From the NCBI GenBank assembly GCA_036172245.1, contig JAYWIR010000008.1, positions 3,162,001 through 3,226,000 of the forward strand: DNA of 64,000 bases, written 5' to 3'. The DNA comes from Raillietiella orientalis. Lineage: Eukaryota. Positions 1-64,000 of this stretch are shown here, piece after piece. The notes below the pieces were generated by a model. That model saw nothing but the letters and a program-made list of their open reading frames with translations, did not search any database and was not told the DNA's origin. How positions within the stretch are numbered: the first letter of the stretch is position 1; every line of letters begins with the position of its first letter. A program made the translations under genes and the position numbers.

Positions 1-351
1 GCTGTACTTCTGTTTGCTGCATATTGTGGAACACCTCCATGCATCTAAACAAGACATCCAAATTCAGTCATTTTGTTCGTTGCCAGTGGTGTATTTCTTT
101 CCAAATACTCTGGGTTTGCTAACATCATCCTAACACGCTGCAATTGAGTCTTCATGTTCTGTTTCACGCTTAAATTGCATTGCATTGCATTGTCGCTGTT
201 ACGCATCTTTTTTTTACACGGGAATTTCAGCCTTCAAAGCAGAATTGACTATCTTCCGCTACATATCTGCAGCATCATGAATGATCTCTGTACACCCTCT
301 TGAAAATTTTTCCCACAGTTTTTATGACTTGGTTTTTAGGCACGAATTCAT

Positions 352-570
352 GTAGTACATCCAGCTGCATTGTGCTCACACATCACAATGTTTTTTTTTT
401 TTCCAGTTTATAAGACACAGTAGCCAAGTCCAGAAGTTTCAGGTAGAACGGAAATTGGACAGAAGTAAGGAAGGTCATTATTTAAAGTTTCTTGATACTG
501 TAAGAGTTTCTAATGATAAAAAATAATACTATATTTCAAGGAACTCGACAACAGGTTTTAAAAAAAAAAC
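352..570 (+). repeat. Dispersed AT-rich repeat, copy 1 (inverted relative to the copy at 4023-4234)
   Basis: tagtacatccagctgcattg...cacagtagccaagtccagaagtttcaggtagaac...tcgacaacagg is the imperfect reverse complement of 4023-4234. Confidence 0.8.
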
Positions 571-2165
571 TCAGGGAAACATTATTTTATTTGAATCATT
601 GTTGCAAAATTGTCGGTTTCATTCTATTAATTACTGCCAGTCTACTGTCAAGTAATTTTATTGCAAACTTTACTGTATAGGTCATTACTACTTTAAACTT
701 CTATTATGTTACCAAAGGGAGATTATAAATATTATAGTTTGTAAATCTTGTAGCTACGAAATAATAAGTTCCTTATTGGAAACTGGAAAAAATAGGATGG
801 ATGTGGGGCTTTAAATTTTTATCTAATTTGTGTTTCCAAATAGCCCATTAAAGGATAGTTTTAAGATAATTCCGTATTTTGTTCCTGCTAATACAAGCTC
901 CTTTGGTTTCTGTGAATTGCTGTTCTAAAAACATCCAAAAATTCCTTTTTAAGTGATCATGTTTCTCATCTATATTTTGATGAGAGACTCGATCTAACGT
1001 GCGTGGCCAGGATGTTCATTTCATTCCGTTTCTTCTTGTCGCAACTGTAAAACACACTTTGTGCACACTTTATTTTCTTCATGATGGCCATCCTTCTTGG
1101 TTCAACTAATGCTTCTCATAATGATGGACTTCATCCATTAAATTAGATTTTATAGAATTGATGGCTGGTCAGTAGGCCAGTCAACAATTCTGCAATCAGT
1201 TATTTAATGACTCCACATTCGTATGGAAAATTTAGTCTTTACAATCAGTATTCAGAGTATTTGCTTTTAAATCATTCTGACTATAATTTTGTGCTTAATT
1301 ATTTATGCCTTATTAAGCTCAGTTATTTTTATTTAACCTCACAGTTTGTAAAGCATTCTTAAGTTCACTGACGTTTTAGGTGGGGTTTTGGAAGAGACAT
1401 GTATATAGGTTTCTAGCTTAATTTATAGCTTATCTAGTTTTATTAATTTATATCTAGTTTATAGCTTAATTTATTGTTTCATCAGTTAGTCGATTACATT
1501 ATACTTGATGCCTTTACAATACAGATGAATAGTGGTCATGTAAAAAAAAAAAAAAATCAGTTTCAGAAATGCAAAAAAAAAAAGTCGTGCATTATATTTT
1601 TTAAATGAATCAAATATCGTGCTGACCAAACGCTGCTTAAAGTATACAAAACACGTTAATTCATTCCGTCTTCTCATCAAACTAAGATTAATAATTAATG
1701 CACAAGTAGTCATATCTCTGGAATAAAGGGAGAAAAAGTCGGTCGAGTTGGTTGCACTAGTTAGCCGGAAAAAAATCTTCAGAAGGAATGTGCTAACGAT
1801 TGCTCCAACGGGGTATACGTTTTTACATTTTCCTGCATTTCGTAATTTCGGCATCCCTTTTAGTAATATTTTGTTAATAAATCTCCCATGAAACGTGGGA
1901 ATCAATCTGTTGCGGTAAAGCGTGAAGAAATAACTGTGGCTTTCTCATTCTCGCTGGTGCATTGAATTTTTTTTTTTTTTTTTTCTTCTTCCCATCTCAA
2001 AAGCAGTTGTTTTCCCCGTGAGGTACAACTGACAATTTTGTTTAAATCGAGAATCACAGACAAAACAGTCCTCTTGTGGATGCATCCATTCTCAGGTGCG
2101 AATTTTTTCCAGTGCGGTGCGTCCGTGTGATTCAGGGATTATTAATAGTGAATACCTAAACAGAA

Positions 2166-5100
2166 ATGGCTCCAAGAAAACGGAAAGAAGTCAAAAGTGG
2201 TACAGTTTGATAATTGAAATTCGAATGGAAAATTGCTTTTGTCATTTACTTTGGTCGCTGCGTAAGTGGAACGCGTATTTGTGAGCAGACTTTATGTTGA
2301 AATAAATCCACAAGTTTTCCCATGTCACGCGGTTCATCGGTTTCCCTGATTCAAAATTGTAGTGGTTAAACATGCCTTTTTACTTGGCATCAGTAGTGGT
2401 TTCTCAAGGAGTATACGTTAAAGAGTTTTTATAGGTGTGTTCAGGATTACATGACTGATGTATATTGTTCCTTTTGAAAATATCAATCAAGTGAATTTGC
2501 TATTCATTAAAAGCAGTTTATTTAAAGTACTTATACTCGTACATTAAGATGATGCTTATTTAGTGAGATCTGCATTTTGTACCCATTCAAGTTTAAATGC
2601 AAATGTAAACAACTAAATTGATAGTTGTGTTGCGTTCGCGACCGCAAAATTATTGTTTGATGTATACCGGCATATTTGGCCTCATGCAGTTGCATCTTTT
2701 ATTTCATTATGTTTGTCAAAGTATCTTCCCGATTAGCATACGATCTCCGTATGTACTAGAAGTTTGCCGCCCTAAAACAGTTTCATCAGATGAATGAATA
2801 TATAAACATCAACCATCTGGGAATCTTTTTCCTTAAACTTCCTTTCTCTAGGTAGCAAGAATTACTGAATTCTTTATAATCAGACTTGTATCTTGAACGT
2901 ATTACCATTAGTAGTGCAAATCTACAAAGTACTTGAAATATGGTGGTCGTATGTATGTATGTGTGTTTCACTCATTCAAAGTTTCAAATGTTCATATGAT
3001 GTGAAGGTACAACATAAATAAAGATATGTTGACAATAGTCAATTTTAAAAGCTTACAAGACCGCTGGTGATTATTCTGAAATCCATGGTATGGGAAAACA
3101 ATATGGCTGATAAAATAATATGGTGCTTCCATTAAGTTTTGCTGCATAGTAGTTATTAAATATTTTCTTTGTAGACACATCGCATTATTTCTAGAAGGTT
3201 TTTTAATAATATAATTTGCCCTTGGTTTTTTTTTCCCATGAATTTTCGTCTTTTTTCAAGCCGTCTTAATTTAACTTGTTTTTGTTTTTGCTTAGGGTCT
3301 TGTTTGTTTAACAACTGGAGGTCACGAATATTTTCCAGAATCAAATCTGGAGAATTTTTTGATCTTTTGGTGTCCTGGTTTCTTGTGTGTGTGTTTTATG
3401 ATATCACCAATTTAACTGTTGGAAATGGAAACCTTCCATATTTTTATCCTTGAGACATGGGTGAATAAAATTGCACAGTAAGTCTGTATTATTGAGTATA
3501 TTAGAAAAGGATTTGAAGATTGATTGCAATATTCAATGTTTGTAATTAGATCATGTTTGTTTGTCTCCTAATCTGACACCTGCAATCTTAAATATTAGTA
3601 ATTATCTTGCAATGATTTTCTCCTGCATTTACCATTCATGATGTGTTCACTTAAGCTATACGAGCAATGTATTAAATTTATCAAATGTTCCAGCTTGTGC
3701 CTTTTTTTTTTTTTCTTGCTCCTCAGTTGTGCATACTATTTAAAAATCATTGGGAATTAAATTTAAAAAAAGTTTTTGAAATTTGATTCCAGTGGTTTTC
3801 TAATTTAATAATGAAAAGGCACATATGCCTGTACATTCTTTGCTTCTGTGGTATAGTCTTGATTCCAACTGTTTATGAATGCTTAGGAACATGCAATTGA
3901 ACAGTACTTGCTGCATGAATGGGGGTGGAGCAGTACTTTCAACTTTCCCATTGTTTTCCATATTTATTGACACAACATTGTGAACTTGCTACAATGATTC
4001 AAAGGAAATTATGTATACCGACGTTTTTTTTTTTTTAAATCTGTTGTCGAATTTCTTGAAATATAGTAGTGTTTTTTATCATTAGAGAGTCTTACAGTAT
4101 CATGAAACTTTAAATAATAGCACTCCTTACTTCTGTCCAATTCATGTTCTACCTGGAAGTTCTGAACTTGGCTACTGTGCCTTATTAACTAAAAAATATT
4201 GTAATGTATGTGTACAATGCAGCTGGATGTACTATAAGAGTTTGTGTGTACTCTATAGTTTTATTGCTAATTATGATCAATTCAGTGAAGAACACACTTT
4301 AATACTTAGTATTTTCAGTTTTCTTCCTTTGAAGAAGATAAAGGAATAAAAACAATCTGCTCAAGTAACCATTGTTTCTTGAGGGCAGTTTTAGTTATGG
4401 GCTGCACTGTGTTTGATTACATGCATTTAAAAACATTAAAGATACACTCGTGCATGCAAAAGTTAAAGAATGCAAAGGAAAGATCCTTTTTATAGTTTTT
4501 AAAGTTTACATCTACTTTTTTAAATGAATGGAATACTTGCTTCATGTTTTAAACATTGATATGGTTTTTTCCATTCTCATCATTGAGTACTCATGCTGTA
4601 AAAACTTGCAACCTATATGAAAAACTGATTAATTCTTAGCACTTTTTGTAGTACTTTGTGTTTTACCTTCAAGCACTGTGAATTTTGTTTGTAATTGTTG
4701 TGAATATTCAGGTTTCTCAGATATGGATCAAAAGTTCTGATGTTTGATATATGATTCAGGAACCTAATATTGATCCCCCCCCCCCCCAAGCGAAAATAAA
4801 ATGAATTAAGACCTAAAGAAGTAATGAATTATTGGATTTAAGTTACTTGTAAAAAAATATGTAATTTCTATGCAGTAAAACTATTGCATGAATCACCAAT
4901 TTTTGTATGCATCTGGTACCACTATTGTGGTACCAGATGGATACATATGGCTTTAAACTTTTACTTGTTTTTGTGTATGTGTTATTTGTAAATTGTTTTA
5001 GCTCACAAAACTGACCTCATTTTTGTTTGTTTTGCATTCAGTTTTGGCTGCCCATTCAGCAGATGAAGCATTGACTCCAAAGAAGCTGAAACTAACTGGG

Positions 5101-5502
5101 CCTGTGAAGATTGTCGTAGAACATTGGTAGAATGCTTTTGTGCTTATTTCTTTGCAAGAAAAGAAATTTTGCAACAATGACCTACCCTATTAATGTATAT
5201 TTTAGTGTATCCTGACGAGTCTTTCATCGCCGAGCTGTAGAATTGACTTCAGCTCTTAAGAAAGAATATCCAGATCTGATTTTTGAAATTAATCCAATCA
5301 AACCTAGAAGAGGTGCATTTGATGTCACGTTGGTCAGTGACGAACATAAAGGCATGCTCATTATCCATTTGTTGCAACTTTATATATCATTCATATTACA
5401 GATGTAGTTTTGTGGTCAGGATTAACTAAAGGGCCTCCAAGAAAGGAAAAATTTCCTTCTATTGAACATATCATCTCTACTTTAAACGAGTTTTTGCAGT
5501 AG
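2166..5502 (+). CDS. SELENOH: Selenoprotein H (Rdx/thioredoxin-like family, CxxU motif), 4 coding exons
   Basis: Exons 2166-2199, 5042-5126, 5206-5351 and 5402-5502 splice to MAPRKRKEVKS-VLAAHSADEALTPKKLKLTGPVKIVVEHC-VS(TGA)RVFHRRAVELTSALKKEYPDLIFEINPIKPRRGAFDVTLVSDEHK-DVVLWSGLTKGPPRKEKFPSIEHIISTLNEFLQ*. This matches SelH motifs MAPR..RK, IEHCxSURV, NPxKPRRGxFEV and LWxGxKKGPPRKxKFP. TGA at 5213-5215; intron 3 is GC-AG. The first exon is assigned by similarity and phase. Confidence 0.92.
4023..4234 (-). repeat. Dispersed AT-rich repeat, copy 2 (inside SelH intron 1)
   Basis: Imperfect reverse complement of 352-570. Confidence 0.8.
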
Positions 5503-5514
5503 TATTTTGGCATT

Positions 5515-5570
5515 TGGGTGGAATGAAGGATATCTGAGAAAACTGTTAGAAATCTGGATGCTCTCACCCA
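5515..5570 (+). promoter_or_regulatory. Eukaryotic SECIS element in the SelH 3' UTR
   Basis: Helix I TGGGTG/CACCCA; core ATGA (5523-5526)...GA (5557-5558); helix II GGATATCTGA/TTAGAAATCT; unpaired AAAA in the apical loop. Starts just after the SelH stop codon. Confidence 0.88.
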
Positions 5571-5987
5571 AGAAGCCATATTGTTTTTTTCATGCAGAAT
5601 TAGAAGGAAATTAATAAAACAAAATCTCGAGATTTTATCCATGAAACTTTACTGACTTTGGATGTGCTTGTATGCTTGCAGCAATTGTTTCTTTTCTCCC
5701 TCCCTCTCCCTCTCCTCTAATGACCTTCATTTTTTATTCAATTTCATTCCTGTTCCCGGAAATTTCATTGAATTAAACACAACCTTACAGCTGTCATGTT
5801 TAAGACATTCGGTATTGCATTAATTTTTTAATCTAGATTTCAGTGTGTGTACATAATTTGTTAATTGCCATTTAAGTTTCATACAATGCAAGTCAGCAAT
5901 CTTGATGAGGATTTTGCAGATTTCTCTAATTACAGGGTGCTAATTGAATAATAACACATGATGTACTAATAAGTTAAGACTGTTAGC

Positions 5988-8293
5988 ATGGTTACTCTGG
6001 ATAGGTTGAATTTCAGTGTGCTGAAGGATAAGGCTAAGAGGGAACTACTTGAATTTCTGGATCATTTTGTAGGACCAAAGGTATTGTTTTTGTTGCCAGC
6101 GTTTTAATCGTTCGTCTTATTTTTCTCTGATTGCAGATTATGATTTATGAAGAAGCGATGGAAAGTTTTCTTGCTTTGTTAATAGAGCATTCGCAGCTAA
6201 AGGAGCATGGTGTGAAAGTTCTTTCTTTGCAGTCTGTTTCTGTGACCTTGGGACAAGTGAAAACCATTTTTTTCCTTACAAGACCAGATCCTTGCTTAAT
6301 GTCACGATTGGCGGAGATTGTGAAAAAGTATGTAAGTTTTTTCTTACAAACATGAGTTGGTTGCCTTAGAGAACAAAACGTAGCAAATGTAAAGAAGACT
6401 TTTCAAATATTGTTTGTTCCTTACAAAAATGTTCTCTGCGAACAGAAGTTAAAGGTAGAATTCAGATTCTCAATTCTGCTTAGTGAGCTATTGCAGGAAT
6501 TGGGTGTATTTCTGCATGTTAATCTACTTGAGTGGCCAGTGTACTTATATCCTTTAGATTCAGATTTGGTATCGTTGGAATATTTATCTGGATTTAAGGT
6601 TTGAAAAGGTTATTCGAGAATGAGCTTATGTCTTGCAGAATCTTAGTTTAGATGGGGATCCTGATCTTTTGTTTCGAGTGGCAAAAGCCATGCTGTTATT
6701 ACAAGTTCAATTTGGACCTTTTAAAAGGATTTGTGGCAAAGGAAACTGGGCCAAGAAAGTCGGTGTTACATCAGTTTCTCCATGATCAGTTACATTTCAG
6801 GTGTATGACTTGATGCTTCAGCTGGAGAAAACAGGGTTTCGTCCATTGAAAGAATCTAGCAATCCCCATAATTCACAGATGCATACGTTAATTTTGCTAG
6901 ATCGTTCTGTTGATTTGATATCTCCCCTGGCCACCCAGCTCACTTATGAAGGACTTATTGATGAAATCTTTGGCATTCATTGCAGTAGGATGTAGATGTC
7001 ATGCTTCATGTTCGTAGATGTTGTTCAGCTTCCGGGAGAAAAATTTGTTCGGGAAGAAGCAACTTCAGCTGGTCTATCCATTCAGCCCAAGAAAATTATC
7101 TTATCATCCTCAGAAGACTTATATGCTGAGATCAGGTCAGCTATCCAGACAATTATAAAAAATGAATCAGGTTTTCAGAGATAAAAATTTCAACGCTGTT
7201 GGTCCTGCATTAAGCAAAAAAGCCAAGCAGATAGCTGCTCAAGTTGAAGAGCGGCAAGATGCCAAAACTATGGGCGAATTGCGTCAGTTTGTGTCTAAAC
7301 TTCCTTCTATTCATGCTAACAAGCAATCCCTAGCTACACGTAAGTTAGAAGTGCACGTATGCAAAATAACTGTTTTTTAGACACTTCAATTGCCGAGCTC
7401 ATTAAGGAAGTTACGGACACAGACCAGTTCTTAGAGTCCTTACAAGCAGAACAGGAACTGATGGGTTTTTCCGATTCAGACAAGTATAACTCCTACATAG
7501 AACAATCATTGATCCGCGGACAACCTCTTATGAAGGTTAATCTCCTTGTTTGTGATTCCTTTCTAAAATATGGAAAAAACTAGGTACTGCGCCTAATTTG
7601 CCTGCAGTCACAGATTGCTGGGGGTCTCAAAGCAAAGGTGTTAGAGCAGTATGAGAGAGATGTTGCACAAGTGTATGGATTTCATTGCATTCTGCTGCTA
7701 CAGAATCTGCGGCGCTGTGGGTTGCTTTTGCAGCAGGTTTGAATACTATGTTAGATTGCAGGTTGACATAGGATATTTTAGAGTCGTCCAACATTCCACA
7801 TTTTACAGCGGATATTACATTTGACTGTTGAGGAAATAAATGAGCAACAACCTGATGACATAGCTTATGTGCATAGTGGATATGCCCCTCTGTCGGTGCG
7901 ATTAGTTCATCATTTGGCACAAGCAACTCCGAATTTGGATGACTGCTGGCTCCTTTTGCCTGGATCCAAATTTGATGAGCAGCAAGCAGTACCACAACCT
8001 TCATGTTCATCAGGTAGTATACAGATTTCGTCATTGGGACTCAGGTTCTCTTATCAGATGCTATTCTGGATTCCTGTCCCCTCACTTTGGTCTTTTATTT
8101 AGGAGGTTGTACATATGCAGAAGTAGCAGCTTTGCGCTTTTTATCCCAGCAAGAAAATGGTGATGAAGTTTTTCGCATTGTTATAACTACTGAATGCTTT
8201 GTAGTACCTATGGAATTTGTGATCGGCACAACTCAAATGCTGAATGGTACTACATTATTACATTCACTGACAGAGAACCTAGCCTGGGCCTAG
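5988..8293 (+). CDS. VPS33A: Vacuolar protein sorting 33 (Sec1/Munc18 family), VPS33A-like, multi-exon
   Basis: N-terminus [25 protein letters not shown]; motifs [82 protein letters not shown]; ~40-60 nt GT-AG introns. Confidence 0.95.
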
Positions 8294-8553
8294 TGTGGTG
8301 TGTAAGGATGTCCTCAATGTACAAATCATTCAGGCACAAAACACATATGTTCATTTGACCTGCCATATTGAGCTGTGCTGGTGGGTCAGCTCAATACACT
8401 CACTTTGTCAGTTGGCGAATTGTTCATCTTCTGTTATTGTTAATGCGTTTGTGTGACCTTGCCTTTTATATCTTTCAGAATTTATACTGTATTTGCCCTA
8501 AGGGGCTGAGAGAGATAGCATGATCTGATTGACTTGGTGCTAGTGATATTGCA

Positions 8554-10950
8554 ATGGTTGGAGGTTGGAAAAATCGTTTTGATGGTCCAGATGGCCATGC
8601 AGAGGAGGAGCGTCTTCAAGACCTGCTGGTGTTTGGTTATCACTGTAAACTGTTTCGGGATGACGAGAAAGCTCTTTATATAGATCAGGGCAAACACTTG
8701 ATTCCTTGGCCTGGAGATGACAGCATTAAGATTGATAGGTAAGCAGTGTGTAGATATCTGCTTGAGTGGCTCGTTTGCAGATACGATGGAAGATTGTTAT
8801 TACATGAGCTACAGATGTATGAGGCTCCCCCTGGAGGATATGGACCATTTGAAGCACTCACAGCTGAAGAAAAAAAAGTGGAGCAACTATGCGATGAGGA
8901 ACGCTATCTGGCTTTGCATAGGAACCTAGAAGAAGAGAAAACAGCGGAAGGTTGGTAATTACTTGTTTAAATGTAGGGTATCTGAGTCATTCCATCAGAG
9001 GAAGAGTGGAAACGTCTGTGCTCCAGTATTGAAGCATCCGGCTCCTACCATGAAGTGGGATTCTCATATGCAGACTCCCAGCCTAAGTCAGAAACCTCTG
9101 AAAACGGATTAACTGAAGAGCAAGAAGATCCAGAGCTGTTGCAACCCTATGTAGCTCCCACTCAATTAGACTTGCCAACAGATATTCAATTAGTGAGTTA
9201 TTGAGTGTTTCACGGGGAGATTTGAAATTCATTTTATTGTAGCCTGCTTTGGTCAAAGAACACAGGATTATTGAAAAAACAGCCTTTTTCATTGCTTCAC
9301 AAGGAGCCCAGATGGAAGTCGTGTTAAAGACCAAACAAGCCAACAACCCACAATTTGCCTTTTTAAACTTCGATTGTCCCTTGAATCCTTACTATCGTTA
9401 TTTGCTGGCAGCCATACGTACTGGGAAGTACCAGGGAACTACTGTGGAAGAGGAGTCAGGTAAACCAAGTGACTATCAGTTGCTCTAGAAGTCATCATGT
9501 AATTCTAGAATCCGATGGTGATCAGTATCTTCATCCCAGTCTCTCCAGTCACAGTGCGTATCCAAAACCTGATTTGGTAAGTGCGTAGTGAGCGTTCTAA
9601 TGAGATAGTATATATTTCCCCAAGGCTCCGTCCATCCCAAGCATTAAGTATCAACCTTCAGAGGATTGTAAATATGCTCAGCTTGTTAGCCAGATTAGAA
9701 GCCAAGTTGGACCTCCACCTCCACCACCTCCCATGTCCACACATCCATCATTTGGTCAGGTAGGGTGTTAAATCTTGTCCATTGTTCATCTCCTTGCAGA
9801 ATGCACAGACTTCAAAAGTTATTCTGAGTACTGAATGTCCTACAGGAATTATCGTCCCTTCAGCTTCGGAACAAATTATCATAGATAAGATGGCCAGCTA
9901 TGTATCTCGGAATGATGAAGCTCTAGAAAAGGTCGTTATGACCAAAGAAGACTCACGATTCGCATTTTTGCATCCTGAACATAAGCACCATGCATATTAC
10001 CGTTACAAACTATCCGTGTACCGAGGCTACAAAGCACAGAAATCCGGAAGTTCAGGGTCTGGCACTACTATCAGCTTCAGCATTAAAAGTCGAGACATTG
10101 AGTGTGCCCCTCTGGAACGTAGCGCTCTTCCTACAGAAGATAGTGAAGATGAAAAAACGAGTACTACTGTAAGTTTGGGAAGTCCTGAGCCCACACTGGA
10201 AGATCCAAATAAATTGGTACAATTGGAGAGGAAGAAGAAAGTCATGGCCTTCTTAAATAAAATCCGATCTGACAGAAAGCCAAATTCTACAGTTACCAGT
10301 AGTAACGATTCATCCACAAGACGAACTCCGCATGCCAGTGGCCCTATGGATCAATCCCAGTCTCCAGGCACAGAGGCTGAACATATTCTGGAAGCTATGG
10401 AAAATGCTGTTGCTTCCGACGGCGAGCAGTCATTGGTGACACAGCGTCACCATCAGTGCGAGCGTGAAGTATCGAGCAAGACGTGCCATTCTGCTAGTCC
10501 TCGGCATCAAACTATTGAACTAAATCTCAGGCTCAGGAAGAGACAGAGATCACATTCCAGATCACGAGATCACAGCCATCGTAAGCACCATCGATCAAAA
10601 GAACACGTGTACTCACTGAACGACCGATATAAACGTCACCATCATTGGCGCAGGTATGATTTACTTTGTAAACCTACTGCTAAAGTTTATGCAACTCTTC
10701 TAGCTCCTCAGAGGAAAGCAACAACAAGCGTCATGCATACTCACGGCACAAGTGAGTGTTCTTGCCATGTTGTTATTGTATTTCTTGGCAAAGGCGTTCT
10801 AGAAGCTCGCATCGGTATAAGAAGAAAAAGCGGAAACACGCACGTTCTAGGGCCTCTTCATCGTCTATAACATCTGCTAGCATTTCAGAAGAAAGCAGTA
10901 TTATGGTAGCTCATCATCACAACTTTCCCGATGCTTTACAGACTCCTTAA
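8554..10950 (+). CDS. SFSWAP: Splicing factor SWAP (suppressor of white apricot homolog): DRY_EERY domain, two SURP domains, RS-rich tail
   Basis: [17 protein letters not shown]...[10 protein letters not shown]...[15 protein letters not shown]-like [32 protein letters not shown] and [24 protein letters not shown]. Splicing of the 3' exons is less certain. Confidence 0.92.
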
Positions 10951-11072
10951 AGAAAACAGAAATTTCATCAGCTGGGCGTTGCATAGGGAATGGGAGGGTG
11001 CACAAATAATCTGGATTTATGACAATAAACTCAAAGCCTATGTTGATCTCATCTGATTTTCTTAGTTCGAAA

Positions 11073-11858
11073 ATGCGCAAGCTACTTTGTCAAACATCAT
11101 GTTTTTGGATATCAGCACGTAATGCCCGAATGCCCCCACGTATCTACACACGTACGGGTGACAAGGGAAGTTCGTCGACGTACACTGGAGAAAGACTCCC
11201 GAAAGATGACCCAGTGTTTCGTGCCCTTGGCGCATCAGACGAGCTATCCTGTCATCTAGGGTAAGCCGAGGGAAAGTGCATTCCTGTTTACTGTGTTAGT
11301 CTTTGTAAAGCACTCGCAAGGCAGGAGCAACATCCGTATGCCGCCGATTTGGAAAAGATACAGTGCGTGCTCCAAGACTTGGGATCCGTGGTCGCCATGC
11401 CCAACATGTCGGGCTCCCCACGGTATTCTAACTTCGTGCAGCTCATCTCTGAGCACGTCGGTTACCTTGAACAGCGGATAGAAGATTACACTGTCAAGCT
11501 GCCTCCTCTGAACAACTTTATATTGCCCGGTAGGTGGCCTTGGTCAGCGGTCCCTGGTTATCAGCGTGCAATCATCTCCGCCGTCAACAACAGGAGGGAG
11601 CACGACGACTGCTTACATCCATGTCGCACGCAGTGTGTGTCGGCGTGCAGAGCGAGAAGTGACCCCGCTTATCAGGTCGAACCAAACGGATGTGGCCGTG
11701 CTGAAGTTCTTGAACAGGTAGGGAGTTGCCAACCATCGGAGCACAGGCCGGTTTGCAGACTCAGCGATTACCTGTTCACCCTGGCCAGATATGTTGCCAC
11801 CCTTACAAACGAGCGGGAGGATATTTACCGTACGTTGAAATCGCCAGTTGAGAAATAA
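11073..11858 (+). CDS. MMAB: Cob(I)alamin adenosyltransferase (PduO/MMAB type) with an N-terminal mitochondrial-type presequence
   Basis: [81 protein letters not shown]; short introns. Confidence 0.95.
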
Positions 11859-14059
11859 ATTGAAAACTGTAAAATGATTTTTTTTTTTTTTTTTTTGGAG
11901 ATTACGATGGGGGGGGAGGGGGGCGGGGATGGGCGCTTTCCTTCTGCCCTTCCTTTGTTTATAAACCACGTATGCTTACGTGGAAAGGTTTTTCAAGCTG
12001 GGAATCCGTCGGCGCATTTCCTCCCGTTCCACTGGAAGGGTGCGGCTGACCACCATGGCCAAGATGCTCCGGATCCGCAGACTCCTTGTTGAAATGCATT
12101 GTGGCGGGAAATCAGGGATCCGTGCAAACAAGGGAGGGGAGAAACCCTTCCCATCTTGCCCATACCTGGTCGCGGTGCCTCCGAAATCGCGGTGATTCAA
12201 AGAAGTCATGTGACATTTGGGCGAACAAATCGCTGGACATTTTTTTTTTTTTTTTTTCCTTCGAAGTATCTGCAAAGTCGAGGTCTTTGGCAACGTAAAG
12301 GCAAACGCACACGCTGACGCAGGTGGAGAGACGATTTCCATCCTCGTTCAAACTGTATGTTGAGTTTGCCTCCCTGTAGTGCTTGAGAAGGGGGGATCGA
12401 GATGGGAATTCCATCGAATTCAGATGGTAAGGTCTTGCCAACATTACGTTATACTTCCCAGTATATAAAGGATTAGGCATAAAGGAAAAAAGATGGCAGG
12501 TTTGAAAATTGGGATCCCGTCGTGTCTCAGGTCACAAGGTGTGTGCCGTGGCTCATAATCCGAGCATAATCGCGCCTAATCTCACGAAGAGCAAGTCCGG
12601 CCCAGCGCTTTGCTGAACACCCCCATTACGGTGGAGGGCCGCAAGATCATCCCTGTGCAAACGTAATAACCCCAAACAAATTGCAGTCACCGTTAGTGAT
12701 CTCCTCAGGTGGATCGTCGAAGCAAAAGTGTCTACCAATGGAACGCGTCCTGCGGAGGTTCTAATGCTTTCCCTTTTTATTGAACGGTTTGCTTCAGTTT
12801 CCCTGAAAGCAGTGCAAGGCTGTTGGTAACTGCAGGAGCGCTATTCGATCCATCCTTAGTGTTCTCGCAGAATTGGATTTTCTTCCGTTTTTCGCGGCAT
12901 CTTTTCGGGGCCTCCGTGGAGTTCGGCGTGTAAGCCTGAAGACGCTCTTTCAAACTGTGAAGCAACTAGTGCCACTCTTGTTTTATCTTCTGCTCCGCAA
13001 TGGATGTTAAGGGACAATGGACCAGCACAAATGATACGCGGAAAAAATCAAACGCGTATTCGTGAGCTCTGCGATGAAATGCCAAACCTCGGAACAGAGA
13101 GCGGGGCATTTTCTGTGCCACGGAGACCGTGAGGCAGAACACCGGTCTGGACGTTTCGTGGCAGCGGGAGGCTTCCGGCCAGAAAGAATTCGCGTATGCT
13201 CGAGGCTCGAGGGTATCAGCAGACTTTCCAGCAGCGTCGGCTCAATGCGACAGCTGCCAGCATTGCAGACTGCAGCTGTGTGCGTACGAAGAGCACATCG
13301 AGCAGTTCTTTCGAGATTGCGAAGAAACCAAGAGTTTCCCTGTTTGAGTGCAGGAGGGAAGACAACGCGCTTTTGCTCACGTGACGCCTCCAGAAGAAGC
13401 AAGGACAACCTTCACAGCAGGAAGCCGCCGCCAACGGCCATGCGGTGGGGAGTGGTACAAGGGTTGCTGTCAAATGAAACCCCCCTAGCACGTGTGTTGC
13501 GTATCGAGCCTTTGCATTCGTGTCGGAAAGCGACAGAAATCGTGGAACCACTTTGCCACACCGTTGGAGGGAAGTGAGTTCTGCGAGACGGATGGTGGTG
13601 GATTGGCGCGTGCTTGGCCACTGCGGTCCCATCGCACCTTTATCCGGGAGATCACATGGGAAGACACGGGGGGTGGGGGCAGCAAGTCTGTCACACGTTG
13701 CTCCCATTCCCACGGTCACACGGGATGCTCTCCAGTGTTCGTGGACCTAGCTTAGTGGGATAGCTTCGGCAAGCTCCAGGCCAGCTGCAGGTGCCGACTG
13801 TTCGGTGCAAAGCAAAACCTTCCTCTTCGAGCTTACCCATCAATCCACAGCCAGCTGCTGTTTGATTTGCGGCAGCATTTTGTGTGAGATGTGTGGATAT
13901 GTATGTAAGCGAACTAAATAATGCTAAATGAATTTACGCTCCCGTCAGGAGCCGCATTCCATGCCGTCGTCGGAGGCTCTGTGGCTGCTACGGTCTCCGC
14001 ACGTGGCACTACCAGACTCGACGGGCCCTCCCCCCGAAGTGGCAGGAGTCGGCGTTTTT

Positions 14060-14712
14060 GTTGCTGCACTGGGGGCTCCCTAGCAATGCCCACCGATCTC
14101 ACTGGACGAGGGGTGTTGTGGACCCGAACTGCGTCAGGTGTGGGCTACGGGAATCCCTCCTGCACCTGCTTTTTGACTATGTTGCCCTCCGGCCCCTGTG
14201 GTTGCGTTTTGCAACGGCCCTAGGTGCACCTTCGAACGCTCCCAGAGACGTGATTAAGCGCTTCTTTGTGCGCGATGCCCTTTCGTCTGCCCCAGCCCTA
14301 GCAGCGCTTTGCTGCCTACGTGGGATTGTGGAGCGACGCCTGAAGCAACGCCACTGGTGGGCAGCACGATAGGGACGGCATCTGCTCCGCCCTGGGCTTC
14401 CTGAGGACGGCAGCCAGATGGCCCCATCTGGGACATATGCGGATGGACCTTGCCGGCATCCTGGAAAGGCTGTAGAGGACGGCCTGCAGTGGAACGTTAT
14501 CCCTTCCCCAACACCCCCGATTTTGTAAATAGCATTTTCTTTATTTTTCTTTTTGTTTGTCTCCTCCCCCTCCATTGCCGAGCCGAACCTCGCCGGCCTG
14601 CGTGCCAGTGACTCAGCAAGTTCCGAACTCTTTCGGACGTTGTAGGGCCGATGGTCCTACACATGTTTGTTTGTTTGTTTCAAAATAAATCCCCCGGAGC
14701 ACCTGGGTGTCG
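14060..14712 (+). mobile_element. 3' fragment of an L1/Tx1-like non-LTR retrotransposon (zf-RVT domain plus structured 3' UTR)
   Basis: GLPSNAHR...DPNCVRCGLRESLLHLLF matches the zf-RVT CxxC-E-HLLF pattern. It is followed by the family 3' block (..MAPSGTYADGPCRHP..), a T-rich tract, hairpins and AATAAA at 14684-14689. Confidence 0.7.
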
Positions 14713-14714
14713 AA

Positions 14715-15440
14715 ACCAGACGTCGAGGGTTCGAATACCTCGAAACGAATCGACGCAGTGTGCCACGGGTTCGAGTTACTCCTGCAAGATGACGCTGTTT
14801 GGCCTGCATTCATCCGGGTGCGGCGCCGGTAGCAGCTCAAACCGATGAAGGCCGGGACAATGGGAGTCGACCTTCGGGTACTTCCAGCAATCAAGGAGTG
14901 GGAGCTATCCTTCGGTTGAGCAAAGGAGCGGATCCCCCGTTCCGGGGGGACCCTCCGTGGAGTAGGTGTGTCGCCACCACTCAAGAGAATGCAGAGAAAC
15001 GAGGCGATCCTTTCAGGGAGCGACCCTTCAGAGAAATTTGGAAGCTTCCCTCGGAGTCCTCTCCGGAGGAGTAAACAGGAGCGGTTCCCTTCCCGGGGTT
15101 CCCTCCAGAGAAGAAATTCCTACTAGCGGATCCTTTCCGGGTCCCCTTTGGAGAAGAAAAAATGGAGCGGATCCTTCCTGAATGTCCGTCCGGAGAGAAC
15201 AAGGAAGGAGATTCCCTTCGGGGGTTCCCCTTCGGAGACAACCAGAATGGGATCCGGGATCCCTCCCTCTCCATGAGCGAGAGGAGCGGACTCTGAGTCC
15301 TTCCTAGATTCATAGGGCGTTCCCTTCCCGGGGTGCCCCCTATCTTGAAGAATTGCACGCCGCACCCTCGAGTGGCGTGGAACAGCGTGAAAGAGCTGCG
15401 AAAACAGCGAAGAGTGAGAAAAAGGATTTCCCATCATCCC
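14715..15440 (+). mobile_element. SINE-like element X, copy 1 (B-box head, internal ~40-nt hairpin array)
   Basis: Two GGTTCGA motifs at the head, repeated TCCCTTCGGGG-type units and a 3' end ...gcgaaaacag...ccatcatcc. Homologous to inverted copies at 23.2, 43.0 and 51.4 kb. Confidence 0.65.
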
Positions 15441-16794
15441 TCCGTTCTCTTGAATGCTTCAGCATAATGTAAGGCACTAAGCAGGACCAGCAAGCATAGC
15501 CCCATGGAATGCCTCAGGATGTTTATCCACTTAGGCCAAAGAACCCGAGTGCTTTGAGTGATCAAAAAAGGAGCCTCCCAACTACGCATCCTCGAGCAGG
15601 TCCAAATTCTATGCAAAGGAAAGCGAGCTTTGAGGGGGTATTTTGGGCTCTGCAAGAGAACAGATGCTTTAAGTCTGATGATGCTGGGACTATTCAACTA
15701 AAGCACATCTTGATGTCTATATCAGGCACTATTTGAGTCTCTACTCATATCCCGGGAAACAACATTTCGTACCTGCTGGAGCTGCGGATACCTCCATCTC
15801 TAAACAGAAGAGTGTCTACCGCATCTCTTGCGGATTACCTGCTTCGGAGATACATCATACAGCCACATCTCTTGAGAAAGGCCGGATGCAGCTGACTTGT
15901 GTGACAGTGAGCGCATCATGGCAATCGACTGTACGAGGGGAAGCAGGCCTGCCGTGCAGCAACATCTCCCCGGATTGCTGAAGAACGTCATCATGAGATT
16001 CGATGCCAGACGCATCCTACTCCCGCGAAGATTCATGAGTTTCTCCTCAAGAGCTTGCTCTTGCGGAGCGCTGATATCCAACGTTGCCGTGCGCAACCCA
16101 CCCTGAATGCCGCCGCCATTCCTCTTGTTTCCTTCTTGACCGTTCGTCAGCTTTCCCGCCTCAACGCATCCTTCGGTTCCGTTCGTTTTCTCTCCCCCTC
16201 CCCCCTCCCATTCCCGCTAACCCGTTCCGCATGCGAGTTTCCTGCTGAGGTCGCGGGAAAAGCACACATCCCGTCTTTCTTCCAAGTTTGCACATCGGCC
16301 ACGTAGCGAGTGGGGGGATTATCCATCTTCCTATCAGCGTCTTTGGGTGTGCATCTTCTCGACCAGGTCCCTGCACGGGGACCTGGTCGAGCGCCGAAGG
16401 GTGTGCAACGCACGACGTCCAACGACATGCGCGGACGGGATTGCAGGACTCTTTACGAGGTCGGTGGCGCAGCCGCCGGGACCAGCGTTGCTCGTGGTAA
16501 CCGGCCTTCTCCCGCTGCAGCGAGAGGCGCATCTCGTTCCATCAGGAGAGCGTTTGAAGGCGCTCGGAATGAGGCGCAAGAAAGGAAAAAAAACACCAAA
16601 CATCTCTCGAACGCACGCCCTTTGGCCGTGTTTAAGGCATGCATTTACAGGTGCGTGCAAACAAACGGAAATGCTTCCCATACTTAATTGGGCATGTGGG
16701 AGGACACTCATCCTTAAAGACTGCCTCATAAAGAGAAGATAAACATGATGAAGAAAAGAATAGGAGCTGCGTCGATCTACATCCCGAACAATCA

Positions 16795-17535
16795 TTTAAA
16801 AAAATATATATATATTTATCTAGTATATATATTAGTATGTATTGTAAAGATAAAAAAATAAATATATGTGTGTTTCTTATGCATGTTAATATATTTGGAT
16901 TAACGTAGAGATCTATTTTAGCATATATTTACTGATATTTATTTGAACAAACATATTCATAATATAATTCACATGCATTAATATATTATTAATATGCATA
17001 CTAAAGTGTCTAAAAATAAATATATGTGTTTATTACTTACATTAATATGCAGATATTAAATATGCATTAAATGAATATATGAATATCGAAAAGACGATAG
17101 TGACGCCGAATCATTAGAATCAAAAATCACGACGACTTTGAAAAATAGTAGAAGCAAATTAGAACGCAAGCAAATTAAAAAAAAACAAAAAAAAAAAAGA
17201 AATTTGGCATTTAATTTTCCCATCACTCCAACACTCAATGAATAACACTTTCTTTGCAAATTACCAATTATGTTAACCAACTTTCGATCCTTTGATAAAT
17301 ATCCATGTTTATAATTCGATACTTATGTATTCTTTTAATGCTTATTTATTATATACACAGATATCTCAACATATATGACACACACATATATTTGCAATCT
17401 TTCATACACATGTCAATAATATGTCAATACGTATTATTAATAAATATACATAAACAGGAATGAATATTCATGTTGAAGTAAATTTGTGTATGAATCTATC
17501 TATCCAAACTACACAATAAACATATGTACTTATTT
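16795..17535. other. Very AT-rich low-complexity island inside the GC-rich block
   Basis: Abrupt shift to TA/ATAT-rich sequence; no recognisable coding potential or terminal repeats. Confidence 0.6.
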
Positions 17536-17894
17536 TTTGTGACCTTTCTGGATTTCGATCGTATTTTGAAAGGAAGCCGGAAGAACACGGAAGAGCTGCT
17601 GCTTTGTGACGGAAGATGAAAGGAAGCGAAGATCAGTAAGAAACAAAGAAAAGTCGCTCGCAAAGCCATCGAGCATCATCTGAGAAAGCAGGTCGGTCTT
17701 CTGGCCTAGTGTGAGGTCAGGAGACCGACCTATGCTCACGCAGCTCTTCTGAGCCACCCATCAGATCTCCCATTCGTGGAGCCTTCGGAGCTTCCTCGTC
17801 CCGCGGTATTGTGGCGGCTTGGAGTGGATCCGACGAAGCAGAAGATGTTAACGGAAGGGATGCCATGGAGTATGCAGCTCGCTTTCTGCGAATA

Positions 17895-18180
17895 GCATCC
17901 CGATGGCCCCACCTGGGGAATCTGTACCAGGCCCTCGTCGGCATCCTGCAAAGGATGGAAGCTCCACGCAACGGGCAGTGATCCCTTCCCGGCCCTCCAA
18001 TTGACAAGTGTTTGTACTTTTTGTTTTTCCCCCAACCCCATCCGTTGCCATGGAGTGTCAAGTCGGTCTGCGCACCGACCACCCGACAGCTCCACAGAAC
18101 TATTGGCCGCAGCGGGGCCTTGTACCTCAAAGACTGTAAGTTTTTTAAATAAACGCCCCGGCTTGACCGGGTGGAAACGT
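17895..18180 (+). mobile_element. Diverged 3' end of the L1/Tx1-like family
   Basis: gatggccccacctgggga..cggcatcctg..gtgatcccttccc block, T-rich tract, GTCGGT-CTGCGC-ACCGAC hairpin, AATAAA (18148-18153) and CCCGG-CTTGA-CCGGG hairpin. Confidence 0.6.
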
Positions 18181-18613
18181 CCCGGCTCGCCTCGCTCAGG
18201 ACCTTTCCCTTCGAACCGGCCAAAGTTCTCCTTGAGGTGGTCACACGGGTAGCTCCACAAGAGCGGCTGAGTCTGAGATTACCCGAGCGGAAGAGCGTCC
18301 GGATGAAAAAGATCCGAAGGCGCTCACCGCAACCTCACAAAACAGAAAAACCATCCGCGCCGACATTATCTCCTAAGGACGGAGACAGGAGATTGTAAGG
18401 AAGACACGACACAGTTTCACACGGGATCCGAAGTCCCGCTCAGAAAAAAGCGACACAAAACAAACAAAAGGAACACCAATCAGAGAGCACGTGGTATGCG
18501 TGCAGAAAGAAAGAAAAAAAAAAAACAGGACAGCAACCAGTAGGCTGCTCAAAATCCAAAACACCGCAGGAGCCGTGAAATCAAAAGGGTGATGTCTTCT
18601 GGTGACGACCACC

Positions 18614-19822
18614 TCCGATGACGAGGCAAATCCTGAGTAGCAACCACACGACCCTCTGTTTCCACGCCATCGCTTCCGCCTTTCCAAGCCGCTACCCACA
18701 CCCGCAGGCCTCCGGCGGCGCACGGAGTGCGCTTCGCAGCCATCACCCACCGGCATCGAGTCGGCGAGGGTCCAGCCGCTTGGAGGCGGGGCAAGGGTCG
18801 GATCGCCGAGCACGTTCTCGGCGTCCGCCCTTTCGTCCGCCTCCCAACCTCACTCCCAAGCTCCGCGCGTAGAAACCGGCGGTCAGGCACCTTCTCGACG
18901 ACGGGGGGCGACAGCACGCCCGGGACCGCGAACCTCGCGCGCGCACCCTTCGCGCCGAAGACGGGCAGCGGCGCGCCGTTCGCGGACTGCCTGGGGGAGA
19001 GGGCTGGTGGGGAGGAGAGGGGATACCCGCGCGCGCGTGGGAGAGTGCGCCTCCGTCACTCGTGTGCTGAAGCCGGCGCGCGAAGCAGGAGGCGCTCCCG
19101 GTCCGGCGCGGAAAGAAAAGTCACTGTCGGGATGGCGGTTTCCTGTTTGTCATTCGACAGGGACCCGACGCCGTGCGAGCGGGTCCTGGCGACTCCAAGA
19201 GTGCTGGTTACGGCTGCTCATTTGGGTGCGCGTCTCTGTCAAGCTCTCGTCCGATGCCCGAGGATCCGGAAAGTGCTCGCTGCCTTCTCCAGAAGCGTGC
19301 ATGCATCCGATTTCTGGAGCCCATCTCATCCCAAGGATCCATGCACAGCGGCACCCTGTGGGAAGAGGAAGCGTCCTCGTCCCTGAGGAGGAGGGGCAGC
19401 GAGGCGAGTGCGCTTACTGGAATCTCGTCCTCTAGGTGGAGGCGAGCATCTCGTCTTTCGCCGTCGTCCCCTTCAACTCGGCAGAGCTTTCCGGGAGCTC
19501 CCTCTGCAGCTTCCTACGCAGCGCCTTCTCGCGGCTGCACTCCTCTTCAGTCTCCTCCAGCTTCCTCTTGAGGACCTGCATTCTGCTCTTCTCCTGGAAA
19601 GCGCAAAGGGCGGAGGAGCAACAGGGTTGAGCGAGCCCAACAAGCGAGGTCGGAGAGAGGATTCTGCGCGTGTCATTGCCTGGTCCATCTGCTTTCTGCT
19701 CGATGTGAGTTGTTTGCGTTCATCTTGCAGCTCCTGCTTCAAATTCTGGATCTTCTCCTCCTTCTGGTGACAGGCTTCCTGGTTCTGCTGCGCCTCTCTG
19801 GAGACGGTTGGCAGGTGAATGC
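18614..19822. repeat. Outer inverted-repeat arm, left (1209 bp; partner 25759-26967)
   Basis: Near-identical reverse complement of 25759-26967; the ORF track shows identical translations on opposite strands. Confidence 0.97.
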
Positions 19823-21133
19823 CCCGCAGCTAGAAGAAGAAATGCTTACTTCAGTTGAGTTTCCAGCATCTCCCGCAATTCCAATATTCTGCTTTTCAGT
19901 TGCGCCTGTGTTTCCTCTTCTTCCTGGGAGTGGCTGGTTTCCAACTCCTGTTGTTCCATGACTTGTTCGATCTGCTGCTCCAGGCTCTCGATAAGGAAGT
20001 TGTTCTTTTCGGCCTCTATGCTCTTAATTGGAGGTAATCTTCTGAGCTTGTCGACCTTCTTCTGTATCTCGGACATATGAATCTGTAGATCTCTCCGTTT
20101 CTTATCCATCCCTTCCACCATTTTTTCCATGATCCACAGCTGGGCTCGCAGCCCCAAGTTGGCTTTGGAGAGAGAATTCCTTCGAGACGATGCAGAGGTG
20201 AAGAGGGCTTCGCTCTATTCCCCTTTACTTACAATTCGCTCACTTCGGACTCGGCTTCTTTCAGCAGCGTCTGTTGCTCAGTCTCCGCCAACTCCAAACT
20301 CTTTTCCAACTCCGAGATCTTCTCCATCCCTTCCCTTAGAGTGGCTTCACTCTGTATCGTACGATTCTCTTCGTCCACCTTCTCCTGATCTATCTGTTCG
20401 AGGCGTTCCGAGGCGGAGTGAAACTGCAGCTGGCGGTCATACACCTGCAACTGCTCCAGAGAAAGAAAACGACAAGGTGCTGGCTGACCACCTCTACCAA
20501 CCGCCATCAACCTTTAGCTGGTGCAGTTCCTTCAGCACTCCGCTCGCCTGCTTATGCTCGGACTCGAAAGCTTGGCTCAGCTCACCGAGTCGTTGGCTCT
20601 CTTCCTCCAAGCTCTTCTGTGCCTCGATGCGCTTCCGTCGCTCTTCTCCGAGTTCTCCTTCCAGCTTAACCACTGTCTTCAGACGGAACTTCTTCTCGCT
20701 CATGCAATTAGTTTTTCTTCTTCTATGACCTTGCAGAATGGTTTTTTCGTCCCAAAGCTCATGTTTCATCTTCTTCTCTGTATCCAGACACTTCAGCAAA
20801 GTAACTTCTATCCGGTTCGCGTGTTCTCGAAGCTGACGCAAGTCACTCTCATTTGGGGGTCCTTCCTTTCCAGCACTGGTTCCCGACAACTTACTCTGGC
20901 TCATCTGAAAAGGAATCCCAGCGTGAACAAACATCGACGGCTGACACCCCAAACACGGACCCTCTCTTTGTGCGCGCCAACGTCCCGGAACACACAGCGA
21001 CACAGCCGAGAACTCTGGACGGTGCAGGAAGGCAACGTACGGGAATTTTGAGCGTGTCGATTGCGGCACCTTGCTCCTCGCCCTTGCGGATTTCGAACTG
21101 GATTTCAATTCTCCGGCTGCGAGGCGTTTCCAT
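19432..21133 (-). CDS. Motor-less coiled-coil protein with a myosin-II-tail-like C-terminus, paralog A (~437 aa, 6 exons)
   Basis: Exons 21133-21041, 20904-20512, 20450-20233, 20179-19850, 19797-19680 and 19593-19432 join in frame; last intron GC-AG; caccATGG start. The C-terminus DERKQLTSSRKQMDQEKSRMQVLKRKLEETEEECSREKALRRKLQRELPES resembles the end of the non-muscle myosin II rod (..LKRQLEEAEEE..RRKLQRELED). Confidence 0.8.
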
Positions 21134-21540
21134 GGTGACCACGCCTTGTTTGGCCCGTCGGATGCAAAGGTGACGATGGTGGGGTTCGGCTTCTTCTCCT
21201 TCTTTCCAGCTTTTTCGCCCGTCGGGCGGATGCGAGCAACATCCTGCTGCTGTTGGCGGGGCGGCCCAGCTGGTCAGCGCGGAAGGCGGTTCCGCGTGCG
21301 TTTGCGTGACGGCCGTGGGCCGCGCCACCGGAGAAGACCGCGGGCGGAGCGGTGGTGAAAGAGGGCCGTGCCGCAGCGGAGGGATTGCCCGATTTTTTTT
21401 CCTTCCGACGCCGCAACCACCGAGATCCCGATCGAAGTGTCGAGAGACGAAGCTGCCATTTTGGGGGAAGCGACCGGCTTGCCGCTACCCGTTCCCGAGC
21501 GTGGGGGGTTTCCCGTCGGGCTCAACTCGCCCTCTTATCC
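20867..21540. repeat. Inner inverted-repeat arm, left (674 bp; partner 24023-24696)
   Basis: Reverse complement of 24023-24696 with only about two substitutions seen. Covers the upstream region, exon 1, intron 1 and the start of exon 2. Confidence 0.97.
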
Positions 21541-22218
21541 GGTGGTAAGCTTTCAGTGAATGCACGTCTTTTCGCAAGTAAGGATCTGCTTTGTTCGCTT
21601 CTGAGGATGCTTTTATCTGCTGCCTGTCTTGGGAGACTCGGCTTGCCTCTAGGAAACACCAGCTTGATAAGGAAAAGTGCATAGGCGATCAGGACCGTCC
21701 CGAGTTCTCCATGAGGCTGCCGCAGACGTAGGAAAACTAGGAATCATCACTCCCGATGCCAGTGCTATTCCACTTCCGTGATGACAACTGGTGGAAACCG
21801 CCTGCTCATTCGCCCGCAAAAGGAGCATAACCGTAGCCGAGTGTTTGGTTGGATTGGTTGGTGTGTGACGACGACGCTACAGTGACTTCAATACAGAGAC
21901 GACGTGATCGTTGGTGCCTCTTTGTGGCTGTGGAGTGGCTGCCACCGAAACTCACAAGCTGCGCTCCCTCTCAATTCAATCTACCCTCACTGTTAGCTGC
22001 TGGAATGTAGAGATAATCTTTTCGTGTCGCCTTATAAAATGTAAACCCAAAACATTTTCATTTTAAAAACAAAAAAAATTTCAACCTAAACCCAGCCTCA
22101 AACTTTCATATCCCACACCACAGCAACAGCAATGATTCAATTTTAAAGCTGCCGCTCTTCCCTCAGGATCCCTCGAGCAAGAAGGAGTGCCTTTACGAAT
22201 CACTTTTGCCTGGAGGAA

Positions 22219-22571
22219 GTGATTGAACTGGAAGGAGAACTCGGAGAAGAGCGCAGAAGAGCTTGGAGGAAGAGAGCCAACGACTCGGTGAGCTGAGCCA
22301 AGCTTTCGAGTCCGAGCATAAGCAGGCGAGCAGAGTGCCGCAGCAACTGCACGAGCCACCGGTTGATGGCGGTTGGTAGAGGTGGTCAGCCAGCACCTTG
22401 TCGTTTTCTTTCTCTGGAGCAGTTCCAGGTGTATGACCTCCAGCTGCAGCTTTACTCCGCCTCGAAAAACGCCTCGAACAGATAGATCAGGAGAAGATGG
22501 ATGAAGAGAATCCTACGATGCAGAGGGAAGCCATTCTAAAGGAAGGGAAGGAGCAGATCTTAAAGCTGGAA
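22219..22571 (+). pseudogene. Fragmentary third copy of paralog A (end of exon 2, intron 2, start of exon 3)
   Basis: Reverse complement of ~20308-20675 with the intron retained, an internal deletion (gagcg..cagaagagc) and a 2-nt insertion (cgaaaaacg versus cggaacg) that shifts the frame. Confidence 0.88.
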
Positions 22572-23220
22572 TCGGCACGTTTCCTTGGCATGGAAAGTCG
22601 TTGGAAAGTGCAGATTCCATCTGAACTCGATCCTTGGAATAAATTCCTGTTCATCGTTGGCAAACGCGCAGTTCACCATTGGTCGAATTTTTTGCGACAC
22701 GAAACCCTTTCGAACGAAGCGTGCACGTTCCAAGAGGATTGGGTTTGCAGCTCCGAGTGGTCTTCTGAGGGGCTGACCCTTCCGCATTTTCAATAGGGAG
22801 AAAAGCTCACTCGAGACGGATCAGGATTCCCGAAGCACTGGTTACCAAAAAGCTTCTCAAGAGTGGCTTCCTTCCACTCCTAGGAACCGATGCATCGTGG
22901 AATCGGTGAGTCGCGTTGGCAGAAGCTTGCTGCTTTCCCTGCCACCTCCCAGAATCCGTGTAGTGCTTTGTGAACTCTTTGGAGCCATTGTTTGCCGGGT
23001 TGTTTTGTGTTTTTAGCCAGTTTACGTCAACTGGTCACCGCCCGCCTATCGATGCCTTCCAGCATTGGAGCGTCACGCTTTGTCAGCAAGAAACACTGCA
23101 GTTTGATGGACTCCGTGCTTCTTGTATTAGAGACTTCGGTCATGCTAGCAGCTTACCCGAAGTCTTTCCTTTCCGAGTAAGAAAATGCATCACGATTGAA
23201 TGGAATGCAGTCATTATCGG
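22572..23220 (-). mobile_element. Highly decayed CR1/L2-like reverse transcriptase fragment
   Basis: Weak motif remnants in the expected order: ..APQ.. (cf. GVPQG), CAFAND (cf. FADD), RWNLHF..FHAKETC (cf. WxMxFNxxKC). Confidence 0.35.
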
Positions 23221-23224
23221 CCCA

Positions 23225-23720
23225 GGATAATAGGAGTCCTTTGGAGTTCCTCTGTTTTCGCTGCTTTCCTTCTAGCTTTTTTTTCTTCTGGTTTCCTTCG
23301 TTTTGGTTCGCCAAGTGCTGAAGAACCGTCCTCCTCTTCAGAGGTGACTTACGAAGATCTTTGACACCGTTTACACCATCCCAGAGTGTGTGTAACTCTT
23401 CAAGCTAGAGGGTTACTCAGGAGGGACCACCCTGTGAATCCAGGAAGGACTCCGAAAGGACGCTCCCCAATTTCTCTGGAAGGTCGTCCCCCTAAGGGGT
23501 TAGAGTACTTTACACTCTGGGGAGGCAATCATCCAGGGAGCTATCAGAACGCTATGGAGGGTCGTGTCCCGAGGGTCGCATTCTCACAACCGGATGGGAA
23601 CTCCCCCAAGGGAACTGGCTCCGTGATTCTTGGAAGAACCCTGAAAGGTCGACTTCCAATCCTAACCACACAACGGGGGCATCCGGCTTCTACCAGTGCC
23701 GGGCCCGAAACCCGTGGACC
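23225..23720 (-). mobile_element. SINE-like element X, copy 2 (partial, head missing)
   Basis: Shares ttcgctgctttccttct, gtgctgaagaaccg, actcttcaag, ttctcacaaccgg and gaaggtcgacttccaatcct blocks with 42965-43760 and 51400-52175. Confidence 0.7.
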
Positions 23721-24022
23721 ACTTAGAGCCTCAGTGTGTTTAAATGCTCGCTGACAAATGAGGCGGCTCTGCAGCCGTCGGGCACAAACAAATGCTGGTG
23801 AAAAAAGCCTGCAGCGCCCACATTCTTTCACGGAACATGCCCACCTGTATTTTATAGTGTATTTTGTAATTTGTTATTTGAGATGGACATTTTTCTTCTA
23901 AATGGTTGTTATAGTTCGATTCGACTTTAAACATCTCAGACCGCTGCTTGACTTCATTGTGGCCACTCGGAATGTGCCTTCGCGAGTTTCAAGTGGGAAG
24001 GAGACATTAAAAAGTTACCATT

Positions 24023-24696
24023 GGATAAGAGGGCGAGTTGAGCCCGACGGGAAACCCCCCACGCTCGGGAACGGGTAGCGGCAAGCCGGTCGCTTCCCCC
24101 AAAATGGCAGCTTCGTCTCTCGACACTTCGATCGGGATCTCGGTGGTTGCGGCGTCGGAAGGAAGAAAAATCGGGCAATCCCTCCGCTGCGGCACGGCCC
24201 TCTTTCACCACCGCTCCGCCCGCGGTCTTCTCCGGTGGCGCGGCCCACGGCCGTCACGCAAACGCACGCGGAACCGCCTTCCGCGCTGACCAGCTGGGCC
24301 GCCCCGCCAACAGCAGCAGGATGTTGCTCGCATCCGCCCGACGGGCGAAAAAGCTGGAAAGAAGGGGAAGAAGCCGAACCCCACCATCGTCACCTTTGCA
24401 TCCGACGGGCCAAACAAGGCGTGGTCACCATGGAAACGCCTCGCAGCCGGAGAATTGAAATCCAGTTCGAAATCCGCAAGGGCGAGGAGCAAGGTGCCGC
24501 AATCGACACGCTCAAAATTCCCGTACGTTGCCTTCCTGCACCGTCCAGAGTTCTCGGCTGTGTCGCTGTGTGTTCCGGGACGTTGGCGCGCACAAAGAGA
24601 GGGTCCGTGTTTGGGGTGTCAGCCGTCGATGTTTGTTCACGCTGGGATTCCTTTTCAGATGAGCCAGAGTAAGTTGTCGGGAACCAGTGCTGGAAA
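24023..24696. repeat. Inner inverted-repeat arm, right
   Basis: Partner of 20867-21540. Confidence 0.97.
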
Positions 24697-26149
24697 TGAG
24701 CTGTCCAGTTTGGGAGCGGACAGAATATGGATGGACAGGGATATGCTCAAAGAAGAAATCAAGCAGAGGAGCCTTCTTCTGAGTGATTGTGAGAACAGGA
24801 ATATGAGAACGAAAATAAGGCTGCAGAAGATTCGAACCCATATCCAGCAAGAGAAGAAAGAGAAAAGGCAAATTAAGATGGCCATTCGGATTCTGCTCAA
24901 GCAGGAGAATGAACTAAAGAGAGAAATGGAAGAGGAGAAGAGGAAAAGTGCCGAAACTGCTGAAGAGCTGATGATTGTGAATGCGAGAGCACGCAACATA
25001 GAAAAGAAGAAACGTCAAATGAGCAAACGAAGAAAGAGGCAGCTGGTGGAATTGGAGGAACTGAAGGTTGAGTGCGGTTGAAAGACGTGGTCTGCCTGCA
25101 GCTCTTTCTTTCTCTTTCTCGGTGCAGCTGCAGGTGCTAGATCACGCGAAGGAGATGGAACCCGTCACAAATCTCCTCAAGCAAGTGGCTCAGGATCGCG
25201 CGCATCCAGGGGATTTTGAACTGCCGATGGAAGAAGACCTGAGGAAAAACCAAGGAAAGCTCTCGAATCTGACAAATTTGCTGGACATCGTGCAGAAGCA
25301 AGTGATTCTCTCAAAACATGAATTGGAAGAAGAGAGGAAGAAAAGGTGAGGCAGGACTTGGGATGAAACGCTTGGATACTTCTAGTGGCTACTTCGCAGA
25401 ACAAAGCAATTCCAACAGAATAAGGCGCTGAAAAAGTACCTCAAGGTGCTGAAACGTAGGCTGGAAGAGTTGACGAAGGAATGCGAGGATTTAAAGCGTC
25501 AGACTTTAGAGCACATGGCGGAGTACCTTCAGCTCGCCTCAGATAATCTCACGGAGCAATGCTCCAACAGGAGTCAGGTTTCCACACTTCAGATGCTGGA
25601 GGATAAGAATGAGAAACTCATGGAAATGCAACGCAACAAGCAGGCCATGGCGTCACTCATGAGCGCGCAAACATTCGAGCAATCCAGAATGATCGAGAGC
25701 ATGACTTTGCAGATCAAGAAGACGAGGAGGTAAACATGCATGCCCTTTGCGACGCAGTGCGTTCACCTGCCAACCGTCTCCAGAAAGGCGCAGCGGGACC
25801 AGAAAACCTGTCGCAAGAAGGAGAAGGCCATCCAGAATTTGGAGCAGGAGCTGCAAGATGAACGCAAACAACTCACATCGAGCAGAAAGCAGATGGACCA
25901 GGCAATGACACGCGCAGAATCCTCTCTCCGACCTCGCCCGTTGGGCTCGCTCAACCCTGTTGCTCCTCCGCCCTTTGCGCTTTCCAGGTGAAGAGCAGAA
26001 TGCAGGTCCTCAAGAGGAAGCTGGAGGAGACTGAAGAGGAGTGCAGCCGCGAGAAGGCGCTGCGTAGGAAGCTGCAGAGGGAGCTCCCGGAAAGCTCTGC
26101 CGAGTTGAAGGGGACGACGGCGAAAGACGAGATGCTCGCCTCCACCTAG
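24430..26149 (+). CDS. Motor-less coiled-coil protein with a myosin-II-tail-like C-terminus, paralog B (~442 aa, 6 exons)
   Basis: Exons 24430-24522, 24659-25066, 25128-25345, 25400-25729, 25784-25901 and 25988-26149. Intron phases equal those of paralog A, and exons 1, 3, 4, 5 and 6 have identical lengths (93, 218, 330, 118, 162 nt). Confidence 0.8.
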
Positions 26150-26967
26150 AGGACGAGATTCCAGTAAGCGCACTCGCCTCGCTGCCCCTCCTCCTCAGGG
26201 ACGAGGACGCTTCCTCTTCCCACAGGGTGCCGCTGTGCATGGATCCTTGGGATGAGATGGGCTCCAGAAATCGGATGCATGCACGCTTCTGGAGAAGGCA
26301 GCGAGCACTTTCCGGATCCTCGGGCATCGGACGAGAGCTTGACAGAGACGCGCACCCAAATGAGCAGCCGTAACCAGCACTCTTGGAGTCGCCAGGACCC
26401 GCTCGCACGGCGTCGGGTCCCTGTCGAATGACAAACAGGAAACCGCCATCCCGACAGTGACTTTTCTTTCCGCGCCGGACCGGGAGCGCCTCCTGCTTCG
26501 CGCGCCGGCTTCAGCACACGAGTGACGGAGGCGCACTCTCCCACGCGCGCGCGGGTATCCCCTCTCCTCCCCACCAGCCCTCTCCCCCAGGCAGTCCGCG
26601 AACGGCGCGCCGCTGCCCGTCTTCGGCGCGAAGGGTGCGCGCGCGAGGTTCGCGGTCCCGGGCGTGCTGTCGCCCCCCGTCGTCGAGAAGGTGCCTGACC
26701 GCCGGTTTCTACGCGCGGAGCTTGGGAGTGAGGTTGGGAGGCGGACGAAAGGGCGGACGCCGAGAACGTGCTCGGCGATCCGACCCTTGCCCCGCCTCCA
26801 AGCGGCTGGACCCTCGCCGACTCGATGCCGGTGGGTGATGGCTGCGAAGCGCACTCCGTGCGCCGCCGGAGGCCTGCGGGTGTGGGTAGCGGCTTGGAAA
26901 GGCGGAAGCGATGGCGTGGAAACAGAGGGTCGTGTGGTTGCTACTCAGGATTTGCCTCGTCATCGGA
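25759..26967. repeat. Outer inverted-repeat arm, right
   Basis: Partner of 18614-19822. Confidence 0.97.
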
Positions 26968-27127
26968 AGTGATTTTCACCAGGGATTGCTGTCCTGGGTA
27001 CGTGGCTGAGGAGATGGTCGTTGGTTTTCTTAGGTTTGCATTCTATGTGATCTTTCTAGCTCAGGATGCAGTGCATGGTGAGGATGAGGTGGTCCGATAC
27101 TTCTAGGAGCCTCATTGTGGTTGCAAT

Positions 27128-29470
27128 CTATCTTCGACGACCTTGACAAGCTTCCGAGATGGTGTTGGCGTAGTGGCTGCTCAGGGCTTCCCATCTAAAC
27201 GTTTTCAGAAAGCACTGGCTACCTACGTACGGTTGTTTCTTGGGTGACCACAAACATCTAGCCGCGATCTTAATGATTGGAATAAGCACTGCAGTCCACA
27301 AAGTCATTTGAACGTGCTGCTTTTTCTTGACCTGGATGCGTACCGGTTGCTGGTACGAAGATGTCACAGCCATGCACTGCAGAGACGCTACCTCCCCTGC
27401 AGCAAAGAGATCTCCCCTCACATCCAGGCTCGTTCAAAGTGATTGGCTGCTGTCTTCCTGGGTGCAGATTCCGCGCGAGTCTTTTTCTCTGGAGCCATCA
27501 TGGATCTTCGATACCTTGTACAGAGTGAACAACTCCTGGGGCTGCTGCTGGTTCTGCCGCAAGTGCGCTTCTGTGCTTCCTGAGCTGTGTTTGCAACCTA
27601 ACTCGACCTGAAACGCCCTTTTGCAAAAAAGAGGACTTCACCTAGACAAGGGATCCTCTCCGGTGACAGCTCATAAGCCCTGACCCGATCTTGCAAAAGC
27701 ACAGTTTCCAAGCTCTCATCCTGGGAAGGTCTGTTATCCTTTTGAAAACGCTCCAGCGATCAGGAAAGACCACAAGTAGAAGGGATCAAAATGCAACGAG
27801 ATAACTCTCTTCTTTTGAAACCTCTACCGAATCTCAAGGTGCTGTGAAAGCACTGGTGAGTGGATGGTGCTCTAGTATCATGGGATTCTCAGAAATACCC
27901 CAAGATCCTAGGGAATGACCCCTCCAATTTTCGAATAACTCAACGAAAGTCTTTTCTGTGTGCGCATCCCATGTCTTCATTTGTAGGGCTCAATTCAGTT
28001 ATATGCAGGATGGTCACTATCCATACGTAAAGAAGGGTGAAGACTGTGTGGCTGATGTCTCTGTCAGTGTCGATGCCCCCTTCCCACATTTCATATACTC
28101 TAGTCTCCGTTCCCACGAAGAGAGTGCTTCCCTCTGGTCCTATTAACGCACTACATACTGCGCACGCAATAACTGATGATTGCAAATGATTCTTGAAATC
28201 AGCATAAGAGATCTATGCTGTAGGGGAGTTTGTTCTTTAGACCTTAAAGGACTCTTGTGTTTACCAGCATGTGTTCCATTGCTTGTGGTGATTTCAGATC
28301 AAAGTGTATTTATATAAGTGTATTCTCAAGAATTTTCGAAAATTCCGAGAGTGTTCACAGTTGCAAACTTGAATTCGTCCTGGCATGTACTGATGTGGAC
28401 CAAATTTCTTGAGAGCTGAATTTTTGCCTCGGGCAAGGTGTCAAAGAGACTTTCCACTTCCTATGTCAAAGAGTTGCACTTTTCTCAATATGCAGTCCTT
28501 GGAAAATAGATTCTAGAAATCAGTATCAGAAATAGTTTTTCCTACCAACCAGTCATCTTGCAAGGAAAAGTCAAAACTCCAATCTGCACATGTCTTAAAA
28601 TGCTTCTGTACTCCGAAATGGTTGTCGGAGTTGATGAAAGTTTTGCTTTCTAGTTCTGTTAGAATTCTAGGCTTTGAATACTTTCCCTACTGTGAAGATT
28701 CATGTCTTGATTATAGGAATTCGATTTCTACAGTGTCATGAAGTAGGAAAAATGTGTGCTAGAACATCATTTACAACTTTCCAGCTAAATAATTTGTAAA
28801 TTTTTTGTCGTTCTAGGGATTAGAGTCATCAAACAGCACAATTGAATGACGACTTTAGCAGTAATGCATTGTGAACAATGTTATATACATGCAAATATCT
28901 CTACAGATTAGTCAGCTGCATCCAAGAAGTAGGATGCAGTCTCCATTTGTATAGCATTCGTACTCATTCATTGGAATGACTTTCAAATGATATCAGAGTT
29001 GTTTGAAAATCAATTCAGCATCATGACATATACTGTATTTTAATGAATTACTCTAAATCCGTCTCTAATAGTTATATTCCCTTCTGATTACCAGAGTTAA
29101 AAAAAATCTATCATGATTTTGATTTGCATCCAACTGCTATCCATGCTACTTTGAAAAGATATCACATGTTGATCGAATCTGATTGTAATCTGAAACCTAA
29201 AAACAATTATTCCATTCTGAAGAAAGAGATGCAGACTGTAGATCTGATTTCAGTGCATCTTGTATTCCTTTTCTTTTCTTAAAAAAAAAACTTCGGTGAT
29301 CCAATCTTTATCGAATGCATCTAATAATTTGTATACTGTCCTTTTATTAAAAGTATCCTTCAGTACGGATACGCGGATTGATTCCTTGATGATTTTGTAT
29401 ATGGTGTTTGTCGTTAGATGAATGTCAAGATACAAGGATATTAATTTTTCTTGACAACTATTACCTCCGA
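27128..29470 (-). CDS. Probable unidentified spliced gene(s) head-to-head with ATP synthase beta; structure unresolved
   Basis: Several minus-strand open segments bounded by GT/AG sites with short spacers (e.g. GPEGSTLFVGTETRVYEMWEGGIDTDRDISHTVFTLLY|TWDAHTEKTFVELFENW and SKTFINSDNHFGVQKHFKTCADWSFDFSLQDDWL). No family recognised. Confidence 0.3.
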
Positions 29471-29588
29471 AGATTAAACGTGCACTCTCGTGTCAAACAT
29501 GCTGGTAACACCTGCGGCTGAAAGTGGTCTCTGAAGACTGACAAGCGTGCATCTCGTACGTTGCATGGTCAAAGGTGCTGCTAAATAA

Positions 29589-34841
<5,253 letters not shown>

Positions 34842-37800
34842 AGTTTATCGTGCTTTAGATCCGGAGTTAGTCAGTCTGTTTTGGATTGATTTGTCAGAGA
34901 AATAACAAACAGTTACTTCTTTGTTTGTGCTTTCTATGTGGAGTTTTTTTCGTTTGCGCTTTATTGAATTTTTCTCCTCATTAGGACATCACCCCCAAAA
35001 AAGATTCGCTCTTGCATACACATTAATAGACAATCGGAAAGATGCATAAGCATTTGAGTTGTGCCAAGCAGCCCATTGTCTCTGTGGCCATTTGGTTTGG
35101 CAAAGTTTCGTTGAACGTAACCGGTGCTTAGCACACTCGAAAGACCTTTTTAACTGAAATTAAAAACCAAAGACTCTGCCTTTTAGAAAGAGACACTTAA
35201 AGTGTCTTAAATTGAGCGATGCAGGCATTTGAGGATTCCCTGGTTTTTAGGAAAAATGCCTAAAACGCAATTGCAGTTATACTGGTCGTTGTGTTGGTCG
35301 TTCTTCGTTAACGTTGTGTAGTGTAGAGTTGAGTGAAGTTTGTAGTACCATCATGTCTTGTTAACAAAAATTGCTTGCACCCTTATGCAAGGATACATCT
35401 AAATTTCGTATTGAGCTGTTTCTCAATCCAGGTATTTCTATCTCAGCTGCACTTCGGGTTAGTTTTTGTTTGCGTACTTTTATTTCAATATCTTGAGAAT
35501 TCCATTTCAGTGCCAGTTGTGAGTGTTGAAGTGGCAGATTGGTGGCAGGTGTTCAGCCTACAGGCGCGTTTCTTAGGAGACGCACAACTGGCAGCGTAGT
35601 AAAAGGCATGCAAACAAAAAGAATTAGGCCGATAAATCTGGAATGAAGCAGCAAAAGAATTCTTGGGATTAATCACCTGGGTAAGCGCCTTTCCCATCAA
35701 ACGTCTCCGCTGTTATCTGATAAACGCGTTCGTCTCTATGTAACGGTGAGTGGGTATGCATTGGTTGATCCCGAAATTCCTGGACCCGTTAGATGGTTTT
35801 TTTTTTCTTCTTACGTGGGAAAAAAATCTATATTTTGTTTTTTCCGTACGCGTACAAGCCCTCGGCTTTTCAGGAACGTTTGCTCAGTGCTGCAGAGAGA
35901 CCATTCTAAAGCTAAATAATGTCTAACGGATGAGGTAGACGTGTTGATATTCCTCAAGGTAGACGTGACCTGAGCAACCATTCACCTAAAGTCGTGAGTT
36001 GACCGTAAGCGTTAACGCGTCCAGCTTTTGTAAACCGTGACTTCCAACAAATTGCATTGCGCGTGCAGTGTTCTTATAGTGTGGACACTCGTGGGGGGCC
36101 ACTTAAAATACGAGCTGCCTGCGAAGAGGGAGTTTTCGAGCCACGAATCCGATTGTGAAGTGTCGAACTCGACGGCCTCAGGCCAAAAAAAAAAAAAAAA
36201 AGCAAAGTGACCTTTTGCGGACGACGGATCCCTCCACATGTGGGAGACCGTGAAGAATTTCCAAGCGTAACTGAAGAAACGCCTGGAGGCTAGAAGAACG
36301 CAGAACCTCTTGCATGGGTTTCAACTGACGGTGGTTTCTCTTAACGTCCGGAAGATCAGTGAGGTGCGGAATCTGTAAAGTTCCAGGATGAGGTGTTTTG
36401 GTCTCGTTGGCCTTCTTGGAGTTTTAGCATGCAAAGTACTCCTCCGGCTTGTCGCCATGGTTCTGACCATTACTGACGTGTTAGTAGAGCTACGAATGGG
36501 CCCATTACGTGAGTAGGTCTACAGGAACTTACGAGCGAAGTTCCGTTTGTTTGTTTTTGTTTATCTTGGCCAGCAAAGTGAGCGTACATGTTATATGTAA
36601 TACGCCAAAGGGTTTCGATTTCGATGAATTTTTCGGGGTTTTCCGTTGAAAGAAGAAGAAAAGAGCATCCCACCAACCGGCCGATTGCATAGAAACGTGA
36701 GCCATGCCAACGTGAAGAGTAATGAAAGAACGACAAGTTCGACAGTCGGAATTGCATACCCGTGAGATTTGCGTGCACTTCAGCATGAAGACCGGTTGCA
36801 GTTTGCCTTTGTGCCAACGGAGCAGTTTTGACGATCATTTGCTGATTATGGGGCGCCCGTGTTTACGTCTCCTCGCGAATGGCATCCTCCCTGGTGGCAG
36901 TGGTTGAAGGAGTGGCTGTGCAATATCTTTCCTTGCCAAATTATCTGGTGTTAAGAACGGATGTTGGTTGCGTAGAGCTAATTGGGGACACGTGTCGTGC
37001 ACTAAATTGAGATCCACGAGTGTTGAGGTTTCATCAGGATGCCTTGGATTGTACGTGTGGATTTTGGGGGAAGGAGGGGGTCCGTTTACACTGCTGCCAT
37101 ACGCTCGGATATTGCTGAAGTAAGCATAAGACACGCGGGGATTTAGAAACGATGCTTTCGTGTTTTCACCCAAGGGTCACCGTCCACTATGGATATTTGA
37201 AAATAAATGATGGATTCGCGCCATTAGTAAACTTGATCTCGGTGCAATGTAGCAAAAGCGTGCCCAAGTACCCTTTTTGCTACACGACTGACGTTCATTA
37301 GATCTTGGGCCTGGCGATAAATTCAGGTGACCTCAGGGAGTAAATGACTGAAGAAATCGATACGTTTGAGAAAGCTTTTGAAAGCGTCTCCTTTATTTCA
37401 GAGGAGCATGTATCAAGTTTGAGGAATCTCAAAATGTTTCCCATCTCGGTTCGGTATGCGTTGCACGGGTCAAAAAGGGGAAAAAATTTTCGAGTCTGCA
37501 TTCCTGTACGCAAATTAGGTGTCATTTTTCGACTGGGGGGGGGGAGGTGGGGACTAGATTCGAAATGATCGAATTTCATCATCGTGAAAGCATTCAAAAA
37601 TAAAATCGTAGACTCTGAACTTGTCTTGAGGAGACTGATCTTTAAAATTCTGCTGAAGCTTTAGATAAGTTGATGATCAAATAAGCTTTGAAGCTCCCAA
37701 GCAAAATCAATTCAGCACCAGCAAAGAATAGGAAAGAGGTGCAGAAGGCTACCTGAGGTGATTGCATGCGGGAAGTGTCACCACTGCCCAGTCTGCCGGT

Positions 37801-38999
37801 GAGGGTCAGTCCGTGCGTATTTGTAGGGCCTCGAACCCCGTTTGCAAGCTGCTCTCGACAAGCCGTGGCCATTCGCCCTGAGGATTCGGTTGCAGAGGGG
37901 GGGGGGGTCGTCGGTCCTGATGGATTCGGAAAAGCATCTCCTTCCGTTTTGCTGTGCATCCGGAAGCACGACGTGCGAAAACACACACACACACATGGAA
38001 TTTGGCCAATTGAGATGTCTTCACGTGAGAGTTGTTTCCCGGTTGAACCCCAAGCAGACGTTTCGATGGCCCCAGAGAAACCGGGCTGTTTGAGGCGGGG
38101 AGGAGTGGGTGACTGCCAATATGCTTGGTTCTCAGCGAAGTCTGTGCAGAGATCGCATGCCTAGCGACGTGCTTGTTGTGGGGCCGGAGAATCGCATCGT
38201 CTCCTTTTCCCCGGGGAGCGCCTCGGTTCCTCTGTGAGTCCCGACACAGAGTGCACCTTCCTCGCAAAATGCGGTTTGCATAAGAATGCGGAGCGCGCAC
38301 TTGCGAATCCGAAGTAGTGGCCACAGGCAAGGTTTTGATGCGATCCAGAAATGGGAAACGTTGCGGAGCCCCAACGCTGCCCAGCGACGATTTCTTCCTG
38401 AACCGCTGGAAACCATGGGGACACTGTCGGCCGTGCCGACTGAGTGCGAATCGGTTGCCCTTAGCCCACTGAACACCCGAGGCCGACGTCTCGCCTTCTT
38501 ATTCTCTCTGCAATTACGGTGGAAACTCCATGCTCAGCCTCTCTTGTTTGCTTTTGTAAAGCCTTTTTGTGATGCTCTTTTGTGAACACGAAGCTTCCGT
38601 GAATCGATCAGCACTATCCTAGAATATTCTACTTCTCTGAAGAAATGGCTTGCAGCTTCTTAGTCCAGGCTCGCGCCTCTATTCAGTAACCAGGGAATAC
38701 GTCTCTTCGGCACAAAGAAAAAAAATGTCTGGAAAACGATGATTTATTCCCCCCAGAAGGTGTTTGCGACGTGTAAGAAAAGCCATCTTAGCTTCGAGTG
38801 GTGTCTTTAAGGATGTATCATCCTATATCCAATATCCTACGAGTGTTCGGTCTCCACGGCAACTCTGAAGAGTGCTTTATATAAAATTTTCCAAAGATTG
38901 TTCTTGAAGATTCGATCTGGAGATCGCCGTCATTCTGCGCCGTTACCGAGTCTCAAGAAGCGTGTCGTACCAAAGACTCCTTTCCTTGCCCTCCCTTTA

Positions 39000-39175
39000 T
39001 TTACATGCTTATCGCCCCCTTCTTTTCCTCTTTGGACTACCCCAGTAACCGGCCTGCGGGTCGGTGAACTCTCCCCTTGGACGTTTTTTGTTTTTGTTTC
39101 GGGAGCTTTGTGCTCAACCTGTTTGTTTGTTTTGCCCCCCCCAAATGAACGTCCCCGCTTAACCGGGTGAAAATC
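39000..39175 (+). mobile_element. Diverged 3' end of the L1/Tx1-like family
   Basis: ACCGGC-CTGCGG-GTCGGT hairpin, T-rich tract, then AATGAA-CGTCCCCGCTTAACCGGGTGAAAA. Confidence 0.45.
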
Positions 39176-40479
39176 TACGCGATTCGCCCTTGCGTCTTCG
39201 CACGTTTCCTCTTCTGTGCAAGGAATACACGTGCATTCGACTCTTCCATGCGGGGGAGGGTAAAGGAAGCTGTAGGAAAGTGGGGTTATGTGCCTCACTG
39301 GGTTCTTCAACGGCCCCAGTCCGAAGATTGGAGCTAAAATTCTGAGGACTTTGCGCACGCTGCTCCTGTCGAGATGCTGCGATGGCTATTCCTTGATGCC
39401 GATGTTGGGAACGGCAGCTCCACTGGATGCGGCTCGAACGTCGTCTGCTCGCCTCGAGTCTTTTAGGCTGCGAGGATTTTCACCCTGCGCAGCATCCGAT
39501 TCTCGCACGAGCTCCGCCCACCGGGCCGAAAACTCGTCCGTTCCTTGACTGAGCAAACGAACGATTCAGACACCAATCTTTGTCAACAGTCAGACAATCA
39601 GCACCATTCTGCGCGCTCTCTCTTCCTGTCTGACAGTACAGGCATCTGGAAGTTGGTTAACTTAGTTGTGGTTTGTTTGGTTGTCACGGCGGCGCAGACG
39701 GCCACGTCCCCAGGCGTGTGCAGTTCACATCTGAAGATGGAGCGAACCACACACTAAGTTGAGGAACTACTCCAGCATCTCACAGGTTGTCTTCAGCGCC
39801 CCTGCACCCTGAGGACAGCGCCAAGCACTTGCTGCGGCGACACTTCGCTTAGTGGCGGACTCTCGACACGCGCCGTGATGGTAACGACGTGCTGCATCCG
39901 CGCCACATGCCGGAGTACCAAACGGAGCATCCCAGAAAATGAAAAGTACCATCGTGACGTTGGTCATCCAGAGGCTGGGATGGCCGATGACAATGCACCT
40001 TCAACAATAATTTATACGTGCTGTTGGTATACGTGATGGAATATGTATATGAATTGCAAAAAGAATGAATGTCGTATTTAATCGCAGTTATAAAGAAGAA
40101 ATGAATTGGTAATCGATATTAAGCTTTGCTAATATACTTGCCGGCAGTTGCGGTGAAACGCAGGAGTTGAGTTGGCGTTCACATCTCTTCATCTGACGAA
40201 AATTGTAGGTTAAGTAGGTAGGTATTGTGGAATTTCAAGCTATTGTTTGTCCATTCGAATTACTCTAAGGTACTCTATCTAGTATAGGTATTGGATACTA
40301 AAGAGGTGGGGAAGGGGCCCCACATGATCAGGAGATGATGGTCTTCGATGAAATTGCTCTTTCCGTGTTTGTATATCGCTGGTCAAATGCTTCGGGAGTG
40401 ACCAATTCTCTTTAGCGGGGAGCAATTACGAGTTCCTACCAAGGTGCAGCGTGGGAAGGAGCAAGGTCGGACTACGCTA

Positions 40480-41300
40480 CGCTGCATTTGGATATGTAAA
40501 TGCCATTTTATATCGAAAGGGAATTTCGTGGTAAATTTTCTTGAGGAAGGCAGGTCGAACGCACATTGGCGGTCGCTCTGGTGTGAGCTTAGGCGTTTCT
40601 AGGCGAGGGGGTGAGATTCCCTGGGGCGGAGCTGTTCCCAGGCTCAGGAGACGCACCTCCCGAGCCCTTCTTGATTTAGACCGGTACTGGATCTTCCAGG
40701 AAGAGGGTTCTATCAAACGGAATCTCCGTGGTTCTCTCGAAAACGTTCTGCCCCTGAAAGCTACGGTAGCGGTCGGCTGCAGGCATTCCTCGATGGCTCA
40801 TTCTGAAGAATCGGTGCAAGGTGCCCCTCTCCCCTGATGGTGCATGAGCCTGCAGGGTTTGAGGGAGCGCGGGAAATGCAATTACGCGCCTCCGCGTAAG
40901 CATCTTCCAGGCCTCAGCCGTGAAGGGAAGTGCTGCTTATTGAAGTGCGCTGCAAATCCCTCATGGGCTGTCCCACTGCCTCGGAGGAACATACTTGTTG
41001 TGAGTTTCTGAGCACCATCTTCAGTATGCAATCATGAGAGAAATGGCTACGGAAAACTTCTTTTAATTTAACCATCACATACAAGGGAAAATGGAGGAAC
41101 TTGCGTTCCGATCACTCTATTAGAAGAACTTCGATCCTCTGGGGTGCAGATAATAATGCATTCCATGAACGGCAAGCTCCATATCGAGCATTAAGAAACG
41201 AAGACGCGCCGCGAGGCCTTGGGAGAAGATGCGACTACGAGAGCTGCTGGAAAGTAATGGGAGCAATCGGCTCCTACACCGCCCGCGAAAGCTCATCATC
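40480..41300 (-). mobile_element. Decayed non-LTR reverse transcriptase fragment
   Basis: Frameshifted VP..GSG.SP (cf. GVPQGSxLSP) followed by AYAEA (cf. AYADD) on the minus strand. Confidence 0.3.
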
Positions 41301-42089
41301 TCTGCAGCAGCCCGCCGAGAGCGACGCCCAGCCGACGTTCAGCCCTCCACGTTCCTCAAAGGAAACTCTTTACTCTTTTGGAGCTCCATGATCCTTGTGG
41401 AATTTATCAGCACGGGGCTGAGCCTGTGAGTCTTCAGGTTTATCCTGGGATTCTCACTGGTTGACTTCACGCCCATTCTGGCGAAGCAAAGCGCCGAGAT
41501 GACAACGAAGTTTAGGAGTTTAGACAGCACAAATAATTACTACAGTAGGGTATTAAGAGATGACGCTTTCCTTTCCTAATGTGATTTGTATTCCTTGATC
41601 TCCAAACGTGTGATTTCCGAATCCTCGTTCCTCCATTAACTCTATTTGCCAACCGTCTCCGGCTGCTCCCGTTTCCAGGCATTGAGTGAACATCCAGCCT
41701 ATCTGCAAGGTAGGGTCCCCTTGAGATTCGAGTGAATTCCCAACACCGCTGCTCTTAGCATTTTTTCCCCTACGAGCTCAGAGGAAAAGCTTTCCCCCAT
41801 TTTTCTCCCGTTTTATAGTCTTCGAACATAGCAAGGGCTCGGTTGTTTGAATGGTATCCGTCCCTCGTGATTTCCGTCTCCAGGAGACCTTGCTGTCCAA
41901 TCAAAAACGTCCCAGCATCAAATTTGCTTATTCACTCACCTTTCTTTCTTTCTTTTTTTTTAAAAAAAAGTTTATTCTTGTGTTTTTATCATTTCCCACT
42001 GTGAGACCCCAACGCTGCCTGTATCAGTACGAGAGAACACTCCTGGTCTCATCTTTTAAACCACATCACCCCAATGATGACGCTTGATG

Positions 42090-42950
42090 AATATCACCCG
42101 GTTATGCCGGGCATCTATTACATAAGTGAAGAAAATGCATTTGTGTGGTAGAACTCTTGGTTCTACCATATGCAATGAACCTGCCGAAGACTGTTGCGCG
42201 GACCGGTGAGGGTTCCGCTTCGGCAACAAAATAGGAGAGGGGAAATTTTACACCCAGAGAGAAAGGAGGAGGGGACTGAGGAAGGGATCACGGCGCGCTG
42301 CCTGGAGTCCTCTGCATCCTGTTCAGGATGCCGGCAAGTTCCGTTCGTATATCGCCCGGGTGGGGTCATCTCGAGGCGGTCTTCATCAGAAAGATCCGCG
42401 TCCAGTGGATGGAGTCCCTGCCATTTCGTCCCCTTCTTCTAGCCTTCCACGCCGCTGTGATCCCACGAAGACAGCAGAGGACTGCGAGGGACGCGGCTGG
42501 AGGCAGTGCGGCGCGCTCGAAGAGACTTCTGAAAAGACCCTTGGGGCTGGCCACCAGGATTCCCCGGGTCGTCGAGAGGCGATTCCGGGGGGCTTGGAGG
42601 GCAGCACAGTCCAACAGCAGGTGAAGAGGATCTCCTTCTTCCAGCACCTATCTCATTGAGCGTCCACGCTCCTCCCCCGTGTCCGATGAAGAAGGTGCTC
42701 CTTGCATGGGATTCCCTCATGCACCACCAGCAACGCCAACTCCTGCCGCTTGAATGGGAAAGCGCCACTGTTCAGCATGCTATGGACCGCTTCACCTCCT
42801 CCGGAGGGATGCCGGGCAGCGCCCCCAGCGTGTCATTTCGGAGGGACACTCGGGATCGCAACTGTCCGTCACCTCACCTCCCCAGTTGTTTACGCCCCCA
42901 ATACTTCGCTGCTAGGCAGCGAGTCACTTCCCTCCTTGCCGGAATTACGC
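42090..42950 (-). mobile_element. 3' part of an L1/Tx1-like element (zf-RVT plus 3' UTR)
   Basis: ELALLVVHEGIPCKEHL...EGDPLHLLLDCAAL...LAVLCCLRGI is homologous to 14060-14372 (LAALCCLRGI); family 3' block and terminal CCCGG-CATAA-CCGGGTG hairpin. Confidence 0.7.
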
Positions 42951-42964
42951 TTTCAGGATGACGC

Positions 42965-43760
42965 TCGATGATGGGGATCCCTTTGGGTTCTTTTCTGTTT
43001 CGCTGCTTTCCTTCTTTCGGGTTTTCTTCTTTATGTTTCTCAAGGAGTGCTGAAGAACCGTTCGTCTTGGGGCTCACGAAGCTCTTTCACACTGTTCCAC
43101 GCCACTCGAGGGTGCGCTGCGTGTGAATCTTCAGGTTATAGGGGTAACTCTGAAAGGACTACCTTATGAACCCAGGAAGGTGGCTCCGGAGGAAGGAGTC
43201 CATTCCTCTTACCCTTGGGAAGGAACCCTGTAGAAAATCCACCCTCTCTCTGGTTGTCTCAGGAGGCACCTCCCGTAGAGGGGCACTCCTCGTTTCTTTT
43301 CTGAAGGGACCTCCCTGCAAGGGATCCATTCCTTGTTTCCTCCTCTGAAGAGAACCCCCGAAGGGTTCTGGGATCGGGAAGCGTCCCTACGGGGACACTT
43401 CCCAATTTCCCTGTAGGGAGCAGCGCGCTTCTGACACTGGCGAGGCAGCCTCTCGAGTGGGGTATCAACCAGCCCCATGGAGGGTCATCCCCCGAGAGGG
43501 AGGACGGCTCCATTTTCACAACCAGAGGGAACACCTAAGGAAAACGGCTCCTTGATTCCAGGGAGGACCCCGGAGGGTCGAATTCCAATCCTGGCCACTC
43601 AAGGTCAAGGGGGCCATCCGAGGTTTTCGACTTCCACCAGTGCTGCAACCGAAGTCTAAGGCCAACCAGCGTCATCCTGCAGGGAAGACTCGAAACTCTG
43701 ACGCACCCATTTCTCAGCATCGATTTTTTCCCGGGTGCGATTCGAACCCGCAACGTTTGG
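42965..43760 (-). mobile_element. SINE-like element X, copy 3
   Basis: On the minus strand it begins CGTTGCGGGTTCGAATCGCACCCGGG (B-box/T-arm-like), followed by the hairpin array and the shared 3' end. Confidence 0.7.
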
Positions 43761-43799
43761 TAATCGCGTTGGCGGCCGCGTGACTGAGGACCTGACCTG

Positions 43800-45000
43800 A
43801 CTGAGGCCGAGTGATCGTTCTCACAAGAATGTCGCCCTGGTCCAGAATCTCATGAGATGGAAAAATCGCCGCTGCAGCGTAGCCAATGAGCCTGCCCTCC
43901 CTTCCACTGGGTGCAGCTCCAAGGGTAGTTGTCAACGGGCACAAGCGCTTTGGAAAGGCGACCGCTCCATTGAGCATTTCCGGAAAGAGATCTCGCCGTA
44001 AGAGCGCCGTGGTCCTTAGGAGGGTGGCCAGGGCTCGTACGAGCTCCTGGACGGGGAGGTCAAGACTGGAGAAGCACGCCGAAAAGATGTGCTTACCTGC
44101 AACCTGTATCCCCGAGGGTAGCACTCGCGGAAGGTACAGCCTAAGAGGAATCAAAGGTCACGAAGATATAGGGTCGATACGTCATTTTTACGGCAGAAGG
44201 ATGAGCTGGAGATTTGCTTGTTCTCCCGTCTGGCTGTCTGACGGTCTGGAGTCCTTTGGACCTTCCGTTTCTCTGGCAACAAGCCAGCCCGCCCCGCAAG
44301 CGGGATGGAAACGATTCCAGCTGGTCGCAGATGTCGCCAATCGCTCAAGTCATGCTCAGGTGTCATGGCGATCGCAGTTTTTGGATTTCGTGGTTTTCCC
44401 GTGCATTTGGGATTTCAACTAGGCAGTCAAGTCCGGGGATGTGGGTAAGTTGGTCCACTTCCTTGCTGGTCCCGCCCCGAGGCAAGCTCTCGTCTGCAGA
44501 GTAGAGTTAGTTCGACGAAGCTGGCGTGAGAAGCGGATGGGGACATAGGAGAGAGGACATAGGAGTCTGCAGGATTTGGCGGGAGGCTCGCTTGATGGCT
44601 GGTGAGCCCTCCACATGGCGTTTGCACCTCGTCGTTCTGGCGGTTCCAGTGAGAAGGATCTCCAGCTGGCGCGTTCCAGCCAACAGGTGGCATGGAAGAA
44701 ATCGGGTCATCCCACGATGTGTTGAATCCGGATGTTCCAACGGGATTTCACTTGGGCCATGGAGGGATCGGCCTATTGGAGGATGTGGGTGGGTCGGATG
44801 TTGCGAGCCACTCGAGGGCAAACCGCCGATCACTTCGGACGTGGCTTCGGTTCTTCCGTTCAGAAGCTTCGTACCTTTCCAGATCACGAGCGCGGCGGCT
44901 TGGGATTTGGCGCGGCGCGCCACTCTCTGCTTCAGGAAGGGAGAGAGGAGCGGAGGGGAGGGGAGGACAAGATGACTCGAGCGGAGGAGCTCCATTTTGC
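43800..45000 (-). mobile_element. Decayed APE-type endonuclease region of an L1/Tx1-like element
   Basis: Remnants DLSDWRHLRP (cf. LxDxWRxxHP) and RIDPI (cf. RIDYIF) in the expected order, upstream of the zf-RVT on the same strand. Confidence 0.4.
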
Positions 45001-45785
45001 AAGAGAGGCAAAAGAAAAAAAGATAACCTCGCTGCGGTCCTGTTGAGCTTGGATGCAGGGCTCTGTTCCGCCCTGACTCTGATGCCTCTAATAAACGAGA
45101 TTCGTATTCGAGTGGCGGCTCAAAAAAAAAAAAAAAGAACGAATGAAAGAAAGAAAAAAAGCAGCAAAGTTCATCCACGACGCATGCGCGCCTGCATTTC
45201 GCTGCCGAGGATGAAATTTCAAGGGAAGCCGAGAGAAAGCGCGGCAGCTCTTCGGCTTTCCATGCTGTGATGTTAACGTGTGGAAAGCGCCCTCAAGAGC
45301 GATGCTTCCTCTACTGAAGAAGAGTCCAGGGACAGGAGAGTAGTGCTTACACAAACGTGGTGCAAGCGGATGATGAAGATGCTGCGATCCTCAGGATGGG
45401 GGAATCCTTTCCTCCGTCCTCCCATCTCCCGTCGACGTGGAGATCGATGCAAGACAAAGCAGTGTTCCCGGATGCTGAGTTTGTGCAGGACTCGGGCAGT
45501 GCTCAGAGCTCCGTGGACAGAAGGAACGAAGAGCCTGATCTGACCCGGGGCGGGTGTGAGTGCAAACCTTCCGCTTGACCAGTGGAGTCGAGCGTGAACT
45601 ACGAAGCAAAGCGGTATGGAGGCCTGAAAGCACGGCAGATGAGGCGAAAATTTCTGCTCCTCTCCGTAACCTAGGAAACGAGACTCGGAAGATTGGAGCT
45701 CGCAGAGAATTCCGACAGGATGGCGACCCCAACAGCAGACAGGCACACGAGTGGACATGTGGACGATCAAAATTCCGAAAAAATC

Positions 45786-45786
<1 letters not shown>

Positions 45787-45831
<45 letters not shown>
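45787..45831. repeat. (TA)n microsatellite
   Basis: Directly visible. Confidence 0.98.
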
Positions 45832-45833
<2 letters not shown>

Positions 45834-45913
45834 GCGAAAGGGGAGGGGGGGAGGAGGAACATATGTCTTTTGGCAACCCTTCTCTTCCCTTCCCGCATAA
45901 GCCGAAGCGCTAA
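45834..45913 (+). repeat. ~80-bp exact direct duplicate of 46740-46819
   Basis: gcgaaaggggagggggggaggaggaacatatg...gccgaagcgctaa is present at both sites. Confidence 0.95.
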
Positions 45914-46053
45914 AATGCACAGAAAGCATACACAAAAAAACGATTCGGTATTGTATATTGTATATTTGTATTTTGTAGTATTCATAATATATTAATCTTT
46001 ATATAAACATGTATATGAATATATGTCCACGTATGTCCATGTATATGAATATA

Positions 46054-46089
<36 letters not shown>

Positions 46090-46233
46090 TGTATGTGTGT
46101 GTGTGTGTGTGTGTGTGACATATATTCATATACATGTTTATATAAAGATTAATATATTATGAATACTACAAAATACAAATATACAATATACAATACCGAA
46201 TCGTTTTTTTGTGTATGCTTTCTGTGCATTTTA
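45911..46233. repeat. Perfect ~117-bp inverted repeat (45911-46027 / 46117-46233) around a (TA)(TATG)(TG) microsatellite spacer
   Basis: taaaatgcacagaaagcatacac...gaatatatgtc is the reverse complement of gacatatattc...ctttctgtgcatttta. Confidence 0.95.
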
Positions 46234-48037
46234 AGCATTAAGCAAGGGTCCTAAAATCGTTAAATTAAAACTTGTTCGGTACTCGTCGGTCTCAGCACTC
46301 GTCACGAGTTCCGGAACGAATTACTGACGAGTACCGAGGTACCACTAGCTTATTATATGCATTATTAATTTATACGTTATAATAAGCGTATCGGTGTATC
46401 GTTGGGGATTTTAAATCGGACCAGTGAAGGGTGGCTCAAAGGGGCTTTCTTCCGTGCTGCTCTTCTTCCTCAGAGCAGCACGGGGAAGGTGCCTTTCGGG
46501 ACCGAGTCAAAGATACTTGCCTCCGGCTCCTTCCGAAAGTTTCTGCCAGGCAAGTGACCCTTGCGGGCTCTCGGTGCGCACTCATGGAGGCAGCAGCGGG
46601 CGCCCATGCGGGACAGTCACCTGCACCTGGTGATCCCGGCCTGTGGCCCGCTGACCCTCGAAATTTCGTTTCGCGCCCACGTCTTCCCGCAGCATCCTCC
46701 CTGCCTTCCGCGTAACCCGCCGCGAAGCTTTCTGCTGGAGCGAAAGGGGAGGGGGGGAGGAGGAACATATGTCTTTTGGCAACCCTTCTCTTCCCTTCCC
46801 GCATAAGCCGAAGCGCTAAGAGCGCGCTCCTGACGAACGCATCCTGTGGATTCCGCGCCTCGCTTTCCTGAGCAACCACAGGCACTCGCCTTAGCGATGC
46901 GCCTGTGGTTTCCCCATCTCGTACGGTCGCTGGCTTTTTGTAGCCACAGCATGCGCCTCCGTCTCTGCTTTCCCGATCTCGCACTCGGCTCGGAGCGGAG
47001 TCTTCTACAAGGTCTCTCTCCTTTCCTCTCTCCTTTTTCATCTTTTGTTTTTTTGCTTTCGATGGATCAGGGGTGGATTCTCCGTCTCATCTGGCGACGC
47101 TCCCCTGCCCAGCCCTTGTTCCACTGCGGAGAGGGTTGCCTGTGTTCTTGGTGCGCCCTTGGAGAAACGCTGTGGTTTCTTTGGATGGTGATTGGTGGGC
47201 CTGGAATCTCGCAGGCGGCGCAGGATGTCCATCTTCGCCTCTTTTCCTCACAAGGAACGCGAACAGGGTTGCGGATGCCTCCCGCGCGACTGCAGGAACG
47301 ACGGAGCTCATCAGCGGGGGGGCAGCAGGTCGACTGGCAGGTGCGGGACTTCTGAGAATCCTGGACGAGGAGCGAATGGGCGTCCCGAGTCTTCCTGCAC
47401 GGTTGAGTGTCACCCCTCCCACTCCGGCACACGGCGCTCTTTTAGCTCTGGGACTCCCGTGAAACCAGTGCAGGTTCCGCTGGAGAGCTTACGGGGAAGT
47501 TCGCTATGCGTCGGACGCGTTCTCTCTCGCTCCACCGAGGACTGCCAATGCGTGTCTGCTGACGTCTCTCTTGCTTTCGCCGATGCCTCCAGGAAGGTCT
47601 TTTCCAAGTCGGAGGCATCCTGCTCTAAGGAATTGACCCGCGGAAACGGAAAGATTTTGGATCCAGGTGAACTCGACGGGGACGCGGTCCAGGCGGAAGT
47701 AGGGGTCAACGTGGTCCGTGGACACAGTCCGGAGCCACATTAGACAAGGTGGGGTGTCTTGCACGTTTGTCGGCTGCGCGTTTCCATGGGAAAGGAAGAA
47801 AAGCTTTACATTTCCTCCCTGATCTCCCTGGCGGTGCTTGTAGGAGTTTATGCTATCCCTACGCACACCAAACTTCAAGGATAAGCAGAGCTAACTTAGC
47901 ATAGGAAAGGAAGATCCACGGCCGAGAGGGCGCAAGTCGTTGGGCTGATCTGAGAGGATGCACGACTAGCCCAACGACCGCTGAAAACCGCCTTCAGGGC
48001 TGAGGGCAGAAGGCTATTCCCGAGGACACCGATCGGT

Positions 48038-48240
48038 GGTTTAACACCCGATCACGCCGGTTCGTTCATTATAAAAAATAATAAACATACAGGTGTAGGG
48101 CCATCGGCCCTACATCGTCCAAAAATGTTCGGGACCTGCCGAGCAACCGGCACGTAGGTCGACGAGGTTCGTCTCGGCAGCGGAGGGCAAGGGGGCAAAC
48201 AAAACTAAAAACAAAAACACAAAAAATAAGAGGGTTAGGA
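48038..48240 (-). mobile_element. 3' UTR/terminus of the L1/Tx1-like family
   Basis: The reverse complement reads ctgccgagacgaacctcgtcgacctacgtgccggttgctcggcagg...tgtagggccgatggccctaca...aatgaacgaaccggcgtgatcgggtg. Confidence 0.75.
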
Positions 48241-48334
48241 GAGCGATCAACCGGAAGCTGGAGGGTAGTACTCGGAGAGGAGGACGGCGCGATAGGGACA
48301 CCTTCTGCTTCACCCTGCGCTCCCTGCGGACGGC

Positions 48335-48655
48335 AGCAAGATGGTTCCACCTGGGGCATACTCGGATGGAACTTGCCAGCATGCTGGAAAGGATGAAGAG
48401 GACGCCTTCCAGTGGACAGTGATCTCTTTCCCAACCCTCCCACTTATTTTGGATGCATTTTTTGTTTTGTTTTATTTTTGTTTTTGTTTGCCACCCCCAC
48501 CCCCTCCGCGGCCGACGCGAACCTCGCCGACCTGCGTGCCGGTTGCTCGGCAGGTTCTGAACATTTTCGTACGATGTAGGACCGGTGGCCCTGCACATGT
48601 ATGCTTATTATTTTTTATAATAAATGCCCAGGCGTGACCGGATGATAAAACCAAC
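48335..48655 (+). mobile_element. 3' end of the L1/Tx1-like family
   Basis: MVPPGAYSDGTCQH block homologous to 14417-14520, structured UTR, then AATAAA-TGCCCAGGCGTGACCGGATG. Confidence 0.75.
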
Positions 48656-51399
48656 AGAATCCTTAGCACGAGTGAGCTCTTCTTAATCCGAAGAAGCATT
48701 CTGAAGGTGCCCTCAGTAATGGCGGACAGCTCGTTCCTTCCCCTCAAGTGGCGGCAGTCGACGCTGCTGATATCGCACTGGGGGCACCCCTATGATTTGC
48801 GCGCCATCACCCCTTTCACTTGGTTGCGCGCCAGGGCGTTTCTTTTCCAGAAAGGGAAGAAAAATAAGCGGGCTGTGTGGACTGGTGAATCCACTGGCCT
48901 TTTAAAAATTCAGAAGGAAAAGGACCATCGATTCGTAAGCCGGCTGGCCAGAAGAGCAGGAAGCTGTAGAGGAGGAGACAATAAACAAATAAATAAGGGG
49001 ACAAGGAACAGGAGTTACCGGTCACACACCCCTTAGGTCTTCTGTAACCCACGTGCGATGCAGGTGGCGTCCTCTTTCGCCTTGGCATCCTTCACAGACT
49101 ACATCCTGCACGCATTACCCATTGCTGAGGAGGTGGGGCGTGTGGTTCTCCTCCCCTGATGACGCACCTCCTCCCTTGCTCGATGTCCCGGAATCCCACG
49201 ATCCTCCTAGCGTGGCACAAGATTGGGCCAGAGGGGAAGCAGGCGAAAGCCCGTCCCAGGTGAGACAACGCCACAGCAGCTCTTCCGGGGTGTCTGCGTG
49301 ACGGACTAAAGCAGCCTCAAGGCGTTTCCACCCGCTCCGAAGGTCACCGCATTGCGGCACCGAGCGCGTCGAGAGTGTCCAGTTGCTCGCAGCTGCTGCA
49401 GCTCTCAAAGGCGCGTGACCCTTCGTCCAGAGATGCCGCCGCTGGCTGCGCGGGGAGTCCCGGTGCGCGAACAGCAAGGCCTCTTCGTGCTGTCACCTGC
49501 GGGGTAGCATGGAGCTGTCCAGAGGGGTCACGATCTCCGACATCGGAATCTGCAGGTATTCCGCTCAGCAGAGCGGCTGTCCTTCGCTCGGGCACCGAGT
49601 GTGGGTGGCGCGTCAGCCACGTCCTCCGCCGGCTCACCAGTTTCGTCGCTCCTGCCACGCCTGCCACCCTGCCAGTTGGCAACCGACACCTCTCTCCCGT
49701 AAGGAGGGCTCCTCCGCAGCTCAGGGCATGGCAGTGGCCCGGACCCACGTCTTACGGTTCCATTCCTCTTCCTGCAGTGAGACAACTCCCGGGTCGCGGA
49801 TGCACCTGCGCGTGGTGCGGATCCAGATGCCCTCCGCCTCCTGCTGCCAAGCATTGTAGTTTGCGAGGAGGCAGAGGACCCACTGATGCTCTTCGCACGG
49901 AGCAGCGATCTGCCCCAGTTGGACCGCAAGCGCCTTCCTGCGGTCTCGGTTGCGAGGTGGCGACGGCGCCCTCCTCCTCGCAACCGACCCCGCACGCCTC
50001 AGAGGCAACAGTGCCGCAGGCAATCCTTGACCATCCTACAGTGGATCTGCGACTTTGCCTCCTTCAGCGTCTGAATGACAAGTCCTGCATCCTTTCGTGG
50101 CTCACGGACACCACTGGATCAAGGGTAGCTTCGGAACCGATCCGTGCCAGATGCGTGGAGAGGGGATCCTTTCCGCACCTGCTATCGCACTGCATTGCCC
50201 TCTGGGCATTGTAGGAATGTTCCTCACGGTCCTGTTCATCCTGGTGGACATCTTCAGAGACGTTGTGAGCCCCCCTCTTTGTGCGAATTGCCATCTCTCC
50301 AGCCAACATAGCCGCACCCCTCTGCAGCGTCCGCGTCGTCGTCGCTGCTGGGCGCGACGCATCGAGGACGCAGCGATAGGGGTGCCATCCACTTCGGTGA
50401 TGGACCCACTTAGGGGGTCATCGGGAGGAGCTTGCCGGAATCTTTGCATGGGATGCAGAGCAACCAATGGAAGGGGCAGCTGATATCTTTCCTTCTCCCC
50501 CCGAAACGGAAACGATCGTCCCGGTTGATCTTCTTTCCCCATTCTCCTCCCTTTTGTTGGCATGCCTCGAGGGTCCCTCTCGCAGGATTTTCCAACACGA
50601 CGGGAAGTCATGTCCTGCCATCTCCTGCCGCGGCGTGAGCAGGAGAAAAACCATTTTCGAGGCAGTTGAGAGCAGCAACGAAGAGTTGGCAGCACTGCGA
50701 GACAACGAAAAGGTCAAAAACAAAAACAGGGATGGAGGCGTCCCGACCCGAAGGATAAGTCCGTCGGGAGGCTTCCCACTCGGAGCTGGCACTGGGAGCC
50801 CTCGCCTCGGAAGAGACAACCTGCCAGACAATCGGAAGGCGGCTGAAGCCGCGAGGAGGCGGCATCCGCGCCTGACCTCCGAAGGGCAGATCGGGTTGCT
50901 GGAACTCGTCTGCGGAGGAGGGGATCCTCCGGTCTGCAAGGGAGGGAAGGGAACCTCGACGCTGACTTCTCAGCAGCAATGCCGGGAATCGCCCCCTGCC
51001 GTTGATTACGAGTGGTCCGCTGGAGCTTCATAGGGTTGCGCGACGGCAGCGGGAGACGAGATGCGATCAACGTCCTGAGCCCTCTTGATCTGGCGCTCCC
51101 CCATGTGGTGCATAGCAGCATCGCGGTGGTGGAGGCAGCCCGGCCTCCAACATCGAAAGGGCAGTGGGCACGAAGCTGGCGTTTCCACAGAGGCGTCTCC
51201 ATGGTCGCGTTGCTATGTTGGTGTTTTCATCCGGTCGCTAGGGGGCGCTTCTTTCTTAAAATAACAAAAAAACATAGAAACCCGGTGGACCACCTGCATA
51301 TTTTTTAGGCACTTTCCGATGTCCTAGCGGAACCCTTGGCCTCTCGTGTATCCAAGGCTTTGAGCGCCGGCCTTGGACACGAGGGAGCTGTTGGCCTAG

Positions 51400-52175
51400 G
51401 ATGATGGAAATACTGTTGGGTTCCTTTTTTCTGCTTTCCCTGTTTTCCTTCCAGCTTCTTCTTTTTGGGGGAGGTTTTCGAAGAGTGCTGAAGAACCGGT
51501 CGCCTCCTTAGGTACGCTATCCACTTCACCCGAGGGCGCGTGTCAACTCTTCAAGTTATGGGGAAGCCACGGAGGGACTACCCCATTAACCCAGGAAAAG
51601 ATCCGGAGGGAGGATTCCGTTCCTCTTACGCTCGGGAAGGAACCCCGAAGGGAATCCTCCACCCTGGTTGTCTCCGAAGGGAACCTCCTCTTGTTCTTTC
51701 CGGAGAGTCCTCCTCGTCCACTTCTTATATCTTATGCAAAGGGGAATCCGGAAAGGACCCGCTCCTGGACTTTCTTCTTTGGAGGGCACCCGCAAGGAAA
51801 CCTCTCCTTGTTTCCTCCTCTGAAGAGACTCCCGAAGGGACGCTCCCCAGTTTCTCTGAAGGAGCCGCTCACTGTAGAGAGGCAACCCCCTGACAGGAGT
51901 ATCAACCAGCTGCATGGTACGCAATGGGGGAACGCCTCCCAAGGGGGAGGATGGTCCATATTTTTGCAACCGGAGGTTTCCCCCCCAAAGAGAATCGGAC
52001 CCCGGAGGGTCAACTTGCAATCCTGGCCACTCAGCGGGGAGTCCGGCTTATACCAGTGCCTCCGCATCCAAGGCCAACCAGCGTCATCCTGCGAGGGAGG
52101 GGAACTCGAAACCCACGACGCACCCCCGTTCTCAGCGTCCATCCCTCCCCGGATTCCAACCCGCAATGTTTCGAG
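51400..52175 (-). mobile_element. SINE-like element X, copy 4
   Basis: Colinear with 42965-43760 (gagtgctgaagaaccg, tggttgtctc, ccttgtttcctcctctgaagaga, gtatcaaccagc, aaggccaaccagcgtcatcctgc). Confidence 0.7.
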
Positions 52176-52224
52176 CCGCGCGCGGAGACCGCAACCTCGC
52201 GGCGGCCTCCAGCGAGGGCAGAGG

Positions 52225-52490
52225 GAGAAGAGGAGGAAGAGGCAGATGAGAGCGAAGAGACCTACGTCTACAGAGTGCTGGGACAGGTGCACATGGACAT
52301 CACCATATCGATCGTGAGGGACAGCTTTCTGGACGACATCTTGGGTGCATCGGCAGCGTCCAGTCGCGTGCATCTTTCCACAGCAACAAGCGCGCGGTCG
52401 TCACTAGCCGGGAGATGCAGACAGCGGTGCACCTGCAACTGCCCTGGTGCGTGGCCACGTGCCATTTCAAAAGGCAGGAAGCGGCGCCGT
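52225..52490 (+). pseudogene. Histone H2B-like pseudogene (about three frameshifts)
   Basis: EKRRKRQ / YVYRVLGQVHMDITIS..DSFLDDIL / HSNKRAVVTSREMQTAVHLQLP / AISKGRK align with H2B [53 protein letters not shown] across shifted frames. Confidence 0.88.
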
Positions 52491-55400
52491 CCAGATCCAC
52501 TTGGACTTCGCCACTGGTTGCTTGAAAACGTTCATCTACTCTGCATGTGTTGGGAGTTCCTGGTCCACGCTCCCCTCTCGACGCCTGCATCCCCATGTTC
52601 TGAAGAAACCTTGCGCCAGCCCTGACCAAGGGTCTGCTCGCACCTGCCGTCCTCGTCGCGGATGCAGTTGCGATCTCTTCCCTTCTGACGGCTGCCATGG
52701 AACCGTCCTCTAGCCCGACGCCTTCTGTTCTTTTGTGCCGCGAGCGCCAGGTGCTCGTCGCCCGCTTTCGTGCAGAGAATCCTTCCCAAAAGTCCGCAGG
52801 GATTTTCCTCTGGCGTCGGATTCCCTGCTCCTGTCCTTCACTTTCCTCCGTCGAGATGGCGGAAGAAGCGACGCGGCCGACATGTGCGCCTCGCCGTCTT
52901 GCGGGAAGCAAGCAGTTGTTCTCGCCTGCTTTCGCGGGACTGGCACTGCGTGCTGCCCTCTCCTCCGCGTCCGACGCGCGTGCGTCGAGGAGGAACACGC
53001 TGGAGGAAGATCTGCGGGCCGACCTCCGCTTCACTGGAAGTCTCTGGGTCCCAGACTTTCGTTGATCCCATGCTGCACATTTCCGTGCACGTGTAGAGCG
53101 GTGCGGCCATCGATCTCTTCCACTCCATCGCCGTGGACGACAGAGAGTGTCCGTGACGGACCGGTTGAGGCTTCGCTTCCCAAATCCCCAGTACGTCCTC
53201 TTTGCGGAGAGATGTCTCTTCGGAGGAGGGCAGGGACGAGGTTCCGGACGTCCCAAAGATTCCCTGTCGCCACATTGGCTGGGTCTCCCCGTCAGCTTCC
53301 CCCAGATTTCGAGGTGGTAGGGGGCGAGGATGACGTCGTGCGCGGAGAGTCGGCGGCTCCTGTGGCCTCGCACCAACTCCGGCCCTACCTCTGCGCGCGG
53401 CACTTTGGCGAGCCCCGAGGACCGCTTCCGCCCGGATGCTGAAGGTGCCCTCAATGGAGCGCGCGTCGCTGGCTCTGACCTCCCAAGGAAGGACCCGGAC
53501 CATCTCAGAAACTATCAGCGCCGCTGGCGCTCCCGCGATGCAAAGATGGAGGAGAGCCACGCTGCGCGCTTCCATATCGCTGCACTTACTGCAGGGAGGG
53601 AAGAAATTTTCTCTCCACCGCAGCCGAGGGGAAAATTGGTTGGCAGCCATATTTTAGCAGACGGGATGGTAGGGCAGAAAAGAAGCTGCTAGGTGATTCC
53701 TGAGGCGACCCCCGAGCCTCCGGGAAGGCTTTCCGTCAACCGACAAAAAGAGCAAGACAGCTGCCCTCGCTGGCCGAAGAAGCAACAGATGCTACGGACC
53801 TTATTGATGGGTTCTTGGCAGCAGCAGTGTCTCTGAAGAATAGCCGTAGGTAGTGCGGAGCGGAAAGGAATCCCGTTATGGGGAAGGAAGGGCAAGGAAG
53901 ATGCTGTTGCCCGGAACGCACGCTGAGTGCTTCGACGCCGGCATGGGAGGTGAAGCGCGCGCTGCCGATCTTCATTAACAGGAGTTCGATCTGCAGCGCA
54001 CGCTCAGCAGGTGACGTCACCTCATTGATCGCCCAACTGCATCTATATGGCGTGCACGACTCTTTTATCCAGTTTCTCGCTATTGGCGGAGCTGTAGCTG
54101 CCACTGACTCCCACAGCGCCTTCGTTCCGGGGACGCGACCGCCTCAGAAGCAGACAGAGAGGGTCTGCCCGGAAAGGCCATGCTGGCCCACCAAACGGGG
54201 CCGTGAGAAAGGAAGGAAAAAGATGCAGAGATGCTCATACGGGGAGATCTGGCCGTCGTGAGGAGCCCTCGCAGTGTTCTGGTGGCGGTGGTGCTTTCGC
54301 TATGCGGCCACCAGATGGTCTGCGGAGGAAGGCTGATCGGTGAGTGCAGCGGGGGCGCCCTGCGCACGGCCCTGGACGTCCACGGAACTGCGGGCCGGGT
54401 TCTTCCGGAGGCATATGGTAGCAACAAACGGATGTGACCGGGCAGCTGGTTCCTGGGAGGATGGAAAGGGGAGGAGGGACGAGAAGGGAACCAGCTGGCG
54501 GCGGTCAGGAGGCCGGGAAGCGACCCTATCGCGCCACCGGGTGAGGGACGGAGAACCCCTGAGCACTCCCTGGAGTGCCCGCCCCTGGGGCGTTCCGGAG
54601 AGGGGAATAGCGAGGTAGCTGCTCGTCACGCCGAGAAGTGCTTCCGGTCGCGCGGAGTCCCATCGTACCCTTGAGCGGAAGGGAGGAGGAAGGCGCGAAG
54701 GAACAAAGGAGGACAGCGACAAGCTCGAGGACATTTCGGGAAAGGCACGCGAGAGGGATCTTAAGGCACGGAAGGGAAGTCCCACGGATGCTCCCGGTCG
54801 CGGCCTTGAATCCGGTCCGGCTGAACGTGGGCGTGAGGCAGGCTGAATCTCCCTATAAATTCTTCCCCTAAGCATGCAGCAGCTTCACTGTCTCAACACC
54901 TTCCAGCTCTTTTTGTCATCATTCTTTTTTTTTTTTTTTGATATGCTTCCCTTCCCTCCGTTCCCTTGCCATTCTGCGGTTTCCTCGGACACCCATCAGG
55001 AAGGGTGTCGACTGTTTGTCTTTTTTTTTCTTCTTCTTTGCATATAAAATGCCCTGAAGATTTCGCCCTCGTGAAATCGTTTCTCTCACGAGCGGATTTT
55101 GGGGTTGTGCGTGACGGGGGCGTTCATTCGTGTGAACCTTGGCCTAAGTTGGCCGATTTCGACCGGACCGCAGTTTGGAGTTTCTCCGGACATCTTTCGA
55201 TGGAAGGAAAATTCCCGCAAACCTGGGAAGGGCGCACTCGCCCAGGTAGGTTCCGTTCGCAACCAGAACGATGTTGCTTCGGCGCTTCCAAGTGACCGAC
55301 CACCCCCTCCAGGCGTGCGGAGGATTTTCCAGAAAGACACCAACCCATCCGCGGTAGATCCCCCTTTTCTGAGGCCATCGATGCTCCGAGAAGCCTCGTT

Positions 55401-58400
55401 TTAAGACGCGCTGCCGTCGTCCTGTATGCCTCCGTGAACGAAGTGAGCCTCCGGCGATGTCCCCACATCCACGAAAACTTCCCGTCCGAACCAGAAGCTT
55501 CTCTTTCGAGGTGGTGATCTCTTCAGGCGCTCCCATGTTCTCCGTTCGCTCTCGGTCAGCTGATGAGAACTCCCCATGTCACTTTTGCCACTCCTCCTCT
55601 TCCCCTTTTACCTCCGTCATACGTGTGCGCATGCACGTTCTCTCTGCTGAGTGACTCAGAAGTCCACCGCCTTCAACACGCGCGAACAGATGAAAGCGCG
55701 AATCAAAAAAAAAAAAAGCAGTTGCAGCGACCCCCCAACGACCAGCAGCCTCACTCTGCGGTGGTCATTGAAAGCTCAGGCGGCTGACTGGTCTCGCCGC
55801 ATCCGAGACGCGAGCAAGGAGGAGGCTGAAACGAAGCTGCGCAGTCGAAGGGGCGGAAGCTGCTGCAGCAGCCGATCCCCAGCTGCTCCGGCCGACTGTT
55901 CCCATCGGCTCAAGAAACTCGGATAGGCGGATTCGCTCCCGCGAGCACTCCCGCTTTCTCTCTCTCATCTCCTCCTTCTCCCTTCTCCCCCCTGCCTCCA
56001 CTCGTGCTGCTCCGAGGAAGCGAACTCCTTCCTGAGCAGGACTCCGCCGGTCCTAGCATCGTTCCAAGGACGCGCTGCGCGTTTTTCAAGAACTCGTTCG
56101 GGTTGGTTCTTGAAGTTCTTCAAGAACTTCGAAACTGCCAGGAGTGGTTCCATGGTTGGCTATTACACAGAGCCGGTTGCTATGGAAAGCGTGCGGAGGC
56201 TCAGACCTCCCTCGTGCATCGCGTGACCGGAAAAGATTTTCTTACACTCCCACCCTTGGGATGCTTGGAAACCCCCAGTTTGCCTTCCGAGCTGCTGTCA
56301 AGTGGCCCAAGTGCAGTTTGAGCTGATGTGCTTCAGCTTATTGTAAAGATGGGATGAGCGCGGTTCAAACAGTTGGCAGCAACTCTCTCCCTGTTCTTCC
56401 CTTGGGTTTCGCTCTTCTGATTAAACGGGTCCCCCGAACGGCGATCTTGGAAGTGTTCCAAAGGAACGGAGGTTGTCCATCGCGTTTGCTGCTGCTCCTA
56501 CTGCTGCTGATGTCTCTTGAAGGTTGCTTCTGTAGAAAGAAGCTGCGTTCTTCGCGGAAGCACGAACTTCCGTTGGCGCTCTTCAGGCAGAGTCAGCTGG
56601 CACTTCTTGCAGCTTGACGGAAGTCGGAGGCTCAGAAATCGAAAGCAGTCGTCTACCTCCGCGACGCGGGAACCCACGGGAGCCCCGTTCAGCACTGCCC
56701 TCTCTAGAAGCCGGAAATTCGTCAAGGAATTCGCGAGAAGAGGGAAGAGAGCCGTCCTATTCTGAGGAGAAAAGCTGCTGGGAAAATCCAAGATGATGAT
56801 TTCCCCGAGCGCTCAAGGAGGAAAGTGCGATTCGAATTCAAGGCATCCATCGGAAAGGCTCCGGAATTGCTCCGCGCTCTTTTGCTCAGCTTTCGGGTGG
56901 TCAACGCGTGCTTCATTTACTTCGTGTGGAGCGGAGTTGCTGCTGAGGTCAGAAGCTGTCTGCAAGCAGAAAAGGAATGACAGTGAGCTATAGGGATCTG
57001 ATAGAGAGGAAATAGAATGCAAGGCAAGATCAAGCCACATGGGAAGGCGGAGCAAGGATGGCACGAGTGGGAACGTTAAATGAGAAAAAATTTCACTCGT
57101 TATTATCTGCTCCGGATGCGAATCCTGGAGACAATAATCTTTAAAGGGTAGCTGAATGACCTCCCGCAGGGAAAAAAAAAATACCCCAGGATACCAAGGG
57201 AAGAGTTCTGGAAACGACGGACAGTGCCGTTCAAACATGATAATTGGGAAACAAAACAATCGGTGCATGTGTTGTGGGTAGCTTGAAACTTCACTCTTTT
57301 CATCTTAAGATGTCACCGTGGCATCCGTGTCACCACTGGGTGCATCTTCCCTGCCTCTCCCTAGCCTGTTTTCGGAACAGTCACAAAATCTCGAGCATTC
57401 ATTCTGGAACTCGTCCGCCGTGAAACTGAGTTTCGCTTTGCTTTCTGCGGATGGAGGCGGCAAGGCATTCATCTCAGGCAACGGAGTCTGCATCCCGCAC
57501 TCTGAAGGTTTCGTTGCGTGGAGCGAAACTTCAGGCTCCTTCTCTTTCGCGGCTGTGCCTCAAAGCTTCACGACGATTGCACGAGCCCCGAGAAAATCGT
57601 CTTCCAGAGCATCCCAAGCATGCACAGCATCCCAAAGGCAGCAGGATTATCGTTTCCATGCTCGACGGCGACTTGGGCCGATTCGAATTCCGGGATGGCG
57701 GGGCTTGGGGCGCACAGTCTCGAGCCGCGCTCTCTGTGCGTTTGGCGAGAGGCGAACCCACGCGAGGAATCCTCTCACGTTCACCAGAAGCGTTGAATTG
57801 AATCATCTTCCAGTGCACATCCTTCATTAGAGCGTGTCGGAGTGACCACGTGCTTGCCAATAAAGCTGCACATCGTGCCCGTTTTTGAATTGACCGAATC
57901 CACGCAGTTAGGCCCGTTCCTTTGTATTATTCTTCCCAAATGGAGCTTTCGCTCTTTTTCCAGAAGCATCTCTGGCGCCACCTTAGTGCCCCCCCCCCGA
58001 CGGTTCGAATCCACGGCGGAGGCGCGCGTAGGTGGAGAACGTGCAAGAGGGGTCCCGTGATCATCCAGTAATTGAGCTAAACCGACCACGATTAAAACGG
58101 TTATGAGCGACCATGATCATACAATGAAACCGTTGCTGACACCACAAGTAAAGCGAGATAAGAGTGGGAAAAGGAGAAGGACAGGAGTAGTTTATCTTGA
58201 AAGCATTCTCAAATTTCACCCTTCGGAGATCCCCCCCCCCTTCCCATCCCACTAAAATTCTTTGACTAGTTGATAAAGTCCCATGCTCTGCATAGGAAAC
58301 GTCTTGCAAGCATCTTGTCGGTATTGGGAAGGGAAGAGGAGATCTTTTCTCACCCCTCCCCCCATCTATTCCTCCTGTGCAATTGCATTATATTCAGTTC

Positions 58401-59369
58401 TGAAGAATCAGTGGATCATCTACTTTGCTGGGGGAATGAAACTCCTGCTCTGGTCGTCTCATTCCCGCTCGATTTCTCTCGGATGCGAGCAATCGAGCCA
58501 CCCATTCTTTAGAGCACGCACCGAGACGTTTGTCACTATGGGTAACGAAGGCTCGCGGTTTAGAGAAAACCGGGGACGGAAACTTCGGTATGGGAAGAGA
58601 GGAACCGGGGAGGAGGGGGGGAGGACTCAGCACCCCCACCTGAAGAATCCGTTTCACATCCGCGGCCCGCCGGAAAACGTCCTCGAATGACTCCTGAAAT
58701 TCGAGCAAACACCCGTGACTTGAAACTCTTCACATTTAGGAAAAGGGAGTGACACGAAAGCGGAGATACGCGACGTGCTAAGCGTGTGTTCATTTGAGTG
58801 GGAAGCATAAGAGAGCACGCGAGAGCACAATTTCAAGTTCAAGTGAAAATTTCGGGGTCCTAACTTTCGTACCTCACTCTCTCTCTTGCTTTCCCCCGAG
58901 AGCTGTTCGAGCTGAAATTTCCTAGAAAATCACAAGATTCCCGACGTCGGTGAATAATTAATAGGCTATTAATAAACATCCACTCCCAGGCAATCAAATA
59001 GGCAAAGCCATTGCTGGGGAGCTTCCATGTGTGGTCTGTCCCGTCTGGGCTACGACGAAATTGCAAAACATTTCCATTACTTTGCTCGCAAGTGTACACG
59101 TCTACTCATCACATCGGCATTTCTTATGGAACTCGTGTGTTTGTACATTCGCAGTGATGGCAAACGGAGTGCGAGTTCATTCTCTCGGCACTCTCATGGC
59201 GGTATTGAATAGATCATAGGGAAGCCCATTCGATTCCGACCTGACTGGAGTGCCGAATGAGATGGGGAAAAGAGGTGGGTTGCGGATCTGTGTGAGATCG
59301 TCGGTGGCAACTTTGCAAGTTGAGAACCTGGGACGCAGCTTGCACTTAGCTGGTAGGCCGTTGCCTTAG

Positions 59370-59895
59370 CAGCCTGGACACCGAAATGCAGCTTGGGCAC
59401 GCGCGCCATCAACGAAGAGAGTACATGGCAATCCCTGATCGACGAACGTCCCCATCAGGAAAAGCCCATACGCTGAATGGGATTGCACCGTGTCTTCAGC
59501 CACTTTCTCACTAGCGGGGAGTGGTCGAAACTCATCATCCATGCCGCAGATATGGATCTCCCCGAGCTGCAGATGAACCTCAGTTGCCTGAGGAAGACTA
59601 CTGGAAGCCGGGAACCCTGTCGAGAGAGCAGTGCGATTCGGACTACGCGTCCCAGGACCTGGCGACCCTGTTGGCCAACGCAAACCTCAGCAAGTACATC
59701 GACGTTTTCGAAACCCAGGAGCCCGACATGAGCATGTTCGTCACCTTGAACGAGCGGAACCTACAGGACCTAGGGATCACGGCTTTCGGGTCCCGGCGGA
59801 AGATGCTGTGCTTGATACATGAGTGCAGGAAGGGCATCCGGAAAGCTAATAGGAGGTCCATCAGTACCAGAGATCGGATGCAACGTTTGAAATAA
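59370..59895 (+). pseudogene. Bicaudal-C-like C-terminal fragment with a SAM domain; intronless and apparently degenerate
   Basis: DLATLLANANLSKYIDVFETQEPDMSMFVTLNERNLQDLGITAFGSRRKML matches the BicC/ANKS6-type SAM domain (KYTDVFQQQEID..FLTL..DLKELGITTFGARRKML). Upstream frameshifted KCSLGTRAI resembles BicC KKLLATKAM. No KH domains seen. Confidence 0.7.
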
Positions 59896-59929
59896 CCGAG
59901 TGAGGAGCTTTTTCTCTGAATCTACGCCC

Positions 59930-60460
59930 TTGATCGACAACATGAAGAAGGTGACGCATGGACGACAGGAGATTCTGGTCAGCAACCAAGGGGTGCTCGG
60001 CATAGGAATCGTCTCAGAGACCTGACCTTGTCCTAAAAAGGAATCACGTCCTCATCATGATGGACGCGCGTGCTGTCCATTGGAAAGCAGGCTGAAAGAG
60101 TTCCAGAGGGCATGCAGAAAGATAGGAAAATACGCCCTTGCCTTTTCATCCTTGGGGGATCAAGCGTCCTCCTGCGCAATCACCGTCTTGGTACGCTGGG
60201 GTTCCAAGAACGACCACGTTTTGAAAGAGCTGGAGATTCCAAGAACACAAGCGAACAGCCAGGTCAGCAAGGCAGTACCGTCGAAGACCCAACACGGCAT
60301 TCCGGATATCTACTGGATGCACAAACTGGGCGAGACACCCCTCCGAGCGACCGAGCTGGGCGATCAAGTTGGCAAAAGGGTACCAACCCATGGATACGAT
60401 GGAACTCAAGCAAGCAGGCTTGGCACAGCGGAGGAAACTGCTGTTGTCGAACGGAAGGCT
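59930..60460 (+). mobile_element. Decayed CR1/L2-like ORF2 C-terminal fragment
   Basis: RKIRPCL, VLVRWGS..LKELE..QANSQV and HKLG..PL resemble the post-RT region of CR1/L2 elements; frameshifted. Confidence 0.4.
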
Positions 60461-62699
60461 GAGGATCCAAAATGACCGAGAAAGACTCGGTAGTCGAATC
60501 CCTCCTCACAACTTGCTTCCACTCTTGAACAACATATGAAAGAGTCGCGTGTGGGAGGGAGCAGAGCTGTGTCAAAGCTGCATGTATCCATGTTCTCGGA
60601 AAGCTGACCCCTTGTTTCCCCGTATCAGGGAGATCTCAGCCTGCAAATGCTCCCCGAACTCTCTTCTTGAATGCCTCTCCTCATTGAAAGGTTCTTTCGA
60701 TTTCTTCATGGCTGCTGTTAGAGAAAGACGAACCGAGCTTTCCTCTCGACCCCCCCCCCCCCCTACAAGTCCTCGATTTGAGTGGAAGCAAAGGGAGACC
60801 GAAAGACCTGGCATCTGACACGCATGCGGGACACCGTCGAAAGACGTGTCATTCTTATGTTGTGAGAAATCTCTCTTCATGGAACGAAAGACTGTTTCCC
60901 ATGTTGCGAAACTGTGAAAAAAACGCCTTCGCGCTCCGTCTACAGCTGCAGGCTTTGGGTGCATTTTTCCTGACAGCTGACTGGAGCCCATTCGACCTCC
61001 AGAAAACCGAGGGAGAGGATTGAAATTTTTCCTTTTTTGACTTTCTACCCCGTATAGAGTGTCTCAGACTTCCGCTCCTCACACGTTTCTCATCGAATTG
61101 GTGCCTCGTCTCGAGAAGAGCATTCCCTGTGGACGAGTCATGGATCAAAGACAAATCCACTCTTCAGGAAACAAATAGTGATAACCCCTCCGCCATTAGA
61201 AAACCCCGTTGGATGCAGAAATGGCTATGGTTGAAGTATATTGGAAGAGAAAATGGCCGGTCGATAGTACTGATAGAGACGGCAGTATCAACCAGGAATT
61301 CGATCATCTCTTCACCCTTCGTTGACTCCTCAGAAGAAAGAATCAGGGAAAAAAACAACTCCAAGAGTAGCAGCAGCAACTCCCGAGGCGCCAGCTCGGA
61401 TGGAGGGAAACCCTGGAAATTTGATCTTGGACCTCCTCAAGCAAATTTCCCAAAGATGATCTCCCACCCACATACCGCTGCCCGACCACAGCTCTTTACC
61501 TCATGAAGAACTTCACCCCTGATGCGTTCACGTAAAAATAACTGGGATCCTTTGACGCGTCCTTAATGGGTACGAATAGGTAAGAGTACCCTTTCTCAAT
61601 GCCACCGGAGGTCTCGCTGGCTAATCAGAAGAAGGAAAATGGTGTCGCGTGGGCAGTTCGAAAGACTTCCCACTGCTAGACCGTCTGAACCTCACGTGGG
61701 CTCTTGACAGCAACTGGACCCATCCACTTATGCGGTTCGCACTCGCTACCCGACAGCGGACTGCACTCGGAGTCCTCGGTGGTGGCAAAGGACAGAGCGT
61801 GTTTGATGGTTCCCTGAGGAGCGCTGCTCCTTAGTTTGGCAAGGGAAGACCCGTGGGTGGAAAGTGCTTGTTTTCGAATGCCGAGCTTCTCATCGCAGGC
61901 AGCATAAACCTCAGACGTTTGACCTGTCTCTCCTTTGAAAAGTCTCTTGAATTAAGCCATGCGTGTTCGGTTCCGTTATCTCGAAGCCAGTGGTATTCAT
62001 TCTGATGATCAGATGGCATCTGCCTGCTTATAAAACCTGCGGGTGATATTCATTGAATCTGCCAACAGTAACATTAATAATCACAAACTGTGATGGGATA
62101 ATGCAGGAGCTACTATTACTGCGATTGCTTCTAGGAAACTGGCATATCGAATGACCTGTGCGTAAGCAGTATCTATGAGTACTCGCTACAGCAAGGTCAG
62201 ATTTTTCTCTGCTTTCGACACGTCCGGTCCCATCCCTTAGTGCCTGCATTGTTTTTTTTTTGGTTACCCCCGGAGATCCATGTGCTTCCTTTCCCTATAA
62301 GGGCCAATCGAAAAATCCAGGGGTCTTCCGGACGCACCTGTTCTCGCGGAAGGAAAACAAAAAACGAAATGCGAACATCATCATCTTTTTTTTTCATCTT
62401 TCCCTCTAAAAGGCAACATTTTCGCTTCTTTCTTCTTCCTTAGTTATTTGCATAACTCCGACGAAAGGAACCCGGTCCTTTGAAACGCGTTGAACAAGGA
62501 CATCGGGCTCTTTTTAGGGATGACGAAAAGACAAAACCAATTATTTTAAAAAATAGTACTGGAAAGAAGGAGGTCTACTTTTTTTGCCTTTTTTTTTTTT
62601 TTTGATAATGGAAAGGAAGAATGATGATGAATGTGCGTCAGGATTCACAGGACAAGCCGCTTTTTGTCCATCGGGACGCCCTTGGGTATCAAGAAACTC

Positions 62700-63560
62700 C
62701 AGAAGACTTCAAGGCAGATTGCACTTTACCTGAACGCTAAAAAATTTTTGAAGTCAAAGATGAACTCATCGCAGGGGTTTACCAATGAGGGAAGCACTCG
62801 TTGGTAAGCTCCTGCGATGAGCTTGCTTCGGCTCAGTTGATCATTTCGCAAGCATTTTTGAGAAACCCAGAAATCTCTTCGTCCTTCGCTCTCCGAGTTC
62901 CCCAGAAATTGATTGCACTTGAAGTCGGGTGTTCCCTGGAAATCAGGCAACAACAGCTTGGGATGTTTGGTAATTTTCTCAATAAAATCCGACCTGGATA
63001 AGAGAAAATCCCAACTATCACAACGAGAGCCCGGAGCCGAGATAGGTTCGCACAGCATTCGCCCACATAAATCACAAATGAGTAGGGGGACGAAGATTAC
63101 TCTTGTTCAGAAGGAAGGAGACTTTCCTCACAATAGAATAAGAGAGAAAACCACTTTCAGTCATTGAGGGTTCCGAAGATCTGTTGGGTCTGAATCCACG
63201 TTTGTTCCCATTCTGGATTCTTAATAGCAGCTGGCTTATCTGCCCGTGTTTGGAGTTCGATGAAACTCAACTTTGCTTCATGTTTCCTGGAACTTTATGT
63301 GACTTGCATCCGTTCGTCATCTCTGCAGAGTTTTCTTAGAATGAAGGCATTCCTCTCTGGCAGAACTAAGTTCCGTTCCTTTTCCTAGTAGTATTAAGAA
63401 CTCCTTGCATGCTCGGCTCATTTGAGTCACTCTACTATTAGAAATGATATCAAGGAGACATTTTGCAGCTGACACTTTTTTTTCCTTTTGTGATGAGGTT
63501 GTTTTCATACTATCAGAATTTCACTAGCATTCCATTGAGTCAGATTGAATCGCAGTTCTG
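62700..63560 (-). mobile_element. Very decayed LINE reverse transcriptase remnant
   Basis: Weak ordered motifs ..LLDII..RVT.., RMQV and ..FVIYV on the minus strand. Confidence 0.25.
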
Positions 63561-63960
63561 GCTTCTTAGAGACAACCTTCAAAGTTTCACTGCCAGAGCA
63601 CACATGTGTTTTTTCTTAATTTTCTTACTTCATTGCAGATTTCCATGTCGTGGAACGCATGTTTGATGATAGGACGAAAATATATATTGCCTTTTTTTTT
63701 TAAAAAAACAACAACAACAACAACTGAAAACCTAAAGCTTTAAACGAATTTTAAATCCTGCCTATTTTGGAAAGGTGCCTTGATAATACTGCCGGCGCCA
63801 TGTTGCAAAGGCAACAATACTTTGATGTTTGTGTAGGGCAGCTTTCCGCTCTCTGCGAATGTTTTCATTTCATTTTAGATTTTCGGTAGCTTTCTCGACT
63901 TTTGTTCTGTTTTTTTTTTTCCTTTTTTTTTCTGTGAAAAATCCATTTCGAGTTCTGCTG

Positions 63961-63992
63961 TTTCCCGCCCGGGTGCACCGGGGCGTTTATTA
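63961..63992 (-). mobile_element. Terminal AATAAA plus hairpin motif of the L1/Tx1-like family (element probably continues beyond the window)
   Basis: Reverse complement AATAAA-CGCCCCGG-TGCAC-CCGGGCG-GGAAA. Confidence 0.5.
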
Positions 63993-64000
63993 CCAAACTA

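What the first reader, a model, noticed from the sequence alone, without database searches (positions are those of the whole stretch)
18614..26967. Palindromic pair of motor-less myosin-tail genes with homogenised ends and a hypervariable core
Seen: two intact six-exon genes, A (-) and B (+), diverge from a 2.5-kb spacer. Their upstream region, exon 1 and intron 1 (674 bp) and their last exons plus ~800 bp downstream (1209 bp) are near-identical inverted repeats. The ~1.05-kb middle barely aligns at the protein level, yet exons 3 and 4 have exactly the same lengths (218 and 330 nt), all intron phases match and both frames are open. Known: the shared C-terminus resembles the distal rod of non-muscle myosin II, the region that drives filament assembly; no motor domain is present. 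Inference: arm-to-arm gene conversion keeps regulation and the assembly domain identical while selection excludes conversion from, and diversifies, the central coiled coil. This would give a co-regulated two-component filament system, such as a germline/sperm structural pair, a myosin II assembly modulator or a conflict-driven locus. I do not recognise it as a described family.
Basis: partly seen in the sequence, partly recalled or inferred. Interest (0 to 1): 0.85.

Follow-up and report, generated by a model that had tools for sequence, protein, structure and literature searches.

The report
Inverted pair of headless myosin-tail genes
Two neighbouring genes that point away from each other in an animal genome encode motor-less copies of the tail of non-muscle myosin II; their two ends are almost identical while their middles have diverged almost beyond recognition, a clear but not unprecedented case of partial gene conversion between duplicated genes.

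Summary
Two inverted-repeat blocks (674 nt with 2 mismatches; 1125 nt with 3) flank a ~1.05-kb core that is only 30-58% identical in DNA and 67 of 312 aligned residues in protein. Both copies keep open frames, identical exon lengths (218, 330, 118, 162 nt) and matching splice sites, including a shared GC-AG intron.

Both proteins (A 406 aa, B 411 aa from the exon-2 ATG) are colinear with the last ~330-350 rod residues of non-muscle myosin II. Exon 6 corresponds to the assembly competence domain. No motor exon lies in the window.

New points:
- A is acidic (pI 5.7) and B basic (pI 9.7).
- The heptads are kept but myosin's 28-residue charge repeat is lost.
- The identical arms are GC- and CpG-enriched.
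- A third A-like fragment sits in the spacer.
- Replacement changes outnumber silent ones where divergence is unsaturated.

Best reading: truncated myosin II tail paralogues with ends homogenised by gene conversion between inverted repeats and an old, probably positively selected core. Expression, organism, other genomic copies and function could not be tested. This is a new variant of known kinds, of moderate interest.

The parts
18599..19827 (-). 3' arm of gene A: end of intron 4, exon 5, intron 5, exon 6 and 818 nt downstream of the stop codon
   Evidence: Inverted repeat I1. Mismatch list. GC 0.667 and CpG o/e 1.09 downstream of the stop.
19432..20904 (-). Gene A coding exons 2-6 (20904-20512, 20450-20233, 20179-19850, 19797-19680, 19593-19432). 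406 aa, net charge -10, pI 5.70.
   Evidence: Model and splice sites. Open frame. Colinear with the myosin II tail profile, 65.6 bits. Charge.
19594..19679 (-). Intron 5 of A, 86 nt, GC-AG, phase 0
   Evidence: Splicing here gives an ungapped match to myosin II across the junction.
20864..21558 (-). 5' arm of A: first 12-13 codons of exon 2, intron 1, candidate exon 1 (21133-21041) and the upstream region
   Evidence: Inverted repeat I2. 2 mismatches in 674 nt. GC 0.62, CpG o/e 1.16. Exon 1 is inferred.
21559..24004 (.). Unique spacer between the two 5' arms (2446 nt). It holds a piece of a dispersed repeat at 23238-23448.
22210..22577 (+). Third, partial A-like copy: end of exon 2, intron 2 and most of exon 3, with a 19-nt deletion that breaks the frame
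   Evidence: I3/I4 at 94% and 88%. tblastn, alignment, blastn 86% over 381 nt. Intron 2 is 61 of 61 identical to A.
24005..24699 (+). 5' arm of B: upstream region, candidate exon 1 (24430-24522), intron 1 and the first 12-13 codons of exon 2
24659..26149 (+). Gene B coding exons 2-6 (24659-25066, 25128-25345, 25400-25729, 25784-25901, 25988-26149). 411 aa, net charge +23, pI 9.67.
   Evidence: Model. Open frame. Colinear with the myosin II tail profile, 30.9 bits. Charge.
25067..25127 (+). Intron 2 of B (61 nt, same length as in A at 20451-20511). It is the best-conserved piece of the core.
   Evidence: 77% identical between A and B, against 52-57% for the flanking exons. No significant RNA fold.
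25902..25987 (+). Intron 5 of B, 86 nt, GC-AG, phase 0
25988..26149 (+). Exon 6: 53 codons plus TAG. It is homologous to the assembly competence domain region of non-muscle myosin II.
   Evidence: Pfam. Myosin-10 residues 1877-1917. ACD = 1875-1903 of MHC-IIB (PMC2204051, passages read).
25754..26982 (+). 3' arm of B. 25754-25842 is a graded edge (15 mismatches in 89 nt); beyond it there are 3 mismatches in 1125 nt.

Best explanation
A and B are a head-to-head pair of paralogous genes. They arose by DNA-level duplication of the 3' part of a non-muscle myosin II heavy-chain gene. That part covers the last ~330-350 rod residues, up to and including the assembly competence domain, and lacks the motor, the neck and the non-helical tailpiece. 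Each encodes a heptad-repeat coiled-coil protein of about 410 aa, or about 440 aa if the candidate exon 1 is used.

Two segments are near-identical inverted repeats a few kb apart. The first holds the promoter region, exon 1, intron 1 and the first 12 codons. The second holds the last 20 codons of exon 5, intron 5, exon 6 and at least 818 nt downstream. They are kept at about 99.7% identity by intrachromosomal gene conversion.

The 1.05-kb core is too diverged for conversion to start. It has evolved separately for a long time, at least partly under positive selection that changed charge. This gave one acidic and one basic protein.

Inferred, not shown: the two proteins are made from the same regulatory sequence. 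They dimerise as coiled coils. They use the shared myosin-like C-terminus to dock on each other or on myosin II filaments, rather than building myosin-type filaments themselves.
For: Shown here:
- Arms and core are as described.
- Both cores are open in frame, and 0 of 20,000 shuffles of each are. Exon lengths, phases and splice sites match.
- Spliced A residues 71-386 align to a horseshoe-crab non-muscle myosin at 1589-1905 (31% over 328 columns, E 3e-16). B residues 253-391 align to 1670-1809 of another (37%, E 6e-14).
- Against my profile of 106 myosin II tails, A scores 65.6 bits (A 65-389 to profile 132-458) and B 30.9 bits (43-394 to 105-458). The best of 50 shuffles each scored -25.7 and -29.3.
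- Exon 6 matches Myosin-10 residues 1877-1917. The ACD is 1875-1903 (PMC2204051).
- In 3 of the 10 short myosin-like library hits (P0005, P0007, P0010) the match begins at the residue equivalent to the first residue of exon 6, right after pyrimidine-codon residues ending in Q. I infer an intron at the same place in other animals' myosin II genes.
- tblastn of 7 full-length myosins finds only exons 5-6 of A and B. Of 149 other ORFs of at least 100 aa, 0 hit a myosin head.
- Heptad score: A 210.5 against 125.3+-11.5 for shuffles; B 222.0 against 138.3+-8.4.
- Arms have GC 0.62-0.67 and CpG o/e 1.09-1.16. Core, spacer and outer flanks have GC 0.47-0.50. GC3 is 0.81 in the converted codons and 0.61-0.62 in the core. 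This is as expected from GC-biased conversion.
- Edge zone of exon 5: 11.5 replacement against 0.5 synonymous differences. By my count from the alignment, 9 of the 10 amino-acid differences change charge.
- A against the spacer fragment: replacement 23 of 222.7 sites, synonymous 3 of 56.3, intron 0 of 61. Pooled replacement against silent gives Fisher p 0.0012 with introns and 0.037 without.
- A has net charge -10 and pI 5.70. B has +23 and pI 9.67.
- Exon-2 coils of A and B folded together gave weak support: score 0.58, best of 3 controls 0.00, partner pLDDT 89, runs agreeing in at least 99% of contacts. The mark was reached by 51 of 78 solved complexes and 2 of 108 mismatched pairs. At 0.60 or under it was reached by only 5 of those 78 and by all 4 mismatches that passed.
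Against: - No expression evidence of any kind, so splice sites, exon 1 and the GC-AG intron are predictions.
- No AATAAA or ATTAAA within 1.4 kb downstream of either stop.
- No relative of exon 2 or exon 6 beyond ordinary myosins in the protein libraries. Conservation in other species is therefore unknown.
- Long-term conversion cannot be told apart from a recent copy-and-replace event without other genomes.
- The selection signal rests on few changes. A against the fragment alone, without the intron, gives p 0.19. The exon 5 zone alone gives p 0.087. The perfect intron 2 could itself be a micro-conversion tract.
- Over the core, dS is saturated and nominal dN/dS is below 1.
- Genuine myosin tails show 28-residue charge periodicity (p < 0.002). 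A does not (p 0.77 and 0.68) and B only weakly (p 0.29 and 0.05). Myosin-like filament formation is therefore doubtful.
- Counts of e-g' ionic pairs give no preference for A/B over A/A or B/B.
- The complex score is weak, coiled coils resemble solved structures, and no A/A or B/B job could be run for comparison.
Confidence: 0.6

Rival explanations
1. Chimeric origin. One gene unit was copied in inverted orientation recently, which would explain the ~99.7% arms. The core of one copy was then replaced in a single event by the core of a distant family member located elsewhere in the genome. There has been no long-term concerted evolution.
For: Three of the four arm edges are sharp, within about 20 nt. 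The 86%-type graded zone in exon 5 could be the homology anchor of one replacement tract. The locus has clearly been rearranged, since a third A-like fragment lies in the spacer. In the core, A is no closer to B (47 of 245) than to ordinary myosins (53-64 of 245).
Against: The arms are markedly GC- and CpG-richer than the core, spacer and outer flanks, which needs time under biased conversion. An island of intermediate identity at intron 2 (77%) suggests more than one exchange of different age. No second B-like sequence is in the window. The rest of the genome could not be searched.
Confidence: 0.2
2. Decaying or non-functional duplicates: relics of a partial myosin II duplication that are not expressed as proteins.
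For: No expression data (none was listed). No canonical poly(A) signal. Replacement changes are at least as frequent as silent ones. The myosin charge periodicity is lost. No homologues were found in the libraries.
Against: Both cores have stayed open over about 300 codons each despite saturation divergence, and 0 of 20,000 shuffles are open. Exon lengths and all splice sites are kept in both copies. Heptad periodicity is far above shuffles. The one true relic in the locus, the spacer fragment, shows what decay looks like: a frame-breaking 19-nt deletion.
Confidence: 0.08
3. The exons are the 3' end of a larger gene, such as a full myosin, whose upstream exons lie elsewhere.
For: Exon 2 is preceded by a good acceptor, so at least one upstream exon exists. 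The true transcription start is unknown.
Against: The genes diverge from each other, so the upstream side of each is the spacer and then the other gene. tblastn with 7 full myosins finds no head or proximal rod exon in 64 kb. The only other hits, at 62843-62986(-), have E 0.1-0.4, and that ORF has no Pfam match. The first 42-64 residues are not myosin-like. The ATG at 24430 has a strong start context and reads in phase into exon 2.
Confidence: 0.05
4. Assembly or polishing artefact. The near-identity of the arms, or the inverted arrangement itself, was produced by mis-assembly or by cross-mapped reads during consensus polishing.
For: It could not be tested, because no reads were available. Perfect 978-nt identity is what cross-polishing can produce.
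Against: A collapse or haplotype fusion gives uniformly similar copies. It does not give ~100% arms around a 50% core with both frames intact. The arm edges are graded, at 83% over 89 nt, then 3 mismatches in 1125 nt. The two arms retain 5 fixed differences. The outer flanks are unrelated.
Confidence: 0.04

Closest known systems
Rod (tail) of non-muscle myosin II heavy chain (Pfam PF01576 Myosin_tail_1), including its assembly competence domain
   Same: Colinear homology over about 330-350 residues ending at the ACD. Continuous heptad repeat. An intron just before the ACD-encoding exon, as inferred for other animals' myosin II genes.
   Different: No motor, neck or proximal rod in the window. 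A novel N-terminus. The protein ends about 20 residues after the ACD match, with no detectable tailpiece. The 28-residue charge periodicity is lost. Identity to real myosins is only 15-27% in the core. Single exons stay below Pfam's cut-off.
Naturally headless myosin-rod proteins: paramyosin and miniparamyosin of invertebrates, and the Drosophila myosin rod protein (recalled from general knowledge, not checked in any call)
   Same: These are proteins made only of myosin-type coiled coil, which act with myosin filaments.
   Different: As recalled, those derive from muscle-type rods or from an internal promoter of the muscle myosin gene, and are single genes. Here the source is the non-muscle type (the hits). 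The product is a divergent acidic/basic pair in an inverted repeat. No comparison with paramyosin sequences was run.
Duplicated genes under interlocus gene conversion with a 'peak of divergence' (red/green opsin case; Teshima and Innan model; review PMC3924837, passages read)
   Same: Low divergence in the converted flanks and high divergence where differences are kept. Sharp tract edges.
   Different: Here the peak is the whole 1-kb core at saturation rather than a few sites. The repeats are inverted rather than tandem. The converted parts are mostly non-coding plus one domain.
Sex-chromosome palindromes with arm-to-arm gene conversion (recalled; PMC11168930 and bioRxiv 10.1101/2024.04.02.587783 seen only in the search listing)
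   Same: Inverted arms around a unique spacer, with near-identity maintained by conversion.
   Different: This structure is tiny (8.4 kb against tens of kb to Mb). Its arms are interrupted by a non-homologous core inside the gene. The chromosome and the expression pattern are unknown.

Membership tests
Myosin II heavy chain | N-terminal motor (Myosin_head) domain and IQ neck | tested here: not met
   tblastn of 7 full-length non-muscle myosins against the window found only exons 5-6 of A and B. 0 of 149 other ORFs of at least 100 aa hit Myosin_head.
Myosin_tail_1 (PF01576) coiled-coil rod | Significant match to the family profile | tested here: inconclusive
   Only exons could be submitted. 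1 of 8 exon translations hit it (exon 6: E 9.1e-9, 34.2 bits, cut-off 38.1). With my own profile of 106 myosin II tails the spliced proteins score 65.6 bits (A) and 30.9 bits (B), against at most -25.7 for 100 shuffles.
Myosin_tail_1 (PF01576) coiled-coil rod | Continuous heptad repeat | tested here: met
   The Viterbi heptad score is 7-10 sd above 30 shuffles. There are 2 register breaks in A and 3 in B.
Myosin II rod as filament former | 28-residue (and 28/3) periodicity of charged residues | tested here: not met
   Two real tails give p < 0.002 for positive charges at periods 28 and 9.33 and for negative charges at period 28. A gives p 0.77 and 0.68 at period 28; B gives p 0.29 and 0.05 (500 shuffles each).
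Myosin II rod as filament former | Assembly competence domain near the C-terminal end of the coil | tested here: met
   Exon 6 residues 3-43 align to Myosin-10 residues 1877-1917. The ACD of MHC-IIB is 1875-1903 (PMC2204051). Function was not tested.
Myosin II rod as filament former | Net positive C-terminal ~186 residues and a non-helical tailpiece | tested here: inconclusive
   Net charge of the last 186 aligned residues is -2 for A and +14 for B, but -2 to -5 for three arthropod myosins over the equivalent stretch. No tailpiece homology was found after the stop.
Palindrome maintained by arm-to-arm gene conversion | Inverted arms of very high identity around a unique spacer | tested here: met
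   2 mismatches in 674 nt and 3 in 1125 nt, with a spacer of 2446 nt.
Palindrome maintained by arm-to-arm gene conversion | Concerted evolution shown by comparison with other species or individuals | not testable with these tools
   No genome, reads or related loci were available. GC enrichment of the arms is only indirect support.
Duplicates with a selected peak of divergence under conversion | Excess of replacement over silent divergence at the peak | tested here: inconclusive
   The core is saturated (pS 0.70). In the unsaturated comparisons, pooled replacement against silent gives p 0.0012 with introns and 0.037 without. Single comparisons give p 0.19 and 0.087.

The most novel reading that the evidence does not exclude
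A lineage-specific, fast-evolving two-protein system built from headless non-muscle myosin II tails. An acidic and a basic coiled coil are made from identical promoters. They share a conversion-protected assembly competence domain through which they dock on myosin II filaments or on each other. Their charge-diverged cores are driven by positive selection, as in reproductive or genetic-conflict proteins. Gene conversion and selection would here divide one gene into a frozen docking module and a free-running specificity module.
Probability: 0.15. Interest if true: 0.8.

Novelty: new variant of a known kind. Interest (0 to 1): 0.5.

Why it matters
If the genes are expressed, they would be natural tail-only derivatives of non-muscle myosin II that keep the assembly competence domain. 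Cell biologists make constructs of this kind artificially to probe or poison filament assembly. An acidic/basic natural pair could show how filament docking is separated from filament building.

For genome evolution, the locus is a compact and clean example of a gene split into segments that evolve in concert and a segment that escapes and diverges. The expected GC enrichment is confined to the converting parts. It could serve to measure conversion tract limits and the identity threshold for conversion.

None of this changes a major view unless expression and binding are shown.

Tried and rejected
- Whole-genome search: no genome is held for this window.
- Sequencing runs for 18400-27200: none was listed and no RNA holder was listed.
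- Earlier findings by place, sequence and words: nothing.
- Word-based homologue searches with exon 6 (longer proteins) and exon 2 of B (near lengths): no hit.
- HMMER of exon 6 against 1.84 billion representatives: 11 hits at E <= 0.001. Ten are short fragments of ordinary invertebrate-type myosin II ends. One (P0001) is a 1080-aa repetitive protein that matched only the last 25 residues 13 times; I treat it as a chance match. No orthologue was found.
- ESM Atlas with exon 2 of B: best score 0.89, recognition 1645. Uninformative.
- Rfam on the window: 0 matches.
- Intron 2 as a structured RNA or mirtron: z +1.0 and +1.3, rejected.
- e-g' ionic pair counts in the core: A/A 7 attractive and 4 repulsive of 42; B/B 6 and 3 of 42; A/B 11 and 6 of 60. 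No preference.
- Reading past the stop through a donor-like site 14 nt downstream into a possible seventh exon: no similarity to myosin tailpieces.
- Weak motor-like tblastn hits at 62843-62986(-), E 0.1-0.4: the ORF has no Pfam hit, so rejected.
- Literature searches for headless or tail-only myosin II paralogues and for the Drosophila myosin rod protein returned nothing on such a gene family. These searches cover only the open-access library.
- Identifying the organism was not possible beyond 'animal'. The ATP synthase beta exon scores best against mammalian mitochondrial chains, 457 bits against 413-420 for yeast. Its 247-codon exon and the 52-86-nt introns suggest a non-vertebrate (my inference).

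Full report
**1.

The two longest inverted repeats in the 64-kb window are 18599-19827 / 25754-26982 (1229 nt, 98%) and 20864-21558 / 24005-24699 (695 nt, 99%).

Base by base:
- The 5' block 24023-24696 (674 nt) has 2 mismatches.
- The 3' block 25843-26967 (1125 nt) has 3 mismatches, with none in its last 978 nt.
- Three of the four block edges fall from about 100% to background within about 20 nt.
- The fourth edge (25754-25842) is graded, with 15 mismatches in 89 nt.
- The outer flanks and the 2446-nt spacer do not align.

Between the blocks, identity is 28-58% per 50 columns. That is barely above shuffles: exons 2-4 score 0.52-0.57 against 0.48-0.50.

**2. Both copies look like intact genes.**

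I could place five coding exons in each copy, with AG acceptors and GT donors. Exons 3, 4, 5 and 6 are 218, 330, 118 and 162 nt in both copies, and all phases match.

Intron 5 (86 nt) has a GC donor in both copies. Splicing there restores an ungapped match to myosin II across the junction, which I take as support for the model.

The proteins are 406 aa (A) and 411 aa (B) from the ATG at the start of exon 2. That ATG follows an acceptor, so there is an upstream exon. The best candidate (24430-24522 in B, 21133-21041 in A) starts at an ATG in a strong context and ends in phase 0 at GTACGT, adding 31 residues. This exon is an inference.

The diverged cores carry no in-frame stop over 905 and 920 nt, against 13-22 stops in the other frames. 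None of 20,000 shuffles of either core is open.

No transcript evidence could be obtained: no run was listed and no genome is held. No AATAAA or ATTAAA lies within 1.4 kb of either stop.

**3. What the genes are.**

- Of eight exon translations, only exon 6 hits a Pfam family. The hit is Myosin_tail_1 at profile positions 1029-1064 of 1081 (E 9.1e-9, 34.2 bits, just under the 38.1 cut-off).
- Against solved structures, exon 6 matches Myosin-10 residues 1877-1917, then Myosin-9 and Myosin-11 (5 sequences at E <= 0.01).
- The assembly competence domain of human MHC-IIB is residues 1875-1903, inside a net-positive region 1748-1931 (PMC2204051, passages read). That domain is described as necessary for, and in vitro sufficient for, assembly of tail fragments (PMC11257479, passages read). 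Exon 6 is therefore essentially the ACD exon.
- An exhaustive HMMER search with exon 6 found no orthologue. It returned ten short fragments of invertebrate-type myosin II ends plus one repetitive chance match.
- In three of those ten fragments the myosin sequence begins exactly at the residue equivalent to the first residue of exon 6, preceded by pyrimidine-codon residues ending in Q. This is what an ORF reading out of an intron looks like. I infer that the intron 5 position is inherited from a myosin II gene.
- I fetched full-length non-muscle myosins and compared them locally with the spliced proteins. A residues 71-386 align to residues 1589-1905 of a 1973-aa myosin (31%, E 3e-16). B residues 253-391 align to 1670-1809 of another (37%).
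- A profile of 106 myosin II tails aligns A 65-389 to positions 132-458 (65.6 bits) and B 43-394 to positions 105-458 (30.9 bits), almost without gaps. One hundred shuffles score at most -25.7.

The whole of both proteins, not only the C-terminus, is a copy of the distal myosin II rod. It has a new N-terminus and ends about 20 residues after the ACD match.

No motor or proximal rod exon is in the window. Among 149 other ORFs of at least 100 aa, only six have Pfam hits (Surp, Cob_adeno_trans, three ATP synthase beta pieces, SAM), and none is a myosin head or transposon protein.

**4. How the copies relate.**

In the core, A and B share 67 of 312 aligned residues. Synonymous sites are saturated (pS 0.70, dS about 2) and dN is 0.94.

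On the myosin profile columns, A-B identity (47 of 245) is no higher than A-myosin identity (53-64 of 245). B is the more derived copy, at 36-52 of 245 to myosins. The cores are therefore very old or very fast.

The last 72 codons differ at one residue. The introns and about 1.4 kb of flanking non-coding DNA are as identical as the exons. The ends were therefore homogenised at the DNA level.

Two observations favour repeated conversion over a single recent copy:
- The identical blocks have GC 0.62-0.67 and CpG o/e 1.09-1.16. The core, spacer and outer flanks have GC 0.47-0.50. GC3 is 0.81 in the converted codons against 0.61-0.62 in the core. Biased gene conversion would leave this trace.
- There are zones of intermediate identity: the exon 5 edge at 83%, and intron 2 at 77% inside a ~50% core.

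At about 50% identity the core cannot prime conversion, so no special selection against conversion there is needed. This pattern of converted flanks and a peak of divergence is the one reviewed in PMC3924837 (passages read).

I cannot exclude that one event replaced a core from a third paralogue, because the rest of the genome was out of reach.

**5. A third copy.**

The spacer holds a partial A-like copy on the + strand (22210-22577). It covers the end of exon 2, intron 2 and most of exon 3, is 86-94% identical to A, and has a 19-nt deletion that breaks the frame. The locus has been rearranged more than once.

**6. Signs of selection.**

Where divergence is not saturated, replacement changes dominate.
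- In the first 20 codons of exon 5 there are 11.5 replacement and 0.5 synonymous differences. By my count from the alignment, 9 of the 10 amino-acid differences change charge, with a net shift of +5 in B.
- Between A and the spacer fragment there are 23 replacement differences on 222.7 sites, 3 synonymous on 56.3 sites and 0 in the 61-nt intron.
- Pooled, replacement against silent gives p 0.0012 with introns and 0.037 with synonymous sites only.
- Taken singly the tests are weak: p 0.19 and p 0.087.
- The perfect intron 2 may be a micro-conversion tract rather than a neutral yardstick. It has no notable RNA fold.

I read this as suggestive, not proven, positive selection.

**7. Properties of the proteins.**

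- Both have long, nearly unbroken heptad repeats, 7-10 sd above shuffles.
- A is acidic (net -10, pI 5.70) and B is basic (net +23, pI 9.67). The shift is spread over exons 2-5.
- Real myosin II tails show the 28-residue charge periodicity (p < 0.002). A does not and B barely does. I therefore doubt that they build myosin-type staggered filaments by themselves.
- Counts of e-g' pairs do not favour A/B over A/A or B/B.
- One complex job on the exon-2 coils of A and B gave weak support. The score was 0.58, the best of 3 controls 0.00, the partner pLDDT 89, and the runs agreed in at least 99% of contacts. The mark was reached by 51 of 78 solved complexes and 2 of 108 mismatches, but at 0.60 or under by only 5 of the 78 and by all 4 passing mismatches.
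- Coiled coils resemble solved structures and no homodimer job was possible. This says little beyond 'two helices that can pair'.

**8. Mechanism I commit to.**

Shown: truncated myosin II tail paralogues, inverted, with DNA-level homogenised ends and an old charge-diverged core.

Inferred, at about 60% for the evolutionary part: ongoing conversion between the inverted blocks keeps the promoter region and the ACD exon identical, while the core is beyond the reach of conversion.

Inferred, at about 25-30% for the functional part: co-expressed dimeric coiled coils use the ACD-like end to dock on myosin II filaments or on each other and so modulate assembly.

Rivals are a one-step chimera (0.2), non-functional relics (0.08), terminal exons of a larger gene (0.05) and an assembly artefact (0.04).

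**9. Novelty.**

Headless myosin-rod proteins and mosaic gene conversion are both known. The first I recall from general knowledge. The second is documented in PMC3924837.

My library searches for tail-only myosin II paralogues found none, and no sequence relative appeared. The combination seen here appears undescribed within those limits. It comprises a non-muscle-type tail, an acidic/basic pair, a small interrupted palindrome and GC-enriched converting blocks.

I rate it a new variant of known kinds, interest 0.5. Expression, species range and binding are all open.

Noticed in passing
window 20451-20511 (-), 25067-25127 (+), 22362-22422 (+): Intron 2 is the best-conserved part of the core. 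It is 61 nt in all three copies, 61 of 61 identical between A and the spacer fragment and 77% identical between A and B, while the flanking exons differ by 10-50%. It has no significant RNA fold. It could be a micro-conversion tract or a constrained element; this is unexplained.
   Followed up: partly
window 26164-26225 (+) and its mirror in A: A consensus-like donor (CCA|GTAAGC) lies 14 nt after the stop codon. Strong acceptors lie 36 and 62 nt further on, and a 48-codon open frame follows in the matching phase. This may be a 3'-UTR intron or a relic of the parental gene's next exon. The peptide shows no similarity to myosin tailpieces.
   Followed up: partly
window 32983-34743 (+): A mitochondrial-type ATP synthase beta gene lies in an AT-rich, CpG-poor block. 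One exon is 247 codons long. Its best solved relatives are mammalian chains (457 bits).
   Followed up: partly
window 9764-10870 (+) and 11265-11858 (+): An ORF with a Surp module followed by an arginine/serine/histidine-rich tail, and an ORF with a cobalamin adenosyltransferase domain. These are probably exons of two ordinary genes left of the locus.
   Followed up: partly
window 12001-28000 and 36001-62000 against 1-6000 and 28001-36000: The window alternates between GC-rich, CpG-rich blocks (GC 0.50-0.54, CpG o/e 0.90-0.92) and AT-rich, CpG-poor blocks (GC 0.33-0.36, CpG o/e 0.50-0.53). The GC-rich blocks have many long ORFs on both strands. Only one of these outside the A/B locus has a Pfam hit (a SAM domain). 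These blocks share dispersed repeats, for example 48279-48632 / 14356-14697 and 51400-52171 / 42967-43758.
   Followed up: partly
window 59515-59892 (+): An ORF with a SAM (sterile alpha motif) domain, E 2e-10. It is probably an exon of another gene.
   Followed up: no
window 45911-46233, 48040-48649, 399-569 / 4026-4196: Further small inverted repeats: a self-complementary 324-nt stretch (86%), a 190-nt pair 230 nt apart (79-82%) and a 171-nt pair 3.5 kb apart (82-87%). An exact 80-nt direct repeat lies at 45834-45913 / 46740-46819.
   Followed up: no
window 62843-62986 (-): Four of seven myosin queries gave a weak tblastn hit (E 0.1-0.4) of motor residues ~553-605 to this ORF. There is no Pfam support, so it is probably chance.
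   Followed up: yes

Follow-up and report, generated by a model that had tools for sequence, protein, structure and literature searches.

The window analysed here is a 64,000-nucleotide stretch of the Raillietiella orientalis genome and contains two paralogous genes, A and B, in head-to-head orientation (Table 1). Each has six coding exons with matching phases, and exons 3 to 6 are equal in length. Self-comparison of the window revealed two pairs of inverted arms flanking a diverged core, placing near-identical tracts on both sides of otherwise old paralogous sequence. The 5' arm contains upstream DNA, exon 1, intron 1, and codons 1-13 of exon 2, and the 3' arm starts with the final 25 bases of intron 4 and also spans a divergent 20-codon patch at the beginning of exon 5, the remainder of this exon, intron 5, and exon 6. 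In the core, A and B retain 15-24% amino-acid and 38-47% nucleotide identity, with unchanged intron positions and an omega of about 1. The GC content of the arms is 64-66% compared to 50% in the spacer, and GC3 climbs to 0.87 in exon 6. The complete proteins differ strongly in charge, with a net charge of -10 and a pI of 5.7 for A and a net charge of +23 and a pI of 9.6 for B; over the span matching their rod, non-muscle myosin II (NMII) has a net charge of -14.

Table 1. Features of the A/B locus and its surroundings, in window coordinates; the models of genes A and B are from sequence only.
Feature	Position	Strand	Partner	Remarks
5' arm of inverted repeat	24011..24699		20864-21553	99.1% identity
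3' arm of inverted repeat	25759..26982		18599-19822	1224 nt, 98.4% identity
Diverged core of B	24700..25758	+	19823-20863 (A)
Gene B	24430..26149	+		six coding exons, 442 aa
Gene B exons	24430-24522, 24659-25066, 25128-25345, 25400-25729, 25784-25901, 25988-26149	+
Gene A	19432..21133	-		six coding exons, 437 aa
Gene A exons	21133-21041, 20904-20512, 20450-20233, 20179-19850, 19797-19680, 19593-19432	-
Patch in B	25785..25844	+	19737..19796	exon 5 codons 1-20
Patch in A	19737..19796	-	25785-25844	aligned to B
Segment equivalent to the assembly-competence domain (ACD)	25988..26074	+		= MYH10 1875-1903
Decayed partial copy of A exons 2-3	22197..22571	+		in spacer; 19-nt deletion, 2-nt insertion, four new prolines
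Neighbour genes by Pfam	9764-11858, 32983-34743, 59515-59895			SURP-module protein, cobalamin adenosyltransferase, ATP synthase beta, SAM-domain protein

Sequence comparison identifies A and B as motor-less copies of the final ~370 residues of the NMII rod, with near-identical ends and a saturated middle. Exon 6 matches the end of the Pfam domain Myosin_tail_1 (positions 1029-1064, E 9e-9, under Pfam's curated cut-off) as well as residues 1877-1917 of human myosin-10 (MYH10), and a profile-library search with this exon returned 11 matches, comprising ten NMII fragments (52-71% identity) and one repetitive chance match (P0001), which was excluded from the match set. A profile of 93 distinct NMII rods is colinear with A over residues 52-420 and aligns firmly to B across the last 140 residues, with composition-biased scores in both cases, and the closest matches of both proteins are non-muscle and smooth-type myosins. 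In the ACD-equivalent segment a single residue differs between A and B, and mean identity to NMII is 55-56%, compared to only 21-31% in the patch. No motor domain or IQ neck was found at the A/B locus: five full-length NMII queries match exon 6 alone, and the sole head-region match in the 64-kb window has an E value of 0.09 or worse and lies 37 kb off. Among 80 NMII-like metagenome loci, none exceeds about 50% identity to A or B across >60 residues. An exact 25-base scan across metagenomes gave no match, homolog searches for B exon 2 and for exon 6 gave none at E 0.01, a PDB search with exon 5 alone matched no myosin, and an atlas search with A exon 2 retrieved just generic coiled coils with low recognition. 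We found no report, in open-access and bioRxiv texts, of oppositely charged headless NMII rods encoded by genes of their own.

The two genes also depart from NMII in their charge distribution. The 28-residue charge repeat is gone from both (p 0.58 for A, 0.21 for B), whereas two NMII rods beat all 2000 shuffles, and ordinary myosin filaments are therefore unlikely. In the final 98-residue window the net charge is -7 in A, +10 in B, and +4.7 in NMII, meaning that B has the net positive C-terminal zone of NMII and A is without it.

Several features of the gene models deserve mention. Intron 2 (25067-25127 on the plus strand, 20451-20511 on the minus strand) shows a likeness between A and B visibly above that of the adjoining exons, though it lies inside the saturated core. 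Across exon 4 (residues ~280-324 in A, ~285-329 in B) the heptad pattern fades, with two prolines in A, and both proteins are one residue short of NMII in this stretch, so that the register continues without the shift seen in NMII. In the models, intron 5 uses a GC donor (GC-AG; 25902-25987 on the plus strand, 19594-19679 on the minus strand), and 13 NMII loci have a GT donor at this site. In the stretch at 26147-26170 on the plus strand and 19411-19434 on the minus strand, the stop codon common to A and B falls at a conserved NMII leucine (MYH10 1928), with a donor-like GTAAG site five codons on and an acidic, serine-rich frame further downstream; conversion may have spread a truncation to give the shared C-terminus, or a further exon may exist.

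Within the patch, A and B differ at 12 nucleotides and in 10 of 20 codons, all ten of which alter the residue (three E/K, one K/E, Q/R, Q/K, H/R, N/D, A/T, and K/A). Our recomputed alignment agrees with the original prediction on this count and on the E/K, K/E, Q/R, Q/K, and H/R changes that it listed, but its statement that no difference is synonymous holds per codon (10/10) and not strictly per base, as all three bases of codon 15 differ and three of its six mutational paths contain a synonymous step. Twelve of the 20 differences of the entire 3' arm fall in the patch, giving a divergence of 20% versus 0.35% over the remaining arm to 26967, and the patch is bounded by the identical intron tail on one side and the near-identical remainder of the exon and arm on the other. 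The reading frame was assessed against the NMII-like metagenome loci, in 63 of which exon 5 could be placed. The A/B acceptor AG lies at the same base (phase 2) in 36 of 37 NMII loci with an upstream break (two of these rows, L066 and L075, being doubtful placements), and in 13 of 35 loci that break downstream of the exon, a GT occupies the A/B intron 5 position; most others break three codons earlier. Since the exon 5 borders coincide with NMII introns, the frame used in the original prediction is correct, and a wrong reading frame for this exon is ruled out.

The codon differences also indicate how the patch arose. In the patch, 9 of 10 differing codons differ by a single base and 9 of 10 have an unchanged third base, compared to 18 and 21 of 55 in exon 3, respectively, which suggests past homogenisation of the beginning of exon 5, followed by renewed divergence. 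Old core differences kept codon by codon were considered as the main source of the patch and are ruled out by these single-base changes. We thus regard the patch as a zone of recent divergence bordering a gene-conversion tract, in which selection on rod surface charge is slightly more likely than drift.

Positive selection on the patch is only suggested, and the hint of functional divergence, though real, is weak in statistical terms. Counting yields dN 0.275 (about 50 sites) and dS 0.05 (about 10 sites), and the pairwise codon-model likelihood-ratio test gives p 0.001-0.015 for these 20 codons, with the estimate at its bound. The neutral probability that 0 of 12 differences are synonymous is 0.011-0.097, and that every changed codon is nonsynonymous is 0.06-0.12 in a neutral simulation. 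The intron-4 tail carries 0-1 differences per 20-23 bases versus 12/60 in the patch (p 0.02-0.07); pooling this identical tail with the synonymous sites as neutral, without GC bias, yields p values of 0.001-0.03, rising to as much as 0.10 should half of the tail be constrained. In the pairwise codon model, omega is about 1 (0.99-1.21), and so not above it, over all 392 alignable codons, and 1.3-1.6 in the core, where it is not significant; exon 4 estimates were excluded as unstable, at the bound, and based on an ungapped alignment across likely indels. The positive selection originally proposed is thus not established: a whole-region omega not above 1, the result named with that prediction as refuting it, is in part what we observe, and a frameshifted copy of A, described below, shows a matching signature.

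Near-neutral drift combined with base composition is only slightly less likely. Conversion would simply have become rare at the arm edge and surface sites would be almost unconstrained, and the absence of synonymous changes would stem from scarce synonymous sites, third positions saturated with G or C, small numbers, and the choice of a striking 20-codon segment. The omega values of about 1 in the core and the whole gene fit this explanation, as does the small number of synonymous sites among the E, K, and Q codons of the patch (only about 10 per 60 bases). Moreover, 17 of 20 third positions in the patch are already G or C, leaving less synonymous opportunity under GC bias. In these GC-rich arms, patch changes polarisable against NMII run 5 to 2 from A/T to G/C (hand count), and under an at least tenfold preference for AT-to-GC changes, the probability of 0/12 synonymous differences rises to 0.12-0.29. 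GC-biased conversion is described as distorting the inference of selection (PMC6188562), and coiled coils may diverge neutrally while keeping their length (PMC8598163).

The spacer contains a decayed copy of part of A that provides a control, albeit an imperfect one, as this copy may for a time have been functional. It differs from A in 32 of 103 codons, 3 of them synonymous (pN 0.131, pS 0.094), and contains one 20-codon window with 10 differing codons and zero synonymous differences, changes to proline among them. Neither the synonymous share (p 0.17-0.46) nor the charge (p 0.10) of the patch is significantly different from that of the control, which weighs against selection and warns that a pattern of ten changed codons in 20, with no synonymous one among them, need not reflect adaptive protein evolution. 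Conversely, base changes between A and the dead copy show no net GC bias (17 vs 15), a point against drift. The 61-base intron of the dead copy is identical to that of A, whereas the flanking coding bases differ at 38 of 312 positions (12%, p 0.0008), and identity breaks off a few bases at most from each exon border. Likewise, the identity of the intron-4 tail between A and B halts at the first full codon of exon 5; this tail lies nearer the diverged core than the exon does and is nonetheless identical, which also argues against drift. Short tracts that become fixed in introns and halt at exon borders would, we infer, be expected of selection against overwriting a working exon. Selection against conversion with nonsynonymous differences in excess is a described pattern (PMC2588116), and the model of divergence between duplicates under conversion is also treated in PMC3728101.

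The position of the patch in the rod points to what such selection might act on. An NMII fragment that aligns gap-free to MYH10 places the patch at residues 1836-1855, in the positive zone upstream of the ACD. In human NMII-B, a net-positive region is described at 1748-1931 and the ACD at 1875-1903, and deletion of part of the positive region upstream of an intact ACD strongly reduced self-assembly of the rod (PMC2204051). In 99-100% of 93 distinct NMII windows, a K or R occupies each of residues 1842, 1845, 1846, 1849, and 1850, and residue 1836 is acidic in all of them (100%). B retains basic residues at 1842, 1845, 1846, and 1849 and is altered at 1836 and 1850, whereas A has E, H, Q, and E at the former four positions and retains the NMII-like E1836 and K1850. 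The net charge of the patch is consequently -1 in A and +4 in B, compared to +4 in 90 of 93 NMII windows. Four of the ten differences are not polarisable against NMII, but all four polarisable changes in the A lineage are losses of near-invariant basic residues, a further point against drift.

Charge is altered by 9 of 10 changes versus 46-59% expected (p 0.005-0.04), an enrichment that survives GC bias (p 0.02-0.04) and in this respect also disfavours drift. Core a/d positions differ in 1 of 6 cases versus 9 of 14 elsewhere (p 0.07). With near-invariant charged NMII sites defined without reference to A and B, 6 of 10 were hit versus 4 of 10 others (p 0.33), and inferred ancestral basic sites have changed in 5 of 6 cases versus 5 of 14 (p 0.07); this lack of significant enrichment counts against selection on charge. 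The earlier claim that the changes bear on surface charge is supported, with charge altered at most changed codons, the core a/d positions mostly spared, and A and B complementary in their overall charge.

Selection on the dimer interface, with A and B forming either an obligate two-chain heterodimer or mutually exclusive homodimers along the lines of the original prediction, is unlikely. In its favour, the two proteins have one heptad register in common and equal exon lengths, and four of the ten patch differences lie at e or g (the positions in order being g, c, d, f, g, b, c, f, g, and e). Only one e/g pair in the patch favours AB over AA, namely g1850-e'1855, which is K-K in AA, A-E in BB, and K-E on one side of AB, and the e/g net score of the patch is -2 for AA, 0 for BB, and +1 for AB. 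Along the scored rod, however, the scores are 12 for AA, 14 for BB, and 12 for AB, with AB lowest in the proximal rod (7 vs 12 and 10), and the conserved basic residues lost in A occupy the outer positions f, b, c, and f, off the e/g dimer flank. Stagger electrostatics, in which no pairing showed a clear optimum, were left out of account. The charge difference between A and B, as far as these predicted heptads tell, is one of rod-rod packing and not of chain-pairing choice.

Our leading, though tentative, interpretation is that selection acts on or preserves a charge difference on the outer surface, B being the strong assembler and A the weak one. The first part of exon 5 would have been homogenised like the rest of the arm and later re-diverged via point mutation, and conversion would now fail to fix across the patch because the A and B versions are not interchangeable. 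The differing feature would be the outer-surface positive patch that drives rod-to-rod packing in NMII, kept and enlarged in B and neutralised in A. B would then be likely to nucleate or strongly bind acidic rods (those of B itself, of A, or of host NMII), and A would be likely to assemble poorly alone and to join or modulate, with both still using the common assembly-competence segment. Loss of the 28-residue charge repeat weighs against this interpretation, as myosin-type packing rules may no longer apply. ACD-less NMII is reported to join existing filaments (PMC11257479). Binding or co-assembly via the retained ACD, in the manner of cingulin or of ACD-less NMII, is a reasonable guess.

Rather improbable is the idea that acidic A and basic B are the two subunits of a new myosin-rod-derived filament that splits the negative and positive packing zones between them, comparable to the acidic and basic keratins as filament subunits. 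If so, the patch would be a partition still moving toward the C-terminus, shared promoter-side DNA would keep A and B co-expressed, and conversion would keep the assembly domain common. Cytoplasmic intermediate filaments are described as lost in the lineage (PMC4829535). A role in the synaptonemal complex, whose proteins keep length and heptads but not sequence (PMC8598163), was considered, with nothing specific in its favour. An assembly or polishing artefact, in which the identical arms would be collapsed reads and the patch partly merged haplotypes or paralogs, is very improbable, as frames and splice sites are intact in both genes, the arms bear scattered private differences, and the patch differences preserve the frame, spare the core, and resemble NMII now in A and now in B.

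The evolutionary pattern itself, a divergence island under conversion, is already known. The Teshima and Innan model has been applied to Drosophila CG18281/CG17637 (PMC2588116) and copepod GOT1p1/p2 (PMC3728101), and A and B share with these cases homogenised flanks, a diverged coding block, block edges that are more diverged, and, at the weak level of support given above, a nonsynonymous excess; in the first Drosophila peak, 14 of 20 differences are nonsynonymous (PMC2588116). In contrast to both, the A/B island is saturated and spans three exons, with the patch as a younger step at its edge, and whereas the Drosophila and copepod studies separated selection from relaxed constraint by means of sister species, A and B are known from one genome. 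As a selection signal, the patch is thus small and ordinary. Its value lies in the location of the differences within a section of the myosin II rod whose function has been mapped, which allows a direct test of the packing rules of a duplicated rod.

Among known proteins, A and B resemble the distal rod of NMII (zipper, MYH9, and MYH10) in their colinear ~370 residues, introns 4 and 5, continuous heptads, and 55% ACD identity. They differ from it in lacking the motor, neck, and 28-residue repeat, in the 21-31% identity of the patch, in a stop at the coiled-coil end, and in an A-B omega of about 1. Paramyosin is likewise a headless myosin rod. Catchin and the Drosophila myosin rod protein (MRP) are also headless myosin rods, but are alternative transcripts of muscle myosin genes (PMC3912159), whereas A and B are separate genes with non-muscle/smooth-type matches. 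Cingulin and paracingulin are motor-less as well, and their C-terminal rod, which is closest to NM2 rods, binds NM2 (PMC10202830). They are, however, junction proteins of vertebrates and have large heads (PMC2174252), whereas the N-terminal non-rod part of A and B is about 45 residues long. A and B also have arthropod-type NMII introns. A and B may be NMII regulators like cingulin, or may form a lineage-specific filament.

Across the whole window, the GC content climbs from 33% to 55-60% at about 12-28 kb and a second time at 42-62 kb, with AT-rich genes in between. A perfect 50-base palindrome is located at 45785-45834, followed by an imperfect 324-base palindrome at 45911-46233 and an 80-base exact repeat at 46740-46819.
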